NCBI GenBank assembly: GCA_045126595.1 | Contig: JBGVOS010000040.1 | Location: forward strand, 2,467 to 66,466 | DNA length: 64,000 nucleotides | Source: Bacteroidaceae bacterium | GTDB lineage: Bacteria > Bacteroidota > Bacteroidia > Bacteroidales > Bacteroidaceae | Direction of reading: 5' to 3' | Shown here: positions 1 to 64,000 of the stretch, piece by piece | Position numbering within the stretch: the first letter of the stretch is position 1 | Layout: each line of letters starts with the position of its first letter | Notes under the pieces: model-generated | Seen by the model: the letters and a program-made list of their open reading frames with translations, nothing else | What the model was told of the DNA's origin: nothing | The model's database searches: none | Made by a program: the position numbers and the translations under genes

Positions 1-411
1 TACAGGGATATTCTTGAGCGGGAGTGCATTACCTATCTCAGGGGCTGCATTCTCACCAGAAACGAGTGTCATACCAACTTGCAATCCGTTAGGAGCAATG
101 ATATATCTCTTTTCACCATCAGCGTAGAACAACAGAGCGATACGAGCCGAACGGTTCGGATCGTATTCAATTGTCTTAACCACTGCGGGAACACCGTCTT
201 TCTCTCTCTTGAAGTCGATGAATCTGAATTTTCTCTTGTGACCGCCACCCATGTAACGCATGGTCATCTTACCAACGTTGTTACGGCCGCCGGTTGAGTT
301 CTTACCACATACAAGAGATTTTTCTGGTACCGATGCAGTAATCTCTTCGAAGGTACCAATAGCTTTGTGTCTCTGCCCCGGTGTTGTGGGCTTAAATGTA
401 CGTACTGCCAT
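1..411 (-). CDS. rplB: 50S ribosomal protein L2, N-terminal part (gene runs off the window start)
   Basis: Own minus-strand translation from the ATG at 409-411 reads [17 protein letters not shown]..., the L2 N-terminus. It follows rplW in canonical S10-operon order. Confidence 0.93.
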
Positions 412-416
412 TTCTA

Positions 417-707
417 TTAAATATTGCTATAAAAATCAATTGTGTCGCCATCCTTGAGAGTTACGATTGCTTTCTTGTAAGCATTTGTACGACCCTTCAA
501 GAGGCCTGACTTTGTCCAACGTGCCTTATTCTTACCGGCATAACGGATTGTATTTACATCTACAACCGTTACATTGTACAAAGCCTCTACTTCGTTCTTA
601 ATCTCCACTTTGTTTGCTTCAGGACTTACAATGAATCCGAAACGATTTGACTTCTCAGTGATAGAAGTCATCTTCTCAGTTACTAAAGGTTTAACGATAA
701 TACCCAT
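417..707 (-). CDS. rplW: 50S ribosomal protein L23
   Basis: 96-aa [21 protein letters not shown]... with the typical L23 sequence and size. It sits between rplD and rplB. Confidence 0.95.
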
Positions 708-710
708 TTT

Positions 711-1349
711 TTAAGCCTCCTTATTCATTAAAGTTCCTTCGATAACAGCCAGCGCACTTTCAGTTACAACCATAGCGTCTGCATTCAATACTTGGTATGT
801 ATTCACAGCAGATGCTACAGCCATATCCTGACGCTGTATGTTACGTGCTGACAAATATACGTTTTTATTTGCTTCTGCCAAAACCATAAGCAACTTTTTA
901 TCAGCCACTTTGAGGTTTTTCAGCAATTCTACGTACTGCTTGGTCTTGGGAGCCTCGAAATTGAAATCTTCAACTACCAAAAGAGCGTTCTCCTGAGCCT
1001 TATAAGCCAATGCAGACTTACGAGCCAAGTTCTTCACTTTCTTGTTCAATTTGAAGCCATAATCACGGGGTTGGGGACCGAATACACGGGCACCACCTAC
1101 CAATACAGGAGAGTTGATATCACCACGACGAGCGCCGCCGCCACCCTTCTGACGACCGAGCTTACGTGTTGAACCTGAAATCTCACTTCTTTCTTTTGAC
1201 TTATGAGTACCCTGACGCTGGTTAGCCATATACTGCTTTACATCCAAGTAGATGGCGTGATCATTGGGCTCAATGCCGAAGATAGCATCGTTCAATACGA
1301 CCTTTCTTCCGGTGTCTTCACCTTTAATGTTATATACGCTAACTTCCAT
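711..1349 (-). CDS. rplD: 50S ribosomal protein L4
   Basis: 212-aa ORF with the L4 signature ...[27 protein letters not shown].... Operon position supports the call. Confidence 0.95.
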
Positions 1350-1966
1350 TATTTCTCAACAATTACGATTGAACCATTGTAACCGGGAACAGAACCCTTC
1401 ACTACGAGGAGGTTGTTCTCAGGAATTACCTTAATCACTTGCAGGTTATGGATTGTAACACGCTCGTTACCCATGTGACCGGCCATACGCATGCCCTTGA
1501 ATACCTTTGCGGGGTATGAACAAGCACCGATAGAACCCGGTTTACGAGCACGATTGTGCTGACCGTGAGTAGTCTGACCTACACCACCGAAACCATGTCT
1601 TTTAACAACGCCTTGGAAGCCCTTACCCTTTGATGTGCCCACTACAGATACATAATCAGCATCAGCGAACAGATCTACGGTGATAACGTCACCCAAGTTG
1701 TACTCTGTCTCAAAATTCTTGAACTCGGCCAAGTGTCTCTTGGGAGTTACACCAGCTTTCTTGAAGTGGCCCATGAGAGGAGCGCTTGTGTGCTTCTCCT
1801 TCTTGTCCTGGAAGCCTACCTGTACGGCAGCATAGCCATCCTTCTCAACACTCTTTACCTGTGTAACTGTACAAGGACCTACTTCGATAACAGTGCATGG
1901 AACATTCTTACCATCGGCACTGAAAACGGATGTCATTCCGATTTTTTTTCCTAATAATCCTGGCAT
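1349..1966 (-). CDS. rplC: 50S ribosomal protein L3
   Basis: 205-aa [18 protein letters not shown]...[15 protein letters not shown], the classic L3 sequence. Confidence 0.96.
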
Positions 1967-1996
1967 TTCAGTTAAATTTTAAATTGTTTGTTTTAA

Positions 1997-2302
1997 TCAC
2001 ACTTTGATTTCTACTTCCACTCCACTGGGCAACTCGAGCTTCATGAGCGCATCAACGGTCTTAGCTGTAGAGCTATAGATGTCGATGAGTCTCTTGTAAG
2101 AAGAGAGTTGGAACTGTTCACGTGACTTCTTGTTTACGAAAGTCGAACGGTTTACTGTAAAGATTCTCTTGTGTGTAGGCAAGGGGATAGGACCGCTAAC
2201 GATAGCACCTGTAGCCTTCACAGTCTTTACGATCTTCTCAGCTGACTTGTCAACCAAGTTGTGGTCGTAAGATTTCAGTTTAATTCTAATTTTTTGACTC
2301 AT
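1997..2302 (-). CDS. rpsJ: 30S ribosomal protein S10
   Basis: 101-aa [28 protein letters not shown]...SGPIPLPT, matching S10. Confidence 0.96.
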
Positions 2303-2342
2303 TAGTGTTTTAAGTTAATAATTATATAATATAATAAGGAAT

Positions 2343-2372
2343 GGCCGATTAAGAGTCATTCGCTAATCGGCC
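2343..2372 (-). terminator. Hairpin between fusA and rpsJ (attenuator/terminator-like)
   Basis: ggccgatta-12 nt loop-taatcggcc, a 9-bp stem. Confidence 0.35.
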
Positions 2373-2387
2373 TTTCCATTTTCATTT

Positions 2388-4505
2388 TTATACGAGGTCT
2401 GCACGTCCACCGTTCTCTTCGAGCACGGCCTTTGCAATCTGACGGCTTACTGCTGCGTGATGGTCGTAAGTCATGGTTGATGTAGCGCGACCAGAGGTGA
2501 TGCTACGGAGAGCGGTTACATAACCGAACATCTCTGCCAAGGGCACCTTAGCCTTTACTACACGAGCGCCTGAACGGCTGCTCTCCATACCCTCTACCTG
2601 ACCGCGACGCTTGTTCAGGTCACCGATAACGTCACCCATGTTCTCCTCGGGAGTAACAACCTCGAGACGCATGATGGGCTCCATGATCTGAGGAGCAGCC
2701 TTAGCGCATGCATTCTTGAAGGCCTGGATAGCGCAGATTTCGAATGACAGCTGGTCAGAGTCTACGGGGTGGAATGAACCATCGACGAGAGTAACCTTGA
2801 GTGAATCGAGGGGATAGCCACCGAGGATACCGTTACGCATAGCGGTCTGGAAGCCCTTCTGTACGGCGGGGATGAATTCGCTAGGAACGTTACCACCCTT
2901 CACCTCATTCACGAACTGAAGACCACCCTGTGTCCAATCCTCATCAACGGGACCAACCTTAACGATGATATCAGCGAACTTACCGCGACCACCTGACTGC
3001 TTCTTGTAAACCTCACGGAGCTCAACAGTCTGAGAGATTGCCTCCTTGTAGCTAACCTGGGGACGACCCTGGTTACACTCTACGTTGAACTCGCGCTTGA
3101 GACGGTCGATGATGATATCCAAGTGGAGCTCACCCATACCAGAGATTACGGTCTGACCAGTCTGCTCGTCGGTCTTAACGGTAAATGTGGGGTCCTCCTC
3201 GGCGAGCTTAGCCAAGCCGTTAGAGAGCTTGTCCACATCCTTCTGAGACTTGGGCTCTACAGCGATACCGATAACGGGATCGGGGAAGTCCATAGACTCG
3301 AGCATTACAGAGAGTGACTCATCGCAAAGAGTATCACCAGTGCGGATATCCTTGAAACCTACACCAGCACCGATATCACCGGCAGCGATGCAGTCAACGG
3401 GAGTCTGCTTGTTCGAGAACATCTGGAAGATACGTGATACGCGCTCCTTCTTACCAGAACGGGGGTTGTAAACGTATGAACCAGCGGTTACGCAACCAGA
3501 GTATACGCGGAAGAATACCAAACGACCTACATAGGGGTCAACGGCAATCTTAAATGCGAGGGCTGTGGTTTTCTCATCCTCCTGAGTCTTGAGCTCTACC
3601 ACGTCACCAGTAGAAGAGTCTGTGCACTCTACAGTAGGCTGGTCGATGGGTGAAGGCAAGAATGCGCAAACGTAGTCAAGCAAGGTCTGTACGCCCTTGT
3701 TCTTGAATGAAGAACCGCAGAGCATCGGAACGAGCTCCATCTTCAAGCAACCGATACGAGCACACTTGATGATCTCCTCCTCAGTTACTGAATCGGGATC
3801 GTCGAGGTACTTCATCATCACCTCGTCGTCGAACTCAGCTACCTTGTCGAGCAAGTTCTCACGCCATTTGATAGCCTCATCCATCATGTCAGCGGGAATC
3901 TCCTCTACAGAGTAGTCAGCACCCATGGTTTCATCGTGCCAGAGGATAGCCTTCATCTTGATAAGGTCAACTACACCCTTAAAGTTGAACTCAGCACCGA
4001 TAGGAATTACAACGGGGCAAGGATTAGCACCGAGAACGGTCTTCATCTGGTTTACCACGCTGTAGAAGTCAGCACCCTGACGGTCCATCTTATTTACATA
4101 AGCGATACGGGGTACGTTGTACTTATCAGCCTGACGCCATACAGTCTCCGACTGGGGCTCTACACCACCTACTGCACAGTAAGCAGCAACAGCACCATCA
4201 AGGATACGCAAGCAACGCTCTACCTCAGCGGTAAAGTCAACGTGTCCCGGGGTGTCGATAAGGTTGATCTTGTACTGAGTACCATTCCATTTCCAACGAG
4301 TGGTAGTAGCAGCCGATGTGATAGTGATACCACGCTCCTGCTCCTGAGCCATCCAGTCCATGGTAGCTGCACCATCGTGCACCTCACCAATCTTGTGAGT
4401 CAGACCGGTATAGAAAAGGATACGCTCTGATGTGGTAGTCTTACCAGCATCGATGTGCGCCATGATACCGATATTTCTCGTCAGTGATAAATCTTGTTTT
4501 GCCAT
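2388..4505 (-). CDS. fusA: Elongation factor G
   Basis: 705-aa ORF with G1 [17 protein letters not shown] and NKMD motifs. It lies downstream of rpsG. Confidence 0.97.
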
Positions 4506-4537
4506 TTATAAAACGTATTAAATAGTCCTTACCGAAA

Positions 4538-5014
4538 TTAGAATCTGAAGTGAGCGAATGCACGGTTAGCCTCAGCCATGCGGTGCATATCCTCCTTACG
4601 CTTGAAGGCACCACCCTGGTTGTTGAATGCATCGAGAATCTCAGAAGAGAGCTTGTCAGCCATGGTCTTACCACCACGCTTGCGAGCGTAGAGGATCATA
4701 TTCTTCATGCTGATAGACTCCTTACGGTCAGCGCGGATCTCAGTGGGCACCTGATAGGTAGCACCGCCGATACGACGTGACTTAACCTCAACTTGGGGAG
4801 TAATGTTATCAAGGGCTTTCTTCCAGATTTCGAGAGCAGAGAGCTCAGAATCAGACATTTTTGCCTTCACCTTGTCGAGTGAAGCGTAAAAGATCTCGTA
4901 AGAGATGTTCTTCTTACCATCGTACATGAGATGGTTAACGAACTTAGATACTTTTACATCGTTAAATACGGGATCCGGAAGGACCATACGTTTTTTTGGT
5001 TTTGCTTTTCTCAT
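4538..5014 (-). CDS. rpsG: 30S ribosomal protein S7
   Basis: 158-aa [28 protein letters not shown], matching S7. Confidence 0.96.
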
Positions 5015-5213
5015 TTCTTTCTTGAAAAGTTTTTGTTTTCGTTTGGGGCTGCATTTTTGTTTTCTTCAACACCCACTCTTGGGCATTTACTCAACCTTTA
5101 TAGCTTATCCAACAAACCAAAACGTAGTTAATTTACTGTGTTTTTAAGTTTTGAGGGCTTTAACCTCAGACTGCGCACTTACGCAGCCGCGTTGATCAAT
5201 AAGCTGTTATGGC

Positions 5214-5594
5214 TTACTTCTTAGCTTTGGGGCGCTTAGCACCGTACTTAGAACGACGCTGGAGACGGTTAGCAACACCGGCGGTATCCAATGTACCACG
5301 AACGATGTGATAACGTACACCAGGGAGGTCCTTCACACGACCACCGCGTACCAATACGATTGAGTGCTCCTGCAAGTTGTGGCCTTCACCGGGGATGTAA
5401 GAGTTAACTTCCTTCTGGTTTGTCAAGCGCACACGTGCTACTTTTCTCATTGCTGAGTTAGGCTTCTTAGGTGTAGTTGTGTACACACGAGTGCAAACAC
5501 CACGACGCTGGGGACAGCTGTCCAAAGCGGGTGATTTGCTCTTGTCTGCAAGCACCTGTCTGCCTTTTCTAACTAATTGTTGAATTGTTGGCAT
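5214..5594 (-). CDS. rpsL: 30S ribosomal protein S12
   Basis: 126-aa [15 protein letters not shown]...PKKPNSA.RKV.RVRL.N, matching S12. Confidence 0.96.
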
Positions 5595-5676
5595 TTTGTT
5601 AATTTTTAATTATTTATAGTTTAATATAGTTGTCTTTTTCATGCGAGCGGACACAGTCCACTCCATATTCGGGGTG

Positions 5677-5684
5677 CAAAGTTA
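5677..5684 (-). promoter_or_regulatory. Bacteroidetes -7 promoter box (TAnnTTTG, seen as CAAAgtTA) upstream of rpsL
   Basis: ggtgCAAAGTTAgtgg, 83 nt upstream of the rpsL ATG. Confidence 0.5.
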
Positions 5685-5802
5685 GTGGTTTTCTTCCGAT
5701 TGGCCAACTAATCTTGCTATTTTTTTCAAAGAAAATGTGTTGTATAACATTTTTAGTCGTAAGTGCATACCTTATAAAACGCAAGAATAAAGCAAAATTC
5801 AG

Positions 5803-5870
5803 CCGTGTCATCCTGAGCACAACGAAGAACCTTCAAGTCGCCGTTAAAGGCAATCCCGTTCAGGACTTAC
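5803..5870. repeat. REP/MITE-like palindromic element, degenerate copy (GTGTCATCCTGAGC...CGTTCAGGAC)
   Basis: The left arm gtgtcatcctgagcacaacgaagaacc matches the family consensus. The right arm is decayed. Confidence 0.55.
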
Positions 5871-5948
5871 AAAATACAATTGCGAGAAGCTTCACGCTGT
5901 TCAGCATGCATAGGTCTTTGAGCAGCACCTATATACTACCTTATTATA

Positions 5949-6830
5949 TCATTTATTTCTTTTTCTGCTCCAACGATTATGCGTCCACAGCCACATGTGA
6001 GGTTGTGCCTTGACGTCTTCTTCCAACATCTTCATATAGCTCTTGCTATAGCCATACTCATCGCCTTCGATGGGCTCTATCGGATGATACGTCAGTTCAT
6101 AGTATCCACGGCGCACACACTTCATGCTACCATATACAAAATGAGCATTGAGTTTGCGGCCCATACCCTCGCCCCCCGTAATAATCGGAGTATCCTGATT
6201 GAGAAAGTCCATCCACTCGGGTTCAGGCCTCCAAGGCGGACGTTGATCAGCAATGAGTCCGAGCAGAATCTGTTTACCCTCACGTACCCTTGTGATGATA
6301 TAGCGCAAGGCCTGCTTTTGAGGCACACCCACGGAATGGAAACGGCTACGCAACCGGAACATCAGCCTGTCCACCACCTTATCTTTAAGCGGATGATAGA
6401 TCTGCACGGCCTCAAGGTCGGGGTGTGACCACAGCGTGATAGAGATGACATATTCCCAGTTGCAGTGATGTCCCAAATAGAGGAAAATGGGGCGACCATC
6501 CTCTCGCAATTGCTCCACATACTCAGGATTCGTGAAGCAAAGACGACGCTTCATCTGCTTGTCTGAGATATGCATCAATTTGATTGTCTCTACCAAATAA
6601 TCACAGAAATGTCGGTAAAACCGCTTTTCTATCTCCACAATCTCCTGCTCCGGCTTCTCGGGGAAAGCGTTCATGAGATTCTTACGGGTGACCGTGCGAC
6701 GATACCCCACTATATAATATACTATAGGATAAAGCACACTACTCAGCGCATGCAACACCCAGTAGGGCCAAATGGCCAATGCCTTGACAGCCACAAACAG
6801 CAGACAATATTTGATTTTATCCTTCATCAT
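5949..6830 (-). CDS. Lipid A biosynthesis (LpxL/HtrB-type) lysophospholipid acyltransferase family protein
   Basis: 293-aa ORF with an N-terminal membrane anchor and an HHCNWE motif (the H(X)4[DE] acyltransferase box). The layout is that of late lipid A acyltransferases. Confidence 0.75.
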   Translation of the reverse strand: MMKDKIKYCLLFVAVKALAIWPYWVLHALSSVLYPIVYYIVGYRRTVTRKNLMNAFPEKPEQEIVEIEKRFYRHFCDYLVETIKLMHISDKQMKRRLCFTNPEYVEQLREDGRPIFLYLGHHCNWEYVISITLWSHPDLEAVQIYHPLKDKVVDRLMFRLRSRFHSVGVPQKQALRYIITRVREGKQILLGLIADQRPPWRPEPEWMDFLNQDTPIITGGEGMGRKLNAHFVYGSMKCVRRGYYELTYHPIEPIEGDEYGYSKSYMKMLEEDVKAQPHMWLWTHNRWSRKRNK

Positions 6831-6849
6831 TAACAGTCAATCGCCCTCG

Positions 6850-7374
6850 TCAATCGTTTTCCTCCTTATACCACGACGCATACATCAAGTATTGTCGTGC
6901 GATGCGTTGGTTGAGTTCTCGGCTCTGCTCGGGGTCCACCTTCTTGACAAACTTGGCCGGTACGCCGGCCCACAACTCATTGGGGCCAACAACAGTCCCC
7001 GAGGTTACCACAGCGCCAGCCGCCACGATAGCCCCCTCGCCCACCACCACATGGTCGAGCAGCGTAGAACCCATACCGATGAGTGCATTATCTTTCACCG
7101 CAGCGCCGTGAATGGTTACGTTATGCCCTACAGAGACGTTGTCACCAATCTCGATGGTCGACTTTTGGTACAGCGTATGCAACACACTGCCATCCTGTAT
7201 GTTCACCCCATTACCTATGCGTATGCTGTTGACATCGCCCCTCAGCACAGCACCAAACCAAATGCTACAGTCGCGGCCCATCACCACATCCCCAATGACG
7301 GCAGCATTGTCTGCCAAGTAGCAGTTCTCCCCTATCTCGGGTGTGAAGCCTCGTACCGATTTTATGATTGCCAT
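6850..7374 (-). CDS. Gamma-carbonic-anhydrase-like / hexapeptide-repeat (LbH) family protein
   Basis: Starts at the internal ATG (cat at 7372-7374) giving MAIIKSVRGFTPEIGENCYLADNAAVIGDV.... Left-handed beta-helix hexapeptide repeats run throughout. The longer 209-aa ORF-track version adds an implausible leader. Confidence 0.8.
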   Translation of the reverse strand: MAIIKSVRGFTPEIGENCYLADNAAVIGDVVMGRDCSIWFGAVLRGDVNSIRIGNGVNIQDGSVLHTLYQKSTIEIGDNVSVGHNVTIHGAAVKDNALIGMGSTLLDHVVVGEGAIVAAGAVVTSGTVVGPNELWAGVPAKFVKKVDPEQSRELNQRIARQYLMYASWYKEEND

Positions 7375-7516
7375 AATTGTTATATAAATAGGAGTGCGAA
7401 AATAGCGTAAAAGCATCTCTAATCCAAAAAAAACGGCATAAATTTTCGGCACAACAGCTATAGTTCTACTGATCAACAAAGGCTTTTCCCCTGACGGACA
7501 AAGAGAAAAAATCGTT

Positions 7517-7594
7517 CCTCCGCGGAGGTGATTTCGTCCCTCCGCGGAGGGGACAAGTTGTCTCCGCGAAGGGAATATAGAACCTCCGCGGAGA
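7517..7594. repeat. Four 12-nt palindromes CCTCCGCGGAGG phased exactly every 22 nt
   Basis: Cores at 7517, 7539, 7561 (tctccgcgaagg) and 7583 (cctccgcggaga), each followed by a unique 10-nt spacer. Confidence 0.85.
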
Positions 7595-7811
7595 GATGAA
7601 AAATTACAGCTACATCTTTTGAAAGTTGGTAGGCTGCGATATAGCTATCGCAGAGGGAGAAATCATAATTATTGCCAACAAGAATGACCGATACCCTCCG
7701 CAACGGGGTATCGGTCGATAACCACCATAGTTTCTGACAGTTACACAAAGCTACCGACACCTTGACTAAAAAAGCCTTTAGAAATAATATCGCAGTGGGG
7801 ACATTTACAGA

Positions 7812-8276
7812 CTACCCTACCCACCTTGCCACGCCCAACGCCGAGAGCAGCACGGTCGCATAGCGCAGGGTGCGCCCGATAATCATGGTGAGATTGGTGA
7901 GGATCGGGTTACTACGCATCATACCCAATGTGAGCAAGAGGGCATCGCCAATGATGGGGAGCCAGCAGAAGAAGCCCATCCATGCGCCCCAGCGCGTCAC
8001 CCAACGGCGAGTACGCTGCATGTATTGTTCCTTAATTTTGAATTTTCGTTGTACCCAATCGGGATTAGCCAACCGACCGAGGCAGTAGCACGAGATGCCA
8101 CCCAGGGTGTTGCCTACCGAAGCGGCGAGCAGCAGCATCCAAGGGTCTACGCCCACGGCAAGCAGGGCAATCATTACCGTCTCGCTGCTAAAGGCAATCA
8201 CACTGCCAGCCAAGAAGGCGGCGATGAACATACCCCAAGGGCCATAGCTGACGAGTACGTCAAAGAGTTGTTCCAT
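7812..8276 (-). CDS. YqaA/DedA-related small inner-membrane protein
   Basis: Begins MEQLFDVLVSYGPWGMFIAAFLAGSV.AFSSE... (cat at 8274-8276) and has 4 TM segments, a YqaA-like pattern. The upstream extension in the ORF track overlaps the preceding gene. Confidence 0.65.
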   Translation of the reverse strand: MEQLFDVLVSYGPWGMFIAAFLAGSVIAFSSETVMIALLAVGVDPWMLLLAASVGNTLGGISCYCLGRLANPDWVQRKFKIKEQYMQRTRRWVTRWGAWMGFFCWLPIIGDALLLTLGMMRSNPILTNLTMIIGRTLRYATVLLSALGVARWVG

Positions 8277-9192
8277 AAGTATAGCCAAGCGTGAGGAGCC
8301 AAGCAAATAACAGCACGACGAGGTAGATGTTCTTGGCCCGTGTAACATTGCGGGCAAAAAAGATTGAGCCAAGGAGCGAAACATAGAGCAACACGCCGGG
8401 GAACAACGCCGAATAGAATTTAGGGAACAGACAGAGAGTGATCAGAAGCAGCACAAGCAAGGCAATGAGCATGCGGAACCCCGCGCTGGCCTGCTGCCTC
8501 ATGGTACGGTCAAGTATTATCGTCACACTGCCCGGTACGGCCAGTAGCAAAGCCCACAGCAGTTGCGCCCAAAGCAAGGGGCCATCCAAAACCGGTGCTA
8601 CAGACACCGAAGGGAGTATCTCCCCGCAGCAATGGGTGATTAAGTCGGTCCGGTCAACAAGGAAAAGCACACTACCCGCCACCCAATAAGGCAGCAGCAA
8701 TCCCCAAAGGGCTGCAAAGAAGGTGCGCCCATGCAGCGATTCCATAAAAGCGCCACACAGCACCAAGCAAGGGAGTGTCAACAATAGCGAGGGAGCCAGC
8801 AGGCATTCCACCCCCACCAAAGCAAAAGCGAGGAAGTAGCGGCCCATAGCATTGCGGTCGCGGTAAGTGCGCAACAAGATGTAGCAGGCTGTGGGCAACA
8901 ACACCAGATGTACTGCATCCACTCCTACCGGAACCAACTGAGGAGCTATAGTACAGGCCATGAAGAAGAGTGTAGCAGACAAGCCACTCTTGACATCGCC
9001 AAACGAGAGTTCACGTTCCACCTTCACCGACAGCCAACCAACAAGGATACATAGCATCAGGCCGAGGCTGTCGGCTGCACCGATTCCCCCGCCCCATTCT
9101 ACAGCATGCATAACCCATGCAGCAATACACAACAAGGCGGCAATGTATGCTGCCGCCTTACTGTGTACGATGAAATGGACGATTTTCTTCAT
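8260..9192 (-). CDS. Polytopic membrane protein of unknown function
   Basis: 310-aa ORF with about 8-9 hydrophobic helices. It is packed tightly between purD and the YqaA-like gene. I recognise no family. Confidence 0.55.
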   Translation of the reverse strand: MKKIVHFIVHSKAAAYIAALLCIAAWVMHAVEWGGGIGAADSLGLMLCILVGWLSVKVERELSFGDVKSGLSATLFFMACTIAPQLVPVGVDAVHLVLLPTACYILLRTYRDRNAMGRYFLAFALVGVECLLAPSLLLTLPCLVLCGAFMESLHGRTFFAALWGLLLPYWVAGSVLFLVDRTDLITHCCGEILPSVSVAPVLDGPLLWAQLLWALLLAVPGSVTIILDRTMRQQASAGFRMLIALLVLLLITLCLFPKFYSALFPGVLLYVSLLGSIFFARNVTRAKNIYLVVLLFAWLLTLGYTYGTTL

Positions 9193-10463
9193 TACAGGAT
9201 GTCCTTACCTATATCGCTACGGCAATACATATCGGTAAAGTGCAGTGCCTGTGCATTTTTGAACGACATGGCCAACGCTTCGAGTTGGGTTTCGCCATAC
9301 GAGCTTACAGCGATGACGCGACCACCGTTGGTCACTACCTGTCCATCCTTCACGGTCGTTCCGGCATGGAAGAGGTAGCTTCCATCCACCTTATCAAAGC
9401 CGGTGATAGGATAACCCTTCTTGTAATCGCCGGGGTAGCCGCCCGATACAAGCATCACGCAGACAGCTGAGCGGGGATCAAACTCAATAGCACGCTCACC
9501 GAGGTTGCCCTGAGCCACACCTTCGAAGAGATCCACGATGTCACTCTTCAAGCGCAGCATCACGCTCTCGGTCTCGGGGTCACCCATACGCACGTTATAC
9601 TCGATCACCATCGGCTCGCCCTTCACATTGATGAGTCCGAAGAAAATGAAACCCTTGTAGTCGATACCCTCGGCAGCCAGGCCCTCCACAGTGGGACGCA
9701 CGATGCGCTCCTCTACCTTCTGCATCCACTCGGGAGTAGCAAACGGCACGGGAGAGATAGAGCCCATACCACCGGTATTGAGACCTGTGTCACCCTCACC
9801 AATGCGCTTGTAGTCCTTCGCCTCGGGCAGGAGCTTGTAGTGGGTACCGTCGGTGAGCACGAACACCGAGCACTCTACGCCACTGAGGAACTCCTCGATG
9901 ACCACGCTTGCCGAAGCCGAGCCGAACATACCGCCCAGCATCTCGCTGAGCTCCTTCTCGGCCTCCTCGATGGTGTCGAGGATGAGCACACCCTTACCAG
10001 CACAGAGGCCATCGGCCTTCAACACATAGGGAGCCTCAAGAGTGTGGAGGAAGGCGATACCCTCGTTCAGTGTATCTTGAGTAAAAGTCTGATAACGTGC
10101 TGTGGGAATGTTATGACGCATCATGAAAGCCTTGGCAAAATCCTTGCTGCCTTCGAGCGTAGCGCCCTCCTTGGAGGGACCGATAACGGGGATGTTCTTC
10201 AACTGCTCATCGTCGCGGAAGAAGTCGTAGACACCCTTCACCAACGGATCCTCGGGACCAACGACCACCATGTTTACATCGTTGGCAAGCACAAAGGCCT
10301 TGATACCCTCGAAGTCGGTAGCCGAGAGCGCTACGTTTTCACCCACCTCGCCCGTTCCGGCATTGCCGGGAGCAATAAACAATTTTTCTACTTTCGGACT
10401 CTGGCTAATCTTCCAAGCCAAGGCATGCTCGCGTCCTCCACTGCCTAATAATAATATCTTCAT
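9192..10463 (-). CDS. purD: Phosphoribosylamine--glycine ligase
   Basis: Starts [23 protein letters not shown] (cat at 10461-10463), the PurD N-terminus, with an ATP-grasp body. The 453-aa ORF-track version carries a 30-aa spurious extension. Confidence 0.93.
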
Positions 10464-10569
10464 ACGCTTTACTAATTCTATTTCGGGGAAATAAGCCATT
10501 TTTTCCTTAGCGATATACTCAGGAGCAAGATTTCTGATGCCGATTTCCATCATAATTCCTATTTATACA

Positions 10570-11976
10570 TTATTTATTATACTCTGCCACCTCAGCGATG
10601 CGCTTGGGGATATCGATATTGTCCATCTGTCCGGTGAAGCGCTCGGCGCCGTTACCCACGGCAAACACAGGAACATAGGCTGCCGTGTGACTACCCACGG
10701 GCCAACTTACCATAGCAATCTTATCAAGAATTCTTACCGCCAATGCAGCGATGGGCTCATCCATGTAATATAGGCTCTTGGCCATACGCACATCCTTATT
10801 GTTGGCAATAGAACGTTGGTACTCTTCAAGCAGCGCCTGCTCCTCTGAAGGACTGAGAGAGACAGTATCCCAAAAACCGAAATTCTCTTTCAACGCTTCA
10901 CGCATCTGATCCCACGTCACTTTATCCTTACTCTCGTGGCGCATTTGGTTGACCACACGAGAGAAGCCTACATGGCTGACCTTCTGTGCATACAACGTCG
11001 GGAAGTTCAGCGCATAACGGCCGTTACCGAGGGTAAGTCCACCCGTCTCATGATCGGCCGTAACCACAATCAAAGTCTCTTTGGGGTGCTTCTTGTAGAA
11101 TTCATAGGCTACCTGGATAGCCTTGTCAAAGTCAGCCACCTCATGAAATACCGTAGCGGCATCATTGGCATGGGCCGCATAGTCAATCTTACCTCCCTCG
11201 ACCATAAGGAAAAAGCCCTTACGATTATCCAACACCTCAATGGCTGCAGTGGTTATCTCGGCTAAAGAAAGATCATCTTCGGTCGCATCAATGGCATAGG
11301 GCAGTGTCTTTTCTACAGCACTCTTCTCTTGGATGAGAATAATCTTATTGCCACGATGTCCATTCCGGAATTTTTCATAACCTCGTATAATCTTATAATC
11401 GGCATCCTTAGCTACATCGTACAACTGTGGAGCCTTCTTGTCGTCACCGTTTATATTCTCCTCAAAGTCGCCACCGCCAAAGAAGTTATAGCCAGACTGC
11501 GCCAATTGCACACCAATCTCATAATAATCGTTGCGATTGGCCTGATGCGCATAGAAGGATGCAGGCGTAGCATGGTTGAGCGTCACACTGGTAGCAATGC
11601 CCACTCGTTTTCCTTGTTCCTTCGCCAAAGCCGCTATACTATTCAATTTGGCCACTTGATTGACCGCAAGGCCTATTGTACCATTCAAGGTCTTCTCACC
11701 ACAAGCAAGCGCCGTACCACCTGCTGCCGAGTCGGTCACATCACTATTGGCCGAAAAGCTGGTTGCCAAGCCAGTAAAGGGGAATCCCGTAAAACACAAA
11801 GGAGCCGCACCCAGAGAAGTTCCTTTCTGTCCAAGGAAATATTGGGTGCCCATCACATGATTAAGACTCATGCCATCACCAATAAAGTAAAATACATACT
11901 TAGGGGCCTTGGCTATTCCTGCCAAACAAAAGCATGCAAACAATAGAATGACTGATAATGTTCTCTTTTGTCTCAT
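10570..11976 (-). CDS. Alkaline phosphatase (PhoA family), secreted
   Basis: 468-aa ORF with a signal peptide. It has FIGDGMS and DVTDSAAGGTA (active-site Ser region) plus a TADHETGG motif. Confidence 0.88.
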   Translation of the reverse strand: MRQKRTLSVILLFACFCLAGIAKAPKYVFYFIGDGMSLNHVMGTQYFLGQKGTSLGAAPLCFTGFPFTGLATSFSANSDVTDSAAGGTALACGEKTLNGTIGLAVNQVAKLNSIAALAKEQGKRVGIATSVTLNHATPASFYAHQANRNDYYEIGVQLAQSGYNFFGGGDFEENINGDDKKAPQLYDVAKDADYKIIRGYEKFRNGHRGNKIILIQEKSAVEKTLPYAIDATEDDLSLAEITTAAIEVLDNRKGFFLMVEGGKIDYAAHANDAATVFHEVADFDKAIQVAYEFYKKHPKETLIVVTADHETGGLTLGNGRYALNFPTLYAQKVSHVGFSRVVNQMRHESKDKVTWDQMREALKENFGFWDTVSLSPSEEQALLEEYQRSIANNKDVRMAKSLYYMDEPIAALAVRILDKIAMVSWPVGSHTAAYVPVFAVGNGAERFTGQMDNIDIPKRIAEVAEYNK

Positions 11977-12036
11977 AGTGGTATTATTTAAAGTTATGTG
12001 TCAATTCTTATAACTCACCAATAATGCAAGCAGATA

Positions 12037-13005
12037 TCAATATGCCGTCGCCTTGAGGTTAAGTCCAGTAGTTTCTTCGAGGTTAAAAAGCAGATTCATA
12101 TTATGTACCGCCTGTCCGCTAGTACCCTTCAACAAGTTGTCGATGCACGAGGTGATGAGCAGTATATCGCCATGCTTCTCCAAGTGTATCAGACACTTGT
12201 TGGTATTGATTACCTGCTTTAAGTCGATATTGTCCGGTGTCACGTGTGTAAACGAGTCCTTGGCATAGTAGTCAGTATACAGTTGCGTGAGTTCCTCTAC
12301 GGCCACCTTGTTCTTCACCATGATGGTACAGAAGATACCGCGCGTGAAGTTACCGCGATAGGGTACAAAGTGGATGTTCGCCTTGAAACTGCTCTGCAAC
12401 TGCTCCAACGACTCGCGTATCTCAGGCAGATGCTGGTGCACGAAGGGCTTGTAGATGCTCACATTGTCGTTGCGCCAGCTGAAGGTAGTCTGCGACGAGG
12501 CCTTGTGACCCGTACCCGTACTGCCGATAATGGCATGCACATAGATATCATCGCCCAACATAAGGTTCTTGGCCAAGGGCAGCAAGCCCAGCGTGATGCA
12601 GGTGGCAAAGTTACCGGGATTAGCCACGTAGCGGCTCTTGCAGATGGCGCGACGATTCAGTTCAGGCAAGCCGTAGATAAATTCCTTGTCGTTGTCCTTG
12701 AGCCGATAATTACGCGAGAAGTCAATGATTTTCAGTCTCTCGGGAATCTCATGCGTCTCCATAAACTGACGGCTCTCCTCGGCTGTGGTGATGAGGAAGA
12801 GCAGGTCTATCTTGTCCAGCTCGGGCTCTTCGGAGAACTCCAGTTCCGTCTCGCCATAAAGTCCGCGATGCACCTCGTGAATCTTCTGTCCACTGTTGCC
12901 ACGTCCCGTGATGAACATGAGCTGCACATCGGGGTGATTGAGCAAAAGGCGGATAAGTTCACCACCGGTGAATCCAGCACCTTCAATAATTCCTGTCTTT
13001 ATCAT
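12037..13005 (-). CDS. argC: N-acetyl-gamma-glutamyl-phosphate reductase
   Basis: 322-aa ORF with an N-terminal GAGFTGGELIRLL Rossmann motif, the PGNFATC catalytic Cys region and C-terminal DNL.KG.SGQAV.NMN. Confidence 0.9.
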   Translation of the reverse strand: MIKTGIIEGAGFTGGELIRLLLNHPDVQLMFITGRGNSGQKIHEVHRGLYGETELEFSEEPELDKIDLLFLITTAEESRQFMETHEIPERLKIIDFSRNYRLKDNDKEFIYGLPELNRRAICKSRYVANPGNFATCITLGLLPLAKNLMLGDDIYVHAIIGSTGTGHKASSQTTFSWRNDNVSIYKPFVHQHLPEIRESLEQLQSSFKANIHFVPYRGNFTRGIFCTIMVKNKVAVEELTQLYTDYYAKDSFTHVTPDNIDLKQVINTNKCLIHLEKHGDILLITSCIDNLLKGTSGQAVHNMNLLFNLEETTGLNLKATAY

Positions 13006-13490
13006 AGTCTGTTTAATATTTCTGTTTCAGGGACGACACCCATGCGTTCCAATTCCAGCAACACATCCTGCTTTGTATACCCCTCCTTTATAATAAGGAA
13101 TATAGTATCGTATCCCGCCACCGTGCCTAATACGGACTTCAACCCGCCCCGGTCAATGTCCGCAGCGATGCCCGCAGCATACCCTGGGCGCGTCTTCATC
13201 ACCGCGACATTCGACGAGAAGGCTATCGACACGAAAGCTTCCGCCAACGGCACATTGCCAGTCGCACCATTGCGATTGCGCAGAGGGCTGTCGGGCAACA
13301 GGTAGATGCACTCACCGCCTGGCACTACCTCCTTCGTCACCTCCAACTCCTTGAGGTCCCGCGAGAGGGTAGCCTGCGTACACTCATAGCCAAGTGCTGT
13401 GAGCCGCCCCAGCAGTTCATCCTGACTGCCGATGCGCTCGCCCGCAATGATGATGCGGATGGCACTGAGTCTACTGTGTTTGTTCTTCAT
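13002..13490 (-). CDS. argR: Arginine repressor
   Basis: Starts MKNKHSRLSAIRIIIAGERIGSQDELL..L...G...TQATLSRDLKEL (cat at 13488-13490). It overlaps argC by 4 nt. Confidence 0.85.
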   Translation of the reverse strand: MKNKHSRLSAIRIIIAGERIGSQDELLGRLTALGYECTQATLSRDLKELEVTKEVVPGGECIYLLPDSPLRNRNGATGNVPLAEAFVSIAFSSNVAVMKTRPGYAAGIAADIDRGGLKSVLGTVAGYDTIFLIIKEGYTKQDVLLELERMGVVPETEILNRL

Positions 13491-13506
13491 CGGTTTATTA
13501 TCATTT

Positions 13507-13590
13507 CTGTCATCCTGAACGAAGAGAGGAATCTCGCGTTGGAACATCGCCAAACACACTACGAGATTTCTCACTTTGCCCGAAAATAAC
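13507..13590. repeat. REP/MITE-like palindromic element (family copy, opposite arm order)
   Basis: tgtcatcctgaacgaagagaggaatctcgcg ... cgagatttctcactttgcccg, immediately upstream of argR. Confidence 0.6.
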
Positions 13591-13612
13591 AAAGCAAAGT
13601 TTTATTTAGCCA

Positions 13613-14728
13613 TCACGCCTCCTCCGAAGAGTTCGACATGAGGTATGCCTTGATGAAGCCATCAATCTTGCCGTCCATCACCCCACCTACATCCGAGGTC
13701 TGGTGTCCTGTGCGGTGGTCCTTCACGCGGCGGTCATCGAAAACGTAGCTGCGTATCTGCGAGCCCCACTCGATCTTTTTCTTTCCAGCCTCCACCTTGG
13801 CCTGCTCCTCCATACGGTGCTGCAGTTCGCGGTCATAGAGTTGTGAACGGAGCAGTCGCAAGGCGTTCTCCTTGTTCTTGGGTTGGTCACGGGTCTCGGT
13901 GTTTTCAATCATAATCTCCTCCTGCACACCGGTGTAGGGGTCGGTATATTGGTAGCGCAGACGCACGCCCGACTCCACCTTGTTCACGTTCTGACCACCG
14001 GCACCGCCGCTTCGGAATGTATCCCACGAGAGCAGGGCGGGGTTGATCTCAATTTCTATACTGTCATCGATGAGCGGTGTCACAAATACCGATGCAAATG
14101 AGGTCATGCGTTTGCCTTGGGCATTATAGGGAGATACGCGCACGAGGCGGTGCACACCGTTCTCGCTCTTCAGGTAACCATAGGCGAAGGGGCCTTCAAG
14201 CTCCATCGTCACGGTCTTGATGCCCGCCTCATCACCATCCTGCAGGGTAGAGATGCGGAGGTTGTAGCCATTGGTCTCGGCCCAGCGCATATACATACGC
14301 ATCAGCATTGATGCCCAATCCTGCGCTTCGGTACCACCGGCACCGGCATTGATCTTGAGCACGCAGTCCATATTGTCGGCCTCCTCGCGGAGCATATTCT
14401 TCAACTCCAGCTCCTCGATGGCCTCCAAGGCGGCAGCATAGGCTGCATCGAGTTCGGCTTCGGTGATGAGTTCATCCTTGCAGAACTCGAAGGCCACCTC
14501 CACCTCATCGGCAAGGCTCTTCACCTTCTTGTAGCCATCAATCCACGCCTGCAGCTCCTTCACCTTCTTCATCTGCGCCTCGGCCTTCTTGGCATCGTCC
14601 CAGAATCCAGGCACCTGCGTGCGCAACTGCTCTTCCTCTACCTGTATCTGCTTATCCTCAATGGCTAAATAGCGGTTCAGCGCCTCAGTGCGCTCTTTAA
14701 TATCTTTCAGTTGGTCTAATGTAATCAT
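13613..14728 (-). CDS. prfB: Peptide chain release factor 2
   Basis: Single uninterrupted 371-aa ORF with GGQ (SGGAGGQNVNKVES) and the RF2-type recognition loop, which here reads SPY. Confidence 0.93.
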   Translation of the reverse strand: MITLDQLKDIKERTEALNRYLAIEDKQIQVEEEQLRTQVPGFWDDAKKAEAQMKKVKELQAWIDGYKKVKSLADEVEVAFEFCKDELITEAELDAAYAAALEAIEELELKNMLREEADNMDCVLKINAGAGGTEAQDWASMLMRMYMRWAETNGYNLRISTLQDGDEAGIKTVTMELEGPFAYGYLKSENGVHRLVRVSPYNAQGKRMTSFASVFVTPLIDDSIEIEINPALLSWDTFRSGGAGGQNVNKVESGVRLRYQYTDPYTGVQEEIMIENTETRDQPKNKENALRLLRSQLYDRELQHRMEEQAKVEAGKKKIEWGSQIRSYVFDDRRVKDHRTGHQTSDVGGVMDGKIDGFIKAYLMSNSSEEA

Positions 14729-14749
14729 CTGTCTTTAAGTTTTAATGTA

Positions 14750-14757
14750 CAAAGGTA
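14750..14757 (-). promoter_or_regulatory. -7 promoter box upstream of prfB
   Basis: gtaCAAAGGTAgtg, 22 nt from the start. A TTTG (-33-like) lies about 20 nt further upstream. Confidence 0.5.
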
Positions 14758-15024
14758 GTGTAAGGCGAGAGAAATATCAAATTTCAACGAGTGAATATAA
14801 TGAAATAGTTAACTTTTTCCATTACTGAGCGAGGTAGAAATTCAACAGGGTTAAATTTATTTGAATATTTCCGTGCCACAGTCCAATTTCAAAGCTTGAC
14901 AATAAGCATTAAAGGTAATACAGCTGACACTTGAGCGAAAGTCAAACCTGTTTGTGTCTTTCAGTAAGCGAAAAGGAAGAAAATGAGGTTTAGTAAGACA
15001 ATCCTTCTGAGAAGGACAAGATAC

Positions 15025-15059
15025 TTTAAGAGGGTACACCATGGTGCGCCCTCTTAAAG
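15025..15059 (-). terminator. Inverted repeat downstream of nadB
   Basis: ctttaagagggtacacc at ggtgcgccctcttaaag, a ~16-bp arm with 2 mismatches. Confidence 0.45.
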
Positions 15060-15081
15060 TATCAGCCAGTCTGTCACCAAC

Positions 15082-16647
15082 CTACTTCTTCGGATAATCG
15101 ATGGTATAGTGCAGGCCGCGGCTCTCCTTGCGTTCCATAGCCTGACGAGTGATGAGGTAACCCACATTAATCATGTTGCGCAACTCACACAGTTCGCGGG
15201 TGGCCTTGCTGCGCTTGAAGAGAGCTTCGGTCTCTTCGTAGAGGATATCGAGACGATTCCAAGCACGTTTCAAGCGAGTATTGCTGCGTACAATGCCCAC
15301 GTAGGCCTCCATGATCTGGTTCACCTCCTTCATGCTCTGGGTGATGAGCACGCGTTCCTCAGTCGAGATGGTCCCCTCGTCGTTCCATTCGGGAATGTCG
15401 TCATTATAGTCATAACGCTCCAATACGCTCAGAGCATGCTTGGCTGCCGCGTCAGCATAGACGACAGCTTCAAGCAATGAGTTGGAGGCAAGACGGTTGC
15501 CACCATGCAGACCGGTGCATGAACACTCACCGAGAGCATAGAGGCGGCGTATGCTGCTCTGTCCGTCGAGATCGACCGTGATGCCACCGCAGAGGTAGTG
15601 TGCGGCAGGCGCTACAGGTATATAGTCCTTGGTGATGTCGATACCGATGGAAAGGCACTTCTTGTATATATTAGGGAAGTGCGCCTTAGTCTCCTCGGGG
15701 TCTTTGTGGGTAACATCAAGGTATACATGCTCTTCACCGCGAGTCTTCATCTCATTGTCGATGGCACGTGCCACAATGTCGCGCGGAGCGAGCGAAAGAC
15801 GCGAGTCATATTTGTGCATGAACTCCTTGCCGTCCTTAGTACGCAGCACGCCCCCATAGCCACGCATGGCCTCGGTGATGAGGTATGCTGGACGGCTGCC
15901 GGGGCAGAACAGCGCCGTGGGGTGGAACTGGATGAACTCCATATCCTTGACCGCTCCCTTGGCACGGTACACCATGGCGATGCCGTCGCCCGTAGCCACA
16001 AGAGGATTAGTGGTCTGCCCGTACACCGCCTCGCAACCGCCCGTGGCCATCACGGTGACACGCGACAGGAAGGTGTCGACAACACCCGTCTCCTCATCAA
16101 GCACGTAGGCGCCGTAACAGCGGATGCCCGAAGTATGGCGCGTGATGATGATACCCATATGGTGCTGGGTGATAATCTCGACGGCAAAGTGATTGGTAAA
16201 AATCTCAATATTGGGATGCGCCTTGACGGCCTCGATGAGTGAGGTCTGTATCTCGGCACCGGTATTGTCCTTGTGATGCAGGATACGGAACTCCGAGTGA
16301 CCGCCCTCCTTGTGTAAGTCAAACTCACCCTGCTCGTTCTTGTCGAAGTCGACACCCCAGCGGATGAGTTCCTGAATTTGTGCAGGACCGCCCTTGACCA
16401 CTTTCTCTACGGCAGCGGGGTCGCTGATGTAGTCGCCAGCAATCATCGTATCTTCGATGTGCTTTTCAAAATTATCTACCTTGAGGTTAGTCACCGAGGC
16501 GATGCCTCCCTGTGCATAATAGGTGTTGGCCTCTTCGAGACCAGCTTTGCAGATAAGGGCAACTTTGCCCTTGTGTGCCACCTTGAGCGCGAAACTCATA
16601 CCGGCCAGTCCCGAGCCGATAACGAGGAAGTCGTATTTGTGTACCAT
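15082..16647 (-). CDS. nadB: L-aspartate oxidase
   Basis: Starts MVHKYDFLVIGSGLAGMS (cat at 16645-16647), an FAD dinucleotide fold. The body resembles succinate dehydrogenase/fumarate reductase flavoproteins and ends ...RGLHYT.DYP. Confidence 0.9.
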   Translation of the reverse strand: MVHKYDFLVIGSGLAGMSFALKVAHKGKVALICKAGLEEANTYYAQGGIASVTNLKVDNFEKHIEDTMIAGDYISDPAAVEKVVKGGPAQIQELIRWGVDFDKNEQGEFDLHKEGGHSEFRILHHKDNTGAEIQTSLIEAVKAHPNIEIFTNHFAVEIITQHHMGIIITRHTSGIRCYGAYVLDEETGVVDTFLSRVTVMATGGCEAVYGQTTNPLVATGDGIAMVYRAKGAVKDMEFIQFHPTALFCPGSRPAYLITEAMRGYGGVLRTKDGKEFMHKYDSRLSLAPRDIVARAIDNEMKTRGEEHVYLDVTHKDPEETKAHFPNIYKKCLSIGIDITKDYIPVAPAAHYLCGGITVDLDGQSSIRRLYALGECSCTGLHGGNRLASNSLLEAVVYADAAAKHALSVLERYDYNDDIPEWNDEGTISTEERVLITQSMKEVNQIMEAYVGIVRSNTRLKRAWNRLDILYEETEALFKRSKATRELCELRNMINVGYLITRQAMERKESRGLHYTIDYPKK

Positions 16648-16676
16648 AGCAATGTTGGTAAATACTATATTAAATG

Positions 16677-16684
16677 CAAAATTA
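16677..16684 (-). promoter_or_regulatory. -7 promoter box upstream of nadB
   Basis: tgCAAAATTAgtg, 30 nt from the start. Confidence 0.55.
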
Positions 16685-16829
16685 GTGCAAGGCGAATGAA
16701 ATATCAAATTTATTTGGATTTTTCCGTGCCGCCTAAATACAAAACATGACAACAAACTAAAGTTAGTGCAAAAAAACTTAAAAAAGCACTTTTTATACCT
16801 ATATATAATAGCTATTAAATTTTTTTACC

Positions 16830-16837
16830 TACTTTTG
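16830..16837 (+). promoter_or_regulatory. -7 promoter box (TActTTTG) upstream of topA
   Basis: ccTACTTTTGcg, 30 nt upstream of the ATG at 16867. Confidence 0.55.
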
Positions 16838-16866
16838 CGCCCAAATTTTGAAGCCACGTTGAAATT

Positions 16867-19194
16867 ATGCAAAAGAATCTGGTGATAGTGGAGTCGCCTG
16901 CCAAGGCGAAAACGATAGAGAAGTTCTTGGGTAAGGACTATAAGGTAATGTCAAGTTTCGGTCATATACGCGACCTGAAGAAGAAGGATTTCAGCATCGA
17001 CACGCAGACCTTCGCGCCTACCTACGAGATACCTACCGATAAGAAAAAGGTGGTGGATGACCTGCGCAAAGCTGCCGACAAAGCCGAGATGGTATGGCTC
17101 GCATCCGATGAAGACCGCGAGGGAGAGGCCATTAGCTGGCACCTGTATGAGGTGCTGGGACTGACACCGGATAAAACGAAACGTATCGTATTCCACGAGA
17201 TTACCAAAGATGCCATTGTCAATGCCATACAGCATCCGCGTGAGATTGACATCAATCTGGTGAATGCACAACAGGCACGCCGCGTGCTCGACCGCATCGT
17301 GGGCTTCAAACTCTCGCCCGTACTGTGGAAGAAGGTGAAGCCATCGCTCTCGGCAGGCCGTGTGCAGTCGGTGGCCGTAAGGCTCATCGTGGAGCGCGAA
17401 CGTGAGATTGCAGCATTCATCCCCGAAGCTGCCTACCGCGTAGTAGCCGTGTTCCTCGTTCCCGACAGTAACGGCAACACCGTGGAACTGAAAGCCGAGT
17501 TGGGCACCCGCTTCAAGGAGAAGAGTGAGGCCGAGGCCTTCCTGCAATCGTGCAAGGAGACTACGTTCACCATCGAGGGCGTAGAGACCGAGCCCATGCT
17601 GCGCTACCCTGCAGCCCCCTTCACAACCTCAACCTTGCAGCAGGAGGCTGCCCGCAAACTGGGTTTCTCGGTGTCACAAACGATGACCATCGCGCAGCGA
17701 CTCTACGAGTCGGGACAGATTACCTACATGCGTACCGACTCTACCAACCTCTCCACCCTCTGCCTCGGTGCCAGCAAAAAGGCCATCATTGAGAACATGG
17801 GTGCAGAGTACCACAAGGCACGCAACTTCAAGACCAAGACCAAGGGCGCACAGGAGGCTCACGAAGCCATACGCCCCACCTATATGGACCGCCAGACGAT
17901 AGAGGGCACCGCGGCAGAGCGTCGACTCTACGAACTCATCTGGAAGCGCACCATCGCCTCACAGATGGCCGACGCACAGATTGAGAAGACCATCGTAACC
18001 ATCAGCATGAGCGGTTCGCCCTATACCTTCACCGCTACCGGTGAAGTGGTCAAGTTTGACGGTTTCCTCCGTGTATACCGCGAGACCTCGAGCGACGATA
18101 CCGAAGACAATCAGGAAAGTAACATGTTGCCCCCCTTGCATCGCGGACAGCAGCTCAGCTACACCGAGGTGACCGCTACCGAACGGTATACCCAACAGCC
18201 CCGACGCTACAACGAGGCCAGCCTCGTGCACAAGCTCGAAGAGCTGGGCATAGGACGCCCGTCAACCTACGCGCCTACCATCAGCACCATACAGAACCGC
18301 GACTACGTAGTCAAGGAGGACCGCCCCGGCCAGGAGCGTACCATCAACGTACTGAAATTCAAAAACGGCAAGCTCACCGACAAGCAGACTCGCGAGACCT
18401 ACGGCAAGGAGAAAGCCCGCCTTGTACCTACTGATGTAGGTACCGTGGTGAACGACTTCCTTACCGTCAACTTCCCCCAAGTACTCGACTATACCTTCAC
18501 AGCTACCGTTGAGAAGGAGTTCGACGAGGTAGCCGAAGGACAGAAGCCCTGGAACGGAGTCATCGGGGCATTCTACAAGGATTTTTCACCGCTCATCGAG
18601 CAGACCATGACTGCCAAGCAAGAGTATAAGGTGGGCGAACGCATCCTCGGCACCGACCCCAAGAGCGGTCGCCAGGTATCAGTAAAGATTGGTCGTTTCG
18701 GTCCTGTTGTACAGGTAGGCTTAGCCTCCGACACCGAGAAGCCCCGCTTCGCACAGTTGCAGAAGGGACAATCACTCGACACCATTACATTGGACGAAGC
18801 ATTGGAACTCTTTGCCCTGCCCCGCACACTCGGTGAATACGAGAGCACACCGCTCGTGGTCAACGTGGGCCGTTTCGGTCCATACGTACAATTGGGTAAG
18901 CAGTACGTGAGCCTGCCCGCAGGCACTGACCCCATGGCTATCACCTTGGAAGAGGGTATAGAGCTCATCGAGAAGAAGCGTCAGTTTGAGCAGCAACGCC
19001 AGATCAAGACCTTTGCAGAGAATCCCGACGTAGAGATTCTCAACGGCCGCTACGGTCCCTACATCGCCATGAGTGGCAAGAACTACAAGATACCCGCAGG
19101 CACCGACCCCGCCTCACTCGACCTCGCCGCCTGCATGGCCATCATCGAGAAGGCTGCCGAGAAACCGGCTTCACCACGCAGACGAAAGAAATAA
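16867..19194 (+). CDS. topA: DNA topoisomerase I
   Basis: 775-aa ORF with a Toprim N-terminus (LVIVESPAKAKTIEKFLG), the active-site Tyr region (ITYMRTDST) and C-terminal GRFGPY repeats. Confidence 0.96.
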   Translation: MQKNLVIVESPAKAKTIEKFLGKDYKVMSSFGHIRDLKKKDFSIDTQTFAPTYEIPTDKKKVVDDLRKAADKAEMVWLASDEDREGEAISWHLYEVLGLTPDKTKRIVFHEITKDAIVNAIQHPREIDINLVNAQQARRVLDRIVGFKLSPVLWKKVKPSLSAGRVQSVAVRLIVEREREIAAFIPEAAYRVVAVFLVPDSNGNTVELKAELGTRFKEKSEAEAFLQSCKETTFTIEGVETEPMLRYPAAPFTTSTLQQEAARKLGFSVSQTMTIAQRLYESGQITYMRTDSTNLSTLCLGASKKAIIENMGAEYHKARNFKTKTKGAQEAHEAIRPTYMDRQTIEGTAAERRLYELIWKRTIASQMADAQIEKTIVTISMSGSPYTFTATGEVVKFDGFLRVYRETSSDDTEDNQESNMLPPLHRGQQLSYTEVTATERYTQQPRRYNEASLVHKLEELGIGRPSTYAPTISTIQNRDYVVKEDRPGQERTINVLKFKNGKLTDKQTRETYGKEKARLVPTDVGTVVNDFLTVNFPQVLDYTFTATVEKEFDEVAEGQKPWNGVIGAFYKDFSPLIEQTMTAKQEYKVGERILGTDPKSGRQVSVKIGRFGPVVQVGLASDTEKPRFAQLQKGQSLDTITLDEALELFALPRTLGEYESTPLVVNVGRFGPYVQLGKQYVSLPAGTDPMAITLEEGIELIEKKRQFEQQRQIKTFAENPDVEILNGRYGPYIAMSGKNYKIPAGTDPASLDLAACMAIIEKAAEKPASPRRRKK

Positions 19195-19200
19195 CCGATT

Positions 19201-19725
19201 ATGACTCGTCTCTTCCTCCTCGGCTTCATGGCCGCCGGTAAGACCACCTTGGGCAAGGCCCTAGCCCGCGACCTCGGTTTGCAGTTCATCGACCTCGACC
19301 ACTACATCGAGAACCGTTACCACTGCACAGTGTCGCAACTCTTTGCCGAACGTGGCGAGGAGGCCTTCCGCCAGATAGAACGCAACCTGTTGCACGAAGT
19401 GGCCGAGTTTGAGGACATCGTCATCTCCACCGGTGGTGGTACTCCTTGCTTCTTCGACAACATGGAGTACATGAACTCTATGGGCACCACCGTATTCCTC
19501 GACGCATCGGTCGATGTCATCCATACCCGCCTCACCATAGCCCGCGTGCAGCGCCCCTTGGTAAAGGGTAAGACTGCCGAGGAACTGCGCCAGTACATCA
19601 CTGACATGCTCACTCACCGTCTTCCCTATTACAGCCAAGCCGCCCACACTTTCTGCGCCAATCATTTGGAAAACGCCGAGCAGATAGAGCTATCTGTAAA
19701 GCAATTCAAAGAAGAAATTCTATAA
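19201..19725 (+). CDS. aroK: Shikimate kinase
   Basis: 174-aa ORF with the P-loop GFMAAGKTTLGK and the typical aroK length. Confidence 0.9.
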   Translation: MTRLFLLGFMAAGKTTLGKALARDLGLQFIDLDHYIENRYHCTVSQLFAERGEEAFRQIERNLLHEVAEFEDIVISTGGGTPCFFDNMEYMNSMGTTVFLDASVDVIHTRLTIARVQRPLVKGKTAEELRQYITDMLTHRLPYYSQAAHTFCANHLENAEQIELSVKQFKEEIL

Positions 19726-19784
19726 TATATCCATTGAGCGTGACAAAAAGTGGTAGCAATATATGCCAATTCAAAAAAATGGCT

Positions 19785-19792
19785 TATATTTG
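19785..19792 (+). promoter_or_regulatory. -7 promoter box (TAtaTTTG) upstream of the Lrp/AsnC gene, inside an 11-bp inverted repeat
   Basis: cttATATTTGctaccact. The inverted repeat is agtggtagcaa (19749-19759) / ttgctaccact (19790-19800). Confidence 0.5.
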
Positions 19793-19828
19793 CTACCACT
19801 TTCATTTAGCCAAAAAAGAATATCTGAT

Positions 19829-20296
19829 ATGATGGAAAAGATTGACGAATTAGATAAGAAGATATTGGACATCATCTCACGCAATGCCCGCGTCCCCTTC
19901 AAGGATGTTGCCGACGAATGTGGCGTATCGCGCGCAGCCATACACCAGCGTGTACAGCGCATGGTAGACCTTGGAGTCATCAGTGGGTCGGGCTACAATG
20001 TCAACCCTAAGAAGTTAGGATTCCACACTTGCACCTACGTGGGCTTGAACCTTGCCAAAGGCTCGATGTACAAGGAAGCCGTGGAGGAACTGAAAAAGAT
20101 CCCCGAAATCGTAGAGGCACACTTCACTACAGGGCCCTACAGCGTCATCGTGAAACTCTATGCCCGCGACAATGAGCACCTGATGAACCTACTCAACGAG
20201 CGCATACAGGAGATACCCGGTGTGATGAACACGGAAACCATGATTTCGCTCGATCAGAGCATCAAGAAGGAGATACCTATCACCATAGAAAATTAA
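19829..20296 (+). CDS. Lrp/AsnC family transcriptional regulator
   Basis: Starts at the ATG at 19829 giving MMEKIDELDKKILDIISRNARVPFKDVADECGVSRAAIHQRV, an AsnC-type HTH plus RAM domain. A TAtaTTTG box lies 37 nt upstream. Confidence 0.88.
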   Translation: MMEKIDELDKKILDIISRNARVPFKDVADECGVSRAAIHQRVQRMVDLGVISGSGYNVNPKKLGFHTCTYVGLNLAKGSMYKEAVEELKKIPEIVEAHFTTGPYSVIVKLYARDNEHLMNLLNERIQEIPGVMNTETMISLDQSIKKEIPITIEN

Positions 20297-20301
20297 GGCC
20301 T

Positions 20302-22065
20302 ATGCCACAATACGACATGGAAGAGGGATATGCAGCGCTGCATTCCTCTTTTCCTATATATAAGCGCCGCCCCATCATCGGTATCACGGGTAATTACGAT
20401 GCCGGCAAGTGTACCCTGCTCGAAGGGTACTACCGCTCGGTACTCGAGGCAGGAGGTATGCCACTTATCATCCCTCCCACCGACGACACCGATGCCATGC
20501 TGAGCCTGCTCGACCGTGTGGACGGAATCATTCTATCGGGTGGAGGCGATATCAATCCGCTCTATCTCGGCGAAGAGCCCATTCGCGAACTCAGTTCGGT
20601 AAACCCTGCCCGCGACTGGCACGAACTGATGCTCGTACGCCTTGCGGCCAACCGGCAAATACCTATCCTTGGCATTTGTCGCGGCATACAGATGATGACG
20701 GCTGCGCTCGGGGGGAAATTGTACCAAGACATCTACAAGGAAGCCTCGGCTACACTGAAGCATAGTCAAGATACTGAACGCCATGTGTGCACACACACCG
20801 TGCACATCACGAAAGAGAGTTTGCTATACAAAATTTTCGGCACTGAGGTGCTGCCTGTCAACTCTTTCCACCACCAGGCTGTGAAGGAGGCTGCACCAGG
20901 CTTTGCCGTTTCGGCGCTCTCGCCCGACGGACTCATCGAAGCTGTAGAGAGCACCCACTATAAGTCGATGATTGGCGTGCAGTGGCACCCCGAGTGTATG
21001 ATCCTCGGCAGCGACCGTTCCATGATGCCGCTCTTCGATTGGATGGTGAGCGAGGCACGCTCCTTTGCCGAGGCACGCGAGCTGCACAACCGGCTGCTCA
21101 CCCTCGACACGCACTGCGACACCCCGATGAAGTTTGACCAGCAAATACGCTTCGACCAGCGCGACCCGCGTATTCTCGTAGACCTACATAAGATGACCGA
21201 AGGTCGCCTCGACGCCACCATCATGGTGGCCTATCTGCGCCAGTTGGAGCGCGACAAGGCGTCGCTTGATGCAGCCTTTGCCAAGGCCGACCGTCTGCTC
21301 TCCGAGATAGAGACGATGGTGGCACAGAGTGCCGAGAGCGTAGGCATCGCCTACACACCCGACGACCTGTACCGACTGAAACGCGAGGGGCGCCGCGCCC
21401 TGATGTTGGGTATAGAGAACGGCTACGCCATAGGTGACGACATCAGCCGTGTGGAATATTTCCGCCGACGGGGCGTAGTGTACATGACGCTATGTCACAA
21501 CGGCGACAACGACCTGTGCGACTCGGCACGGGGCAACGCCGAGCATGGCGGACTGAGCGCTTTGGGGCGCGCAGTCATCGATGAGATGAATCGCGTAGGC
21601 ATGATGGTGGACCTCTCGCATGCTGCTGAGAGCAGTTTCTACCAGGCCACCGAGGTAAGCCGTACGTCCATCGTATGCAGCCACTCATCAGCACGTGCCC
21701 TCTGTGACCATCCGCGTAACCTCACCGACGACCAGTTGCGTGCACTCGCGGCCTCGGGTGGTGTGGTGCAGACCTGCCTCTACGACGGCTTCCTCCGCAA
21801 AGAGGGAGGCGCTACCATAGAGGATGCCGTACGCCACATCTGCCACATGGTAGACGTAGCGGGTATCAACCACGTGGGCATAGGCACCGACTTTGATGGT
21901 GATGGAGGTATTATCGGCTGTGCCGATGCCTCGGAGATCATTAACCTCACCCGCCGACTACGCGCCGAAGGCTTCACCGAACAAGATATAGAGAAACTAT
22001 GGGGCGGCAACTTCCTCCGTGTGATGAGAATAGTACAAGCCTCATCGTCCTTATCTGCACTGTAA
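20302..22065 (+). CDS. Fusion protein: class-I glutamine amidotransferase / peptidase C26 (gamma-glutamyl hydrolase-like) N-domain + M19 (renal-type) dipeptidase C-domain
   Basis: The N-half has GICRGIQMM (nucleophile Cys) and GVQWHPE (His/Glu). The C-half has LDTHCDTP, GIENG, LCHNGDN, DLSH, CSHSS and GIGTDFDG, the M19 zinc-ligand pattern. Confidence 0.85.
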   Translation: MPQYDMEEGYAALHSSFPIYKRRPIIGITGNYDAGKCTLLEGYYRSVLEAGGMPLIIPPTDDTDAMLSLLDRVDGIILSGGGDINPLYLGEEPIRELSSVNPARDWHELMLVRLAANRQIPILGICRGIQMMTAALGGKLYQDIYKEASATLKHSQDTERHVCTHTVHITKESLLYKIFGTEVLPVNSFHHQAVKEAAPGFAVSALSPDGLIEAVESTHYKSMIGVQWHPECMILGSDRSMMPLFDWMVSEARSFAEARELHNRLLTLDTHCDTPMKFDQQIRFDQRDPRILVDLHKMTEGRLDATIMVAYLRQLERDKASLDAAFAKADRLLSEIETMVAQSAESVGIAYTPDDLYRLKREGRRALMLGIENGYAIGDDISRVEYFRRRGVVYMTLCHNGDNDLCDSARGNAEHGGLSALGRAVIDEMNRVGMMVDLSHAAESSFYQATEVSRTSIVCSHSSARALCDHPRNLTDDQLRALAASGGVVQTCLYDGFLRKEGGATIEDAVRHICHMVDVAGINHVGIGTDFDGDGGIIGCADASEIINLTRRLRAEGFTEQDIEKLWGGNFLRVMRIVQASSSLSAL

Positions 22066-22101
22066 TCTCCAATTCAGTATTCAAAAATCAGAAATCAAGA
22101 T

Positions 22102-23334
22102 ATGTATTCATTAAAAGAACTCTACCGCATAGGCCACGGTCCCTCAAGTAGTCACACGATGGGTCCGCGCAATGCCGCCACACAATTCCTCGCGCGCAAT
22201 GCCGAGGCTGTACGCTTCGAAGTAACCCTCTATGGTAGCCTTGCCGCCACAGGAAAGGGACATATGACCGACGCTGCCATCCTCGAGGTGCTGGGCGAGG
22301 AGCGTACCACCATCGTTTGGGAACCCAAGCAGTTCCTCCCCTTCCACCCCAATGGGATGAAGTTCCGCGCACTGGATGCCGTTGGCGAGCGCACTGCCGA
22401 GTGGACCGTCTTCAGCGTGGGCGGAGGCGCCTTGGCCGAAGAGGGACAAGCCCCCATTGAGCACAAGCAGGTGTACACGATGAACACTGCCACCGAGATA
22501 TTATCATGGTGTATCTCTACGGGCAAGAGCTACTGGGAATATGTGGAGGAGTGCGAAGGCCCCGAGATATGGGACTATCTGCGCGAGGTGTGGCACACGA
22601 TGAAGGAGGCCGTACAGCGCGGTCTTGAGCAAGAAGGTGTACTACCTGGCCCGCTCGCCCTTCGCCGCAAGGCTGCCGTATACTATGTACGAGCCGAAGG
22701 TTACCAGCAGTCGATGCGCACACGCGGTCTGCTCTTTGCCTATGCTTTGGCAGTGAGCGAGGAGAATGCTGCCGGTGGAGAGATTGTCACGGCCCCCACC
22801 TGTGGTTCATGCGGCGTACTTCCTGCGGTGCTCTACCACCTGTACAAGTCGCGCAACTTCTCCGAGCAACGCATCATACGCGCCTTGGCTACAGCCGGAC
22901 TCTTCGGTAATATCGTCAAGACCAATGCCTCCATCTCAGGAGCCGAGGTGGGTTGTCAAGGCGAGGTAGGTGTTGCCTGTGCCATGGCCGCAGCAGCTGC
23001 TGCCCAACTCTTTGGCGGACTCCCCTCACAGATTGAGTATGCTGCTGAGATGGGTCTCGAGCATCACCTTGGTCTCACCTGCGACCCCGTATGCGGACTC
23101 GTACAGATTCCCTGTATCGAGCGCAATGCCTATGCTGCAGCGCGTGCCATGGACGCCAATTCATACGCCATGTTTACTGATGGTGTGCACCGCGTATCAT
23201 TTGATAAGGTGGTAGAGGTGATGAAGAAGACCGGACATGACCTACCCTCACTCTACAAGGAGACCTCCGAAGGTGGCCTCGCCCAAGACTACAAGCAGAT
23301 GTGGGGTAATGAGCATAATACAATGTATTTTTAG
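22102..23334 (+). CDS. sdaA: L-serine ammonia-lyase (Fe-S dependent, single-chain)
   Basis: 410-aa ORF. The N-terminus LYRIGHGPSSSHTMGP and the later TAPTCGSCGV motif match L-serine dehydratase. Confidence 0.9.
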   Translation: MYSLKELYRIGHGPSSSHTMGPRNAATQFLARNAEAVRFEVTLYGSLAATGKGHMTDAAILEVLGEERTTIVWEPKQFLPFHPNGMKFRALDAVGERTAEWTVFSVGGGALAEEGQAPIEHKQVYTMNTATEILSWCISTGKSYWEYVEECEGPEIWDYLREVWHTMKEAVQRGLEQEGVLPGPLALRRKAAVYYVRAEGYQQSMRTRGLLFAYALAVSEENAAGGEIVTAPTCGSCGVLPAVLYHLYKSRNFSEQRIIRALATAGLFGNIVKTNASISGAEVGCQGEVGVACAMAAAAAAQLFGGLPSQIEYAAEMGLEHHLGLTCDPVCGLVQIPCIERNAYAAARAMDANSYAMFTDGVHRVSFDKVVEVMKKTGHDLPSLYKETSEGGLAQDYKQMWGNEHNTMYF

Positions 23335-23342
23335 AAATAAAA

Positions 23343-23367
23343 AAGGAGTTGGGTATCCCAACTCCTT
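23343..23367. terminator. Bidirectional intrinsic terminator between convergent sdaA and tex
   Basis: aaggagttggg-tat-cccaactcctt, an 11-bp perfect stem flanked by an A-run on the 5' side and T-rich sequence on the 3' side. Confidence 0.75.
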
Positions 23368-23373
23368 CTTTAT

Positions 23374-25491
23374 TTACACATCCTTCATCGAAAGACTGAT
23401 GCGCTTACGCCCATAATCCACTTCGAGTACACGCACCGTGACGTGCTGATGTACCGACACGACAGTGGTGGGGTCAGAAACAAAGCGATTGGCGAGCTGC
23501 GATACATGTACCAGGCCGTTCTCCTTGACACCTATATCCACGAAACAGCCAAAGTTGGTGACGTTGGTCACAATACCGGGAAGCACCATACCCGCCTTCA
23601 CATCGTCAATCGTGCGGATGCGCTCGTCAAAGCTCCACACCTCGATGGCCTCGCGCGGGTCGCGACCGGGCTTCTCCAGTTCGCTTAGAATATCTTGCAA
23701 GGTAGGCAAACCTACAGCATCGCTTATATACCTGTTTATATCTATCTGTGCACGGCGCTTGTCATCGGCAATGAGTTCGGCGACCGAACAGCCGAGGTCC
23801 TTAGCCATCTGCTCCACAAGGCGATAACGCTCGGGGTGTACGGCCGAGTTGTCGAGCGGGTTCTTGGCATCGGGGATACGCAGGAAGCCTGCCGACTGCT
23901 CAAAGCTCTTCTCGCCCATGCGAGGCACACGTTTGAGTTCACTGCGCGAAGCGAAGGCTCCATGCTCGGCACGGTAGTCCACGATGTTCTGCGCCAGCGT
24001 GGCATTGAGTCCCGACACATAGGTGAGGAGATGTTTGCTCGCCGTGTTCACATTCACACCCACGGAGTTTACACAACTCTCCACAGTGCGGTCCAGCGAC
24101 GATTTCAGTTCATTCTGGTTCACATCGTACTGGTACTGCCCTACTCCGATGGATTTGGGGTCAATCTTTACGAGCTCGGCCAAGGGGTCCATCAGGCGAC
24201 GACCGATAGAGACGGCACCACGCACCGTAACATCATAGTCGGGGAACTCATCGCGCGCCACCTTCGAAGCCGAGTAGATGGAAGCACCATCCTCGCTCAC
24301 CACGAAGACCTGCAGCGGGCGGTCGTAACGCTGCGAGGTGACAAACTGCTCAGTCTCACGGCTGGCCGTACCGTTACCAATGGATATGGCCTCTATCTTG
24401 TACTGCTCCACCAGGCGTGTCAGCTTGCGAGCAGCGCCAGCATAGTCCGACTTGGGCGGATGGGGAAATATCGTTTCATTATGCAGCAGATTGCCCTGCG
24501 CATCAAGACACACCACCTTACATCCCGTACGGTAACCGGGGTCAATGGCAAGCACACGCTTCTGCCCGAGGGGCGGCGCCAGCAACAGCTGCTTGAGGTT
24601 AGCTGCAAACACACGGATTGCCTCCTCGTCGGCCTTCTGTTTGGAACTGTTGGCATACTCCGTTTCGATGGAAGGACGCAACAATCGCTTGTAGCCATCC
24701 TTCACCGCCAGGGATATCTGCTCGGCACACTCACCATGGCTACGCACAAATTGACGTTCGAGACGTTCTATAGCTACTGTGTCATCGGCAGGAACAATGC
24801 TCACCCGCAGGAATCCCTCGTTCTCGCCACGGCGGATGGCCAGCATGCGGTGCGATGAGCAACGCGAGAGCGGTTCGCTCCAGTCAAAGTAGTCACGGAA
24901 TTTGTCGGCCTCGGCCTCCTTGCCTGCAACGACCTTGGAGGTGATGCGTGCCTCGCGAGCAAAGATGTTACGCACGGCATTGCGTGATCGCTCGCTCTCG
25001 TTCACCCACTCGGCAATAATGTCGCGTGCACCCTGCAGCGCCTCATCCACATCCTTCACCTCGCCCTTGACAAAGCGCATGGCCATAGACTCCACCCCAC
25101 CAGCGTTCTGTGCCATGAGCATCTTGGCCAGCGGCTCCAGTCCCTTGCCACGCGCCACCTCGGCACGCGTGCGACGCTTGGGCTTATAAGGGAGATAGAT
25201 ATCTTCCAGTTCGGTAGCATCCATACACTTGGCGATGCGCAAGCGCAGTTCATCGGTCATCTTTCCCTGCTCCTCGATGGTAGCCAGCACCGTCTCCTTG
25301 CGCTTCTCCAACTCCACGAGCTTCTTGTGTGCCGTGTCGATAGCGGCAATCTGCACCTCATCAAGTCCTCCCGTCGCCTCCTTGCGGTAGCGGCTGATGA
25401 AGGGGATGGTGGCCCCCTCGACGAGCAACTTTAATGTATTGGCCACTGCCTGCTCGGAGAGATTGAGGGTTTGGGATATATATTTGTTCAT
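23374..25491 (-). CDS. tex: Tex-like transcription accessory protein (YqgF/HHH/S1 domains)
   Basis: Starts MNKYISQTLNLSEQAVANTLKLLVEGATIPFISRYRKEATGGLDE (cat at 25489-25491). The C-terminal S1 domain contains GIVTNVTNFGCFVDIG. Confidence 0.92.
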   Translation of the reverse strand: MNKYISQTLNLSEQAVANTLKLLVEGATIPFISRYRKEATGGLDEVQIAAIDTAHKKLVELEKRKETVLATIEEQGKMTDELRLRIAKCMDATELEDIYLPYKPKRRTRAEVARGKGLEPLAKMLMAQNAGGVESMAMRFVKGEVKDVDEALQGARDIIAEWVNESERSRNAVRNIFAREARITSKVVAGKEAEADKFRDYFDWSEPLSRCSSHRMLAIRRGENEGFLRVSIVPADDTVAIERLERQFVRSHGECAEQISLAVKDGYKRLLRPSIETEYANSSKQKADEEAIRVFAANLKQLLLAPPLGQKRVLAIDPGYRTGCKVVCLDAQGNLLHNETIFPHPPKSDYAGAARKLTRLVEQYKIEAISIGNGTASRETEQFVTSQRYDRPLQVFVVSEDGASIYSASKVARDEFPDYDVTVRGAVSIGRRLMDPLAELVKIDPKSIGVGQYQYDVNQNELKSSLDRTVESCVNSVGVNVNTASKHLLTYVSGLNATLAQNIVDYRAEHGAFASRSELKRVPRMGEKSFEQSAGFLRIPDAKNPLDNSAVHPERYRLVEQMAKDLGCSVAELIADDKRRAQIDINRYISDAVGLPTLQDILSELEKPGRDPREAIEVWSFDERIRTIDDVKAGMVLPGIVTNVTNFGCFVDIGVKENGLVHVSQLANRFVSDPTTVVSVHQHVTVRVLEVDYGRKRISLSMKDV

Positions 25492-25518
25492 AAATACCAA
25501 CATTTATATATATATTAG

Positions 25519-25603
25519 CCGCGCTGTCATCCTGAGCTACGCGAAGAATCTCCCAAAATTGTATCTATGAGATTCTTCACATTCGTTCAGAATGACAGCG
25601 CGG
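25519..25603. repeat. REP/MITE-like palindromic element, cleanest copy
   Basis: ccgcgctgtcatcctgagctacgcgaagaatctc / gagattcttcacattcgttcagaatgacagcgcgg forms an ~85-nt imperfect hairpin between tex and hisS. Confidence 0.8.
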
Positions 25604-25626
25604 TGTATTCGATTTAACAGGTTTAA

Positions 25627-26991
25627 TTATTCCTTCACTATAACAATAAGTTCGTCGATGGTGAGTGCACTTTGCTCGCCGGTGACCATATTCTTCACTG
25701 AGAGCTGACCGCTCTGCATCTCGCTCTCGCCCACCATCACGACGTAGGGGATAGCGTGGTCGTTGGCAAAGGACATCTGCTTCTTCATCTTCACGCTGTC
25801 GGGGTAGAGCTCAGCAGCGATGCCTGCGGCACGAAGCTTGGCCACAAGGGGAAGGCAGTAGGCGGCCTCGGCAGTGCCGAAGTTGACAAACATCACCTGA
25901 GTGCCGCGTGCTGCGCTCTTGGGATAGAGGTCGAGCTGGTTGAGCACGTCGTAGATACGGTCGGCACCGAAGGAGATACCTACACCTGACACACCGGGCA
26001 TACCGAAGATGCCGGTGAGGTTATCGTAACGACCACCGCCCGAGATACTACCAATCTGCACGTCGAGTGCCTTCACCTCAAAGATGGTACCGGTGTAGTA
26101 GTTGAGTCCGCGAGCCAAAGTAAGGTCTACCTCCACCTCGTTCTTGATATCGAGGTGCGTGAGGCTGTCGAGCACAAGCTCCATCTCGTCTACGCCCTTG
26201 AGGCCCGTCTCGCTGGCAGCAAGCACGGTGCGCAGGGTAGCCAGCTTGCTGCGGTTGTCGCCGCTGAGCTGGATGATGGGCTGCAGGGTCTCAATAGCCT
26301 CGGCAGGAATACCCTTCTCGGCGAGCTCGGCATTCACATTGTCGAGCCCTATCTTGTCGAGTTTGTCGATGGCTACGGTGATATCTACAATCTTGTCGGC
26401 CTGACCGATGATTTCGGCAATACCGGTGAGGATCTTGCGGTTGTTCATCTTGATACTCACGCGGATACCAAACTTCTGGTATACGGCATCAATCATCTGC
26501 ACGAGGTCCACCTCATTAAGCAGTGAGTCACTGCCTACAACATCGGCGTCGCACTGATAGAACTCACGGTAACGGCCCTTCTGCGGACGGTCGGCACGCC
26601 ATACAGGCTGTATCTGGAAACGCTTGAAGGGGAACGAAAGTTCGTCGCGGTGAGCCACCACATAGCGTGCAAAGGGCACGGTGAGGTCGTAGCGCAAGCC
26701 CTTCTCGCACACCTTAGCCGCGAGCTTCAGGGCATTGCGCTCGAGCAGGTCTTCATCGGACACCTTGCCGAAGCAGTCGCCCGAGTTAAGTATCTTGAAC
26801 AGCAGCTTGTCGCCCTCCTCGCCATACTTGCCCATAAGCGTAGAGAAGTTCTCCATCGCAGGAGTCTCGATGGGCTGGAAGCCGAAGGTGTAGAACACCT
26901 CACGGATAGTATCGAATATATAATTGCGCTTCGCCATCTCGGCAGGCGAGAAGTCGCGTGTACCTTTAGGAATACCGGGTTTTGTTGCCAT
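25627..26991 (-). CDS. hisS: Histidine--tRNA ligase
   Basis: 454-aa ORF with class-II aaRS motifs ([39 protein letters not shown]). Confidence 0.95.
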
Positions 26992-27019
26992 TGTTGTTTT
27001 GCATTATGTAATTATGGTG

Positions 27020-27027
27020 CAAAAGTA
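27020..27027 (-). promoter_or_regulatory. -7 promoter box upstream of hisS
   Basis: gtgCAAAAGTAc, 29 nt from the start. Confidence 0.55.
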
Positions 27028-27061
27028 CAAAAAAAGTCGCGTCCGACAAACGGACGCGACC
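27028..27061 (-). terminator. Intrinsic terminator of the T9SS cargo gene
   Basis: gtcgcgtccg-acaaa-cggacgcgac, a 10-bp perfect stem followed on the minus strand by a T7 run (aaaaaaa at 27029-27035). Confidence 0.8.
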
Positions 27062-27086
27062 TTATTATAAGACAGAATGGAAGGAT

Positions 27087-30000
27087 TTACTTAACAAGTA
27101 CCTTTTTGCCATTTACGATATAGATACCAGGAGCGGTAACTGCCTCGATGCGGCGACCGAAGAGATCGTAGATACCCTGCATAGCAGGAGCTTCAACCTT
27201 AACATCCTCGATATCGGTAGTAAACGGATTGAACTCGCTCTGTACCTCATTCTTCTTGATAAGTTCAAGTTTCCAGTCGTCAGCACCCATCCATGTTCCG
27301 TTGAACTGATCCTTTCCGTGGAGAGCCTTATCTGCAGAGAAACCAATCTTGAGATAGTGACCGGTAACCTCAATGTTATCAATTACATGCCATGACCAAC
27401 CATAACCTGTACCCAAGCCTGTTTCTGCATCAGGACGAGCCATGAAGTAAGGATATTCCTCAATAAGTTCGACTTCCTCTGCGGTAGGACGATCGGCAGC
27501 TTCCCATGCGAGGCTGTCTTCTGTCCAGATCTCACCACGCCAAGCGCCATAGTTCTTCACCTCAAGAGTTCTTGTGGTTTCATAGTCCACATGCTTTGAG
27601 GGAGCAGCAAAGATATATGCGCCACTACCGTCTGTACGGGCAGCTACAATGAGTTTGTAAGTACCATCAGGAATACCGATCAACTCTTGATAGAATGTAG
27701 CATTCATAGTGCCAGCATTGGGATGCCAAGCATCCAAGTATGCATTGGTAACACCACCTACATTGCTGTAGTGCTCATTGTTGTTGGTACCACAGTTCTG
27801 TGCGTTGTTCTTCAAGATAGTCCAACCAGCGAGGTCCTCACCTTCAACAGTTTCGATTGTGGGGTTAGTAATCAGATAAGTTACATTGCCCTCCTCAACC
27901 TCACGATTCATATTGTTAGATTGTTTCAGAGCCTCAAGCTTAGACTGGAGTTCGGAAGTAGCATCATTAGTATACTCTACGGTGCACAATGAAGCGAGCA
28001 ATACCTCTACTTGTGGCATAACAATTTCACTGGTGAAGTACTCTACATACTTAGCCTCGATGGGCTCGGCAGTATCCTTTATTATCAACTCGGCATCTCT
28101 CAAGGCAGCAGCATAGCTTGCATAGGCCTGGAGCTGTGAGTTCATAGCAGAGAATGCGTTATGAGTAGTAGTATCTGATGCTAGAATTACATCGGCCAAT
28201 GCAACAACAGCGTCAGAGAACTTGAATACATCAACACACTCTTCATAGCCATCGCGATTGCGGAGGGTGTCAAGACGGCCATAATAGCCATCATAGAAGT
28301 TCTCAGTAGCAGTTATCACCTCTGCCCAAGCTGAAAGAACGGGGTTCACAACAGCACAAGCCTCGGCATAGTTGCCAGCCTCGGCAACGGGAGTAGCCTG
28401 CTGCAAAGCAGCGTTCAGCTCAGTCTTCTCGCTGGGAAGCATTATCGCAACGCCTTCGGTAGCCTTAGTCTTCACGCTCTGCCATGCAGCCTTCAAGTGC
28501 TCCTCAGAAGCGGGGCCATGGTAGTAAAGCTTGAAGTTGGTAGCCTGGAACCAAGCCTCTGAATTGCTACCACCCTTAGATGATGCAGCACCGATGGTGA
28601 GTGTACCATCAACAACTACAGCAAAATCGTTTGTGGTCAAGGTTGTCCACTCGTAGCTATCCCATCCTTCAGCAGTGAGGAAGTCAGAAGTTGCCGTATT
28701 GGCACCAGCAGCATATACATGCTGGTCGGTAGCATAGTTGGTTTGAGTAATCATCTCGGCGCTAACCTTATAGAGACCATTGGGCAAGCCGGTCAATGTC
28801 TGGTGTACATCCACAGATGTGATTCCCCAACCCCAGAGGTTAACACCCTGACGGTTGGCACCACCCTCTTCTGCAGGACGGCAACCACCATTCCACTGGT
28901 CGGTACCACCACCTACTACAGACCAAGTCCACTCACCCTTCTGCTCAAAGTTAGGATTGGGAACAAATACGGTATAGTCAGCAGCAATCTCGGGAGTAGC
29001 CTTCTGTGACATGTAGTATTCCTTAACACCTGCATCAAGCTTAACCTTCAGCTCCTGCAATGCCTCATAAGTATTCTCTTCACACTCGGGATCGAAATAG
29101 GTCTCAGCCTCTTCAATCAAATCCCACAAAGCTTCTTTACCATCAAAGTCAAGAGGAATCAAGTCATTCTTCATGTAGTTAACCTGAGTCTTCAACTCTG
29201 CAAACAAATCAACAGCATCCAAAGTCTCGTTCCACAAAGAGTCAAGGGCAATGATTACAGCATCTACCTCCTCGTCAGAGAATGCGTCTTCTTCGGCGTA
29301 TGCCTCATACTCGTACAAGAACTCATCGACCTTCATCCATGCAGCATAAGGGATCTTATCACCGTTCTTGGCAATATAGTCTCTGACAGATGCAATCTTT
29401 CCTGCAAGGTTCACGCTGGGGAAGTTACCATAGTAATACAACTTGAAGTCACGGAATGTACACCATGAAGCGCCTCTATGGTTGGTGTTAACCAAACCAA
29501 TCTTCAATGTTCCGTCAAATACGATTACTTCAAGCTTATTCTCTGTATAGTAGTTTGCATCTTCCAGTGAATTGAAAGAATTGAACGCTTCATTGGTAGA
29601 AACACGCATATTCACGTAGCCGTTCAACACCTGATTATTGGTAACGCCCATCTCTGAAGCCGTATACTTGTAAAGAGACAAGAGCGGAGTCGATGCATTG
29701 TTGGCATACAGCTTGGCTGTGATGTTCTCGGTACCTGCAGCGTATGCATTACCGCTATCGTTTCCTGCTTCGCGGTAGAAACCTTGCACCATAACCACAT
29801 ACTTACCGTTAGGTATACCGGTGAACTCTTGATACATATCAAAGTCACAGTCATAGAACTCCATCACTTCATATTCCAAGCCAGGCTTAGAACCTTGCCA
29901 TCCATCGCTATTCTTACGCAATGTCGGGTTGGTCATATACTTCTCTGTAACGTCAAATGCGATATCACCAGTAGCAATAGACATCTGATACTCAAAGAGG

Positions 30001-30893
30001 GTTTCATTCAAAGCCTCAATCTCGGCCAAAGCACCGGCTGCATCCAAAAGACCGTCATCATACTTCTCCTGAGCCGCATCGGCTGCATCAATCAGTTCAT
30101 CAGCACCATACTCATCAGCTTTTGCGAAAATATCATCAATCTTCAAGATAAGCTGTTCGTAGGCCTCAACACAGACAGTGGCATCAGCCTTCTGCTGCTT
30201 CATTTTTGTCCACAGAGTATTAGCAGCAGCGAAATCGGTCACTGTCTCAATGACCGCGATAGAAGCCTCAATCTCCACCTTCAGTGCTGCCGACATGAAG
30301 TTATCTGTCAAAGCAGTAAGGTCCTCGGCCAAGAGTGCCATCTCATCTTTAGCCCACATAGTCTTGGCAGCATCTTCGGTGTCAGCAATATACTGCATAA
30401 CGCGAACATTGTCCCACGCAGCCCAGTTAACGTTTCCAGACTTGATGCGATAACCGATAGTCAGCGTCCCATTGGTAACGACTGTAGCTACAGCATATTC
30501 CGTAGGAGGATTGGTGTTGGTTGTTGTTACAGCAACCTCATCTGCATTTGCATAGATTACCACACCCGAGGGCACAACAGTACCGTCGCTCTGCTTCACC
30601 GCGTGGGCCAAAGCCTTAACGGCATAAACTCCGTTGGGAACCTCAATGGTTTGTGACCATTCAAGGTCGCTAAGGTTCTGGTCAGAACTAATCCAGTTCT
30701 CCATAAAACTGGTTGCATTGTAACCGTAGCTCGCTGCAGTGGCAGCAATCTTCACGCCACCAGTGGTAGTCCAACCGTCGGTACCACTCTCAAAGTCAGG
30801 ATTGACCAACAGACTTGTAACGTCCGTGCCATACTGAGCTTTCACCACCAGAGCCATCAGAAGGCTCATTGCCAATAAAGTAATTTTCTTCAT
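27087..30893 (-). CDS. Large secreted T9SS cargo protein with four CBM-like beta-sandwich modules separated by helical linkers
   Basis: Signal peptide MKKITLLAMSLLMALVVKAQ. The C-terminus ...GIYDLFGRRIEAVTAPGIYIVNGKKVLVK is a type-A Por/T9SS sorting domain. Four internal modules share the NP.[FI]E..GW, [IVL]P[ND]G.Y and GTL.IG motifs. Confidence 0.85.
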   Translation of the reverse strand: MKKITLLAMSLLMALVVKAQYGTDVTSLLVNPDFESGTDGWTTTGGVKIAATAASYGYNATSFMENWISSDQNLSDLEWSQTIEVPNGVYAVKALAHAVKQSDGTVVPSGVVIYANADEVAVTTTNTNPPTEYAVATVVTNGTLTIGYRIKSGNVNWAAWDNVRVMQYIADTEDAAKTMWAKDEMALLAEDLTALTDNFMSAALKVEIEASIAVIETVTDFAAANTLWTKMKQQKADATVCVEAYEQLILKIDDIFAKADEYGADELIDAADAAQEKYDDGLLDAAGALAEIEALNETLFEYQMSIATGDIAFDVTEKYMTNPTLRKNSDGWQGSKPGLEYEVMEFYDCDFDMYQEFTGIPNGKYVVMVQGFYREAGNDSGNAYAAGTENITAKLYANNASTPLLSLYKYTASEMGVTNNQVLNGYVNMRVSTNEAFNSFNSLEDANYYTENKLEVIVFDGTLKIGLVNTNHRGASWCTFRDFKLYYYGNFPSVNLAGKIASVRDYIAKNGDKIPYAAWMKVDEFLYEYEAYAEEDAFSDEEVDAVIIALDSLWNETLDAVDLFAELKTQVNYMKNDLIPLDFDGKEALWDLIEEAETYFDPECEENTYEALQELKVKLDAGVKEYYMSQKATPEIAADYTVFVPNPNFEQKGEWTWSVVGGGTDQWNGGCRPAEEGGANRQGVNLWGWGITSVDVHQTLTGLPNGLYKVSAEMITQTNYATDQHVYAAGANTATSDFLTAEGWDSYEWTTLTTNDFAVVVDGTLTIGAASSKGGSNSEAWFQATNFKLYYHGPASEEHLKAAWQSVKTKATEGVAIMLPSEKTELNAALQQATPVAEAGNYAEACAVVNPVLSAWAEVITATENFYDGYYGRLDTLRNRDGYEECVDVFKFSDAVVALADVILASDTTTHNAFSAMNSQLQAYASYAAALRDAELIIKDTAEPIEAKYVEYFTSEIVMPQVEVLLASLCTVEYTNDATSELQSKLEALKQSNNMNREVEEGNVTYLITNPTIETVEGEDLAGWTILKNNAQNCGTNNNEHYSNVGGVTNAYLDAWHPNAGTMNATFYQELIGIPDGTYKLIVAARTDGSGAYIFAAPSKHVDYETTRTLEVKNYGAWRGEIWTEDSLAWEAADRPTAEEVELIEEYPYFMARPDAETGLGTGYGWSWHVIDNIEVTGHYLKIGFSADKALHGKDQFNGTWMGADDWKLELIKKNEVQSEFNPFTTDIEDVKVEAPAMQGIYDLFGRRIEAVTAPGIYIVNGKKVLVK

Positions 30894-31019
30894 GGTTTTG
30901 TGTGTTTAGTTGTTAATAATAAGTTGGTTATTTAATATTTATTGTATTGTCTGTGTGTTTGGTTATTTTACTGAAATAACCAAACTATTCCTAGGAATAG
31001 TTTGGTTACAATTATTATT

Positions 31020-31265
31020 TTAATCTCTGCGTCCCATATAAATCATTACATAATATACCAAGGTTGCCAACGAGCTGAGGGCAGCCACCACGTAGGTGTA
31101 GGCTGCCGAGCGCAGAGCGCTCTCGGCATCGCGATGGGTATAGTGCGTAGTGATGCCGGCACGATCGAGCCATGCGAGGGCACGCTTGCTGGCGTTAATC
31201 TCCACAGGCAGGGTGATGAAGCTGAACAGAGAGATTCCTATAAATATAATCCAAATCAGGCTCAT
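31020..31265 (-). CDS. Possible small two-helix membrane protein
   Basis: 81-aa ORF with hydrophobic N- and C-terminal helices, co-oriented immediately downstream of purA. No family recognised; the call is weak. Confidence 0.4.
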   Translation of the reverse strand: MSLIWIIFIGISLFSFITLPVEINASKRALAWLDRAGITTHYTHRDAESALRSAAYTYVVAALSSLATLVYYVMIYMGRRD

Positions 31266-31359
31266 TGTTTCTTTATTTCCTATATATTACAACGATTTCT
31301 CTTCGTCTAATGTTTCGCTTCAGCAACTACCGAGGCATCCCGCGCTAACTACCGCGCTA

Positions 31360-32628
31360 TCAGTCGTTATAACGCTCGATGGTCTGATCGCGGTCGGGGC
31401 CTACAGAAACAATCTTGATGGGCACCTCCAACTCTTCTTCGAGGAACGAGAGATAGTTATTGAACTCCTCGGGGAACTCGTCCTCTGAGGTCATCTTCGT
31501 CATATCGCACTGCCAGCCGGGAAGCTCTGCATATACGGGTTCTACCTCGCCTTCGATTGAGTAGGGGAACTCCTCGGTCTCCACGCCATTGATGCGGTAG
31601 GCTACACAGGCCTTGATGGTCTCGAAGGTATCGAGCACGTCGCTCTTCATCATGATGAGGTGAGTAACGCCATTGACCATAATAGAATACTTCAATGCTA
31701 CGAGGTCAATCCATCCGCAACGACGCTTACGGCCAGTAACGGAGCCGAACTCGTGACCGAGGGTACAGAGCTTGTCGCCTGTCTCGTCGAACAGCTCGGT
31801 GGGGAAAGGACCGCTACCTACACGTGTACAGTAGGCCTTCATGATACCGTATACGTTGCCCACCTTGTTGGGGGCTACGCCGAGACCCGAACAAGCACCG
31901 GCACAGATGGTGTTTGAAGAGGTCACGAAGGGATATGAGCCGAAGTCGATGTCGAGCATGGTGCCCTGTGCACCTTCGCAGAGGACGCTCTTCTCGGCCT
32001 TGAGGAGTTTGTTAATCTCGTGCTCGCTGTCCACCAAGGGGAACTGACGGAGATAGTCGATACCAGCCAGCCACTCCTTCTCAATCTCGGTGATGTCGTA
32101 CTCGAAGTTCATGCTCTTCAAGATTTCCTCGTGGCGTGCCTTGGCCTTGGCATACACCTCGTCGAAGTTCTCGAGGATGTCACCTACGCGCAGACCGTTG
32201 CGGCTCACCTTGTCGGTATAGGTAGGGCCGATACCCTTACCTGTGGTACCAACCTTGGCATCGCCCTTAGCTGCCTCGTAAGCGGCGTCGAGCACACGGT
32301 GGGTAGGCATGATGAGGTGTGCCTTCTTGGAGATATGGAGACGCTCCTTCAAGGGGTGGCCCGAAGCCTCGAGTGCCTCGGCCTCAGCCTTAAACAATGC
32401 GGGGTCGAGCACTACACCGTTACCAATGATATTCACCTTGTCGCCCTGGAAGATACCGGAAGGGATTGAGCGAAGCACATACTTCTGTCCCTCGAACTCA
32501 AGGGTGTGACCCGCATTGGGACCGCCCTGGAAACGGGCTACCACATCGTAGCGCGGAGTAAGCACATCCACTACCTTACCTTTACCTTCATCGCCCCACT
32601 GGAGGCCTAACAATACATCTACTTTCAT
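31360..32628 (-). CDS. purA: Adenylosuccinate synthase
   Basis: 422-aa ORF with LGLQWGDEGKGKVVD (P-loop) and GTTGKGIGP motifs. Confidence 0.96.
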   Translation of the reverse strand: MKVDVLLGLQWGDEGKGKVVDVLTPRYDVVARFQGGPNAGHTLEFEGQKYVLRSIPSGIFQGDKVNIIGNGVVLDPALFKAEAEALEASGHPLKERLHISKKAHLIMPTHRVLDAAYEAAKGDAKVGTTGKGIGPTYTDKVSRNGLRVGDILENFDEVYAKAKARHEEILKSMNFEYDITEIEKEWLAGIDYLRQFPLVDSEHEINKLLKAEKSVLCEGAQGTMLDIDFGSYPFVTSSNTICAGACSGLGVAPNKVGNVYGIMKAYCTRVGSGPFPTELFDETGDKLCTLGHEFGSVTGRKRRCGWIDLVALKYSIMVNGVTHLIMMKSDVLDTFETIKACVAYRINGVETEEFPYSIEGEVEPVYAELPGWQCDMTKMTSEDEFPEEFNNYLSFLEEELEVPIKIVSVGPDRDQTIERYND

Positions 32629-32635
32629 GATTATG

Positions 32636-33142
32636 TTATTTATCGTTTTTTTGTTCTTTCAACAGTTCTTTCAACTTACGTTCTTTGGCCTCCTTGCGGC
32701 GCTTGGCAGCCATGCACTTGGAGCAAGTGCCATACATGTACAACGAAGTATGCGCAATGGAGAATCCCTTACTATGGGCGTTCTCAATGACCTGACGCAA
32801 CTTCTCGTCGCGCACCTCGGTCACACTGCCACACGACATACAGATACGATGAAAGTGAGTAGTCATATTGAATGACTTCTCATACTGCGAACTGTTGTCA
32901 AACTTGTGGCGGATTACCAGATGGGCGTCAGTGAGCAGCTCCATGGTATTGTAGAGCGTGGCACGGCTCACATGGAACTTGCTGGCATTCATGATGTCAA
33001 GCAGCTCTTCCATTGTGAAATGGCCCTCTATGGAGTAGATAGTGTCAAGGATAGCAAAACGCTCTTGCGTCTTGCGAAGTCCTTTGTTTTGCAGGTATTG
33101 TTCAAAGGTACTGCGAACGGTTTCCTTAACCTTATCTACCAT
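32636..33142 (-). CDS. fur: Fur family transcriptional repressor
   Basis: Starts MVDKVKETVRSTFEQYLQNKGLRKTQERFAILD (cat at 33140-33142). It has CxxC...CxxC metal sites (CMSCG, CSKC) and a Lys-rich C-terminal tail. Confidence 0.85.
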   Translation of the reverse strand: MVDKVKETVRSTFEQYLQNKGLRKTQERFAILDTIYSIEGHFTMEELLDIMNASKFHVSRATLYNTMELLTDAHLVIRHKFDNSSQYEKSFNMTTHFHRICMSCGSVTEVRDEKLRQVIENAHSKGFSIAHTSLYMYGTCSKCMAAKRRKEAKERKLKELLKEQKNDK

Positions 33143-33172
33143 AATAATGCACACTACACATAAAGTAGCAAG

Positions 33173-33180
33173 CAAAGATA
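33173..33180 (-). promoter_or_regulatory. -7 promoter box upstream of fur
   Basis: agCAAAGATAaa, 31 nt from the start. Confidence 0.5.
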
Positions 33181-33262
33181 AATATTATTATTGAAAAAAC
33201 TCAACAAATAGGGAATTATTTGTTGAGTTTAACGCATATTTAATCGGATGCAGACAATTCGT

Positions 33263-33724
33263 TCAGCGCACAGCCTCGACAATCTCATCGGGCACCTCGC
33301 TTACACGCACGAACTTTTGCACATCTGCGGGATCGTCCTTGGCTGTCCAGACCATCGACTCCTTATACAAGTCGGTGACAACATATTCGTGCGCCCATGC
33401 ACCCTGTTCATAGTCATATACGCCACTGACAATATCGCCCACTCGCCAGTCTTCCTCAACCTTGTAAGTACCGGTAGACAGCACGGAATACATAGAACCC
33501 GTATTCTGGTACATCTCGAACGTGAGCTTGCGGTCGAGCACAAGATATACATAAGTGCTGTCGGCAAGAGGAGCGCCGTTCCACTCCGAGAGCTGCCATG
33601 TACCTTCGAGGTTATAGGGATTGACCTTCAAGGCAGGCACTGTAGTGTCAATAGGGTCGTCACAGGCAGTAAACAGAGCTACTGCGAGTATCATCAGCAG
33701 GTTGGTTATCTTTTTCATATTCAT
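33263..33724 (-). CDS. Lipocalin-like lipoprotein
   Basis: Lipobox LFTAC at the N-terminus and a GTWQLSEW motif typical of small lipocalin-like Bacteroidetes lipoproteins. Confidence 0.6.
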   Translation of the reverse strand: MNMKKITNLLMILAVALFTACDDPIDTTVPALKVNPYNLEGTWQLSEWNGAPLADSTYVYLVLDRKLTFEMYQNTGSMYSVLSTGTYKVEEDWRVGDIVSGVYDYEQGAWAHEYVVTDLYKESMVWTAKDDPADVQKFVRVSEVPDEIVEAVR

Positions 33725-33725
33725 T

Positions 33726-34538
33726 CTATAATTCTTGTTTTGTTTTCTTCTCTATTATCAGTTGCAAGGTACGCTCTGATGGTTTACCACTCACTCCTTC
33801 GATGAGCAGCGAAGCGCGAATCGTACCGTCCTTTTTCGGCAGCTTGTCCACATCGATAGTGATGACCAAGTCAGCCTCTTCGCCCGGCGCAATCACAGCA
33901 GGTTCTGTATGGAACGTAACATAAGGCGGAAGCAGACGTGAGGAAAGGTGCAAAGGCCTGTCCCCGCTATTGGCACAGAGCACACGCATCGAGGGCTTTC
34001 CATGTGCAGGCAAGTCAGTAAAGTGCACCTCCTTACGCTTCACACGCAACGCCCCCATCGCATGGGGCAAGTGTCGCCACTCATCGGCATCCACCACCTC
34101 GCCATAGAGCGAGAGACGGGCCATAGGCTGGCGATCGTAGCCTTCGAGATAGACAAAAGCGTCCACATCGATCGTGCCCGGACGGTTCTTGGGGTTATAG
34201 GTAAGGGTTACCGCAACCTCTCCATTCGGAGCAATGGCCATGGTGTCAAACGCCGCGACGGTGCATCCGCATGTGGTACGTACCCGGCTGATGCGCTGCA
34301 CCATGTTGCTCATGTTGCGCAAGCGGAAGGTGCGGCTCACGGCAACATCGGTTTCCCTCATCTTGCCCAAGTCGTACGACACGTTGTCGGCACGCAATAT
34401 CTTGCTACCCTCAGCATGCAGCGTAGGATGCACGAGAGAGTCTATCTGTGCACGGGACAGATTGCGCACCGGCACTTGCGCACCGGCAACAGCCGAGGCC
34501 CATAGCACACAAGCCAATATGTAGACTCTACGATTCAC
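33726..34538 (-). CDS. DUF1573 domain-containing secreted protein
   Basis: Signal peptide plus FRLRN....I.RVRTTCGCT, the DUF1573 signature (CGC). Confidence 0.7.
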   Translation of the reverse strand: MNRRVYILACVLWASAVAGAQVPVRNLSRAQIDSLVHPTLHAEGSKILRADNVSYDLGKMRETDVAVSRTFRLRNMSNMVQRISRVRTTCGCTVAAFDTMAIAPNGEVAVTLTYNPKNRPGTIDVDAFVYLEGYDRQPMARLSLYGEVVDADEWRHLPHAMGALRVKRKEVHFTDLPAHGKPSMRVLCANSGDRPLHLSSRLLPPYVTFHTEPAVIAPGEEADLVITIDVDKLPKKDGTIRASLLIEGVSGKPSERTLQLIIEKKTKQEL

Positions 34539-34577
34539 CTATCAGTCAATATTGTATTACTTTTACTCCAATGCTTC

Positions 34578-34668
34578 TGTCATTTTGAGCGCAGCGAAAA
34601 ATCTCGTAGTGTGCGGTGAGAGTCACCAAGTCCCAGCGAGGGATCCTTCACTTCGTTCAGGATGACAC
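34578..34668. repeat. REP/MITE-like palindromic element
   Basis: tgtcattttgagcgcagcgaaaaatctcg ... cgagggatccttcacttcgttcaggatgaca, between the S8 peptidase and DUF1573 genes. Confidence 0.75.
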
Positions 34669-34694
34669 ACTCCCTGAACAATTTTATCAGCAAT

Positions 34695-36797
34695 TTACAT
34701 CCAACCATTGCCACCAGCCTTGCGTACGGTGATTGCAACGACATGCTTCGCTCCTCCATTAACGGTTATTGTAGCGATTGTCGTTCCGTTTGCAATGCCA
34801 GTAACGACCAATTGGGTATCATCCACAATCTTGACCGCAGCGACCTCAGTGGCAGCATGGGCAAGTCCTACGACATAGGTCAGGCTCTCGCCATTCACAA
34901 AGAACTTGGCGAGGTCAATTGTCTGCGTTTCACCCGGCGCTACCGTAACATTAGGTATGCGCATATCGCTTCCCGCGGGCTTGCCATTGGCATTAGGAGC
35001 AGAACCGTCAATCGCACGCAACAACGCACCGGCATCGATGAGCCTACCCATCTTACCACGATAGTCGTTGAGGTTCATCTGCACGGTAGAATATCCGGCC
35101 GAAGAATGGTTGTAGTGATAAATCTTGGTTTGGTTTGTATACCTGCTATCCAGGTCACGGGCGGTCGACTTCATCAGTTCGACAAACTCCTCTGCCTTGA
35201 AGTGGCGACGTAACTTGACCGCATACGACAGGCCGAGCGCTGCCACGCCCGACACGTGGGGACAGCTCATCGAAGTGCCTTCATAGTATCCATAAGCCTC
35301 TTTTCCGTTGACTACAAGCGTAGAAAGGATGCCGCCATTGGGTTTATCCATCTCCAGACCCTCATTATCCGTCAAGGGAACACCATAATACTCGGTATCC
35401 CCACCAGGAGCAGAGAAATCCACCTCCACGCCATAGTCCGTGTAGCACGCAGGAGTATAGTCCGCAGCAATAGCAGCAACGCTCAAACACTTCGAGTAGG
35501 CCGAGGGGAAAGCCGGCATAGCCGAATACTCATTGCCGGCAGCAAAGATGGCAATACCACCCTCGATGACTCCGTTGGGCGAACCGGCATTATGGATGAA
35601 GTAGTCGATAGCATCCTTCTCCAAGGGATAGAGACCACCCCACTCCTCTTCAGAAGCAGGGCCAGGAGTGAATCCCTGCATCATATTGGCCAACGAACTA
35701 TTGTAACCCCAGCTGCACTGGATGATGACCGCACCATTGTCGGCCGCGTACTTGATAGCACGCGCCTCCTGGGCAAGCGATACAGAGTACTGTCCGTCAA
35801 TAACCTGACACGACATGATGCGCACGCCAGTTCCCGGCTGTCCGTTACCGCCGGCAACACCACATACACCCTTACCATTGCCATTGACAGCCGCGATAGT
35901 ACCGGCCACGTGGGTTCCATGGCCCGTGTCGTAAGTCTCCGACCAGCAGATGATAGGCGTATTCTTCACAAAGTTGTATCCATAGCGGTCACCGGCATAA
36001 CCGTTTCCGTCAGCATCCTCCTTAGAGCCTAAGGTTTCGGCCTCATTCACCCACATATTGTCACGAAGGTCAGAGTGACTCCACATCACGCCCTCATCGA
36101 GCACAGCCACGATGATAGAAGGGTCGCCAGCCTCGGGATAGATACCCCAGGCCTCCTGACAGTTCACATCAGCACCCACCTCAATGGGGGCCCATTCCTG
36201 TGCAAAGTTCAAGGAATCCACGTAGCTTCCATAGTTGACATAACCCCACTGATAGGGCAGACCAGGGTCATTGAACTGTCCCGCTGCACTACGCGATGCC
36301 GCATTGAATCGCTCGCTGCTGAGAGTCACAGGCTTGCGAGAGGGCTTATCCACACGCTTCAGCGTCGTATTGCACTGGATCTTGGAGATTTCTCCCAACT
36401 GCTTGAGGCTGCTTACTGCCACCTTGAGGTCGGTTGTCTTGTCGAAACGCACGATATACCAGAGATGCATACCGTTGGCACGGGCACGCTCCTCATGACG
36501 CGGGTCTACGGGAAAGACACGCTCCAGTTCATAGCCTCCGAGAATGCGCAACACCTCATCCGTTGAGGGGATGCCGCTGCGAGTCATTGCAGGAGCCGCC
36601 TCCTCGGCCATCTGGTCAAGGATATCAGTCATCTCAGGTACAAATTTGATAAGCAACTCACCCTCAGCCGCATCTTCAGGAATGAAGATGTCAGTAGTTC
36701 CCGTCTCTATTCCACCGCCCTGCACTGGCAACTCCATGTCATTACAAGCGGTAACAAACAGCCCTATAAAGAGGGCATATATCCAATATTTTCTCAT
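34695..36797 (-). CDS. S8 (subtilisin-like) serine peptidase lipoprotein with C-terminal Ig-like domain
   Basis: Lipobox FVTAC. The catalytic triad motifs are VAVLDEGV (Asp), HGTHVAGTIAA (His) and GTSMSCPHVSGVAAL (Ser). The C-terminal ~90 aa resemble a Big_2 domain. Confidence 0.9.
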   Translation of the reverse strand: MRKYWIYALFIGLFVTACNDMELPVQGGGIETGTTDIFIPEDAAEGELLIKFVPEMTDILDQMAEEAAPAMTRSGIPSTDEVLRILGGYELERVFPVDPRHEERARANGMHLWYIVRFDKTTDLKVAVSSLKQLGEISKIQCNTTLKRVDKPSRKPVTLSSERFNAASRSAAGQFNDPGLPYQWGYVNYGSYVDSLNFAQEWAPIEVGADVNCQEAWGIYPEAGDPSIIVAVLDEGVMWSHSDLRDNMWVNEAETLGSKEDADGNGYAGDRYGYNFVKNTPIICWSETYDTGHGTHVAGTIAAVNGNGKGVCGVAGGNGQPGTGVRIMSCQVIDGQYSVSLAQEARAIKYAADNGAVIIQCSWGYNSSLANMMQGFTPGPASEEEWGGLYPLEKDAIDYFIHNAGSPNGVIEGGIAIFAAGNEYSAMPAFPSAYSKCLSVAAIAADYTPACYTDYGVEVDFSAPGGDTEYYGVPLTDNEGLEMDKPNGGILSTLVVNGKEAYGYYEGTSMSCPHVSGVAALGLSYAVKLRRHFKAEEFVELMKSTARDLDSRYTNQTKIYHYNHSSAGYSTVQMNLNDYRGKMGRLIDAGALLRAIDGSAPNANGKPAGSDMRIPNVTVAPGETQTIDLAKFFVNGESLTYVVGLAHAATEVAAVKIVDDTQLVVTGIANGTTIATITVNGGAKHVVAITVRKAGGNGWM

Positions 36798-36849
36798 ACG
36801 CTATTATAGTTCTCTATTTCGTAAAACCCTAAAAAAATCAAACAATCTG

Positions 36850-36857
36850 CAAAGATA
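36850..36857 (-). promoter_or_regulatory. -7 promoter box upstream of the S8 peptidase gene
   Basis: ctgCAAAGATAcg, 53 nt from the start. Confidence 0.5.
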
Positions 36858-37024
36858 CGAAAAACGAGCGAATAAATAGAATATCAATGAGGGAAAATTC
36901 ATTTTCACACATTGATAGTCATTTATTCCCAGCGAGCGACGAGTATCTTCATGTGCTAACATAAAGATACGAAAAAGCGAGCAGATCAATCAGATGTCAA
37001 TGCAAGAGACTTAACCATACAACA

Positions 37025-37054
37025 AGAGGGCGCACCGGTTTCGATGCGCCCTCT
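37025..37054 (-). terminator. Hairpin downstream of ompA-family gene
   Basis: agagggcgca-10 nt-tgcgccctct, a 10-bp perfect stem 24 nt after the stop. Confidence 0.6.
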
Positions 37055-37077
37055 TTCTATAGTTCTTGGTTTATCTC

Positions 37078-38316
37078 TTAGAAATCACCGCGAGTGATTA
37101 CCGCACGGCTCAGCGCAGGATCATCGTAGAACATATTCTCTACGCCGCCCTTATACTCTACGCGGAGCTGTTCAGGATTAACTCCGAACTCCTTCACGAG
37201 ACAGTTGTAAACAGCCTCAGCACGCTCCTTACTCAAGCGGTCGTTGATGGTCTTGTTACCTGTAGCCGCATCAGCATAACCAGTGATAGTGTATACCACA
37301 CTTGAATCACACTGCTTGATAACCTCAGCCAACAGACCCAAGTTAGCACGAGCCTCCTTAGAGAGATTGCTCTTATTGATCTTGAAGGTAACGAGGTTAG
37401 GAGCAACAACGGCAAGCTTCTTCGCAGCAGCGGCAGCCTTCTCTTCGTTGCAATCCTCGAGAGCCTTCTGCAGTGCCTCATTGTCACGGCTCAGCTGATC
37501 CATCTGCTCACGCAATGCGTTGATTGCACGGTTGTCGTAACGTACGATGGTCTTGCTACGATCCCATGTGTTGCCACCAATCTTCCATACCAAGTTGGCT
37601 GTTGCTGAGAGCAAGCCCTCGCCATAGCGACCACCATCCTCGCCATCAAAACGGTCCTGTACATAACCACCGCGAATATCGATGTTCAAATCCAGGAGAC
37701 GGTTCAAGCGGAACTGGTTGATCAAACCAATGTTTGCACTCACCTCACGGCCAGGAGTGAGCCCAGTCTGCAATCTGTCCGCATCCTCCAATACCGTAGC
37801 CCAACCAAGGCCAAAATAAGGAATGATGTTATACACACGCTCCTCTTTGAAGCCACAGCAAAGGTTGGTCATGTTAAGCATGACATCTACATGCAAGTTC
37901 ATGTAGTTAAACTCTTGGTAGCTCAAATAATAACCTGCATAGGGCTTCTCTTCAATCAACTCGCCAGTCGAATAAGCACCCTGTGTAGCACCTTTAATGG
38001 TCAGTCCGCTAAACATACCACGGACACCAATACCTGGCGTAAACCACTTACCCACTGCTACATCAAATGCGGGGCTGATACGGTTCTTCCACAGCAACTG
38101 ACGATTGTGGTCTCCGAAATAGGTTTGCGCACCACCGCCGATGCTCAAGAACCAGTTCTTCCAGAAGCTATTGGTTTGCACGCTATAGCCCTTCGAGTCG
38201 TTATAGTATACCTCATCGGTAAAATCCTCGGGAGCAGCTCCTGTTGTTGTGATATCGTCAGCAAACGCCGCCATACCCATTACCGCCAAAGCGGCTGTCA
38301 ATAAATACTTTTTCAT
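37078..38316 (-). CDS. OmpA family outer-membrane protein
   Basis: Signal peptide, a beta-barrel-like N-half, a coiled linker and a C-terminal OmpA peptidoglycan-binding domain (ITGYADAATG....N..LS..RA..V). Confidence 0.88.
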   Translation of the reverse strand: MKKYLLTAALAVMGMAAFADDITTTGAAPEDFTDEVYYNDSKGYSVQTNSFWKNWFLSIGGGAQTYFGDHNRQLLWKNRISPAFDVAVGKWFTPGIGVRGMFSGLTIKGATQGAYSTGELIEEKPYAGYYLSYQEFNYMNLHVDVMLNMTNLCCGFKEERVYNIIPYFGLGWATVLEDADRLQTGLTPGREVSANIGLINQFRLNRLLDLNIDIRGGYVQDRFDGEDGGRYGEGLLSATANLVWKIGGNTWDRSKTIVRYDNRAINALREQMDQLSRDNEALQKALEDCNEEKAAAAAKKLAVVAPNLVTFKINKSNLSKEARANLGLLAEVIKQCDSSVVYTITGYADAATGNKTINDRLSKERAEAVYNCLVKEFGVNPEQLRVEYKGGVENMFYDDPALSRAVITRGDF

Positions 38317-38356
38317 ATTCTACGTTTTATTATGTTTCTTGTTAATAAATTCGGTG

Positions 38357-38364
38357 CAAAGATA
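38357..38364 (-). promoter_or_regulatory. -7 promoter box upstream of ompA-family gene
   Basis: gtgCAAAGATAag, 41 nt from the start. Confidence 0.55.
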
Positions 38365-38403
38365 AGTTATTGAAATGTAAAAAAGATGTTTTCGGTCTAT
38401 TTT

Positions 38404-40800
38404 TTATGCTTTACGCCACAACCCCCTACGTTTGCGTTTTTTGTTGTTCCCGTAGCCATAGCCATAACCGTAACCATAGCCGTAGCCATAGCCGTAGCCA
38501 TAGCCATAGCCGTATTTACGTTTACGTGGATCACCGCCATTGAGAATCAAGGCCATATTGTTCAGTTTCTTACTGTCATAGAGGTTTTGCAGGTCGGGCA
38601 GCTGACGCTTGTCAAGTTTGCCAATACGTACCACAAACATCGTCAAGTCAGCAATGCGATTGGCGATACTTGCATCGGCCACGATTCCCACAGGCACACT
38701 ATCAGCAATGATATAGTCGTATCGTTTGCGCAATTCAGCAAACAGCATCTCCAGTCGGTCGCTCATCAGCAGTTCAGCCGGGTTCGGAGCCACTGTACCC
38801 GCTTGCACGATATCCACGCGTTCACACACATGGTCCGGATGTATGAGTTCGTCTACCGTCAGTGTCGGGTCGGCAAGGTAATTGGTTACGCCCAATTTCC
38901 CTCTTCGTCCATGTCCCGTAAGCGTACCCTTACGCAAGTCGAGGTCCACCATGCACACCTTCTTGTTGGCAAATATCAAGCTCATCGCCAGATTACGGGT
39001 GATAAACGTTTTACCCGCACTCTCATTGAACGAGGTGAGCGTGATAACCTTCATCTTCGGGTCACCCTTAATCATAAAGGCCATGTTCGTACGCAAGATA
39101 CGGAACGCCTCCGAGAGCATGTCGGTACCCTCTTCCCGCACCACAATCGGTGTTTTGTGCTTCTTGTTGGCCTTCACCGTCTCGGTATCTACGGGAATCT
39201 CGCCCAAGAAAGGCATATTCACCTCATTCTCTATATCCTTATAATTATGTACGCGTGTGTCAAGGAAGAGTATCATGAGGAAGATAACCGCCGGTATGGC
39301 GATACCCACCAGGATACCCACCAGGATAATACGATTGCGCGAGGGGGCTATGGGCGACATGCTACCCTCGGCACTGTCGATAATCCACGCATTGTCATTC
39401 ACCATCGCCTGCGACAAGGCATTCTCTTCGCGTTTGTTGAGCAAGAACATGTACAGGCTCTCCTTGATCTTCTGCTGACGCTCGATAGAGAGCATCTGCT
39501 TCTGCTTGGTAGGTATGCTCTGCACGCGGGTTTGTGCCGCGTTCTCCCTTCTTTGCGCCTCATCCAGTCTCACATCCAGGCTCACGATCATATTGTCCAC
39601 CGCACTGATGATGCTCTGTCTCATCGCCTTCAACGAACCGTTCAACTCCTCCACGATAGGGTTGCGCTCGCTGCTCTCATCCAACAGCTTGTCGCGTTTC
39701 AGCTTCGTCGTGTTGTACTGCATGATCTGGCTCTCGATATTCATATCGCTGATGCCCGTGTTGGCCGGTATCAGGTCGGCGCTCTTCGAGTTATCCGTCA
39801 GGTACTCCTTGATGTATCGTGCCACCTGCAGTTGCGTCTTGGTCTCCATCACCTCTGAGCTGTACTTTTGCGACTCGCTCGAGTACTGTCCTGCCGCAGA
39901 GCTCAGGTCGATGATCTGGTTCTCCTTCTTGAAGCTGACGATTTCGTCCTCCACGCCACCAAGTTCCTTCTCAATCACCGCCAGACGTCCATTGATAAAG
40001 TCGGTGGTATTCTGCACCATCAGGTTCTTGTCGTCTACCGCCTGGTCGTTATACACCACCACCATGGTGTTCAAGATATTCTGTGCACGCAGTGCATTGT
40101 TATCCTTCAATGCCAACTTCAGGATAGAGCCCTCCTCAGACTCCTGACGGATACCGACAGCCGCTCTATAGCGGTCGGCCACCCATTCGAGGGGTATCTT
40201 CTCCACCTTTACAGCCTCGCCATACCACGACTCCCCATAGTGTGCCGTAGGTGCAATCACCACCTTCTGCCCATGCAGTGTAATGGTATCGTTCACCTTG
40301 AGGGTATACACTTGCGTATCCTCCGCTCCCGCCAGATGCGACACCTCGATGGTATTCTCATCGACCGGAGTGACGGTGAATGTAGCGTAGCTGTTCTGCA
40401 TCGCCTCGGGGAAGGCCACGCTGACAGGCGAGTTGGTATACAGTTCAATCCAGCGGAACTTAATCTTCGTCAGGTAGTTGACGTTCGCCTTGGTACGACG
40501 CACCGTCTCGCGCATCAACTTCTTGGAGCGGAACTGCAGGATCTCGTTCGTCACGTTCACCTTGTTCACCAAGTTGTCATAGCGGTCAAATCCAGCCGAA
40601 TAGGTATTCTTATTGGCGGGGTCCTTGATGATTACCGTAGCCGACTGGTAATAGGTAAACGGAGTATGCGCATACTTCAAGTAGGCATATCCTCCGCACA
40701 ACATCACCGACAACACAAACCACGGCCACTTCGAGAGAAGATAAAAGAACAGGTCCAAGATATTCAATCCCTGTTCCCTATTGTTGTTCGCCTTATTCAT
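38404..40800 (-). CDS. Polysaccharide co-polymerase / BY-type tyrosine autokinase (Wzc/GumC-like) with (YG)11 C-terminal tyrosine cluster
   Basis: 798-aa ORF with Wzz-type N-terminal TM and periplasmic coiled regions. It has Walker A SFNESAGKTF, Walker A'/B (VDLDLRKG, IIADSVP) and a C-terminal YGYG... tail followed by a basic tail. Confidence 0.9.
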   Translation of the reverse strand: MNKANNNREQGLNILDLFFYLLSKWPWFVLSVMLCGGYAYLKYAHTPFTYYQSATVIIKDPANKNTYSAGFDRYDNLVNKVNVTNEILQFRSKKLMRETVRRTKANVNYLTKIKFRWIELYTNSPVSVAFPEAMQNSYATFTVTPVDENTIEVSHLAGAEDTQVYTLKVNDTITLHGQKVVIAPTAHYGESWYGEAVKVEKIPLEWVADRYRAAVGIRQESEEGSILKLALKDNNALRAQNILNTMVVVYNDQAVDDKNLMVQNTTDFINGRLAVIEKELGGVEDEIVSFKKENQIIDLSSAAGQYSSESQKYSSEVMETKTQLQVARYIKEYLTDNSKSADLIPANTGISDMNIESQIMQYNTTKLKRDKLLDESSERNPIVEELNGSLKAMRQSIISAVDNMIVSLDVRLDEAQRRENAAQTRVQSIPTKQKQMLSIERQQKIKESLYMFLLNKREENALSQAMVNDNAWIIDSAEGSMSPIAPSRNRIILVGILVGIAIPAVIFLMILFLDTRVHNYKDIENEVNMPFLGEIPVDTETVKANKKHKTPIVVREEGTDMLSEAFRILRTNMAFMIKGDPKMKVITLTSFNESAGKTFITRNLAMSLIFANKKVCMVDLDLRKGTLTGHGRRGKLGVTNYLADPTLTVDELIHPDHVCERVDIVQAGTVAPNPAELLMSDRLEMLFAELRKRYDYIIADSVPVGIVADASIANRIADLTMFVVRIGKLDKRQLPDLQNLYDSKKLNNMALILNGGDPRKRKYGYGYGYGYGYGYGYGYGYGYGNNKKRKRRGLWRKA
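38449..38514 (-). repeat. Hexanucleotide microsatellite (GCCRTA)11 encoding (YG)11 of the tyrosine kinase tail
   Basis: Counted directly: cccgta gccata gccata accgta accata gccgta gccata gccgta gccata gccata gccgta. Confidence 0.9.
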
Positions 40801-40898
40801 TGCGTATTATTATTTCGTTTTTGTTATTAAAGGTTATGAAGGAGAATTAAGGTCAGTCAAAGCATTTCACCCACCAATTTCACTTGGTCCATCGTTAA

Positions 40899-41702
40899 TC
40901 ACTTCAACTGATTCATCCACCACATCATCGAGGTCACAGTTGATGCCACACTGAGCATCAATGTACCATATTGCAGTATCCTATCTTCCGAATCTTTCTT
41001 CTTGAACTTAGGTTCTACATAGACGATATCGTTCTGCTGCAGGTAGAAGCAGGGCGATTCAAACAGGTCCTTGCTACGCAGGTCATGGAAGAACACCTGT
41101 CTCGTCTCTCCCATCTCACGTATCACGGCCACCCGATTGATGGCAGCATTGGGAGCCAAGTCCCCCGCATTAGCAATCGCCTCCAGCAGTGTTACCCGGT
41201 CTCCATCGGCCGTCTTCACACCATTACTACCCACAGCACCCAACACTGTATACTTGAAGTTCATGATATCCACCATCACCAGGGGATTGTTGATATACCC
41301 TCCATCGATGATTCGATTCTTTATCAAGTCTGTCACTTCGCTGATCGTGAGTCCCTCCACATGCAGTGTACCCAGCATGGGGAAGTCGATATTCCCCTCA
41401 ATATCCACTCGGTATCCCTTCTCCTTCATGCTCGGAGCCGATGTCGACACTCTGCCATCTTCACCCACATTGTATGCACCAGCCTGGATATTGAAGGGAA
41501 CCGCCAACTCCGGGTTCTTGCTCGACACTACGATGCTCAACTTATCGTCACGATGCACCACGGGGTCATGCTTCTGCTCGATAGGATAGAACTGTCCCAT
41601 CTCCATATCTTGCAGATAGACAAACTTTTTGCGTGAAGCACATGATGACATTGCCATCACCGCTACCAGCATCAGCAGTATATTCTTCGTCTTGTTTTTC
41701 AT
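40899..41702 (-). CDS. Polysaccharide export outer-membrane lipoprotein (Wza family)
   Basis: Lipobox MSSCAS, a Poly_export-type N-domain (...KLSIVVSS.NPEL..PFN) and an SLBB-like region. Confidence 0.88.
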   Translation of the reverse strand: MKNKTKNILLMLVAVMAMSSCASRKKFVYLQDMEMGQFYPIEQKHDPVVHRDDKLSIVVSSKNPELAVPFNIQAGAYNVGEDGRVSTSAPSMKEKGYRVDIEGNIDFPMLGTLHVEGLTISEVTDLIKNRIIDGGYINNPLVMVDIMNFKYTVLGAVGSNGVKTADGDRVTLLEAIANAGDLAPNAAINRVAVIREMGETRQVFFHDLRSKDLFESPCFYLQQNDIVYVEPKFKKKDSEDRILQYGTLMLSVASTVTSMMWWMNQLK

Positions 41703-41745
41703 CTCGTTACAATTACTATTTATATAAATACAGTATACGAATTTG

Positions 41746-41753
41746 CAAAATTA
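41746..41753 (-). promoter_or_regulatory. -7 promoter box upstream of wza (internal promoter for wza-wzc)
   Basis: ttgCAAAATTAgtg, 44 nt from the start. Confidence 0.5.
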
Positions 41754-41840
41754 GTGTTTTTTAGCGAAATATCTGTTTTTTATAGTAAAAAAGATGAAAG
41801 TTTAACATTGAATGATTAATGGTTAACGATTAACGAAGAC

Positions 41841-41905
41841 TCTAAACACTAAACACTAAACCCTAAACACTAAACACTAAACACTAAACACTAAACACTA
41901 AACCC
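41841..41905. repeat. Heptamer array (CTAAACA/CTAAACC)~9
   Basis: ctaaacactaaacactaaaccctaaacactaaacactaaacactaaacactaaacactaaaccc. It contains the stop codon and last codons of the HprK-like gene. Confidence 0.9.
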
Positions 41906-42760
41906 ATTTCCACAAACCACCACCGCTTCCCTATCGGGCCGGCATGCCATCTTCCCTATCGTCACATGCTCGGCGAGCCAGATGAGTTTGTCACATAGGG
42001 CAGCATATAGTCGCTTGTCCTGTTTGATTACGGCACACCCGGGTACCAATGCGATGAATGCCTCCACTCCAGTTAACGTATGGAACTGGTTTACAGGCGC
42101 CTGCTCCAGTCGCACGACACCTCCTATCGGATAGCACACATCCTTATAGCAGGGTGTCTTGCCACTCCAGGGCGAGCCATACACGTATGCCCTCCCCTCC
42201 TTGACTCGCAGGATAGGGTTATCATCGTTAATATGTTCGGTTCCCGCGATATGCTGCAGCCATAGCGCCGCATGCGTACTCTTTCCCGTTCCGCTCTTGC
42301 CGAGAAACAGGTATCCCTTCCCTTTATATGCTACCGCCGAGGCATGTATACCTATTCCCTCCCGATGCAATATCGCCTGAGAGAATACGATGCGCAGCAT
42401 CGAGCACAACATCTGCCCCACGTAAGGGTCTTCCCACTGCATCGCCGCCTTCACGTAGCTGAACTCCCTATCGGCTATCAGCGTATGGGTCAGTGGCGCC
42501 AGTTCATGATGCGCCTCTATACAATAGCCATGCTCCGTACTCCACACCTTCACACACCCCATATCGTTCACCGACTCGTCGAGCAACACCGCTCCCTCGC
42601 CACGCTCTACGGCCGTTGCCGTAGCATCGAATCGGAAGAGAAGAGATCCGTCACTCTCGCCACAATATACAAAGCCACGGAACGAAGGCAACAACTCTCC
42701 CTCGTCCATGCCTTGTGGCAGTACCACATCGAATCGATAATCAGCGACTTTGTAGTTCAT
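41891..42760 (-). CDS. HprK-related (HPr kinase C-terminal-like) P-loop kinase
   Basis: 289-aa ORF with the P-loop LFLGKSGTGKSTHAAL in the HprK C-domain context. It belongs to a cassette with PqqD-like and nucleotidyltransferase genes. The last 6 codons and the stop lie in a heptamer array. Confidence 0.7.
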   Translation of the reverse strand: MNYKVADYRFDVVLPQGMDEGELLPSFRGFVYCGESDGSLLFRFDATATAVERGEGAVLLDESVNDMGCVKVWSTEHGYCIEAHHELAPLTHTLIADREFSYVKAAMQWEDPYVGQMLCSMLRIVFSQAILHREGIGIHASAVAYKGKGYLFLGKSGTGKSTHAALWLQHIAGTEHINDDNPILRVKEGRAYVYGSPWSGKTPCYKDVCYPIGGVVRLEQAPVNQFHTLTGVEAFIALVPGCAVIKQDKRLYAALCDKLIWLAEHVTIGKMACRPDREAVVVCGNGFSV

Positions 42761-42816
42761 AGAAGGGATGAAGGGTTACAGGGGGAAGGGTTACGGGTTA
42801 CAGGGGGAAGGGAACT
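42761..42816. repeat. G-rich degenerate array (GAAGGGTTACRGG)
   Basis: agaagggatgaagggttacagggggaagggttacgggttacagggggaagggaac, immediately upstream of the HprK-like start codon. Confidence 0.8.
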
Positions 42817-42825
42817 TCCGCATTC

Positions 42826-43088
42826 GTGTCATCTCGAGAGCATCGAGAGATCTCGCAAAGTTCGTGTCAGTGAGTCCAAAGTAACTTTTGCAGCGAATGT
42901 AGCCGAACTAAATGCAAGGCACTAAAAGGAGTTGGTGTTTTCATAGCCCCAGCGCGGGAGAAGTGCTAAAGCACACTCCTCAGGGGAGATAAACCTCCCT
43001 TTGTCGTCAATGCGGAGCGCTCGGCTAGTCCGAGAACCGACGCTATCATACCGCGTCGGCGGTGCTCCGCTTTGTCGAGATGACAGAC
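42826..43088. repeat. Long (263-bp) member of the same family with terminal inverted repeats GTGTCATCTCGAG / TCGAGATGACAGAC and a structured insert
   Basis: The left end gtgtcatctcgagagcatcgagagatctcgcaaag is nearly identical to the left end of the copy at 60029. The right end is ctttgtcgagatgacagac. It lies between the HprK-like and NTase genes. Confidence 0.7.
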
Positions 43089-43108
43089 TGTCCCTTAATC
43101 CCATAACG

Positions 43109-43150
43109 CTACACACTAAACTCTAAACACTACACACTACACACTACACA
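43109..43150. repeat. Heptamer array (CTAAACT/CTACACA)
   Basis: ctacacactaaactctaaacactacacactacacactacaca. It overlaps the NTase stop codon. Confidence 0.85.
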
Positions 43151-44217
43151 TTCCCAACAGCCAACCGAAGCACCATCCACCAAGCCTCCTTGCGTGCATA
43201 TCGCCATGCAAAGCCCCTTCTGCGCCAGAAGGCCAGCAACGTCTGCCCCTTGCGTCGCCATCCACGCAGCTCGGTGTTATGTTGTGCCTGATGTTGACCG
43301 AAGTTACCTCCTTCGCCAATGATGGTCTCCAAGGGAGCTGTATCCTCTTTATCGAGGTCAGCATAAGGCTGCAAATTCTCGGGGAGCCCGATATATTTCA
43401 CCAGATAGGCATGCAGCAATCGGCTCCACCGCTCCATGCCCGCCTCGGCATACACCTCGCGCAACTGCGCAAGCTTGATCTTATCTTGTACTTTATAATA
43501 GGTACGCGCGATATCACACAACTGACGAAGCCCCACCCCTGCCCCTACGGCATGCTTCATGATATGTGCGTTCTGCATCAGCAGGTTGAGGGTCGGCATA
43601 GGCACCCTCATCGCAGGACGTCCCGTGTCATCGTCTTCGAGCTGTTCGCCCCTCCATATGATGGTCAGGTCATCGGCATAGCGTTTCTTGGACGGTGTAG
43701 CGATATCCACCATCACAGCATGGTGCTCGATGGCCACTCCCTGGAATGTATAACACAGGCTACCGTCGGCATGTACCTCACAGGCCATGCCCGCTGCCCG
43801 CACGACCTCTGCCGCCTTCTTCCTCTCCTCGACGTAGAAGTACAGGTCAATGTCGCCACACTCCCTGCATAGTGGTGCCTCATACATCGCAGCCACCCCC
43901 TGCCCCTTCATCACGATGGGATGCAGGCCACGCTGCTCAAGCCGTTGCAGCAATGCCGCCAGTGCCGCATTCGCCTGTCGGTTGTTCCGCTCTATGCGGT
44001 CGACCTCGGCCACCCAGGGGAGCAGTATCTGCATCGGGGGCATCAGCGCCTCGGGCAACAGACCGATACCTCGATATACAGTTCCCGTCACCGTCTGCCT
44101 GCGCGCCTCCTTGAGCAGTTGGGTCCACTCCTCGTCACTGAGCGGAAATAGCGCCAGCTCCTCTATGGGCTGCTCCCATAGTCCTGCTCTCAATAATATA
44201 AATAGAGCCGTCTCCAC
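43144..44217 (-). CDS. Uncharacterised nucleotidyltransferase family protein (pol-beta-fold; NTP_transf_5-like)
   Basis: 357-aa ORF with ...MKGQGVA..Y..P..RECGDIDLYF, a GDxD-type NTase motif. Its architecture is that of the NTase found beside PqqD/HprK-like genes. Confidence 0.65.
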   Translation of the reverse strand: METALFILLRAGLWEQPIEELALFPLSDEEWTQLLKEARRQTVTGTVYRGIGLLPEALMPPMQILLPWVAEVDRIERNNRQANAALAALLQRLEQRGLHPIVMKGQGVAAMYEAPLCRECGDIDLYFYVEERKKAAEVVRAAGMACEVHADGSLCYTFQGVAIEHHAVMVDIATPSKKRYADDLTIIWRGEQLEDDDTGRPAMRVPMPTLNLLMQNAHIMKHAVGAGVGLRQLCDIARTYYKVQDKIKLAQLREVYAEAGMERWSRLLHAYLVKYIGLPENLQPYADLDKEDTAPLETIIGEGGNFGQHQAQHNTELRGWRRKGQTLLAFWRRRGFAWRYARKEAWWMVLRLAVGNV

Positions 44218-44221
44218 TCTT

Positions 44222-44249
44222 CCGTTAACCGCTAACCGTTAACCGTTAG
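44222..44249. repeat. Heptamer array (CCGTTAA/CCGCTAA)x4
   Basis: ccgttaaccgctaaccgttaaccgttag. It encodes the PqqD C-terminus GLTVNG* on the minus strand. Confidence 0.85.
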
Positions 44250-44504
44250 CCCAAACTCTCTCCACTCCTCTAACATTACCGCCACATCGTGGACAGCCTG
44301 TTCGCGTGCCACGTCATACTCCTCGCACAGGTAGTCCACCATCTCCCCGTCCGTGAACTCGCGTCCCTCGAAGGCCTGCCACAGCGTCGCTGCCGTCTCG
44401 TTCAGGGTATATACGTCCACCATATTTACCTGTTCGGTGTCGGCATCCACGATCATATAGTTGCTGCCCATCTTGCGCAGCATCAAATTCTCTTTCAGTT
44501 TCAT
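44232..44504 (-). CDS. PqqD-family (RRE-type peptide-binding) small protein
   Basis: 90-aa ORF: ...YTLNETAATLWQAFEGREFTDGEMVDYLCEEYDVAREQAVHDVAVMLEEWREFGL, the PqqD-like winged-helix pattern. Confidence 0.75.
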   Translation of the reverse strand: MKLKENLMLRKMGSNYMIVDADTEQVNMVDVYTLNETAATLWQAFEGREFTDGEMVDYLCEEYDVAREQAVHDVAVMLEEWREFGLTVNG

Positions 44505-44513
44505 ATCTATTAA

Positions 44514-44633
44514 GTGTGTAGGGTGTAGAGTGTAGGGTGTAGGGTGTAGAGTTTAGGGTGTAGAGTAGCTCCGCGATGTAATTCCTCCGGATAACAGCAC
44601 TAAACTCTAAACTTTAAACACTAAACTCTAAAC
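44514..44633. repeat. Inverted pair of heptamer half-arrays (GTGTAGG/GTTTAGG ... spacer ... CTAAACT)
   Basis: G-arm at 44514-44567, 30-nt spacer, C-arm at 44598-44633. It fills the gap between the GT4 stop and the PqqD start. Confidence 0.85.
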
Positions 44634-45733
44634 TTTTTATATATCTCCAATGCCCCCGCTATCATCCGTTCCTTGACGAAAAGCTTCTCGTAGCGCAGTC
44701 GTGCTCCCGTGGCATACACCTCGTAGGCATCGCGATCCTTGGTGATGGCCAGTATGGCCTCGGCTATCTCCTTGGCCTCTTCGGGCGTCACGTTGAGTCC
44801 CGATATGCCATGCTCGTTCACCCACGACGTGCCGCTCCCCGGTATGCGTGTCGCTATCACCGGCCTGCCACAGCTCATCGCCTCTATCTGTACGATGCCG
44901 AAGGCCTCGGTCTTCTGCACCGAGGAGAGCACAAACAATTCGCTCGCCGTGTAGTAGGCCGGCAGCTCCTCGTCCTTGACAAACCCGAGGAGCTTCACCT
45001 TCTCCTCCAGGTGCAGCTTCTCAATCAGCGCCTGATGCTCCTCTCTCAAGGGTCCCGTACCTCCTATCACGATCACATAGTCGTCGGGGAGGTATTGGGC
45101 TGCCTCTATCAAGTATTTATATCCTTTATAGTGCACCAGTCGTCCCAGCGAGAACACCATCTTACGTCCGCGATACACCTCGCGCAGCCGCTGTGCCCCC
45201 TCGATGTCGGCGGGCATCTCGTCCACGCCGATGGGCAGGTATGTCACCTTGTGCTGCACCTCGCGCAGGTCCTCCGACTCCTTCACGTAGATGGGCGTGG
45301 TTCCCACGATCAGGTCGGCACGGCGGATGAGCCACTTCTGGAACGGACGGTACAACTCCATCAACCGTTTCTGTCGTATGATATCGCTGTGCCAGTGCAA
45401 CACCACCTTACCGCGGTATCCCGAGAAGAAGAGCGCCATGCACGCCATCGGGTCGGGGTGATGCACATGGATGATGTCATACTTGTTACATATCCTCCAC
45501 AGCGTCGTTATCATCGACGGAGCGATCATTGTGCCTGCTACCTCCATCCAGGTGTGGCAGCACATCAGCTTCGCCCGTTCCCCTACCGTGAGGGTACTTC
45601 CCTTTCCCTTGACCGATGCACACAGCATATCACATTCTATGCCCTGCTTGTCGAGTCCTTCCATCAGGTCATACTCCACCTTCTCTACTCCACCCTTGAT
45701 GGGATAGAATTTACCTAATTGTAGTATTTTCAT
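44621..45733 (-). CDS. Glycosyltransferase family 4
   Basis: 370-aa ORF with a GT-B fold and the EAFGIVQIEAMSCGRPVIAT (E-X7-E) motif. Confidence 0.88.
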   Translation of the reverse strand: MKILQLGKFYPIKGGVEKVEYDLMEGLDKQGIECDMLCASVKGKGSTLTVGERAKLMCCHTWMEVAGTMIAPSMITTLWRICNKYDIIHVHHPDPMACMALFFSGYRGKVVLHWHSDIIRQKRLMELYRPFQKWLIRRADLIVGTTPIYVKESEDLREVQHKVTYLPIGVDEMPADIEGAQRLREVYRGRKMVFSLGRLVHYKGYKYLIEAAQYLPDDYVIVIGGTGPLREEHQALIEKLHLEEKVKLLGFVKDEELPAYYTASELFVLSSVQKTEAFGIVQIEAMSCGRPVIATRIPGSGTSWVNEHGISGLNVTPEEAKEIAEAILAITKDRDAYEVYATGARLRYEKLFVKERMIAGALEIYKKFRV

Positions 45734-45743
45734 TCTTGTAATG

Positions 45744-45837
45744 TTGAAGGGTTAAAGGTAAGAGGTTAAGGGTGAAGGGTGAATGAATAACCGCTAATCC
45801 GCTAACCGCTAACCACTAACCTGTAACCTTTAACCGT
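45744..45837. repeat. Inverted pair of half-arrays (GGTTAAG/GGTGAAG then CCGCTAA/CCTTTAA)
   Basis: gttgaagggttaaaggtaagaggttaagggtgaagggtgaatg | aataaccgctaatccgctaaccgctaaccactaacctgtaacctttaaccg. The outer ends (gggttaaaggt / acctttaaccg) are nearly complementary (10 of 11 positions). Confidence 0.85.
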
Positions 45838-47048
45838 TTATATAAATCCAGATACTCCGCATAGCGTTCCTCCTTCTTGAAGTGCGCCAGTGCGTAGTTG
45901 CGGCATCGTGATTGATAGTAATCCTTTCCTTTCGCTCTTATGGCGCGTGCAGCACGCAGCAATCCCTCCACATCGCCCTGTTCTACGATAATCCCCGTAT
46001 CGGGTGTTATCACCTCGATGCTACCTCCCGTGCGATAGGTCACCACAGGCGTACCGCAGGCTATGGCCTCCATGTTCACCGTGGGGTAGTTGTCCTGCCA
46101 TGTAGGGTTGATGAAGGCATCGGCAGCAGCATACAACTCGGCCAGTTGGCGTATGTTCTCCGTGCGTGCTATCGCCACGATACCCGGCGGCAACATCGCC
46201 TTCTGCTCCTCCTTGATGCCCACGAGCACGATTACCTCATCCTCGTTGAGCATGGGGGCCATGCGTATGAAATCGTCCAATCCCTTCTCTCTGCTCCAAA
46301 TGCTGGCGAGGCCCAGCAAGATATGCTTCCCTTGCAATCCATACTTCCCCTTTACCGCCTCCGTATCGTATATATTGAATACCTCCGTATCGATACCATT
46401 GTGTATCACCTCATAGTGATAGTCCTTCAGGAACGAGTGCTGCATCTCCTCTCTCATCCATTCCGAAACCGTAACAATGGTAAACAGTTCCTTGGGTATT
46501 GAAGTGAATGCCTCCCGTTTATCGCGGAAGTTCTGTCGCGAGCGGTCGATGAGATAACTTGTCGGGAACTCCCTCCTCTGTGGGCAATTGTGACATTCCT
46601 TCTTCCACTTGTCACACCCCGCAAATGAGTAGTGATAGCAATGTCCCGTATAGAGCCAGCAGTCATGCACCGTCCACACCACGGGGATACGCGCCTCGGC
46701 GAGGTATTCAAACAGTATCTTATAGTTCAGGAAATAGCCGTGTATATTATGTATATGGATGATATCGGGCTCTATGCGCTTGATCTCCTTGATAAATTCT
46801 CGTGTGGCACGGTTCGAGGCCAGGCCATGACGGTCGAGACAACGGGTCACCACCCCATGCCATACCGTGCTCCACCTGTTACCCACCGGGATAGCCTTCA
46901 CGTTGCATTCCCTCATGCCATCGCGTCCCTTGCTATAGGCGATATAGCACTCCCATCCGTGCTGTGTAGCCAGCTCCGCAATCTCCTGCATGATACGTCC
47001 CGTCGACGTGTTCTGCCTGATTACCGGATTGATCTGAAGTAATTTCAT
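45816..47048 (-). CDS. Glycosyltransferase family 4
   Basis: 410-aa ORF with the IIHIHNIHGYF N-domain and a C-domain ending ...NYPTVNMEAIACGTPVVTY. Confidence 0.85.
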   Translation of the reverse strand: MKLLQINPVIRQNTSTGRIMQEIAELATQHGWECYIAYSKGRDGMRECNVKAIPVGNRWSTVWHGVVTRCLDRHGLASNRATREFIKEIKRIEPDIIHIHNIHGYFLNYKILFEYLAEARIPVVWTVHDCWLYTGHCYHYSFAGCDKWKKECHNCPQRREFPTSYLIDRSRQNFRDKREAFTSIPKELFTIVTVSEWMREEMQHSFLKDYHYEVIHNGIDTEVFNIYDTEAVKGKYGLQGKHILLGLASIWSREKGLDDFIRMAPMLNEDEVIVLVGIKEEQKAMLPPGIVAIARTENIRQLAELYAAADAFINPTWQDNYPTVNMEAIACGTPVVTYRTGGSIEVITPDTGIIVEQGDVEGLLRAARAIRAKGKDYYQSRCRNYALAHFKKEERYAEYLDLYKRLKVTG

Positions 47049-47146
47049 TCTAGATAATACGAAGAGCAGTTACGCTGCACGAAGATAGCCGAAGGCTATA
47101 CGAAAGGCAGCTTGCTACACGAAAACAACTGAAGATGCACGAAGAC
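47049..47146. repeat. Array of ~20-nt units: short hairpin + (T)ACGAARA
   Basis: Examples: gcagttacgctgc-acgaaga, tagccgaaggcta-tacgaaa. It lies 3' of the four-helix-bundle gene. Confidence 0.85.
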
Positions 47147-47518
47147 TTATTGTTTCCTTAAGGTTCTAATCAATCGACTTAGTTGGCACTCGATAGAAAT
47201 AACCTTTGAGTTTAATACCCTATAGTTCTCGTCGTCAAGGTATCCTATTTCATGAGATATCAGCAGTTGTGTCTCTACTTCATAGGCCGACCCTAATGCG
47301 ATATCCAAGAAATGGGCAAATTCTGTATCCGATGGTCTTGAAGCCCCTTCAGCAATGTTGGATGGTATAGATACGGCTGCTCGTTGAAGTTGGTCGCATA
47401 TACCTTTTTTCTCAAACCAAGGCATCGCACTTGTTTGCTTATACATCGCGACAGATAGCATCACGGCATCATGCCACACTGGATACTCTTTAAAATTACG
47501 AGCTTTCTTTCCCTTCAT
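47147..47518 (-). CDS. Four-helix-bundle protein (23S rRNA intervening-sequence protein / Avd-like family)
   Basis: Starts at the ATG (cat at 47516-47518) giving MKGKKARNFKEYPVWHDAVMLSV..Y.... The motif QLQRAAVSIPSNIAEG and ...AYEVETQLLIS are the family signature. The ORF-track version begins at an upstream GTG. Confidence 0.85.
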   Translation of the reverse strand: MKGKKARNFKEYPVWHDAVMLSVAMYKQTSAMPWFEKKGICDQLQRAAVSIPSNIAEGASRPSDTEFAHFLDIALGSAYEVETQLLISHEIGYLDDENYRVLNSKVISIECQLSRLIRTLRKQ

Positions 47519-47715
47519 TCTTTCGTCATCGTGCACGCTTATGTGCTTTTGTTATATTTCGCAGTTGCAAGCGGCTTTCCCCTTATTATTTTCGTATAGC
47601 CTTTGCTGTCCTTCGTGGCGGCCTACCGCCCTTCGTACACACTTTGTGTGTTATCGTTCACGCTTGTGTACCATCGTGAAGCTATCTTCGTTTTCGTACA
47701 GCTATGCTGTTTTGG
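47519..47715. repeat. Array of ~20-nt units in the opposite orientation: TTCGT(A) + variable hairpin
   Basis: cttcgt-GGCGGcctaCCGCC, cttcgt-ACACACtttGTGTGT, ttcgt-ACAGCtatGCTGT, ttcgt-AGCCACtgcGTGGCT, TTCACG..CGTGAA. Confidence 0.88.
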
Positions 47716-48870
47716 TTATATTTCGTAGCCACTGCGTGGCTTTAACCGTTCAAATAAGGAAATCCACTTTTTCATCACCGCCTCCTCCGAGTAGGTATCT
47801 ACTACCTGGCGGGCATTCATGCCCATCTCTTGGCGGAGAGCCTCATCACTCATGAGCAGCATCATGGCATCGGCCAGTCCTGGGATATCGCCATTGGGTA
47901 CGATGAGGCCATTCTTTCCGTGGTCGATGATATCGCGCGGTCCACATTTGAAGTCGAAGGACACTACAGGCAGTCCACATGCCATGGCCTCTATCATCAC
48001 CATGGGGAATCCCTCGTAGTTGCTGCTCATCACGAGCATGCTGCTGCGCGTATACTCCTCTCCGATGTTCTTTGTCGGTGCATGGATGGCACAGGTTGCC
48101 GCTATGCCATAGTCCTTGATGCGCTGCTCGAGCATCTCTTGCCATTCTCCTTGGCCGTAGATGTCGAGGTGCCAGTCATGGTTTTGCTCCGTCTGTTGCA
48201 CTATGCGCCATGCCTCGATGAGGCGGTCGAAACCCTTCTGGTAGTCGAGACGCCCCACGGCAATCACCCGCTTGGCACGTCCATCGGCATAGCGGCTGCT
48301 CGTCATCATCGCCGCATTGGGTATCACCTCGATGTTGGGGATGTTGCCCCACATCTGGGCATCCTCTTCGGTGAGCACCACGAAGCGGTCGAACTTCCTC
48401 ACTAAACTCTCATCCATCTTCGCCCGCATCTTATCGGCCATTCCCATCAGCCCCGTACGGTTATATTGATGATGGAATAGTTTGCTCTGATGTAGCTCCA
48501 TCACCTTCTTGCTCCCATCCTTCAGGCTGGGCACGAAGGAGCATTCCCCTGGGTAGAAGCAGTCTACGATATCGGGCTTTATCTGGCTCAGCAATGCCCT
48601 CAGCCTTTTCTTGTGAAGTCGTCGCTTGCAAATATATCCGCAGAACTTTTTCAGGAACGGCTTCCCATTATCATCCGAGTAGTTGACATCCAAGTCCACC
48701 ATCTTCACCCCCTCGGGGAACGGATAGAACGGCACACGTCCATGCTGGTCGGTCGTCACCACGGTGATGTCCCAGTGCAACTGCTCCACCAGGTAACGCA
48801 CCTTATTGAGCAGTACCCTCTCCATCCCCCCAGGGTTATATATTGAGCAAATGCAGTATACAATCTTCAT
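47716..48870 (-). CDS. Glycosyltransferase family 4
   Basis: 384-aa ORF with the GGMERV N-terminal motif and the EGFPMVMIEAMACGLPVVSFD C-domain. Confidence 0.88.
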   Translation of the reverse strand: MKIVYCICSIYNPGGMERVLLNKVRYLVEQLHWDITVVTTDQHGRVPFYPFPEGVKMVDLDVNYSDDNGKPFLKKFCGYICKRRLHKKRLRALLSQIKPDIVDCFYPGECSFVPSLKDGSKKVMELHQSKLFHHQYNRTGLMGMADKMRAKMDESLVRKFDRFVVLTEEDAQMWGNIPNIEVIPNAAMMTSSRYADGRAKRVIAVGRLDYQKGFDRLIEAWRIVQQTEQNHDWHLDIYGQGEWQEMLEQRIKDYGIAATCAIHAPTKNIGEEYTRSSMLVMSSNYEGFPMVMIEAMACGLPVVSFDFKCGPRDIIDHGKNGLIVPNGDIPGLADAMMLLMSDEALRQEMGMNARQVVDTYSEEAVMKKWISLFERLKPRSGYEI

Positions 48871-49055
48871 ATTTTTTTATGATTTTTCGTATAGCAAGGC
48901 TATTTTCGTTACACGTCAGCGTGTATTTCGTACAACCATAGGTCGTTTTCGTGTTGGATGCGCTCTTCGTACAGCAAAGCAAGTTATCGTCTTCGTTTTT
49001 CGTTATCGTACACGCTTGCGTGTTTTCGTCAATCGTTAACCGCTAACCGTTTATC
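48871..49055. repeat. TTCGT(A)+hairpin array followed by CCGTTAA-type heptamers
   Basis: ttcgt-ATAGCaagGCTAT, ttcgtt-ACACGtcagCGTGT, ttcgt-ACAACCataGGTCGT, atcgt-ACACGCttGCGTGT, then aatcgttaaccgctaaccg, which encodes the Wzy C-terminus RLAVND*. Confidence 0.85.
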
Positions 49056-50336
49056 CGCCTCCTCATTCTCCTCCCTACTTATCAGCAGGAATGGGGCGAA
49101 TACGAGGAACACGTCGGTCGATACCTTAAACCAACCTGCCATATTTACAGCCAGGAAGAGTAGGAACAGCATGCTCTGTGCTGGGAATTTCTTCATGCAG
49201 CTTTGTGTTATAGCGATGAAGAAAGCTATGAAGGACATTAACCCGAAGATGCCAAAATAGAATATAAATCGAAGGTAGCCAACATCTGTGCCCATATAGT
49301 ATCCTCCAACTATTTCTCCTGTGTAATACGGATCATTCCTAGGACTCATCATATATCCATCACCTATCATCCAAGTCTTAAAGTTGTCTGGAAATACATA
49401 CATATCCATGAGAATGTTATTGGAGTGTACTTCCCACTTACCTTTTTCTGCCAAACTGAAGAAGCCTTCGAAGGCAAAGCGTGTGTTGGCACGGAAGTTC
49501 GGGTTGGTGTTATATAACGGTACGATGATGAACAGTGCTACCACTATGACTCCTACCAGCCAAGTCCACAGATACCTGTTCTCTTTTCCTGCAGTTTTGT
49601 TTTGCTTGAACAGCGAATATATCCAATACAGCAATGCCAAACCCACTCCTACCGTTGTTGTTCGGGCTATCATATTACCCACCAAGCCAATGATGACGAA
49701 GCATACAAGGTATATCCAGATATAGTTTTTTCGTGTGGTGCTGGCAATGCGACTGGTGATATAGGCAATGGCGCATAGCACGGTAGAGAAGCGTAGTCCG
49801 GCAACATCTAATCCTGCCCCAATACCATAGAGCCGATGTGATTTGTTCATCAAACTTGTATCCACAAATCCAAACCCTGACACATAGGTGTTAATGAATG
49901 CTTTAAAGGCAGGGATGGAATCCATCATCAGTGCTGATATGCATTGTGCCGTACATACCGCTATCAGGTAGTTGCATACCAATTCTACAGATATATAGCC
50001 GTGCAACGCCCGCATAAAGGTTACTACCACATAGGCACCGCTGAGCCATACCCACATACTCACGATGTAGGTGGCATAGGTGTAGTCGCGCGTTTCATTA
50101 TAGGTAACAGCAATCAGCCCAATAAAAGAGACTAAGACAGCAATGAGAGAATACCTAAAAATAGCACTGTCCACATAGGGTTTTCTCTGCTGTGCCAATC
50201 GAACAATGAGTATCACCAACCCGAATCCGGCCATAGCCATCTTGGTATTGACACCAGGGAGAAAGGTAAACTCAATGGGAAAGAAATAAAAACTGACCAT
50301 CACTCCCATCAGGATGGTCATTAGGAATTTTATCAT
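49029..50336 (-). CDS. Wzy-type O-antigen/capsule polymerase-like polytopic membrane protein
   Basis: 435-aa ORF with about 10-11 TM helices and one large hydrophilic loop (residues ~290-345). Position among the GTs supports the call. AT-rich. Confidence 0.6.
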   Translation of the reverse strand: MIKFLMTILMGVMVSFYFFPIEFTFLPGVNTKMAMAGFGLVILIVRLAQQRKPYVDSAIFRYSLIAVLVSFIGLIAVTYNETRDYTYATYIVSMWVWLSGAYVVVTFMRALHGYISVELVCNYLIAVCTAQCISALMMDSIPAFKAFINTYVSGFGFVDTSLMNKSHRLYGIGAGLDVAGLRFSTVLCAIAYITSRIASTTRKNYIWIYLVCFVIIGLVGNMIARTTTVGVGLALLYWIYSLFKQNKTAGKENRYLWTWLVGVIVVALFIIVPLYNTNPNFRANTRFAFEGFFSLAEKGKWEVHSNNILMDMYVFPDNFKTWMIGDGYMMSPRNDPYYTGEIVGGYYMGTDVGYLRFIFYFGIFGLMSFIAFFIAITQSCMKKFPAQSMLFLLFLAVNMAGWFKVSTDVFLVFAPFLLISREENEEADKRLAVND

Positions 50337-51292
50337 CTATAAACAACGTTATTCAATACCCAATTATATAACTTTACTAGCCAATATTGTTTCTTGGCCG
50401 CCAACCACTGCACATAACGGGTTCTGGTAGATACAATCTTATTTTGTAGGATATACCTGTTCGCCTCAGGATACCATGCCTCCCAACGAGCAAACTGCCC
50501 GGCGATAAGGAACGGGAGCTTCACATCCAGTTTGAAGAAGGCGAGTTCTTGGGCAATCTCCTCACCCAACATACCCTCCATATAATTCACGATGCGTGCT
50601 ACATTATACTGTAGCTCTTGCAAATGACGCTCCGAATAGGTTTGACTGAAGGCATTCGTGTTTGTCTTCACATAATGATAATAGGCCTTAGGTACATAGG
50701 CTATTCTCTTGGCATGAGCAAAGAGTATCATCATTGTCATATCCTCGCCCATACCATATCCCGAGGGGAATTCTATACCATTGTCGGTATATAGCGAGCG
50801 GCGAACCAGCTTGTTCCATACATTGTATTTCATGCCTCCGCTTAGCATCGCTTTCAGTGCCTCCATAGGGGTGCTGAACCATGGTTGCTTCATGTAGCGC
50901 TCATTCTCTGCAAAGGTGAGGTACCAGTCGCACCACACGATATCGGCATCCTGTGTCTTGGCTGCATGGTATAGTTCTTCCAGCATGGTGAGCTCCACAT
51001 AGTCATCGCTGTCACAATGGAAGATGTATTCCCCCGTAGCTAACGTTAGTCCCGTATTGCGTGCTGCAGGCAGTCCCTTGTTCTCTTCATGGTGAACGAT
51101 GCGCACCTGCTCTTTCCGTTCTGGATAACGAGCCACTACCTCTTCAAGTATCTGTATGCTACGATCAGGCGTAGCATCATCCACAAAGATATACTCCACT
51201 TCACGGAGCGTTTGCTCCATGAGTGTGGTAGCACATCGCTCGATGAATGTCTCTACCTTATATATAGGTATAACAACAGATATATAGTTCAT
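50333..51292 (-). CDS. Glycosyltransferase family 2
   Basis: ISVVIPIYKVE.FIERC..TL..QT....EYIFVDDATPD...; the acidic motif is DSDD. Confidence 0.88.
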   Translation of the reverse strand: MNYISVVIPIYKVETFIERCATTLMEQTLREVEYIFVDDATPDRSIQILEEVVARYPERKEQVRIVHHEENKGLPAARNTGLTLATGEYIFHCDSDDYVELTMLEELYHAAKTQDADIVWCDWYLTFAENERYMKQPWFSTPMEALKAMLSGGMKYNVWNKLVRRSLYTDNGIEFPSGYGMGEDMTMMILFAHAKRIAYVPKAYYHYVKTNTNAFSQTYSERHLQELQYNVARIVNYMEGMLGEEIAQELAFFKLDVKLPFLIAGQFARWEAWYPEANRYILQNKIVSTRTRYVQWLAAKKQYWLVKLYNWVLNNVVYR

Positions 51293-52269
51293 TAGAATAA
51301 GACTTTTATGATTTTTTTCTCCCTAAATACTATAGCTATAGCAGAGATAGATAAGGTAAATAATATACTATAAATGTATGCTGCTAGTGAAGGCATATTG
51401 GGGAGAAATATTCTAAATATGGCTATGGGTATCATATGTGTCAGAAATATGATAGTACTTGCCATTCTCGCATTCTCGGCTATTCCTTTGAATTTGTCGC
51501 TTACTTTAATCGAGAGGATTATTTTGAAAAAAGAATATGAAACGACTAAAGATGCGATTCGAATGCCGTAATTACTTGTAATTGTTCCTAAGATAAATAA
51601 GACAATATAACAATATGTTGAAGATTTCTGTTGTTTATACAATGCAATCAGTCCTCCGATCATTATATATGCAAAACCAACAAAAAAGCCATTTCTAGTT
51701 GTCTTAAAAAGCTTAAAGTAGAAGGTTGAGAAACAATTTTCATCATAGACTTGCATATAATCCAATCCTATGCCGGTTAGATACAAAAATATAGCAATTG
51801 TAAATATCTTGCTGAAGTGTAGATTACTCATCATAATTAGGCAAATTCCTCCAGTTATCATCGCTAGTAAATACCAAAGAGGCCAGGATAAGTAATTCTC
51901 TCCAACAAGTGTGAAATTTCGTAGGAAAATTAGTAAAGACTTCAAAAAAGGTGTTTCTTCTGTATAAAAGCCATATATGGTAAATGGTAGGTATATTAGT
52001 GTCCAAACAATGTATAGTCGTAGTGATTTTTGTATAAAGGAGTTGATTCTTTTAACTTTCTCAGGTTGGGGAATATCAATGATTTTTCTCCAGAGCAAAA
52101 AACCGGATGTTACAAAGAAGAATGGTACAGCTTGAGGATAGACGATGTTTGTAAGCAAGTAGTTTAGATACTCATTCTGACAACTTCTTTCTGGATGAGC
52201 ATGTATGGCTACCACGACAAGTGCCATAAAGAATTTTATGAAGTCCAGTATGTAGTAACTTTTAACCAT
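51292..52269 (-). CDS. Acyltransferase-3 family membrane O-acyltransferase
   Basis: Starts MVKSYYILDFIKFFMALVVVAIHAHP (cat at 52267-52269) and has about 10 TM segments. This is the typical acyltransferase_3 N-terminus. Confidence 0.7.
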   Translation of the reverse strand: MVKSYYILDFIKFFMALVVVAIHAHPERSCQNEYLNYLLTNIVYPQAVPFFFVTSGFLLWRKIIDIPQPEKVKRINSFIQKSLRLYIVWTLIYLPFTIYGFYTEETPFLKSLLIFLRNFTLVGENYLSWPLWYLLAMITGGICLIMMSNLHFSKIFTIAIFLYLTGIGLDYMQVYDENCFSTFYFKLFKTTRNGFFVGFAYIMIGGLIALYKQQKSSTYCYIVLFILGTITSNYGIRIASLVVSYSFFKIILSIKVSDKFKGIAENARMASTIIFLTHMIPIAIFRIFLPNMPSLAAYIYSILFTLSISAIAIVFREKKIIKVLF

Positions 52270-52313
52270 AGTCTCCTTTGATAGATTATTCTTAGAACTC
52301 TCACCACATACCT

Positions 52314-53252
52314 CTAACCTTTCTTCCTGCCATATACAAAGTAGCGTACCAATATCTTGATGCGTTTCCAAAGTGATAGTTGGTCAAGTTCGTTTTGTTT
52401 GTTATTGTAGAAATCGAAATAGAACTTTTTGTCAAAAAAAGGGGACTTACGATAGTATTCCCACCATATGTCGTAGTTGACGCAAAACTCTTTCCAGGGT
52501 TTAGGACCATTGTAGTGTACTATACCATAGTTTAATGCATGTTTAATCTCTTCTTCTGTAAAGAACCTTAGCATTTCATTCTTGCGTGTTACTAAGAGTT
52601 CAGTTAAATAGTTTGTAAGACAGAATGCAGGCGATAGTGCCTTGATTTTTCCATAACAAGCAATGTTGATAATATCCATGTCTTGCTGGTGAAAATCTCT
52701 TTTCGCTAATTCTCTGAATTTAGGGATAATATTGTCTTCTATTATCTTCTTGGAGTTAATAACCAGATTCCCGGAATAGAAATGCCCATATTTATGATCG
52801 ATGCCTAATTTTTTTTTGATGTATTTTTGGACTTCAGGTCGCAAGGCTGAGCCATTGTCTACACCTGCCATATAGTAATCTGATATGTCAATATTGAAGT
52901 ATTGGGCTAAATCCTCTCTAAAGATGACATCCACATCGGAATATAAAATCTTGTCATACTCTGGAATTAGTTCGGGCGCTAATAGCCTATAATAAGCTGT
53001 TGTTGTTATGCCTCTAATTTCGTATGCATTGATGAATTCGTTACTTACTTTTCGGTAAGTAATCTTGTGATTGGGATATGTTTTGGATAATTCAGTTAGG
53101 CGGGAATCTTGAAAATCATATTTATCAGAGTGCAAAATGAAAATATCGTAGAACGTTGTAGGATGTGCGTTCCGAAGTAAGGATGAGATGCATACACCTG
53201 CGGGCAATAATAGTTTCTCGTCAAATGTGAATAAAATAGGAACAACGTTCAT
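52314..53252 (-). CDS. Glycosyltransferase family 8
   Basis: VPILFTFDEKLLLPAGV.ISSLL.N, ...YYRLL.PELIP and the DxD motif YSDVDVIF. Confidence 0.85.
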   Translation of the reverse strand: MNVVPILFTFDEKLLLPAGVCISSLLRNAHPTTFYDIFILHSDKYDFQDSRLTELSKTYPNHKITYRKVSNEFINAYEIRGITTTAYYRLLAPELIPEYDKILYSDVDVIFREDLAQYFNIDISDYYMAGVDNGSALRPEVQKYIKKKLGIDHKYGHFYSGNLVINSKKIIEDNIIPKFRELAKRDFHQQDMDIINIACYGKIKALSPAFCLTNYLTELLVTRKNEMLRFFTEEEIKHALNYGIVHYNGPKPWKEFCVNYDIWWEYYRKSPFFDKKFYFDFYNNKQNELDQLSLWKRIKILVRYFVYGRKKG

Positions 53253-53254
53253 GA

Positions 53255-54064
53255 TTACCAGATTTTTATATTTGTGTCCGCAATATGATTCTCAATGTTG
53301 TCGGGAATTTTCATATAGTCGTTTCCGTATAGCCTTTTTAAGTATGCATCGCAGTCCTTAGGAGCATTGAATTCATGGCCTTCGAATGACAATTTACATA
53401 AAGGAAAAATCTCTTCTAATTTTTTTTCTTCGTTTAAGAATCCCACTCCGTATGTGTAGTGTATCATACCTTTATTAAATGATGGTGATATGAATCGTAA
53501 GAGAGGAAATACAATTTTTGTTAATAGATTGTAGTTAAATCTGAATGCTTGGCCTGTCTTGCTCTTCTCAACAACACCTAGGCACATGCGATTGTAGCAT
53601 ACTGATGCTATTTTTGAGAATATTTTATATGTAGGTTCTAATGGAAATATGTCAATAAAGGCTCCTTTGTACTCGAAGTGCTTATTGAATACACACTTTT
53701 CTTCTATATAGCTGTTTGTGTCCCTGACTTTGGCATACAGATATACGTATCCCGAATCGGTATCGGTTGTTTGCAATACATATTCTCGTGGTAACTCTTT
53801 GGGGAGAATATCTAATAATTTCAGATAATCTTCGCGCAAGAGTTCAATGTCGATGTCGTCGTCCCAAGGTATGAATCCGCCATGTCTGATTGCTCCTAGC
53901 AATGTTCCACTACTAAGCCAATAAGGAATATCATGCTTTTTACAGATGGCATCTACAGACTTTAATATTTCTAACATGCGAAGTTGTAGATTCCTTAAGG
54001 CAGAACCCTCAGGGTTATAAGTCTCCTTGAGTCTTTCTGTTTGCATATCCATATGAGTGAGCAA
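53255..54064 (-). CDS. LicD family phosphotransferase
   Basis: LRMLEILKSVDAICKKHDIPYWLSSGTLLGAIRHGGFIPWDDDIDIEL is the LicD signature. The exact start (M1, M5 or M7) is uncertain. Confidence 0.85.
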   Translation of the reverse strand: MLTHMDMQTERLKETYNPEGSALRNLQLRMLEILKSVDAICKKHDIPYWLSSGTLLGAIRHGGFIPWDDDIDIELLREDYLKLLDILPKELPREYVLQTTDTDSGYVYLYAKVRDTNSYIEEKCVFNKHFEYKGAFIDIFPLEPTYKIFSKIASVCYNRMCLGVVEKSKTGQAFRFNYNLLTKIVFPLLRFISPSFNKGMIHYTYGVGFLNEEKKLEEIFPLCKLSFEGHEFNAPKDCDAYLKRLYGNDYMKIPDNIENHIADTNIKIW

Positions 54065-54077
54065 GCTGTGAATATTC

Positions 54078-54917
54078 TTAATCTATTTTATTAGGGAAGT
54101 GCTTGATAAATCTGGCACTTTTATGAAAAATGGCAATACATCGCAGAGCGCATGCTACTAATGTATATGTGGGTCTTTTGTAGTTCCTCTTTCTGAGTTC
54201 AATAAATAATTTGTCGTAATATGTATCTCCATATAATTCGCCTTCTTTGCTTCTCCCGTAGTCAAGGCGTATTCTTTGCGGTATCAATTCCTCAAGAACG
54301 TGTTTGTACTCTAACTCTGACAAAGTTCGATTCTGTGCACTGAATCCTGTGATGTCATAATTGACAATAATCGTGTTTATATGTTTGTATGAGCAATTCT
54401 CCAAAATCAGTGCTTGTAGAAAGAATTTTCTATCGGCAACAATTTTTAAAGACTCGTCATACATGTATTTTCTCATCAGTGATGTACGAATGAAAGCACA
54501 TTGATGACATATACTTGAATTGTATAATGTGTCAAAGGTTATTTCATTAGGGGCTTCTTTCGTCTCTCCCAACCAGGTGTCTCCACATACGATGTCGCTT
54601 CCTTTGGATAGGCAGATGAAATTCGCAATAACCTGTTCGGAATAAAAGCAATCGCCAGAATTCATGAAAATACAATACTCTCCATGTGCCCTTTCGATAC
54701 CTTTATTCATGGCGTTGTAAATGCCTTTGTCTGGCTCACTTATCCAATAGTCAATTTTGTCTGTATGGCTTTTGATGACCTCGACACTGCCATCAGTAGA
54801 TGCTCCATCAATAATAATAAACTCAAAATCTTTGGATGTTTGGTTTATGGTGCTGGCTATTGTCTTTTCTAAGCCTTCTTTATTGTTATAGTTAATGGTG
54901 ATTACAGAAACTTTCAT
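54078..54917 (-). CDS. Glycosyltransferase family 2
   Basis: MKVSVITINYNNKEGLEKTI.S...QT..DFEFIIIDGASTDGS. Confidence 0.88.
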   Translation of the reverse strand: MKVSVITINYNNKEGLEKTIASTINQTSKDFEFIIIDGASTDGSVEVIKSHTDKIDYWISEPDKGIYNAMNKGIERAHGEYCIFMNSGDCFYSEQVIANFICLSKGSDIVCGDTWLGETKEAPNEITFDTLYNSSICHQCAFIRTSLMRKYMYDESLKIVADRKFFLQALILENCSYKHINTIIVNYDITGFSAQNRTLSELEYKHVLEELIPQRIRLDYGRSKEGELYGDTYYDKLFIELRKRNYKRPTYTLVACALRCIAIFHKSARFIKHFPNKID

Positions 54918-54925
54918 CGTTGTTG

Positions 54926-55630
54926 TTACTCTTGTTGCAATACCTGTTTCAGTTTGTTTATATCACAAAACAATTCGCTGTTTTCTTTCAGCCATTCAAT
55001 GGGCATGTCCCACCATTTTTTTTCTAATAAGAATTGGATAGTTTCTTTGTCGTATCTGTATTTAATGACTTTAGCTGGAACTCCACCGACAATAGCATAA
55101 GGTGGGACGTCCTTTGTGACAACTGCTCCAGCGAGAACTACCGCGCCGTCTCCGATGGTTAATCCTCCAACAAAAAATGCTCCTTGCCCAATCCAACAAT
55201 CATTCCCAATAGATATAGGTGCACGCATTTCATCAAACATTTGTTCTTTTGCAAAAGTAGCTCCCGATTGCTTTCGTAAAGAGAAAAACATGGGTGATGT
55301 TGTTGCATAGGGGGCTTCTATAGGATGCACGCCTTGTGCGTTTTTAACATCTGCAGCAATGGAGGTGAATCGGCCAATATTTCCAATGATGGAGCAGTCG
55401 TTACATATGTATGTACCGTACCCCATGTTGCCACTGAATTTTGTGCGATCTCCAATGGCGTTAGCTCCTTCAAAGGTTGAGGTGGTATCTATATAGGTTG
55501 TTGTGTTGAAGCGTACTTTTCCCCACCATTTAAGCTTTAGTCTCCAATAGTCGGCAATCCCTCGAATGGTTGTCGTGATGGATCTATAAATTAGTGCGCA
55601 TAGGGCCTTAAACATTAGGAATATTCTCAT
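54926..55630 (-). CDS. Hexapeptide-repeat O-acetyltransferase (XAT / Vat-CatB-like)
   Basis: LbH repeats IGNDCWIGQGAFFVGGLTIGDGAVVLAGAVVTKDVPPYAIVGGVPAKVI with a C-terminal KKWWD tail. The start is uncertain and overlaps the upstream GT2 end. Confidence 0.8.
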   Translation of the reverse strand: MRIFLMFKALCALIYRSITTTIRGIADYWRLKLKWWGKVRFNTTTYIDTTSTFEGANAIGDRTKFSGNMGYGTYICNDCSIIGNIGRFTSIAADVKNAQGVHPIEAPYATTSPMFFSLRKQSGATFAKEQMFDEMRAPISIGNDCWIGQGAFFVGGLTIGDGAVVLAGAVVTKDVPPYAIVGGVPAKVIKYRYDKETIQFLLEKKWWDMPIEWLKENSELFCDINKLKQVLQQE

Positions 55631-56498
55631 GGCGTAGAACTTTGTTGTAGAATTGATAAATACGATCTTTCCATCTTTTGAATCTGCGAATCTTGCAATC
55701 TAACCAAGCATATATCTTGTAACCTTTGTAACGCTTGTCCAATTCTTCGCTGCATTCATGGTATAATCCGTAACCTTCGTTTAGTTTTGTTCCCAACTCC
55801 ATTTTTTCCCAAAAAGATTTATTTTTAAAATCCATGTGGAAAATATAGTCTTTATTCCAATCTTTGCATTTTGCACTTAAGCCTCTTTCTTTGATGTCAT
55901 AAACCATTACGCACTCATTTGTGTAAGCTAGCTTATGTTGCCGCAAAAGTTTGAATATAGCCTCAAGGTCTTCGTATCGGGAGAACTCTTCGTTGTATAG
56001 ACTATTGTTCATAATAGAGCGTTTGTACAATGTAGTCCCTGCGCATAAACAAATAGAATGAAAATACCATGCGCGAAAGTTGTTACTTACAATGCCATTT
56101 TTCCATCGGTTGCATACGACTTTCCGCTCAACATCTTCTGTATAGAAATTTGCATGAGAAATAGGCACGCAATACTTATTGGCTGCTCCTATAAGTATGT
56201 CTAAAGCTTTGGGAAGAAAATAATCATCAGAGTCTAAAAATATAATCCATTCACCTCTGCTTTCCTTTATACCTTTGTTGCGGGCTGTGCTTGCACCCCC
56301 ATTCTCCTTATGGAATACTCGTACACGAGAGTCCTTCCCTGCATATTCATCACAGATAGCACCCGAAGAGTCGGTGCTGCCATCATCGACCAGTAGCAAC
56401 TCAAAGTCGGTATAGGTTTGGCCCAGGATGCTATCGATGCAGCGATGGAGATATTTCTCGGTATTGTAGACGGGGACGATGACTGAAATTATTGGCAT
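55608..56498 (-). CDS. Glycosyltransferase family 2
   Basis: Starts MPIISVIVPVYNTEKYLHRCIDSILGQTYTDFELLLVDDGSTD (cat at 56496-56498); DSDD motif. Confidence 0.88.
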   Translation of the reverse strand: MPIISVIVPVYNTEKYLHRCIDSILGQTYTDFELLLVDDGSTDSSGAICDEYAGKDSRVRVFHKENGGASTARNKGIKESRGEWIIFLDSDDYFLPKALDILIGAANKYCVPISHANFYTEDVERKVVCNRWKNGIVSNNFRAWYFHSICLCAGTTLYKRSIMNNSLYNEEFSRYEDLEAIFKLLRQHKLAYTNECVMVYDIKERGLSAKCKDWNKDYIFHMDFKNKSFWEKMELGTKLNEGYGLYHECSEELDKRYKGYKIYAWLDCKIRRFKRWKDRIYQFYNKVLRHENIPNV

Positions 56499-56732
56499 GA
56501 TTATAATGATGAACGAAAACACGCTTGCGTGTGATTAACGGTGAGCGGTGAGTGGTTAAAGGTTAAGGGGACAGCTTTGCTGTCGGGGTTAGGGGTTATG
56601 GGTAAGTAGTTAGTGGAGTCGCTGGTGCGAACGAAGACAGCTCCGCTGTACGAAGATATAATAAACGAAGATAACCGGAGGCTGTACGAAAACGGGAACA
56701 CGCGGAGCGGGTGATTTACGGTTAACGGAATA
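56499..56732. repeat. Mixed array (GGTGAGC/GGTTAAG heptamers, then hairpin+ACGAAGA units)
   Basis: gattaacggtgagcggtgagtggttaaaggttaagggg...acgaagaCAGCtccGCTGtacgaagatataataaacgaaga.... It separates the GT2 gene from darG. Confidence 0.85.
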
Positions 56733-57800
56733 TCAAATCATTTTATTCTGATTCAGATGATCAACAATCAATGAGATGTATTTGCTACCAGTGTAAATGC
56801 GTTGTTTGCGAGAGTTCCATGCAGATATATTATCGTTAATATACTCAATAAAAGAAACTTTATCTGAAATATCACAACGCGAGGCTGATTGCTCTTCGTT
56901 CAATATGTAATCAACCGTTGACAATAACTCCAACGAGTAGTTGGAATAATATCCACGCAGAAAGTCTTTCGTACGATTGGCAATATCACGATACGTCTTG
57001 TTCTCTGGTGATTCGAGGTACGATGTGATATACTGGGCTGTGTCATCAAGCAGCCAGAGGGCATCGAACGGCTTGTTCTGCATCCCTACCATCCCCTTGA
57101 TATAACTGCCGTTAAGATAATAGAGTACATGGGCAATCTTACCACCTGAATATGGGCCATAATATCCGCGAGTAAACTCAATCTTGAATATGTCTTTTGC
57201 TCCAAGACGTTGAAGGAAATATACAATCTTCTCCGCCGCAAAAACTGAAATAAACTCACCATACGACACCATATCGCATAACACATCAAGGAGCATTGCA
57301 CGAGCAGGAGTCAACTTTACGCGTTCTTCCTTCATCTTCTCCACAATAGCCATAGAAGGTTCATATATACGGATATCGCAGTCAAGATCACCCAGTGAAT
57401 CGATAATCATCTTTTTTACACGAGACCAGTCAAGGCCTCCATTATGAGAGCCAAGAGGGGGGATAGCTATGGAACGTATACCTAATTCCTGTATCTTGCT
57501 TCTCAAAGCGATAAGTCCTGATTCTATATATGCATATTCTGATGGTTTGCGCCAAGTGGTCTTGGTCGGGAAATTGATGATCAGTTTATCCCCATCAAGG
57601 CGCTTGTTCTCTGTGATGAGAAGCTGGCCTACGGTCAACATACCCTCTTTACAGGCTCTGCGATAGATGCTATAGTTCTCCGGAAAACGCTCCTTGAACT
57701 GCAACGCAATACCCTTACCCATAACCCCTACAGTATTCACCGTATTTACCAAGGCTTGGGCATCATCCATGAGCAAATCGCCTTTTATATAGGTAATCAT
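56733..57800 (-). CDS. darG: DarG-type macrodomain antitoxin (ADP-ribosyl-DNA glycohydrolase + C-terminal DarT-binding domain)
   Basis: The N-terminal macrodomain is ITYIKGDLL...ALVNTVNTVGVMGKGIALQFKERFP...IAIPPLGSHNGGL. It lies 2 nt downstream of darT. Confidence 0.85.
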   Translation of the reverse strand: MITYIKGDLLMDDAQALVNTVNTVGVMGKGIALQFKERFPENYSIYRRACKEGMLTVGQLLITENKRLDGDKLIINFPTKTTWRKPSEYAYIESGLIALRSKIQELGIRSIAIPPLGSHNGGLDWSRVKKMIIDSLGDLDCDIRIYEPSMAIVEKMKEERVKLTPARAMLLDVLCDMVSYGEFISVFAAEKIVYFLQRLGAKDIFKIEFTRGYYGPYSGGKIAHVLYYLNGSYIKGMVGMQNKPFDALWLLDDTAQYITSYLESPENKTYRDIANRTKDFLRGYYSNYSLELLSTVDYILNEEQSASRCDISDKVSFIEYINDNISAWNSRKQRIYTGSKYISLIVDHLNQNKMI

Positions 57801-57802
57801 AA

Positions 57803-58414
57803 TCAGTAATAATAATCTGAGTTAACAACAATTAGATTAACATCGATACCATAATGAATCAACCTTTGTTTAGCCAGTTCATTATAGACAACATATCCAC
57901 AGATATAGTTTGGCGAAAGCGCGTTCCTAATCAACAATTCTGCCTCTTTACGTCGTTTAAGGTCTGTATCTGTTTCGCTAATCCAATACTTTGCGTAAAC
58001 CTCATCATAAGAAACGATACTGTTTATCTCAGTAAGCTTGTCGTGTGTATAGAAATCCGTGAGTGCACTTAACGCATGCCCATCAGTAAAAAGACATTCA
58101 ACATTATCAGCTATCAACTCTTCTATTTTTATCACACAATATACTATGTCTTCTGGATTCTGCTTTTCCACCCCATTATATCCATGCTGAATAACATATA
58201 GCATCACCGAACGTGGACCAAAATAAAATGGAATATACTGCGCCAAATCATACCCCTTTATCTTCGTAGCCCTTTTCCCTATAACCTCTCTGTCACCTAT
58301 AGACTTATAGGTAGAACTAGCAAATTCTGAGCCAGGAAGCACAAAACCCGTTTCACTGATATAAGGGATATTATCAATGTGGGTGATTCTGAATCCGTAA
58401 CGTATTTTATTCAC
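57803..58414 (-). CDS. darT: DarT (DUF4433) ssDNA ADP-ribosyltransferase toxin
   Basis: FRITHIDNIPYI, YIPFYFGPRSVMLYVI, FTDGHA and RRKEAELLI align motif-for-motif with characterised DarT (YHITHIDNL / VPFYFCPRSPMLYAI / FTDRHA / KKQAEFLV) as I recall it. Confidence 0.88.
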   Translation of the reverse strand: MNKIRYGFRITHIDNIPYISETGFVLPGSEFASSTYKSIGDREVIGKRATKIKGYDLAQYIPFYFGPRSVMLYVIQHGYNGVEKQNPEDIVYCVIKIEELIADNVECLFTDGHALSALTDFYTHDKLTEINSIVSYDEVYAKYWISETDTDLKRRKEAELLIRNALSPNYICGYVVYNELAKQRLIHYGIDVNLIVVNSDYYY

Positions 58415-58496
58415 TACGGTTAAGGGTGTGGTAGTTAAGGATGAGCACTGAAAGGACAGCCGGAGTCTGGGATTAACGTGTAAATGATTAATGCTC
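58415..58496. repeat. Short array-type spacer (GGTTAAG-like) between darT and the DUF3791 gene
   Basis: cggttaagggtgtggtagttaaggatgagc ... gattaacgtgtaaatgattaatg. Confidence 0.6.
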
Positions 58497-58715
58497 TCAA
58501 CCCATAACGCCGGTCAATAATTCGTGCTCAAGGAACGAATATACATATTTCGGACTCTGATAATACAAACCTGTGTTCTTGTCGCGAAGTTTTATGTAGG
58601 TGTCCGAGGTATATACCGTATCTATGGCCTCTTGAAAGGATAGATTTCTCTTTTCCATAAGTAGCGTGGTCAATTCCGCTGCTATGTACTCTACCATATA
58701 TTCTATGTCGTTCAT
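58497..58715 (-). CDS. DUF3791-like small protein
   Basis: 72-aa ORF overlapping the upstream gene by 4 nt (ATGA). It is the partner type that usually accompanies DUF3990. The family assignment is from memory. Confidence 0.6.
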   Translation of the reverse strand: MNDIEYMVEYIAAELTTLLMEKRNLSFQEAIDTVYTSDTYIKLRDKNTGLYYQSPKYVYSFLEHELLTGVMG

Positions 58716-59185
58716 AGTTTAGATAAGTGTGAAATGGATCTCTCTGTTCCGAAAAAGTACTGAAAGGTTATACCCTTGAAGTATTTTATCCGATGAAGGA
58801 ACTCTCCCATGTCTATGCTCCCTTCTGTCAACTTCTGCATTTGGAGTCCAATCTTGTCGTTGGCTATCGGACCGTATATCACATCATACTCATCTTGCAA
58901 AAATTCGGATTCTTCTCTGTTTTTGAATACAAATTTTGCCCATTCTTCTGAATATGAATCAAAGGATAGGTATCGCAATGTGCCATCCGATAGTTTGCGT
59001 TCGTCAAAACTGAATGAAGTGACTATAGGAGTGCCACCCAATGCCATGGTACGTAGGGAAGCCATTTGCTCGGCCTGCTGTAAATCGGCAGACAGGTAAA
59101 AACCTCTTCCAAAATCCTTGAAAGGTTTTGATTTTAGCAACTCTATATTGTTTATTTCAACGTTGCTGCCATGATAAAGTATCAT
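58712..59185 (-). CDS. DUF3990-like protein with PARP-like H-Y-E motifs (candidate ADP-ribosyltransferase fold)
   Basis: 157-aa ORF with LYHGS (res 3-7), GRGFYLSAD (26-34) and DEYDVIYG (98-105). It has 4-nt overlaps with both neighbours. Confidence 0.65.
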   Translation of the reverse strand: MILYHGSNVEINNIELLKSKPFKDFGRGFYLSADLQQAEQMASLRTMALGGTPIVTSFSFDERKLSDGTLRYLSFDSYSEEWAKFVFKNREESEFLQDEYDVIYGPIANDKIGLQMQKLTEGSIDMGEFLHRIKYFKGITFQYFFGTERSISHLSKL

Positions 59186-59409
59186 ACGATGCCTCCTCCT
59201 TGACGTTTCATATAATTGACTAGCATATCCATCGCATCAGAAAAACTAAGAGTATGCATGATGTCATAATGCTTGTCTACCATATCTACTCCTCCATAAC
59301 GCTTCACATAGCGATATGACTGTAGTACGTTCAAATTATGCCACTTGGCGAAGTGTGATATGAGTGACATCAGATATTCTGCCTTGTCTCTAATTATAGA
59401 TCTTTCCAT
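59182..59409 (-). CDS. DUF3791-like small protein
   Basis: 75-aa ORF containing ...YDIMHTLSFSDAMDMLVNYMKRQGG. It is the first gene of a translationally coupled three-gene operon. Confidence 0.6.
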   Translation of the reverse strand: MERSIIRDKAEYLMSLISHFAKWHNLNVLQSYRYVKRYGGVDMVDKHYDIMHTLSFSDAMDMLVNYMKRQGGGIV

Positions 59410-59470
59410 ACGATATTTATATTCATAGGCAAAGTAACAAATAATTTAGTTGACCTCCTATGCTTTTAAC

Positions 59471-59854
59471 CATTTTTGAGGATACGATTAACGAGTAACG
59501 AAGACAGCTGCGCTATACGATGATATAATAAACGAAGATAGCCGGAGGTTGTACGAAGAGCGACAAGCGCTACGAAAATAGCCTTTGGCTATACGAAAAT
59601 ACTAAACAGTACGATGGGTTATTGTTTTCTTAGGGTTCTTATCAATCGGCTTAGCTGACACTCTATAGAGGTGACAGACGAATTTAAGGCTTCATAGCCT
59701 TCGTACTGCCTCGGCAGTATTTGTTATCGTTATTATTGCTTTTCGTGCATCGTGCGCGCTTTGCGTGCCTTCGTACAGCTTTAGCTGTCTTTGTAGCGGA
59801 TCACCGCTCTTCGTGCACTCCGTGCCTTCGTTGTCACTTTGCTCGCAAAGTGAC
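59471..59854. repeat. ACGAAGA-array | four-helix-bundle gene remnant | TTCGT-array, ending in a 10-bp perfect hairpin
   Basis: The left part contains ...aacgaagacagctgcgctatacgatgatataataaacgaaga...TAGCCtttGGCTAtacgaaaa. The right part contains cttcgt-ACTGCCtcGGCAGT, cttcgt-ACAGCTttAGCTGT, cttcgt-GCACtccGTGC and GTCACTTTGCtcGCAAAGTGAC. Confidence 0.85.
59619..59675 (-). pseudogene. 3'-terminal remnant of a second four-helix-bundle (Avd-like) gene
   Basis: ttattgttttcttagggttcttatcaatcggcttagctgacactctataga matches ttattgtttccttaaggttctaatcaatcgacttagttggcactcgataga at 47147-47197, roughly 85% identity by eye. It would encode ...SIECQLSRLIRTLRKQ*. The rest of the ORF is missing. Confidence 0.7.
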
Positions 59855-60028
59855 ATACCTCTGGGGCTTAGACTAATTCATAATCGCATAAGAATCAGCC
59901 TATTAGATAGCAACAGCGTGTTAATTTCTCTATGCATAAGAGAAGTTTGGTGTAAAGATACGTGTTTATATTTGATTTTCATACTTTTTAACGATTTATT
60001 TTGAGGGGAAGGGTGAGCAGCCGCGTTC

Positions 60029-60158
60029 GTGTCATCTCGAGCGAATGCGAGAGATCTCGTAAAGTCTCTTGAAATATAATCTCCAGTCCCAGCGTGAGAT
60101 CCTTGACTTCAGCCCCTTCGGGCGTCGACCTAAAGGTTCACTTCGTTCAGGATGACAC
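60029..60158. repeat. REP/MITE-like palindromic element (130 bp)
   Basis: gtgtcatctcgagcgaatgcgagagatctcgtaaag ... gtcccagcgtgagatcc ... cacttcgttcaggatgacac. The internal gtcccagcg.gagatcc segment is shared with the copy at 34578. Confidence 0.75.
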
Positions 60159-60174
60159 GGAGAGCCCCTACCTC

Positions 60175-60236
60175 CTTAACCCTTCACCTTTTAACCCTTA
60201 ACCTTTAACCCTTCACCTTTAACCCTTAACCCTTTC
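60175..60236. repeat. C-orientation GGTTAAG/GGTGAAG-type array
   Basis: cttaacccttcaccttttaacccttaacctttaacccttcacctttaacccttaaccctttc, abutting the VirE-like stop codon. Confidence 0.85.
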
Positions 60237-60237
60237 A

Positions 60238-62454
60238 TCACTCCAAAGCGCTGAGGCGGGCGGTCTCCTGCTGGCGTAGCTTGATGTCGGTGTGGGTGAG
60301 CAGGATGACATTCCATCCACGTATGTTGTCATGACGGCGGGGCTGGTAGCCCAGGCGGTTCATCCAGATGGCGATGGTGCGCGGCAGGAGTGGGGTCTTC
60401 ACACCGATGTTGATGGTCTCGATGATACGTGTGGCGGTGTAGAACTCGCCCACCTCGTGCGGCTCGGGACGGCGGAAGTAGGTCTGTATGAGCTCACACT
60501 CCATGTTGGGTTCCTCGAAGTGGTGGTTGTGGCACTCGAGCTCGGCATTCTCCTCGGCGGTAAACCAATAGGGGAATCCTTCACACCATAGGGCATAGGC
60601 CTGGGCATAGAGGCCCTCGTAGGGGATGGGATGATCGTAGGGCGAGTCGATGCTGTCGACCATGAAGGGGAGCCAGCGACGGTTGCCGGTGAGGTCGGTG
60701 AGGAAGCGGGGGTTGTTGCCCGTGGCACAGAACGAGGCGATATGTTCGCGACGCTCGCGGTAACGGGCATAGGCGGCACGCTCGTTCACCGAAGGGTCGG
60801 TGGTGAGGGCCTTGAGCTGGTTGAGCGCGCGAGGCTTCAGGTTGTCGAGCTCCTCGAGGGCGATGAGGGCCATCTCGGTGAGCTCCAGACGGTCGTCCCT
60901 GTCCATGCGATGGGCAAAGTTGCGGGCCGAGAAGTAATCGCGCAGCACGGGAGGTAGCAGGTGGCGCATGAAGGTACTCTTGAAGATACCTTGCGAACCG
61001 ATATAGGTGAGTATCTCGTGGTTGGTCTTGTCGGGATCGAACCATGCCGCCACCATGCCTACAAACCACTTCCTGAAGTAGCGGTTGTGCATCTCCTGCG
61101 AGCAGCCGGTGACATGGACGCGAGAGGCGAGCTCTTCGATGTAGTCGTATCCATCCCACGGGGAAAGGCTGGTCATATACTCGCGCATGGGGTGGTACTC
61201 GGGGTAGAAATCGCTCTCGATGATGATGTAGAGGTCGGAGAGACGCAGCCTACGGCCGGTGTCGAGGGAGAAGGCGCGGTAGAGCGAGTGGACGTGGCGG
61301 TCGGTGAGCTCGGACCATAGTAACGATGACGAAAACGAAGACGAAGACTTTTTCTCCAATTTATCATCGTTATGGTCATCGTACAGCTCTTGGGCGGTGG
61401 TGGCTGGCGGTGGACAATGGGTACCTATCTCCCACTTGCGACTGATGACGTTGTGGCGTATGCGGACCTCCTTCTGGGTGAGGTAGTCCTGTATCTCGGC
61501 TACCGTGGCACAGCTGTCTTTCTTCTCACGAGGCAACTGCCGAGTGGCATGCTCGGTGGTCTGCTGGTAGCAGGAGCGGACGATGGAGGCGACGTCGTTG
61601 CCCGCAGCGGCATAGTCGGTAAAGCGGGCAAGGGCCCATGCCGTACAGTCGGTCTCGGACACTCCGTAGCGGTTCATCAGGTAGCAGGCCTGCGAGATGT
61701 AGCGGTTGTGCTCGCCGGGGATGTAGCATACGCCACGGCGCTCCAGCTGCTCGCAGACATGCGACTCGGCAGCCTCGGCCGTACGCACCTGGCGTGGACG
61801 ACCCGAAGGGCGCTTGGCCTCGAGCTGCACCTCGAAGGGCACAGCAGCAGGGTTGTAATGGAGCGTGGGATCATAGGCGGCGCCCGACAGACGGGTGGCA
61901 TTCTTGCACAAGGGGTCGGTGGCAAGGCCGGTGAGGGTCTCGTAGTAGGCGTTGACCTGAAGGAAGGCGGACTTGTACTCGGGGAATGAGGAGCGGTGAA
62001 CGGGAAACGGGGAGGGGGCAGCGGGGAGCGGATGAGCGGTTAGAGGGTGAGCGGATGAGGGGTGAGCGGGGAGCGTATACCGCGCCACGACACGCACGCC
62101 CTGTCCCGAGATGGTGGTATAGGCAAGCAGGGTGTGGGGGTCGTGGCCGACGAGCGTCAACACGCGCGGCATATCGTCGGGCGACACGTGGTCGATATCG
62201 ACGAGGGTGAGCCCGGTGAAGGCGGCGATATGGTCCTTGCGCTTGCCACCCTCGAAGCGTACGGCCACGCTGAAGCAGGGCATGCGGCGTTTGTAATGCT
62301 GGGCACCGGCCTTATCGCCGATACTGCGATAGTAGCGGTGCTTGTCGGTGAGGTCACGTAGCGAAGCGTCGGTGCGCATCATCTCTACCAGAGCGTCGAG
62401 CTCGATGGGCATGGGGGACTCGTCGGTCCACCCGTTGAAAAGGGATAGTTGCAT
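60238..62454 (-). CDS. VirE/primase-like protein (BT4734-type N-terminal domain + VirE P-loop domain)
   Basis: 738-aa ORF. The N-terminus ...MPCFSVAVRFEGGKRKDHIAAFTGLTLVDIDH is typical of the BT4734-like domain. The C-half resembles virulence-associated protein E. Two low-complexity in-frame inserts are present. Confidence 0.75.
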   Translation of the reverse strand: MQLSLFNGWTDESPMPIELDALVEMMRTDASLRDLTDKHRYYRSIGDKAGAQHYKRRMPCFSVAVRFEGGKRKDHIAAFTGLTLVDIDHVSPDDMPRVLTLVGHDPHTLLAYTTISGQGVRVVARYTLPAHPSSAHPLTAHPLPAAPSPFPVHRSSFPEYKSAFLQVNAYYETLTGLATDPLCKNATRLSGAAYDPTLHYNPAAVPFEVQLEAKRPSGRPRQVRTAEAAESHVCEQLERRGVCYIPGEHNRYISQACYLMNRYGVSETDCTAWALARFTDYAAAGNDVASIVRSCYQQTTEHATRQLPREKKDSCATVAEIQDYLTQKEVRIRHNVISRKWEIGTHCPPPATTAQELYDDHNDDKLEKKSSSSFSSSLLWSELTDRHVHSLYRAFSLDTGRRLRLSDLYIIIESDFYPEYHPMREYMTSLSPWDGYDYIEELASRVHVTGCSQEMHNRYFRKWFVGMVAAWFDPDKTNHEILTYIGSQGIFKSTFMRHLLPPVLRDYFSARNFAHRMDRDDRLELTEMALIALEELDNLKPRALNQLKALTTDPSVNERAAYARYRERREHIASFCATGNNPRFLTDLTGNRRWLPFMVDSIDSPYDHPIPYEGLYAQAYALWCEGFPYWFTAEENAELECHNHHFEEPNMECELIQTYFRRPEPHEVGEFYTATRIIETINIGVKTPLLPRTIAIWMNRLGYQPRRHDNIRGWNVILLTHTDIKLRQQETARLSALE

Positions 62455-62457
62455 GGA

Positions 62458-62768
62458 GGTTAGGGTTTAGGGTTTAGGGTTTAGAGTTTAGTGTTTAGGG
62501 TGTAGGGTTTAGGGTGTAGGGTGTAGGGTGTAGAGTGTAGAGTTTAGTGTTTAGGGTGTAGGGTGTAGGGTTTAGGGTTTAGGGTGTAGAGTTTAGAGTT
62601 TAGGGTTTAGTGTTTAGAGGTTAGGGGGTAGGGTTTAGAGGTTAGGGTTTAGTGTTTAGGGTTTAGAGTTTAGTGTTTAGGGTGTAGGGTGTAGGGTTTA
62701 GGGGTTAGTGTTTAGGGGTTAGGGTTTAGGGACCGTTAACCGTTAACCGCTCACCGCTCACCGTTAAT
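62458..62768. repeat. ~270-bp degenerate heptamer array (TTTAGGG/TGTAGGG/TTTAGAG/TTTAGTG, roughly 40 units) followed by CCGTTAA/CCGCTCA heptamers
   Basis: Read directly from the sequence. It begins 4 nt upstream of the VirE-like start codon. It includes runs such as GGGtgtaGGGtttaGGGtgtaGGGtgtaGGG. Confidence 0.92.
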
Positions 62769-62881
62769 CACTCCAAAGGTAGGGGGAATATTTCAGGGGC
62801 GTTACCCCATATGTGGGGCAATAACTTTATATTTGCCAACATCTTTTTAGAATCATTAACAAATAAACGCTGCACACACGT

Positions 62882-63143
62882 ATGAAACTTACTCATCCCT
62901 GCCCGCTGGGCACCTTTATCGTAGGGGAGCGCATGGCGCTCGGCTGCCCTGTCAAGACCTTCTGCCGCGAATGTGGTATCACCGTGAAGACCTATTACCG
63001 TCTGTTGGGGGGAAAAAGCTACGCTCACGAGCTATGCTAAGGTAATAGACTACCTATACTATGCCCACCAACCGGACGAACGGGCCAACTTTGCCATGGC
63101 ATTCGTGAGGGCTTTCATGCCACTGCGCCACGGCTGCCACTAA
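62882..63143 (+). pseudogene. Small HTH-like gene interrupted by a frameshift in a G6A5 homopolymer tract
   Basis: The frame from the ATG at 62882 gives MKLTHPCPLGTFIVGERMALGCPVKTFCRECGITVKTYYRLLGGKSYAHELC* (stop at 63038). The +1 frame continues from the tract at 63007-63017 as ...GEKATLTSYAKVIDYLYYAHQPDERANFAMAFVRAFMPLRHGCH* (stop at 63141). One fewer G fuses them. A TAtaTTTG box sits at 62828-62835. Confidence 0.45.
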
Positions 63144-63284
63144 CTTTTACACCCCTTATAGGGAGAAAATAAATATCAATATATAATAGTATCACGATAT
63201 ATACCTATTATATCGACTATAGGGAGTCGCCCCGCGCGGGCCGACCGTGGCGTTGTGGCAGGGAAGCGGGGAGCGGGGAACGGC

Positions 63285-63390
63285 CCCTACACCCTAACCC
63301 CTAAACACTACACACTAAACCCTACACACTAAACCCTAAACCCTAAACACTAAACTCTAAACCCTAAACTCTAAACACTACACGCTAAAC
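63285..63390. repeat. Heptamer array in the opposite (CCCTAAA/CACTAAA/CACTACA) orientation
   Basis: cctacaccctaacccctaaacactacacactaaaccctacacactaaaccctaaaccctaaacactaaactctaaaccctaaactctaaacactacacgctaaac. It is inverted relative to 62458-62731. Confidence 0.9.
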
Positions 63391-63403
63391 AAAAAAAACA
63401 ATG

Positions 63404-63497
63404 GAGTGAACGCCGAAAATCACTCTACTGCTTTTCGGAAAACAATAGAGTGAACTTCAAAAATCAGTAGAGTGATTTTTAGAAAACATTAGAGCGA
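63404..63497. repeat. Iteron-like GAGTGA motifs phased at 22 nt
   Basis: GAGTGA at 63404, 63448 and 63470, and GAGCGA at 63492. An inverted copy (tcactc) sits at 63420-63425. Each lies in a shared context aacaatRgagtgaac / gtagagtgat / ttagagcgat. Confidence 0.7.
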
Positions 63498-63500
63498 TTT

Positions 63501-63707
63501 TCACGGCTCGCCCAGGTACTCGAAGATAATCTGTACCTGACGACGGGTGAGGCGGCGCGAGGCACGCTGGTAGCCCACGCGCTCGAGGGCGGGCAGCAGG
63601 CCGTGGGCCGAAGTGATGTACTTGTGTAACAGGCGCAGGGCCGAGGAGCGCGGGGCACCAGGGAAGTAGAGCTGGGCAAGGTCGCTCTTGGTTAATGATT
63701 GTATCAT
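63501..63707 (-). CDS. DUF4248 domain-containing protein
   Basis: 68-aa ORF ...LTKSDLAQLYFPGAPRSSALRLLHKYI......L.ALERVGY....R.LT.RQV..IFEYLGEP, the DUF4248 pattern commonly found next to VirE-like genes at Bacteroidales capsule loci. Confidence 0.75.
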   Translation of the reverse strand: MIQSLTKSDLAQLYFPGAPRSSALRLLHKYITSAHGLLPALERVGYQRASRRLTRRQVQIIFEYLGEP

Positions 63708-63852
63708 CTGTGAACCTACTTTTACCCTATAAAATTACAAAAAAATTGCGAGACGAGCAACGGATAAGAACTTTATTTTCAACAATTTCAAAAGTAATCT
63801 ACAGAACTTACGTTATCTCTCATCTGCGGAACGAGAGGGTGATAGGATGTAG

Positions 63853-63940
63853 TACCTTTGCAATAGAAATAAAGAGGGTAACACCTCTTTTGAGTCCTTG
63901 GCCAGGACTTGTAATGTGGGCGCCCACATTACTTTCTATT
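63853..63940 (+). ncRNA. Candidate small RNA: TAccTTTG box, three consecutive hairpins, the last followed by TTTCTATT
   Basis: Box at 63853-63860. Hairpins are aaagagg/cctcttt (63871-63890), agtcc..ggact (63893-63909) and the 22-nt palindrome gtaatgtgggcgcccacattac (63911-63932). No convincing ORF covers this region. Confidence 0.3.
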
Positions 63941-64000
63941 GTGAGTAACGGCTGCGCCTCGGCATAATTCATGCAAGCATGATTCTGCTCTCGGCTTGCT

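Follow-up and report, generated by a model that had tools for sequence, protein, structure and literature searches.

In the paeninodin and pseudomycoidin clusters an HprK-like kinase (PadeK, ThcoK or PsmK) phosphorylates a serine of a precursor peptide with a YxxP or WxxP leader, and in pseudomycoidin biosynthesis the PF14907-type protein PsmN is required for the addition of hexose to the phosphate (PMC6993621). The linear polyphosphorylated peptide (LPP) family of RiPPs is represented by the LppA/K/B/S/D/N genes of Paenibacillus alginolyticus (Popov et al., Nat Commun 2026;17:6633, PMC13381572). Its core set comprises an HprK kinase, a discrete PqqD RRE, a TIGR02228-type SpI, an NTP_transf_5 protein and an MsbA-type pump. 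The precursors carry the motif YxxPxVLxHQxIxFETxxS, and the clusters are found in capsular loci (PMC13381572). Ser3 of the LPP core receives several phosphates, LppN was inactive in the sole LPP experiment, and residues N33 and D70 of LppB fix the kink at the leader Pro and hydrogen-bond the leader Tyr (PMC13381572). According to the authors, LPP clusters occur in Bacillota only (PMC13381572).

Here we describe a cassette of three genes in a polysaccharide locus of a Bacteroidaceae bacterium, analysed within a 64-kb window, i.e. the whole stretch of DNA under study. ORF reading and Pfam searches identified three intact ORFs on the minus strand, encoding a PqqD-type RRE, a PF14907 nucleotidyltransferase (NTase) and an HprK/PEPCK-fold P-loop kinase, located between a GT4 gene and wza/wzc. 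We consider it probable that this trio is the RRE/nucleotidyltransferase/kinase core of a Bacteroidota version of the LPP system, built into a Wza/Wzc exopolysaccharide operon. The features of the locus are the following:

38404..40800, minus strand: Wzc-type co-polymerase / BY-kinase (GNVR and AAA_31 domains)
40899..41702, minus strand: Wza-type outer-membrane polysaccharide export protein (PF02563 and SLBB_2), next gene past the kinase
41839..41905, no strand: 7-nt array (CTAAACA)n, repeat family D3, overlapping the kinase stop codon
41891..42760, minus strand: HprK/PEPCK-fold P-loop kinase, ScmC family, LppK-like by role (289 aa; Walker A GKSGTGKST)
42827..43085, no strand: 259-bp TIR-bounded element (terminal inverted repeats of 11 nt, perfect), separating the NTase gene from the kinase gene
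42922..43116, minus strand: 64-aa GTG ORF within the TIR element and a heptamer array, no Pfam match
43144..44217, minus strand: NTP_transf_5 pol-beta-fold nucleotidyltransferase, LppN/PsmN-like (357 aa, GTG start; PF14907, E 1.7e-38)
44232..44504, minus strand: PqqD-family RiPP recognition element, LppB-like (90 aa; PF05402, E 1.3e-14, above cut-off)
44505..44620, no strand: intergenic 7-nt tandem arrays of the CTACACC and GTTTAGA types (repeat families D2 and D3), no peptide ORF
44621..45733, minus strand: GT4 glycosyltransferase (Pfam Glycos_transf_1 and Glyco_transf_4), directly upstream of the cassette

An earlier note on this DNA had described three consecutive minus-strand genes of these families with Wza/Wzc and glycosyltransferases as neighbours. 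Both statements hold, the ORFs being intact, the Pfam and structure matches agreeing with the families named, and the Pfam calls confirming GT4, Wza and Wzc. Orthologues of the GT4 gene (E ~1e-140 to 1e-250) are found at this position in the majority of capsule-type loci, and Wzc after Wza is the conserved order in relatives. Compared with the 93%-identical relative L001, the trio is under purifying selection, with dN/dS values of 0.14 for both the kinase and PqqD and of 0.29 for the NTase, above its neighbours. In a search of sequencing runs the cassette sequence was present in DNA metagenome runs only.

The kinase yielded no family-level match in a local Pfam-A search, the best being a sub-threshold hit to PEPCK_ATP (E 0.0022), while for its relatives precomputed annotation gives PF27840 'ScmC'. 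The motifs GKSGTGKST, NDDNP and PWSGKT are unchanged across 12 relatives. An AlphaFold2 model (pLDDT 91) was compared with known structures using Foldseek, and the best matches were the HprK/P catalytic domains 1kkl and 1jb1 (E 6e-6, probability 1.0), followed by PEPCK. The family is large, with more than 7,000 clusters at 90% identity. The NTase matches PF14907 at 133 bits (cut-off 31), its GDIDL metal-binding motif is readable in the sequence, and it is the single PF14907 gene of the genome. For PqqD the family profile matched best the lasso RREs TfuB1 (8e-7) and TbiB1, and then LppB (9x8z, 0.015). Residues N35 and D73, invariant in 16 family members, align to N33 and D70 of LppB.

The 64-kb window contains neither an S24 peptidase nor an ABC exporter adjoining the trio, and scans with a peptide HMM and with motifs detected no precursor-like ORF in it. 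The earlier note had likewise reported that no ABC exporter stands beside the trio, and the only tblastn matches in the genome indeed sit on other contigs. Its observation that the gap at 44505-44620 holds no peptide ORF was also borne out, the gap consisting of 7-nt arrays and being negative in the peptide HMM and motif scans. A conserved cluster of ~60-aa ORFs just upstream of PqqD was rejected as an alternative, W/C/R-rich frame of the Bac_transf gene. The 64-aa ORF mentioned in the same note is present in repeat DNA; it has no family match and was negative in the peptide HMM and YxxP motif scans, and is probably neither a gene nor a precursor.

We examined ~90 related loci with context, the tree placing all of them in Bacteroidales or Sphingobacteriales (two are labelled as other phyla). 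In these loci the trio genes are accompanied by a protein of the S24/SpI type, similar to archaeal-type signal peptidases, by an ABC exporter resembling MsbA, and by a peptide of 41-73 aa whose leader has the pattern YxxP...E...S. The order is GT4-(Bac_transf)-PqqD-NTase-kinase-Wza-Wzc-[peptide + ~800-aa lipoprotein]-OmpA-[S24 peptidase + ABC] in Bacteroidales, and GT4-S24-PqqD-NTase-ABC-kinase-Wza-Wzc, all contiguous, in Sphingobacteriales. Among the fully covered related loci, an S24 peptidase is present in 41/57 and the ABC exporter in cis in 18/57, the latter contiguous with the cassette in Sphingobacteriales. The S24-like proteins of the relatives match the NCBIfam model TIGR02228. YxxP peptides are encoded in cis in 17 of the 31 fully covered capsule-type loci. 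As predicted earlier, the trio co-occurs with wza/wzc: in 42 of the 44 capsule-type kinase loci whose downstream sequence is long enough, Wza is encoded no more than 8 kb away, and in 36 it directly follows the kinase. A literature search under Pfam/NCBIfam names alone returned nothing useful, and this architecture is not treated in a Bacteroidales RiPP-mining paper.

In the genome of the window the missing parts are located on other contigs. Contig C123 carries a second, paralogous kinase-SpI-PqqD module without NTase, whose SpI-like peptidase (C123:10482-10958, beside the second kinase and PqqD) shows 28% identity to LppS (E 2e-7), with its catalytic triad Ser41/His79/Asp94 aligned on S29/H68/D93. 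The ABC orthologue on C142 (49.5% identity) is the only close homologue in the genome and lies among housekeeping genes; it may not be dedicated to the pathway. The candidate precursor, of 73 aa, is encoded at C156:24557-24778 and is followed by a gene for a PI-PLC-like lipoprotein. Substrate, peptidase and exporter being unlinked in this genome, they are assigned by homology and co-occurrence only. The cassette, called an orphan in the earlier note, is thus one locally, its partners being missing from the window, but not genome-wide. These data indicate that an RRE cassette without precursor can be served in trans, which matters for the mining of genomes for RiPPs.

In an alignment of the precursor peptides Y, P, E and S are invariant and in the same order as in the LPP leader; the acidic cores terminate in [S/T]-[W/F]-[D/E]. 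No NCBIfam model covers these peptides, and in a large protein database they form 243 clusters, all annotated 'hypothetical' and without Pfam family. Within the genus (25 genomes), the type-1 peptide, counted if full-length with E <= 2e-10, was found in 6/6 genomes with a capsule-type kinase (G000, G001, G008, G013, G019 and G022), versus 0/19 of the others. In G001 kinase and peptide share a contig, the peptide gene lying 5 kb downstream, and Bacteroides genomes with a capsule-type kinase have the peptide in cis (E ~1e-19). Since the candidate precursors always travel with the large lipoprotein gene, they could belong to that gene and not to the trio.

Without making a RiPP, the trio might phosphorylate or nucleotidylylate an export protein, for instance the tail of Wzc, or a polysaccharide intermediate, with PqqD as an adaptor, a possibility close to the earlier suggestion of an export-protein modifier "rather than make a RiPP". 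The placement of the trio, with the initiating transferase on one side and wza on the other, is strict, ancient and common to two orders, the capsule-linked arrangement is paraphyletic and apparently the older state in the tree, and precursor, peptidase and exporter are missing from the window, all of which would fit such a role. Against it, 36 kinase-S24-PqqD modules that form a derived clade in the tree have no polysaccharide genes nearby, PqqD retains the two residues, Asn and Asp, by which a YxxP leader is read, YxxP peptides occur in cis and match the kinase in phyletic distribution, and the leader-peptidase-like gene and the exporter recur with the trio. We therefore hold it to be unlikely. 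The earlier suggestion itself is not supported, as relatives carry leader-peptidase-like, ABC and YxxP-peptide genes in the locus, the genome of the window has these parts on other contigs, and the full set matches LPP. A linked precursor together with a lasso cyclase in related strains had been named as the finding that would speak for an ordinary RiPP cluster; because the relatives have the precursor and no lasso cyclase, only the first half of that pair was found.

The trio could also be a stranded remnant, decaying or without coordinated function after the loss of peptidase, exporter and precursor. Genes for the S24 protein, the ABC exporter and the peptide are missing from the locus both here and in L001, and the NTase and kinase genes, which abut or overlap in other relatives, are separated here by the TIR-bounded element (TGTCATCTCGA / TCGAGATGACA) and in L001 by a 23S_rRNA_IVP/bAvd gene in its place. 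In a contig of run X2 the two arrays that flank the NTase are joined and the gene is skipped, so one related strain appears to lack it, and the dN/dS of the NTase exceeds that of its neighbours. Yet none of the three ORFs is broken and their catalytic motifs are invariant, all dN/dS values are far under 1, every missing part is found elsewhere in the genome, and the fact that peptide and kinase were kept together in 6/6 genomes argues for use, which makes a remnant very unlikely. As for the inserted element, the earlier note had called it a 263-bp MITE. A TIR-bounded insert is indeed present, but the 80%-complete assembly contains a single full-length copy, elsewhere only partial matches of ~26-93 nt, and no Rfam family was detected across 41600-44700. 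A multi-copy MITE family is not seen in this assembly, and we prefer the term "TIR-bounded element".

That the trio belongs to a paeninodin-type lasso cluster with cyclase and B2 protease encoded elsewhere is highly improbable, since, for all that the PqqD profile is nearest to two lasso B1 proteins, TfuB1 and TbiB1, and that a kinase and PF14907 pair is typical of paeninodin/pseudomycoidin clusters, the B2 protease PF13471 was found in 0/25 genomes of the genus, that of the window included, no conserved neighbour of cyclase size occurs in the ~90 loci, and an SpI-like peptidase stands in the place of B2, as in LPP.

On the preferred reading of the trio as the core of an LPP-like system, the order of events can be proposed as follows; apart from the family assignments, we infer each of these steps. 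PqqD would bind the YxxP leader of a peptide of ~55-75 aa as an added beta-strand. The ScmC/HprK-fold kinase would then phosphorylate the invariant Ser past the leader, the presumed counterpart of Ser3 of the LPP core, and the PF14907 enzyme might extend this phosphate in the manner of PsmN, which does so with hexose in pseudomycoidin. The archaeal-type signal-peptidase-like protein would cut off the leader, and the MsbA-like ABC transporter would export the product. In the genome studied here, the 73-aa peptide on C156 would be the best substrate candidate, C123 would provide the peptidase and C142 the likely exporter.

A further, quite unlikely idea concerns the fate of the product. Instead of being a free signal or antibiotic, the phospho-Ser peptide could be a covalent partner of the conserved Wza/Wzc polysaccharide, as a ribosomal primer, anchor or cap, with PF14907 adding the first sugar or sugar-phosphate, the neighbouring glycosyltransferases extending it, and the PI-PLC-like lipoprotein binding or cleaving the phosphodiester at the surface. 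If this is true, three observations would make sense: the cassette has stayed at its site between the initiating transferase and wza in two orders, LppN showed no activity in a host without the polysaccharide genes, and the precursor is accompanied by a lipoprotein with a phosphodiesterase fold. Whether or not this idea holds, the locus as described gives the purpose of the phosphopeptides a testable link to polysaccharide export, in organisms with well-developed capsule genetics.

How does this locus compare with the described systems? It is not a SynChlorMet system (ScmC, ScmD, ScmE/ScmF; TIGR04248-04251). The kinase family is Pfam ScmC by precomputed annotation, but against NCBIfam the kinase gave only weak ScmC and HprK_rel matches, the best being TIGR04249 at 24.9 bits (cut-off 125), PqqD matches TIGR04248 at only 17 bits (cut-off 100), and the radical SAM/SPASM maturases are missing, none being found among the called genes within 10 kb on either side in seven related loci that represent four distinct types. 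Haft's HprK-related kinase A and B systems, with their PqqD and PF14907 partners, have the same three-gene theme. The kinase is not a member of either, because it scores 15.1 and 19.2 bits against TIGR04352 and TIGR04355 (cut-off 200), and the catalogued but unassigned system of this kind that the earlier note mentions does not include this locus.

The likeness to the tailoring enzymes of paeninodin-type clusters noted earlier is real, and the GDIDL motif is the counterpart in kind of D134/D136 of PsmN. The absence of lasso machinery, also noted earlier, extends to the whole genus with respect to PF13471. The locus differs from those clusters in lacking lasso cyclase and B2 protease and in having a serine, SpI-like leader peptidase; the phospho-residue, C-terminal in those peptides, would by analogy with LPP probably lie here at the leader-core junction.

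The closest comparison is with LPP itself, from which several differences can be listed. Sequence similarity is remote (the peptidase shows 28% identity and the RRE profile an E of 0.015), and judging from the structural model the likeness of the kinase to the LPP HprK-like kinase would be at the level of the fold, its sequence family being ScmC/PF27840 and not Hpr_kinase_C. Counted from the conserved leader Glu, the Ser stands at E+6 here and at E+4 in LPP, and the cores are acidic here whereas those of LPP are basic and Gly/Asn/Pro-rich. Within a Gram-negative export operon the cassette occupies a fixed site, immediately upstream of wza-wzc, its precursor is partnered by a PI-PLC-like lipoprotein, and in the genome of the window the parts are spread over at least 4 contigs, with a second module that has no NTase. 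[quoted passage not shown] An MsbA-like exporter, the further member of the LPP set, is in cis in 18/57 related loci and has a candidate counterpart on C142 in the genome of the window. The restriction to Bacillota fails for the present gene set, with ~90 loci placed in Bacteroidales and Sphingobacteriales. These data indicate that the LPP toolkit is abundant beyond Bacillota, in gut and rumen Bacteroidales and in Sphingobacteriales, and that there it forms a cassette at one fixed site of the Wza/Wzc operon, with precursor families of its own and a phosphodiesterase-fold lipoprotein as partner.

The window carries three consecutive, intact open reading frames (ORFs) on its minus strand, which together form the trio:

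44504-44232 (-), PqqD-family protein (RRE), 90 aa, PF05402, E 1.3e-14
44217-43144 (-), PF14907 (NTP_transf_5) nucleotidyltransferase (NTase), 357 aa, GDIDL motif, E 1.7e-38
42760-41891 (-), P-loop kinase, 289 aa, Walker A GKSGTGKST

The kinase had no family-level match in the local copy of Pfam-A and weak NCBIfam matches to ScmC, HprK-related kinases A/B and PEPCK; a newer Pfam family, PF27840 ('ScmC'), is annotated on its relatives. An AlphaFold2 model based on an alignment of 12 relatives was confident (pLDDT 91). When this model was compared with the PDB using Foldseek, the best hits were HprK/P catalytic domains (1kkl, 1jb1), followed by ATP-dependent PEPCK. The Pfam matches, the motifs and the fold thus bear out the three proteins named in the earlier note, a PqqD, a GDIDL nucleotidyltransferase and an HprK-like kinase. 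According to Pfam, the trio is flanked by a GT4 glycosyltransferase, Wza, Wzc and an OmpA-family protein. Measured against a 93%-identical relative, dN/dS was 0.14, 0.29 and 0.14 for the trio and 0.04-0.06 for Wza and GT4, values that indicate purifying selection on the trio.

The kinase family is very large, with 7,278 matches among the 8,000 candidates scored. We compared the neighbourhoods of seven related loci (four distinct locus types, 93-47% identity) and of 80 named genome loci, which sort into two arrangements, a capsule type and a second type forming a module away from polysaccharide genes. The capsule-type gene order is GT2 - Wzy-like - GT4 x3 - (Bac_transf) - PqqD - NTase - kinase - Wza - Wzc, and further downstream there are often an ORF of 54-77 aa and a lipoprotein of ~800 aa, next OmpA and finally an S24-like peptidase (~157 aa) with an ABC exporter (~550 aa). 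Sphingobacteriales loci (Pedobacter, Sphingobacterium) have all genes contiguous, in the order GT4 - S24 - PqqD - NTase - ABC - kinase - Wza - Wzc. The second-type module reads kinase - S24 - PqqD, sometimes with NTase and ABC after PqqD. For 44 capsule-type kinases, 1.5 kb or more of sequence was available downstream; Wza lay within 8 kb in 42 of these and was the immediate next gene in 36, as against 3/36 second-type kinases with Wza within 8 kb; the association with wza/wzc, for which the earlier note had proposed such a survey, is therefore real. Fully covered capsule-type loci (n = 31) contained PqqD in 28 cases, NTase in 28, S24 in 16, ABC in 11 and the small peptide in 17, and fully covered second-type loci (n = 26) contained PqqD in 26, S24 in 25, NTase in 2 and ABC in 7. 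The cassette had been regarded as an orphan, a view that applies locally but not to its relatives, many of whose loci also contain the S24 peptidase, the ABC exporter or the small peptide gene. When 88 kinases were placed in a maximum-likelihood tree, the second type formed a derived clade (100/100 support), the capsule-linked state being paraphyletic. Two kinases nested within Phocaeicola and Prevotella clades come from contigs whose labels read 'Rickettsiales' (L013) and 'Oscillibacter' (L073); these contigs are probably mis-binned Bacteroidales.

The small ORF following Wzc is predicted to encode a leader-bearing peptide (type 1). An HMM seeded with ten post-Wzc ORFs matched about 27 genes in capsule-type loci and a few beside second-type modules. 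Only four residues were invariant in a 21-member alignment: the Tyr and Pro of YxxP, a Glu ten residues further along and a Ser six residues beyond this Glu. The rest is variable and acidic, with a C-terminal end that is mostly [S/T]-[W/F]-[D/E]. A large protein database held 243 type-1 clusters, all named 'hypothetical protein' and devoid of Pfam domains, and NCBIfam had no model for these peptides. An uncultured Bacteroides genome (G451, locus L044) gave 15 type-1-like matches, 13 of which cluster around its second kinase copy (522.6 kb; contig C1, around 496-581 kb), in what looks like a multi-precursor locus. The gene after the type-1 peptide encodes a lipoprotein (14520-16961 in the related locus L003, its homologues, and C156:24801 to contig end in the window's own genome). 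A fimbrillin-like Mfa_like_1 domain was found by Pfam in one member (L007), and the C-terminal half shows homology to bacterial PI-specific phospholipase C, with E 8e-22 in a profile comparison with the PI-PLCs of the PDB. The counterpart of Arg69 is invariant, and Ala/Gly takes the position of the catalytic His82 in the single alignment displayed; this lipoprotein may therefore bind its ligand instead of cleaving it.

The window's assembly contains a single PF14907 gene and two genes each for the kinase and for PqqD. The second kinase shares 36% identity with that of the window and lies on another contig, directly after a Mur-ligase gene; its stop codon overlaps the start codon of an S24/SpI-like gene, which is followed by the second PqqD gene:

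C123:9610-11320, second module (locus L010): kinase, S24/SpI-like peptidase and PqqD, without NTase

Each of the other 24 genomes of the genus also has a second-type kinase. The closest ABC homologue is encoded among housekeeping genes on C142 and is 49.5% identical to the cis-encoded ABC of a Bacteroides locus. A 73-aa type-1 peptide was found at C156:24557-24778 (peptide HMM E 5e-5; 1.6e-13 with a wider profile), directly followed by the ~800-aa lipoprotein homologue. Of the genus's 25 genomes, those encoding the capsule-type kinase are G000, G001, G008, G013, G019 and G022, and a full-length type-1 peptide (E <= 2e-10) is found in exactly these six (6/6 versus 0/19, Fisher ~6e-6, a value that overstates independence, as the species may be related). 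Both genes share one contig in G001, with the peptide 5 kb downstream of the kinase. Outside the genus, those Bacteroides genomes that have the capsule-type kinase carry the peptide in cis (E about 1e-19); cis-encoded precursors are found, for example, in loci of the cultured Bacteroides mediterraneensis and B. caecigallinarum (L033, L038).

A second subfamily of peptides (type 2), possibly the substrates of the second module, has the same M.KK.Y..P leader and a conserved C-terminus, RRG[S/D]WG[N/D]LW. The window's own genome encodes the following type-2 peptides:

C75:43985-44161 (-)
C86:38822-38992 (+)
C140:5000-5182 (-)
C154:1837-2022 (-)
C68:10509-10673 (-)
C11:7661-7816 (-)

Genomic context was examined for four copies; each adjoins the gene of a secreted protein, whose length ranges from ~735 to 1840 aa and exceeds 1290 aa in three cases. 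Type-2 peptides occur in 24/25 genomes of the genus, at 1-29 copies per genome, and in 0/16 genomes of other families. Weak matches were present in 4/4 second-module-only genomes of other genera and in 0/6 capsule-type-only genomes.

The intergenic gaps around the trio, like nearly every such gap of the locus, are filled with 7-nt tandem arrays (GTTTAGN / CTACACN and complements), which frequently overlap stop codons and form large inverted arrays at 62.4-63.4 kb:

41811-41931, 7-nt array
43071-43177, 7-nt array
44496-44654, 7-nt array
62405-62761, 7-nt array
63270-63418, 7-nt array

Within the 383-bp gap between NTase and kinase lies an element of 259 bp bounded by perfect terminal inverted repeats (TIR) of 11 nt, described earlier as a MITE. 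The TIR-bounded insert is there, but the MITE label is plausible at most, since only a single full-length copy was found in the 80%-complete assembly. An Rfam search of the trio region gave no match. In the 93%-identical relative L001 the same gap has a 144-aa 23S_rRNA_IVP/bAvd gene (L001:9486-9920) and no TIR element, so two different small insertions occurred at one spot (window 42761-43143). A gene of the 23S_rRNA_IVP/bAvd type is also found in the window, at 47147-47536. A 19.5-kb contig of metagenome run X2 joins position 43150 to 44251 with 12 other letters between, so that precisely the NTase ORF, bounded by a 7-nt array on either side, is missing, and a second X2 contig carries the NTase; the skip could be a strain polymorphism or an assembly effect of the arrays. 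The start codon of wza is preceded, at a distance of 44 nt, by TAATTTTG at 41746-41753 (-), which matches the -7 promoter consensus of Bacteroides, TAnnTTTG; a separate promoter for wza may thus lie downstream of the cassette.

The protein families, the kinase fold, the conserved RRE and peptidase residues, synteny and co-occurrence are direct observations. By analogy with the linear polyphosphorylated peptides (LPPs) and pseudomycoidin, PqqD would present the leader of the peptide, the kinase would phosphorylate its invariant Ser, the SpI-like enzyme would cut just upstream of this Ser, the PF14907 enzyme would add a group to the phosphate, and the ABC pump would export the product. The earlier note had instead proposed that the trio may modify a protein or peptide linked to polysaccharide export. 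For the capsule-type copies we consider this improbable; it leaves unexplained both the peptide, peptidase and exporter genes and the second module type, in which capsule genes are lacking. Intact motifs, purifying selection and co-retention with the peptide make it unlikely that the trio is a decaying remnant. No member of the lasso B2 protease family was found in any of the 25 genus genomes, which for practical purposes excludes a lasso cluster.

In Bacilli, LPP clusters lie within capsular polysaccharide loci (Popov et al., Nat Commun 2026, PMC13381572). Their precursors share the motif YxxPxVLxHQxIxFETxxS; in a heterologous host LppK adds up to four phosphates to core Ser3 and LppS cuts after Thr-1, and deletion of lppN caused no change (PMC13381572). 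The LPP domain table lists NTP_transf_5, PqqD, TIGR02228 and TIGR02203 (PMC13381572). The Bacteroidota loci have the same component families. S24-like proteins of the related loci match TIGR02228, and their ABC exporter is MsbA/CydCD-like. The S24/SpI copy of the window's genome is 28% identical to LppS over 93 residues (E 2e-7), its Ser41/His79/Asp94 aligning with the catalytic S29/H68/D93. The crystal structure of LppB with its leader shows D70 hydrogen-bonded to the leader Tyr, and N33 holding the kink at the leader Pro in place (PMC13381572); the aligned PqqD residues, D73 and N35, are invariant in 16 proteins of the family. In pseudomycoidin, PsmN is needed for the addition of one or two hexoses to phospho-Ser, and its D134A/D136A mutant is inactive (PMC6993621). 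The LPP authors described LPPs as 'restricted to the Bacillota', and their signal-peptidase network had only two Bacteroidota entries, both peptidase-ABC fusions (PMC13381572). The systems differ in phylum, kinase subfamily and precursor families, and are remote at the sequence level, the PqqD profile fitting TfuB1 (8e-7) better than LppB (0.015). The Glu-to-Ser spacing of the leader is not that of the LPP motif. Particular to the present system are the fixed place in a Gram-negative Wza/Wzc operon, the PI-PLC-like lipoprotein partner and the scattering of the genes in the window's genome. Set against the literature consulted, the trio is probably a Bacteroidota variant of the published LPP system, which was described six months earlier.

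Follow-up and report, generated by a model that had tools for sequence, protein, structure and literature searches.

A four-helix-bundle gene between inverted pentamer-hairpin arrays in a Bacteroidaceae glycosyltransferase operon: a probable compact cassette of the rRNA intervening-sequence kind

The window, that is, the whole stretch of DNA analysed, comprises 64,000 nucleotides of a Bacteroidaceae contig (JBGVOS010000040.1). A small gene for a four-helix-bundle (4HB) protein lies in it between two glycosyltransferase genes of the same operon, and it is separated from both by repeat arrays. The neighbouring genes are of the GT4, GT2, Wzy-like, NTP_transf_5, PqqD, Poly_export, DarT/DarG, and VapE-like types. 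The arrays and the gene between them are referred to as cassette A, and a truncated second copy as cassette B. The features are as follows.

45816-47048, minus strand: GT4 glycosyltransferase of 410 aa with a Pfam match, downstream neighbour of cassette A, used as query for empty sites
47049-47146, minus strand: operon-downstream arm of cassette A, five ACGAA units on the plus strand
47147-47518, minus strand: 4HB gene, 123 aa, cargo of cassette A (PF05635/TIGR02436)
47519-47745, minus strand: operon-upstream arm of cassette A, about eight units, TTCGT-hairpin on the plus strand
47716-48870, minus strand: GT4 glycosyltransferase of 384 aa, upstream neighbour of cassette A (Pfam Glycos_transf_1, E 3.4e-42)
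48871-49028, minus strand: gene-less array of eight TTCGT units, between the Wzy-like gene (49029-50336) and the GT4 gene at 47716-48870
56620-56732, minus strand: gene-less array, four ACGAA units on the plus strand, direct repeat of part of a cassette B arm
59465-59621, no strand assigned: arm of cassette B (truncated), hairpin-ACGAA on the plus strand, with ACGAA at 59498, 59532, 59553, 59572, and 59593
59622-59702, minus strand: 4HB gene remnant, residues 97-123 (the C-terminal 27 aa; tblastn, 81% identity, E 1.7e-9)
59678-59854, no strand assigned: arm of cassette B, TTCGT-hairpin on the plus strand, with TTCGT at 59700, 59742, 59770, 59810, and 59827

The product of the 4HB gene belongs to a very large family lacking an assigned function. 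It matches PF05635 (E 3.3e-32; 111.3 bits, cut-off 33.8), which is its sole Pfam match, and TIGR02436 (E 4.4e-32; 110.5 bits, cut-off 24), and a sequence search with the 123-aa protein returned 6,925 relatives. Residues 8-122 match the structure of XCC0516 (PDB 2GSC, E 3.5e-20), and a four-helix-bundle fold is predicted from this homology. XCC0516 itself forms a pentameric four-helix-bundle ring (PMC4990558). The dN/dS values against relatives are 0.04-0.15, which indicates strong purifying selection on the gene. The protein has no known enzymatic motif, and a defence-system reading is unsupported as PADLOC gives no match. A phage origin is likewise unsupported, since no relative was found among 2.9 million viral contigs.

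PF05635 also includes Avd (PMC10053308), and the locus could be regarded on this ground as a remnant or an accessory of a diversity-generating retroelement; the pentameric four-helix-bundle ring is a further likeness. Avd works in concert with a reverse transcriptase and template RNA, whereas no template/variable repeat pair is present at the window locus and, as had been predicted, the genes examined between 40.9 and 62.5 kb include no reverse transcriptase; the neighbours on both sides are glycosyltransferases. The same layout exists without a reverse transcriptase in the cassettes of 44 related genome loci. Avd is a highly basic protein. The original prediction had placed the window protein in the family of this basic protein, but with a pI of 7.8 (family median 5.9) it is not basic itself. 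With no reverse transcriptase nearby and a nonbasic protein, the analogy with Avd is weak, and the retroelement reading has been rejected as highly improbable.

The orientation of the two arms of cassette A is evident from their pentamers. On the plus strand, the operon-downstream arm contains ACGAA at 47059, 47079, 47100, 47119, and 47139 and no TTCGT; the operon-upstream arm contains TTCGT at 47522, 47591, 47612, 47632, 47687, 47693, and 47722 and no ACGAA. As one side carries exclusively ACGAA and the other exclusively TTCGT, the arrays are mutually inverted; seen on the operon strand, the upstream arm has the order hairpin-ACGAA. These positions and the family matches confirm the 4HB gene between inverted pentamer-hairpin arrays described in the original prediction. 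Aligned to the reverse-complemented left arm, the right arm scores 64, with homology in mirror order. The arms are unequal in length (98 versus about 225 nt), the shorter one matching, inverted, the inner 115 nt or so of the longer. In the metagenome contigs L001 and L002, which encode an identical 4HB protein, the gene is kept and 47553-47649, corresponding to four inner units of one arm, is missing. In the predicted minimum-energy RNA structure of the whole cassette, the arms are paired around the ORF (−204.5 kcal/mol, z −3.9).

The units combine a constant pentamer with a variable hairpin, and this description proved correct, with enrichment far above shuffled sequence. The pattern TTCGT-N9-20-TTCGT has 19 matches in the window compared to 1.03 ± 0.94 in shuffles, and 17 of them fall within five named arrays. 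The hairpin stems begin immediately 3′ of TTCGT, and the stems named earlier (GGCGG/CCGCC, ACACAC/GTGTGT, ACAGC/GCTGT, and AGCCAC/GTGGCT) were all found again. In a set of 114 distinct spacers of 10-24 nt between TTCGT motifs, from the window and related loci, 54% fold with at least 4 bp (18% of shuffles) and 33% with at least 5 bp (7% of shuffles); hairpins of at least 5 bp have a random-position background of 7%. Chance low-complexity sequence or an assembly artefact is a negligible explanation. Contigs bearing 4HB genes are indeed often short, that is, the repeats break assemblies, but the 19 matches far exceed expectation, these arrays have been assembled independently from many samples, and the layout is conserved across phyla.

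In this protein clade, ACGAA motifs are spaced by 1 nt (hexamer arrays), by 4-5 nt, or by 12-16 nt (small hairpins), and the window arrays are of the last type. The proposal that structure, not sequence, is selected in them holds in part. There is an excess of hairpin potential, and compensatory variants occur (AGCCAC...GTGGCT versus AACCAC...GTGGTT), but the strongest constraint lies on the sequence of the pentamer, which is retained at dS > 2.5. The mismatches between arms (32 G:U-compatible versus 35 A:C, with 99 transversions) give no RNA-strand signature, and neither do the local hairpins (13 G:U versus 18 A:C), which show no sense-strand G:U bias. Since G:U is not in excess over A:C in either set, RNA structure is not claimed over DNA palindromy. 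An Rfam scan of the whole window at gathering thresholds gave no match to rRNA or to any other family, which places the arrays outside the curated RNA families. From 46900 to 49200 there is no terminator-like site on the operon (minus) strand, and the opposite strand has two compared to 2.1 expected by chance; lacking sense-strand sites, the intrinsic terminator or attenuator reading has been rejected. A CRISPR array has also been discarded, as the constant part is only 5-7 nt long and the “spacers” are self-complementary stretches of 1-16 nt. Some arrays presumably resemble integron attC core sites (GTTRRRY) and Bacteroides invertase sites, which the ACGAA arrays do not fit.

Units of this type had been reported at three more sites of the window, 48871-49028, 56620-56732, and 59471-59854. 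They do recur at all three, but the last site is not a mere array; it is cassette B, in which the C-terminal remnant of a 4HB gene lies between two arms and the first 290 nt or so of the gene are absent. Its arms are mirror-homologous (alignment score 53), and 59588-59669 is 80% identical to 47114-47197 of cassette A. Within the array at 56620-56732, the stretch 56630-56690 is 92% identical over 61 nt to 59497-59557, and this array and the arm of cassette B bracket a DUF3791-DUF3990-DarT-DarG module. Three other repeat-flanked noncoding cores of the window (42.7-43.2, 56.5-56.74, and 59.85-60.26 kb) have no significant tblastn match to 4HB, and their reading as decayed 4HB genes has been dropped.

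The junction occupied by the array at 48871-49028 varies among related strains: it measures only 16-26 nt in L058, L059, and L062 and about 70 nt in L050, it holds arrays of 159-274 nt in L047, L049, and L051, and it holds a full foldback of 290 nt in L061. Arms hold anywhere from 4 to 13 copies depending on the strain, and gene-less foldbacks occur as both long and short alleles. The arrays thus shift copy number fast and leave gene-less or gene-truncated foldbacks, such as the one at 59465-59854. The gene-less arrays have motifs in common with the 4HB cassettes of the same locus.

Homologs of both flanking GT4 genes occur in 80 loci of human-gut metagenomes, which represent a lineage different from that of the window, as the homologs of the 410-aa protein are 67-71% identical to it. 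In these 80 loci there is no 4HB gene within 4 kb and no array between the GT4 genes, which abut or overlap (TAAATG, ATGATG, TAATG, and ATGA). The density of short tandem arrays is 0.10 per 10 kb in these empty-site operons, whereas the window has 2.66 and 4HB loci have 3.57. Homologous operons with abutting GT4 genes and with neither gene nor arrays point to a single insertion of arms and gene; taken alone, empty sites of a different lineage (about 68% aa identity) could equally reflect loss instead of gain. Arms and gene are present or absent jointly. The arms form the margins of the insert and lie flush with the stop and start codons of the neighbours. On the downstream side, the arm stops about 10 nt short of the GT4 ATG. 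On the upstream side, the array had been taken to end at 47715 but extends to about 47745, overlapping the upstream ORF, so that its last 7-8 codons and stop come from the outermost unit of the arm: the C-terminus reads ...WISLFERLKPRSGYEI instead of the ...WISLFTALTDK of an empty-site homolog (the stop follows in each), and the C-termini can be aligned with those of empty-site homologs as far as the start of the array. The prediction that gene and arrays form a unit with terminal inverted repeats is thereby supported from several sides, namely, the mirror-homologous arms, the joint absence of gene and arrays from homologous operons, the truncated second copy, and the recurrence of the layout and its clade-specific motif across genomes and phyla.

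This recurrence emerges from 52-54 4HB genes of Bacteroidales, Terriglobia, Verrucomicrobiota, and others, most of which have 6-8-nt tandem repeats on both sides, in arrays inverted to each other; such arms are found in Bacteroidales, Terriglobia, Verrucomicrobiota, and Chthoniobacterales. When the upstream flank is compared with the reverse complement of the downstream flank, a score of at least 30 is reached by 63% of 54 4HB genes, as against 1.9% of 474 long control ORFs and 0.4% of random segments. The same score is reached by 44% of the arm pairs belonging to one gene and by 2.8% of cross-locus pairs. In 18 cassettes, the median distance of the outer arm edge is 3.5 nt to the stop codon upstream and 10 nt to the ATG downstream, and neighbours are mostly co-oriented with the cassette (upstream 35/38, downstream 29/34). 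A compact cassette is about 430-450 nt long, and each of its arms about 28 nt. The number of repeat copies per arm has its mode at 4-5, which fits both a pentamer and an RNase III stem of about 28 bp and carries little weight, being close to the TRF score threshold.

The arm motif follows the clade of the protein and not the genome. It is common to 31% of pairs whose proteins are at least 75% identical, to 18% at 55-75%, to 2% at 40-55%, and to 0.8% below 40%; different 4HB clades within one genome share it in 0 of 25 pairs. The clade of the window protein has ACGAA arms in every context, despite dS above 1.8-2.5, where synonymous sites are saturated. The motif is therefore clade-specific and held under sequence constraint.

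The predicted co-localisation of arrays and 4HB genes is likewise observed. Short tandem arrays are enriched within 150 nt of a 4HB ORF (81/270 in a zone making up 2.2% of the sequence, p 2e-66), and 45 of 52 4HB genes have one within that distance. The other 189 arrays (about 70%) in these 4HB-bearing loci lie away from any 4HB gene, and they raise the question of whether the arrays are independent host-level intergenic repeats of the REP/BIME, cyanobacterial STRR, or TAACTGA type that originate and multiply by themselves, the 4HB gene being a separate small element with a preference for the middle of inverted arrays already in place. The variable presence of gene-less arrays at a single junction in related strains would agree with this, as would some heptamer array at nearly every junction of the window operon and the heptamer arrays upstream of start codons published with no link to 4HB genes (PMC4679880). 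Nevertheless, this explanation is unlikely, because across genomes the motif goes with the protein clade, paralogs of one genome have different motifs, homologous operons free of 4HB are nearly free of arrays, the insert has an arm at either outer end, and both arms are retained in truncated cassette B.

A regulatory role has to be considered as well. The arrays might control the polysaccharide operon through mRNA stability, translation initiation or coupling, or copy-number switches, with the 4HB protein as a nonmobile, RNA-binding regulator acting in trans. The sense strand of the upstream arms is rich in A (37%), these arms stop at start codons, their copy number changes between strains, the 4HB gene is strongly conserved by purifying selection, and a translational role was proposed by MacGregor for similar heptamers (PMC4679880). 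Against this, the cassette is found also in unrelated contexts, beside type I restriction/YhcG-like, ABC transporter, and lipid A acyltransferase genes and between convergent genes; homologous operons work without it, and the sense strand has neither terminator-like sites nor a G:U bias. Overall, such a role is quite improbable. Recent transposition is not claimed, since no identical protein occurs in two unrelated contexts: the window protein, P0003, P0011, P0064, and P0044 have each a single context among exact-match contigs. The nearest approach to one cassette in two contexts is P0002 versus P0003, which lie at different junctions of polysaccharide loci; for L047 versus L055, dN is 0.043 and dS 0.66.

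Among known systems, the closest in kind are the S23p-encoding intervening sequences (IVSs) of rRNA genes in Coxiella burnetii and Leptospira. They share the family PF05635/TIGR02436, the compact size of about 430-450 nt, an ORF within stem-capable terminal inverted repeats of about 28 bp, location at sites where the host RNA tolerates a looped-out segment, a sporadic distribution, and a proposed selfish nature. In Coxiella, the IVS measures 428-444 nt and carries an S23p ORF, and its 28-bp terminal stem is cut by RNase III (PMC4990558). Cassette A has the same arrangement, with a 4HB ORF inside stem-capable terminal inverted repeats, as the arm alignment and the minimum-energy fold suggest. 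The differences are that IVSs lie in an rRNA helix (helix 25 or 45 of 23S), whereas the cassettes lie at stop/start junctions of a protein-coding operon; that the cassette arms are clade-specific arrays of 5-8-nt repeats, hypervariable in length and with gene-less derivatives; and that the Coxiella ORF is decaying, while the 4HB gene of the cassettes is strongly constrained. Moreover, RNase III cleavage is established for the IVS and is a prediction for cassette A.

Cyanobacterial STRR sequences are short tandem repeats comparable to intergenic heptamer arrays. TAACTGA heptamer arrays have been published from intergenic regions of Beggiatoaceae, Cyanobacteria, and Bacteroidetes (PMC4679880). 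Like the arrays described here, they are short (7-nt) tandem repeats that often reach to a few nt from a start codon or overlap the upstream stop, with a patchy distribution that leaves the same junction empty in close relatives. Unlike them, they are direct repeats with no gene and no inverted partner, whereas here inverted pairs surround a complete or remnant 4HB gene, and the motif of the flanking arrays tracks the gene clade. The original statement that no description of such arrays existed needs qualification, as inverted-repeat stems around S23p ORFs in rRNA IVSs (PMC4990558) and heptamer arrays (PMC4679880) had both been published; no published link between arrays and 4HB genes was found. 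The REP/REPIN-RAYT system (PMC3116915) is also similar, with a gene between inverted copies of its own short palindromic repeats, which belong to a clade-specific family; the same genome has many intergenic copies or doublets that lack the gene. Inverted repeats without the gene do occur elsewhere here, and the resemblance is one of layout only. The chemistry of RAYT, a Y1 transposase, is known, whereas no catalytic activity is known for the 4HB protein; with PF05635 as its only Pfam match, it is no IS200/IS605-like Y1 transposase. Within a genome, REP hairpins have a conserved sequence, whereas in the window units only the pentamer is constant and the hairpins vary. The Foldback/Galileo elements of Drosophila (PMC3573991) have long inverted repeats made of short tandem repeats, unequal and variable arms, and many noncoding copies, but they are eukaryotic, of kilobase scale, and moved by a P-superfamily transposase, and they have no homology to the 4HB cassettes.

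Taken together, the stretch from 47049 to about 47745 is probably one inserted compact selfish cassette of the kind of the S23p-encoding 23S rRNA IVS. According to this proposal, the cassette separates the stop of one glycosyltransferase gene from the start of the next, precisely where the two had once been coupled, and would be co-transcribed with both. The arms may pair in the polycistronic RNA or in extruded single-stranded DNA, looping out the cassette; this pairing would bring the stop and start of the neighbours together and, as in rRNA IVSs, offer a substrate for a double-strand-specific RNase, and loop-out or cleavage would make the insertion tolerated. The ring-forming 4HB protein may recognise the repeat of its own clade, and such recognition could explain both the conservation of the motif and the abundance of arrays only where 4HB genes occur. 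As the cassette encodes no recombinase, its spread would rely on a host function in trans.

A wider generalisation is possible but tentative. PF05635 genes may be the protein part of a widespread and undescribed class of bacterial mobile elements, in which the ring protein would recognise a clade-specific 5-8-nt repeat, inverted arrays would be the element ends, and gene-less arrays would be nonautonomous derivatives dependent on the protein in trans.

For about 30 years it has been asked where the rRNA IVSs carrying S23p come from and what they are for (PMC4990558). The comparative pattern, that is, a gene with inverted clade-specific arms set flush between coupled genes, and arrays plentiful only alongside such genes, ties together three puzzles: the function of PF05635, the rRNA IVSs, and the short intergenic tandem repeats of several phyla (PMC4679880). 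In practical terms, 4HB cassettes break metagenome assemblies, and they mark recombination-prone junctions within capsule and O-antigen loci of gut and rumen Bacteroidales. If the mobile-element reading is true, it would cover the intergenic hexamer and heptamer repeats of Bacteroidota, and possibly those of Cyanobacteria and Beggiatoaceae, and it would provide one explanation for rRNA intervening sequences, STRR-like repeats, and a large family without a function.

The four-helix-bundle (4HB) gene lies in a minus-strand polysaccharide-synthesis operon that spans roughly 38-60 kb of the window (G+C ~49%) and includes GT4, GT2, Wzy-like, NTP_transf_5, PqqD, and Poly_export genes. Its product, a homolog of XCC0516 (structure 2GSC), is close to neutral (pI 7.8), and strong purifying selection acts on the gene (dN/dS 0.04-0.15). 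The gene is bracketed by two arms, which are inverted arrays of the pentamer ACGAA/TTCGT and variable hairpins, and no recombinase gene is encoded by the resulting cassette.

Features of the two cassettes and their flanks
45816-47048, minus strand: GT4 gene downstream of cassette A
47049 to ~47745: cassette A, two arms and the 4HB gene
47147-47518, minus strand: 4HB gene, 123 aa (PF05635, E 3.3e-32; TIGR02436)
47716-48870, minus strand: GT4 gene upstream of cassette A
59465-59854: cassette B, same layout, arms mirror-homologous (score 53), truncated 4HB gene

On the + strand, the 98 nt to the left of the gene contain ACGAA five times and TTCGT not once, and the ~225 nt to the right contain seven copies of TTCGT and none of ACGAA. 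The pattern TTCGT-N9-20-TTCGT occurs 19 times in the window versus 1.03 expected, with 17 of the 19 inside the five arrays named in the original prediction. The hairpins start directly after the pentamer. Of 114 distinct spacers collected in the window and related loci, 54% form stems of 4 bp or more, versus 18% of shuffles. The arrays were thus correctly described by that prediction and are far from chance. In cassette A, the left arm, once reverse-complemented, matches the right arm with each unit facing its counterpart in mirror order (score 64), and four further units extend the right arm outward past the matching stretch. Between its arms, cassette B retains nothing of a 4HB gene but the final 27 codons (81% identity, E 1.7e-9).

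Evidence for insertion comes from 80 metagenome loci, mostly human-gut assemblies, which carry a homolog of the downstream GT4 gene (67-71% identity). None of the 80 has a 4HB gene within 4 kb. The upstream-GT4 homolog adjoins the downstream one, with stop and start overlapping or adjacent (TAAATG, ATGATG, TAATG, ATGA). The upstream GT4 proteins can be aligned to their C-termini (...WISLFTALTDK* in one such locus, L068, versus ...WISLFERLKPRSGYEI* in the window), and the final seven codons of the window's upstream GT4 ORF are one array unit. Short tandem arrays number 0.10 per 10 kb in these loci (682 kb) versus 2.66 in the window. On this comparison, arms and gene are one insertion, the polarity of gain versus loss resting on parsimony, as the empty-site loci are another lineage. 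The central proposal of the original prediction, that gene and arrays form a unit with the arrays as terminal inverted repeats, is supported by comparative evidence.

The arrays change rapidly between strains. Contigs with an identical 4HB protein keep the context and lack 47553-47649. No case of recent transposition was found among exact-match contigs for this protein and four others. Where the proteins are 81-86% identical, a unit of ACGAA plus 4-5 nt is repeated along the upstream arm, 4-13 times depending on the sample. A foldback without a gene may be nested downstream of the 4HB gene in these loci, and occurs as long and short alleles. In loci L047-L054, the upstream arm lies 150-200 nt before the 4HB start, with units of ACGAA plus agata/ggaa/atata/agga/aaag; its copy number (4-13 in different samples of otherwise near-identical loci) could be usable as a strain marker. 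Relatives differ at the junction of the gene-less array 48871-49028: some carry 16-26 nt or 70 nt there, others arrays of 159-274 nt or a full foldback of 290 nt.

A genome scan with one genome per species yielded 44 loci, with 52-54 4HB genes counting extra paralogs. The upstream flank matched the reverse complement of the downstream flank with a score of at least 30 for 63% of the genes (n=52-54), a score reached by 1.9% of 474 long control ORFs, 0.4% of random segments, and 2.8% of cross-locus pairs. The arms at these loci are tandem repeats of 6-8 nt. Bacteroidales examples are ACGAAA, TAACCC, TAACGT/TGACCT, GACACT, and AAACGC; GTCCGAR occurs in Terriglobia, GACGGAA in a MAG of Verrucomicrobiota, and GGGAATG/GGTAATA in Chthoniobacterales. 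In a motif-free test, 81 of 270 short-period arrays lay within 150 nt of a 4HB ORF, a zone comprising 2.2% of the sequence (p 2e-66), and 45 of 52 4HB genes had such an array within this distance. TTCGT/ACGAA clusters were enriched 13-fold in the same zone. Neighbours were co-oriented in 35/38 cases upstream and 29/34 downstream. In 18 cassettes, the complementary segments sit at the outer ends of the insert: median distances are 3.5 nt to the upstream stop and 10 nt to the downstream ATG, compared with 46 and 36 nt to the enclosed 4HB gene.

The arm motif tracks the clade in the 4HB protein tree. A repeated arm 5-mer was common to 31% of pairs from different genomes at protein identity of at least 75%, to 18% at 55-75%, to 2% at 40-55%, and to 0.8% below 40%; different clades in the same genome shared none (0/25). 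One contig (L007, CADALO010000007.1, 3500-15000) packs seven 4HB genes into 11 kb, representing four clades or more, with almost only tandem arrays between them, and at least four arm motif types, each matching its own clade elsewhere. When the window is compared with the rest of the ACGAA clade, synonymous substitution has reached saturation (dS 1.8 to >2.5). ACGAA is kept in all contexts examined, even behind a PDDEXK_3 gene or where the neighbours converge, and this retention despite saturation makes the pentamer appear to be under sequence constraint. Gene and arms evolve as a unit, in which the spacers are free.

Other genes were also observed next to such cassettes. In L007, two YhcG/DUF1016-like ORFs stop at ...NWSRI, where an ACGAA-armed cassette follows directly. 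Past one of the two ORFs, and likewise in L040, reading resumes at the extreme C-terminus (...GVATYNNIRIKDMLPTQEQL...), and the central nuclease domain seems to have been replaced by the cassette. In L148 (2042-2413; also L149-L157), a 123-aa PDDEXK_3 (PF13366) gene directly upstream of an ACGAA-armed 4HB gene is bracketed by copies of ccacggatcta(c/t)cggatccacacggata, and could represent another type of small cargo between repeats, in this case a putative nuclease.

Further arrays populate the window. Almost all gene junctions in the polysaccharide operon are occupied by tandem arrays of heptamers.

Junction heptamer arrays
Positions: 41802-41903, 43105-43150, 44222-44248, 44516-44634, 45745-45836, 56585-56603, 60174-60234
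Motifs: TTAACGA, CTAAACA, AACACTA, CCGTTAA, GTGTAGG/CTAAACT, TGAAGGG/TAACCGC, CCTTAAC

Two of them are gene-less foldbacks, because they are inverted pairs only 4-36 nt apart. The motifs of the junction arrays correspond to those that other genomes carry beside further 4HB clades (GAGTTTA/GAGTGTA; TAACCC/TAACGN); no 4HB gene matching them is present in the window. A 272-nt array of ~39 TTAGGGT heptamers (62460-62767; the plant telomere unit is TTTAGGG) and an inverted one of ~15 CCCTAAA heptamers (63285-63390) bracket ~520 nt with a small + strand ORF (~62883-63040, 52 aa). This foldback, upstream of a VapE-like gene and adjoining a DUF4248 gene, is alike in layout and different in cargo. Two non-coding cores, 42804-42861 and 60005-60065, are 84% identical over 61 nt (...gagatctctcg...ctcgagatgacacgaa...), with heptamer arrays on each flank; tblastn detected no remnant of a 4HB gene in them, Rfam matched nothing at gathering thresholds, and they may be another repeat-flanked non-coding family or a small RNA. 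A direct repeat of a 61-nt ACGAA-hairpin array (56630-56690 and 59497-59557, 92% identity) brackets a DUF3791-DUF3990-(72 aa)-DarT-DarG(macro) module at the operon head (56733-59409), which suggests that arrays act as recombination junctions for the import of gene modules. The TAGCCA x9.8 array at 38453-38511 was rejected as intergenic, being coding sequence: it lies inside the 3′ end of a 798-aa ORF (38404-40800, minus strand) and codes for a C-terminal tail rich in Gly and Tyr, like the one that precedes the cassette in L008.

The comparison shows an insertion whose two ends are inverted arms with motifs specific to the protein clade; its arrays turn over rapidly, and derivatives with a truncated gene or none occur. 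Judging from this anatomy and the rRNA precedent, pairing of the arms would loop the cassette out, as is predicted when the entire cassette is folded as RNA (z -3.9). In the Coxiella intervening sequence (IVS) of 23S rRNA, a 28-bp stem is cut by RNase III (PMC4990558), and compact cassettes (about 430-450 nt) match this IVS in size and in their ~28-nt arms. Since the arms directly adjoin the stop and start codons of the neighbours, such a stem would bring the two flanking cistrons back side by side, and could keep the stop/start coupling seen at empty sites. Action as RNA rather than DNA is unsupported, as no G:U excess on the sense strand was found in arm-arm mismatches or within hairpins. 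DNA-level template switching can also maintain palindromes. Binding of the 4HB protein to its own repeat would be the simplest reading of motif constraint and clade specificity.

The closest known system is the S23p-encoding rRNA IVS, which has protein family, size, and stem-plus-ORF layout in common with the cassette, but differs in host site, arm construction, and dynamics; one of its defining features, location in rRNA, is not shared by the cassette. Intergenic heptamer arrays (PMC4679880) were published without inverted partners or a linked gene, unlike the cassette arms. REPIN-RAYT (PMC3116915) and Foldback/Galileo (PMC3573991) are analogous in layout only, and membership in the DGR class fails. 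4HB genes have been reported wedged between cas genes (PMC3936711) and, in another published finding, in rRNA insertions of CPR bacteria. The literature searched, itself incomplete in coverage, gave no account of 4HB genes outside rRNA that are flanked by repeat arms. The observation brings three things into one testable model: an orphan family of large size, the intervening sequences of rRNA, and short tandem repeats that are so far unexplained.

Follow-up and report, generated by a model that had tools for sequence, protein, structure and literature searches.

The closest described counterpart of the locus analysed here is PADLOC family PDC-M13, one of 145 untested candidates that were predicted by their embedding in BREX, DISARM or type I restriction-modification systems (Payne et al., bioRxiv 10.1101/2024.01.29.577857). 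PDC-M13 was called 3,324 times in 6,530 rumen genomes and ranks with the commonest predicted defence loci of gut and rumen Bacteroidales (PMC13356809). DUF3990, the family of its middle protein in our locus, was already listed by Pfam in the ADP-ribosyltransferase (ART) clan (PMC7955679), and it forms the variable C-terminal domain of some Rhs proteins (PMC4524185, PMC10763514). The H-Y-[QED] lineage of ARTs is defined by a catalytic triad placed on strands β1, β2 and β5, and NADases with atypical active sites exist among ART-like folds (PMC13285283).

Our literature search found no functional work on DUF3990, DUF3791, PF13151, PDC-M13 or ART-PolyVal. The initial annotation of this DNA had stated that the function of the module lacked experimental proof, and the absence of experimental work on DUF3990 and DUF3791 in our search agreed with it. 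The novelty that it implied was not upheld, because both the Pfam ART clan and PDC-M13 preceded it. The three-gene set is already catalogued as an anti-phage candidate, and the idea is not new.

The locus and its variable chromosomal slot

In the window (the whole 64,000-nt stretch of DNA that was analysed), the locus consists of three genes on the minus strand: gene A (59182..59409), coding for a DUF3791 protein of 75 aa, gene B (58712..59185), coding for a DUF3990 protein of 157 aa with a predicted ART fold and the putative triad H5-Y30-D101, and gene C (58497..58715), coding for an acidic protein of 72 aa outside any Pfam family. The stop codon of A and the start codon of B overlap in the sequence ATGA on the minus strand at 59182..59185, and those of B and C overlap in the same way at 58712..58715; both were read directly from the sequence, where the plus strand has TCAT. 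The coordinates of the three minus-strand reading frames and of their 4-nt overlaps had been given correctly in the initial annotation, and so had the AT-rich character of the operon (39.6% GC, vs 49.2% for the window). In related loci, too, A and B are most often spaced by a -4 overlap (47 cases), and 64 of 83 B-C junctions have one as well. Scanning of positions 56400-60100 for sigma-70 promoters and terminators gave counts no higher than those in shuffled sequence, with a method that is ill-suited to Bacteroidota promoters. In 56000-64000, Rfam gave a single match, to a plant miRNA; it scored below the threshold, lies in a tandem repeat and was taken as chance.

The three genes lie directly beside DarT-DarG (56733..58414, minus strand), as had been noticed earlier from the sequence. 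DarT (58414-57803) and DarG (57800-56733), located 82 bp downstream, were assigned by matches to the NCBIfam equivalogs toxin_DarT and antitoxin_DarG. A 61-nt direct repeat flanks both modules, with the left copy at 56630..56690, the distal edge of the slot, and the right copy, built of ACGAAG/hairpin units, at 59497..59557. The two copies are 92% identical (chance expectation 0). The proposal that the two modules share one repeat-flanked island was correct as to the flanking repeat, but not as to the island, which separated into two cassettes in related strains.

The cassette carrying the three genes (58454..59494, minus strand) was delimited by comparison with other strains (blastn vs L001-L006). 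It is roughly 1 kb long, and contigs whose flanks differ carry it at 98.5-99.3% identity. Contigs with the three genes only matched the window down to 58454, contigs with DarTG only matched it from 58491, and the window segment 58491-56665 was 99.2% identical in strains lacking the three genes. The 38-bp junction at 58454..58491 thus belongs both to the three-gene cassette, at its 3' end, and to the DarTG cassette, at its 5' end. DarTG was absent from contigs encoding an identical B protein, and the three genes were absent from contigs encoding an identical DarT. Related strains have a single repeat copy at the distal slot edge, which in L092 and L005 lies just before glycosyltransferase genes. 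We considered the 61-nt repeat as an att-like island boundary and rejected this, preferring a local repeat motif together with two independent cassettes.

The adjacency of DarTG to the three genes is strain-specific, and because each occurs without the other, we see no functional or evolutionary link between them. The PDC-M13 module is open to study apart from DarTG. In related strains the same slot has one or the other of the two cassettes alone, and its occupants there include, besides DarTG, an SpbK-like TIR protein (E 1e-29) and an AbiL-like ATPase (E 5e-88). This chromosomal slot is a defence hot spot.

The ART-fold protein and its small partners

Gene B matched Pfam DUF3990 (PF13151) with E 1.5e-42 and a score of 145.2 bits (cut-off 32.2), bearing out its assignment to this family; residues 1-155 aligned with profile positions 1-151 of 152. 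The match to the PADLOC model PDC-M13B was equally clear (E 6.5e-43). The AlphaFold2 model of B (pLDDT 94.1, pTM 0.87) was then compared with known structures by Foldseek, the comparison with PARP/ART folds that had been proposed for the 157-aa protein. It recovered the ART fold: all 12 best matches in the PDB were ART-fold proteins, headed by the RES toxin 9r35_D (E 2e-3, prob 1.0) and including ParT (6d0h/6d0i, TM 0.53-0.55), exotoxin A, tankyrase and PARP1. Another of these 12, typhoid toxin (4k6l_G), matched only in part, over 78 aligned columns (TM 0.22, prob 0.20). In the viral library one match reached E 1.7e-12 (TM 0.80), and the next were ART-PolyVal proteins with E 3e-6 and weaker. 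The model of B has the ART fold, including the split β-sheet.

The E-values against the PDB were marginal, with a best value of 2e-3 and TM of about 0.5. Some homologues of B had sub-threshold Pfam matches to ART-PolyVal (E 1.3e-5) and PARP (E 1.7e-3), and the window protein itself had no PARP match in Pfam. Sequence searches of the PDB with the single sequences of A, B and C and with a 61-sequence profile of B gave nothing meaningful. Two possible relatives of B were dismissed: BLASTP of B against DarT showed no sequence similarity that would make it a DarT paralogue (E 0.07), and Tne5, a recently characterised Rhs ART toxin, belongs to a different family.

The initial annotation had described a PARP-like H-Y-E motif set in B, composed of LYHGS (H5), GRGFYLSAD (Y30) and DEYDVIYG (E99). 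All three motifs were found in the protein, and its histidine and tyrosine were borne out by conservation, H5 in 263 of 263 homologues on strand 2-7 (β1) and Y30 in 265 of 266 on strand 29-32 (β2). The glutamate was not: position 99 was occupied by D in 90, K in 50, E in only 28, Q in 25 and N in 21 of the 272 homologues, while D101, immediately before strand 102-106 (β5 start), was conserved in 270 of 272. The family-invariant residues of B were H5, D24, Y30, R90 and D101. Because Glu99 is unconserved, while His5, Tyr30 and Asp101 are near-invariant on β1, β2 and β5, the conservation pattern indicates that the triad is H-Y-D (H5, Y30, D101), not PARP-type H-Y-E. Their strand positions suggest that the three residues cluster in space. 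H5, Y30 and D101, instead of E99, are the residues worth mutating.

Gene A was confirmed as a DUF3791 gene by its match to PF12668 (E 6e-18, 65 bits, gathering cut-off 25), and it also matched the PDC-M13A model (E 2e-14). Its AlphaFold2 model (pLDDT 92.5) contains helices at residues 2-23, 28-37, 40-51 and 56-69, and the product is predicted to be a four-helix bundle. A fold search of the PDB with this model gave nothing significant (best E 4.5), leaving a relationship to antitoxin or helix-turn-helix domains unsupported, and similarity of A to known antitoxins or DNA-binding domains was undetected. We propose A as an antitoxin or regulatory partner.

The third gene had also been assigned to DUF3791, an assignment that failed. 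Gene C had no Pfam match even at E<=10, and profile-profile alignment of A and C by hhalign gave a probability of 6%. These two results ruled out that C is a divergent member of DUF3791. Some faint similarity persists, in that the C profile matched the A half of a fusion protein secondarily and weakly (domain E 0.008). The product of C has a pI of 4.6 (family median 4.5) and matched PDC-M13C with E 1.2e-18. On this sequence evidence, C appears to be a separate acidic family without a Pfam model, and the partners of B would then come from two different families, not from one duplicated family.

Distribution, association and lesions of the three genes

In the collection of species-representative genomes, relatives of B are encoded at no fewer than 572 loci, and the three-gene set is conserved across hundreds of bacterial species. 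A, B and C co-occurred in about 95% of 80 species examined. The adjacent order A-B-C was found for 79 of 90 DUF3990 ORF matches at 86 loci, and the non-adjacent cases were mostly disrupted B genes. A permuted order, B-C-A, occurred on Moraxella plasmids between hsdM and hsdS of a type I restriction-modification operon. This pattern indicates that A and C are obligate partners of B.

All three pairwise fusions occur in nature. The B-C fusion was represented by eight protein clusters of longer DUF3990 proteins, in whose C-terminal ~65 residues the gene C profile matched (E 5e-22 to 4e-9); the one contig inspected, that of P0159, has a separate A gene upstream. A C-A fusion of 149 aa is encoded on a B. 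fragilis plasmid, and an A-B fusion was found in P0268. As Rosetta-stone fusions, B-C, A-B and C-A would imply that the partners bind, and natural fusions of this kind would show which of A, B and C contact one another. The two flanking proteins of ~75 aa had been taken as partners of the middle one, and this was borne out by A (75 aa) and C (72 aa), both of which co-occur with B and are found fused with it. The architecture of small genes with 4-nt overlaps would suit a putative type II toxin-antitoxin system.

Gene B carried nonsense or frameshift lesions in 6 of the 80 species, with A and C intact. No lesions in A were seen, and one locus (L062) was without gene C. The excess of lesions in B (about 6 vs 1, p about 0.06, in genomes that are mostly metagenome-assembled) is only suggestive.

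DUF3990 was found in 87 plasmid records, 28 of them conjugative, and on one plasmid the module lies beside an epsilon/zeta-type (zeta-toxin) pair. The 140 genes that directly flank the three-gene set in the 80 species were mostly housekeeping genes, with a handful matching defence models. The enrichment in defence islands that had been suggested as a check gave no clear signal among these immediate neighbours, and neither DarT nor DarG ranked with the neighbour families seen most often around the loci of the 80 species.

Proposed mechanism, alternatives and known systems

We consider it rather probable that the locus is a self-contained tripartite toxin-antitoxin or abortive-infection module of PADLOC family PDC-M13. 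The effector would be the ART-fold product of gene B, which belongs to the H-Y-[QED] lineage and carries His5 on β1, Tyr30 on β2 and Asp101 where β5 begins. It would bind NAD+, and then either hydrolyse it or use it to ADP-ribosylate an essential macromolecule. A and C would bind B and each other, keeping B inactive in a ternary complex, and the coupled translation of the three genes may help to hold their stoichiometry. When a phage infects or the cassette is lost, the complex would be upset and B set free, leading to growth arrest or abortive infection. The computations support the fold, the conserved triad, the obligate association of the three parts and their place in a defence hot spot; in this scheme the toxicity of B, its neutralisation, the trigger, the target and the choice between transferase and NADase are what we infer.

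A toxin or defence role for the three genes is plausible. In calling the locus a second NAD-dependent toxin or defence module, the initial annotation was plausible in view of the hot spot, the restriction-modification embedding, the plasmids and the Rhs proteins, and mistaken as to its novelty. A model with a simple labile antitoxin does not accommodate the fusions in which B is tethered to C or to A. Somewhat more tentatively than the module itself, we suggest that two small helical proteins, unrelated or very distantly related, jointly gate an H-Y-D ADP-ribosyltransferase in an obligate ternary complex, C acting as a sensor in cis or in trans and A as a releasable inhibitor, and that such loci form a distinct, widespread class of NAD-dependent toxin systems. 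If this is true, tripartite gating would amount to a new mechanism of abortive infection, one common among Bacteroidales of the gut, with a target perhaps unseen for bacterial ARTs.

The same biochemistry could serve pure addiction or stabilisation, in which a toxin-antitoxin maintains plasmids and variable chromosomal cassettes without anti-phage activity. The 87 plasmid records with their 28 conjugative members and the copy beside an epsilon/zeta-type pair are in line with this, as are the mostly housekeeping neighbours in the 80 species and a ~1-kb cassette that remains 98.5-99.3% identical across different flanks. We nevertheless consider it unlikely, because the module is found embedded in a type I restriction-modification operon, shares its chromosomal slot with DarTG, SpbK-like TIR and AbiL-like cargo, and belongs to a family retrieved by the PADLOC guilt-by-embedding screen. 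That the module is an offensive or anti-defence effector derived from a phage or another element, akin to ART-PolyVal, instead of a host defence, is very improbable. Of the named proteins in the viral library, those nearest in fold are indeed ART-PolyVal proteins, and DUF3990 homologues of 28-31% identity occur in phages, but in only 7 of 50,697 phage records, and the window copy is chromosomal, lies outside any prophage and belongs to a three-gene set spread over hundreds of bacterial species.

Other readings concern the chemistry of B and the extent of the system. The rifampin ART (Arr) has an H-Y-D triad that gene B resembles, and B, being small, might be an Arr-like transferase acting on small molecules, for example inactivating an antibiotic, or another non-toxic NAD-utilising enzyme with A and C as accessory subunits. 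B gave a partial fold match to Arr-2 (E 3.5, 65 columns, 25% identity) and one to a phage 'Rifampin ADP-ribosyl transferase' (prob 0.99, 70 columns). Both, however, are partial and fall behind the matches to RES, ParT and ART-PolyVal in strength, B has no Arr match in Pfam, and a toxin agrees better with the obligate partners, the Rhs C-termini, the restriction-modification embedding and the nonsense mutations that recur in B, making this reading improbable. There is hardly any chance that B is a PARP-type H-Y-E enzyme with a catalytic Glu99: its string E-Y-D-V-I-Y resembles the E-Y-I-V-Y of PARP, but the residue distribution at position 99 and the near-invariant D101 at the β5 start contradict it. 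The least probable alternative joins the three genes and DarTG into one five-gene system or repeat-bounded mobile island, in which, for example, DarG would reverse the modification made by B. The 82 bp gap, the common strand and the 61-nt repeat around both are outweighed by the identical B without DarTG and the identical DarT without the three genes, by junctions that define two cassettes, by the absence of DarT and DarG from the frequent neighbour families, and by the single repeat copy that is normal at the slot edge in related strains.

If the activity of the tripartite module is shown, the toxin-antitoxin and defence field would gain a new ART toxin, its target and a three-part regulatory logic. 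The advance would be incremental and not a conceptual surprise, because ART toxins, NAD-dependent defence and the candidate status of the family are already established.

Compared with PDC-M13, the window locus shows no structural difference and is an ordinary member: all three proteins match the A, B and C models and are encoded by contiguous, overlapping genes. Also related is the two-gene PADLOC candidate PDC-M10: gene B matches PDC-M10A, and PDC-M10B is matched in its C-terminal part by gene C. The PDB folds that match B best (9r35_D, 6d0h, 6d0i) come from the Xre-RES, MbcTA and ParST systems, whose toxins are likewise small ART-fold proteins (about 150 aa) held in check by a small helical protein. 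The likeness to them is at the level of the fold, as RES toxins have an R-E-S signature in contrast to the H-Y-D of B, and B has no Pfam RES match. RES systems have one partner, whereas two are present here, and gene A has no fold match to their antitoxins. The ART-PolyVal family (PF18760), whose sequence matches in B homologues stayed below the gathering score, comprises predicted ARTs within giant multidomain polyvalent proteins of phages and conjugative elements, while B is a stand-alone protein of 157 aa with two partners. CapRel-type proteins are fused toxin-antitoxin defence proteins, and the placement of C at the C-terminus of DUF3990 proteins in eight clusters resembles their cis-acting regulatory or sensor domain in architecture only, without homology. 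DarTG, inherited independently of the three genes in the same defence slot, likewise has an ART-superfamily effector of H-Y-[QED]-type lineage, but DarT is neutralised by a macrodomain enzyme, whereas B is accompanied by two small non-enzymatic helical partners.

Gene layout and the predicted active site of gene B

The triad is transcribed from the minus strand (59409-58497) and consists of gene A (59409-59182, 75 aa), gene B (59185-58712, 157 aa) and gene C (58715-58497, 72 aa). The plus strand reads TCAT at 59182-59185 and 58712-58715, thus both the A/B and the B/C junctions are ATGA stop/start overlaps, and the three reading frames and two overlaps of the initial annotation were borne out by the sequence. 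Its description of the operon as AT-rich also stood, with a GC content of 39.6% for the triad against 49.2% for the entire window (DarTG, 40.1%; adjoining glycosyltransferase genes, 36.8%). The order DUF3791-DUF3990-DUF3791 was confirmed by Pfam for A (DUF3791, E 6e-18) and B (DUF3990, E 1.5e-42), but not for C, which had no Pfam match even at E<=10.

The structure of B was predicted with AlphaFold2 from an alignment of 61 diverse homologues with 31-77% identity to B (pLDDT 94.1, pTM 0.87). As anticipated from the sequence, the model was of the ADP-ribosyltransferase (ART) fold: the top 12 Foldseek matches in the PDB were all ART-fold proteins, including the RES toxin 9r35_D (E 2e-3, prob 1.0), ParT (6d0h and 6d0i, TM 0.53-0.55), exotoxin A domain III, tankyrase and PARP1. 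Typhoid toxin 4k6l_G, also among these 12, matched only in part (78 aligned columns, TM 0.22, prob 0.20). Among predicted viral structures, B most closely resembled an unnamed phage protein (E 1.7e-12, TM 0.80); several ART-PolyVal proteins came next, at E 3e-6 or weaker. In sequence, Pfam matches below threshold linked some DUF3990 homologues with ART-PolyVal (E 1.3e-5) and with the catalytic domain of PARP (E 1.7e-3).

B does contain LYHGS, GRGFYLSAD and DEYDVIYG, the strings that had been read as a PARP-like H-Y-E motif with Glu99 as the acid. When residue conservation was counted over 272 homologues, H5 (263/263) and Y30 (265/266) were conserved, but position 99 varied (D 90, K 50, E 28, Q 25, N 21), and the conserved acid was D101 (270/272). 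D24 was present in every non-gap sequence, R90 in 271/272 and Q142 in 257/259. The strands of the model comprise residues 2-7, 29-32, 54-60, 72-74, 102-106, 141-145 and 154-156, and D101 directly precedes strand 102-106. H, Y and D therefore map to β1, β2 and β5, the sites where ART triads are placed (triad definition from PMC13285283), and H5, Y30 and D101 would cluster in space. On the predicted structure, B is an ART of the H-Y-[QED] lineage with Asp as the acid, not of the PARP-type H-Y-E class.

Partner proteins and the three-part association

A and C are, as judged from sequence comparison, members of different families: phmmer matches common to both numbered 0/86, and hhalign of A against C gave a probability of 6%. 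The C family is acidic throughout, with a median pI of 4.5; A ranges from neutral to basic. A was modeled confidently as a four-helix protein (pLDDT 92.5) with no significant relative in the PDB.

We compared 86 loci, 80 from a scan of species-representative genomes and six contigs with an identical B protein. A-like and C-like ORFs were present in 86/86, and both directly adjoined B in 79 of 90 DUF3990 ORF matches; the remaining matches were mostly disrupted B genes. Spacing was mostly the -4 overlap. In Moraxella osloensis plasmids the order was permuted to B-C-A, and the set lay inside a type I restriction-modification operon, with hsdM on one side and hsdS on the other. All three pairwise fusions were found: eight protein clusters join B to C (E 5e-22 to 4e-9 against the C profile), a 149-aa protein encoded ahead of B on a conjugative plasmid of B. 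fragilis joins C to A, and the homologue cluster P0268 joins A to B (DUF3791 E 0.0019 on an N-terminal extension). A, B and C are inseparable as components, and the fusions argue that they form one complex. From the B-C fusions, C may be a regulatory or sensor domain tethered to B. For the B-C fusion cluster P0159, the single contig inspected has a separate A gene upstream. A may be a releasable inhibitor.

B was broken in 6/80 species-representative genomes with A and C intact, by one in-frame stop (L015, L025, L045, L056, L080) or by a frameshift (L060), each lesion falling around locus position 5000-5470; C was absent from one locus only (L062). With target sizes alike, this asymmetry is a suggestive but inconclusive sign that B may be toxic (p about 0.06). 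The genomes are mostly metagenome-assembled.

The two-gene version on the B. fragilis plasmid (NZ_CP054001.1, 3555-5615), the C-A fusion followed by DUF3990, directly adjoins an epsilon-like/zeta-toxin pair. A DUF3791-DUF3990 pair also occurs on plasmids of ~98 kb that many Bacteroides and Parabacteroides species have in common; like this version, it matches B over residues 1-142 at ~31% identity. A Prevotellaceae genome (L020) has a second, divergent DUF3990 gene at 2400-3200 with an A-like ORF upstream, 2 kb from its main triad; thus one genome can carry two paralogous systems side by side.

The slot, DarTG and surrounding repeats

DarT (58414-57803) and DarG (57800-56733), both minus strand and assigned by NCBIfam equivalog models, begin 82 bp downstream of the triad. 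The adjacency reported initially is real, but the linkage is not: of 22 contigs with the identical B protein, the six compared carry the triad without DarTG, and the triad is missing from contigs that code for the identical DarT. Alignment to other strains resolved a triad cassette (59494-58454, 98.5-99.3% identity) and a DarTG cassette (58491-56665, 99.2%) with a common 38-bp junction (58454-58491), and by these alignments the triad-DarTG association is not conserved.

Both occupy a slot bounded on one side by a VapE-like/BT4734-like gene (60238-62454) and on the other by the first glycosyltransferase gene of a polysaccharide locus. The slot's content in related strains (L005, L091-L096) was DarTG alone, the triad alone, or DarTG accompanied by a PIN_3 pair, by an SpbK-like TIR protein (E 1e-29), or by an AbiL-like ATPase (E 5e-88) plus a 154-aa protein, with junction sequences common across variants (window 56665-60002). 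This varied cargo indicates that the slot is a hot spot for defence and toxin-antitoxin cassettes.

A 61-nt direct repeat (56630-56690 and 59497-59557, 92% identity), previously taken to flank a single island, was rejected as its boundary, because it is made of local ACGAAG/hairpin units and one copy is normally present at the slot's distal edge in related strains. On the minus strand, 59700-59850 is an array of mini-hairpins with stems of 4-6 bp and an ACGAAG after every hairpin; the same unit recurs in opposite orientation at 59490-59600, and the 61-nt repeat is composed of such units. This region (59490-59850) had no Rfam match, and an exact 19-mer gave no match in loci L001-L086.

Plant-telomere-type heptamers form inverted arrays at 62460-62731 (TTTAGGG, ~39 copies) and 63285-63390 (CCCTAAA, ~15 copies), with arms of up to 123 nt, 83-88% complementary and ~515 nt apart; shorter related arrays lie at the slot's other intergenic boundaries (60174-60234, 56520-56620). 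One possibility is that the arrays mark DNA prone to inversion or recombination, lying upstream of the polysaccharide locus. The VapE-like ORF has 738 aa in this strain and 714 aa in related contigs. It contains a 7-nt GGAGCGG-like repeat (61990-62075, ~12 copies) encoding a low-complexity Pro/Ala/His/Ser stretch, a tract that may vary or be prone to slippage. Just upstream of a DUF4248-like ORF (63501-63707) are tandem repeats with units of 44 and 22 nt (63395-63503); within them is the region's only Rfam match, plant MIR395 (29.7 bits against a gathering score of 56), probably by chance.

Candidate function and relation to known systems

We lean towards the triad being a tripartite toxin-antitoxin-like or abortive-infection module, a reading that we place just on the likely side. 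The effector would be B, acting as an ART that depends on NAD+ or as an NADase; A and C would hold it inactive in a ternary complex, and a trigger would free it. A toxin-antitoxin module serving addiction only is unlikely. Beyond this lineage, the triad's surroundings were mixed: immediate neighbours in 80 species were mostly housekeeping genes with few defence matches, and 87 plasmids and 7 phage records had DUF3990 modules.

An Arr-like ART acting on small molecules is very improbable, and an offensive effector of phage type, to be set beside the viral structure matches of B, even more so. The H-Y-E reading keeps H5 and Y30 but loses its acid, and we give it very little credence. Least probable of all is the triad working jointly with DarTG, which the short gap would favor and the separate cassettes argue against.

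DUF3990 has already been placed in the Pfam ART clan (PMC7955679). T6SS-associated Rhs proteins of Serratia and Enterobacter carry it as their variable C-terminal domain (PMC4524185, PMC10763514), a possible sign of toxicity. The proposal of a candidate ART toxin or defence module holds as an idea but not as a novelty, and what changes is the acid (D101 in place of E99), the removal of C from DUF3791 and the loss of the DarTG link. The literature search found no reported function for DUF3990 or DUF3791. A, B and C all matched the PADLOC models PDC-M13 A, B and C; PDC systems are 145 phage-defence candidates predicted by guilt-by-embedding (bioRxiv 10.1101/2024.01.29.577857), and in rumen genomes PDC-M13 is one of the most frequent calls (PMC13356809). 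On these grounds, the locus is an ordinary member of the catalogued candidate family PDC-M13.
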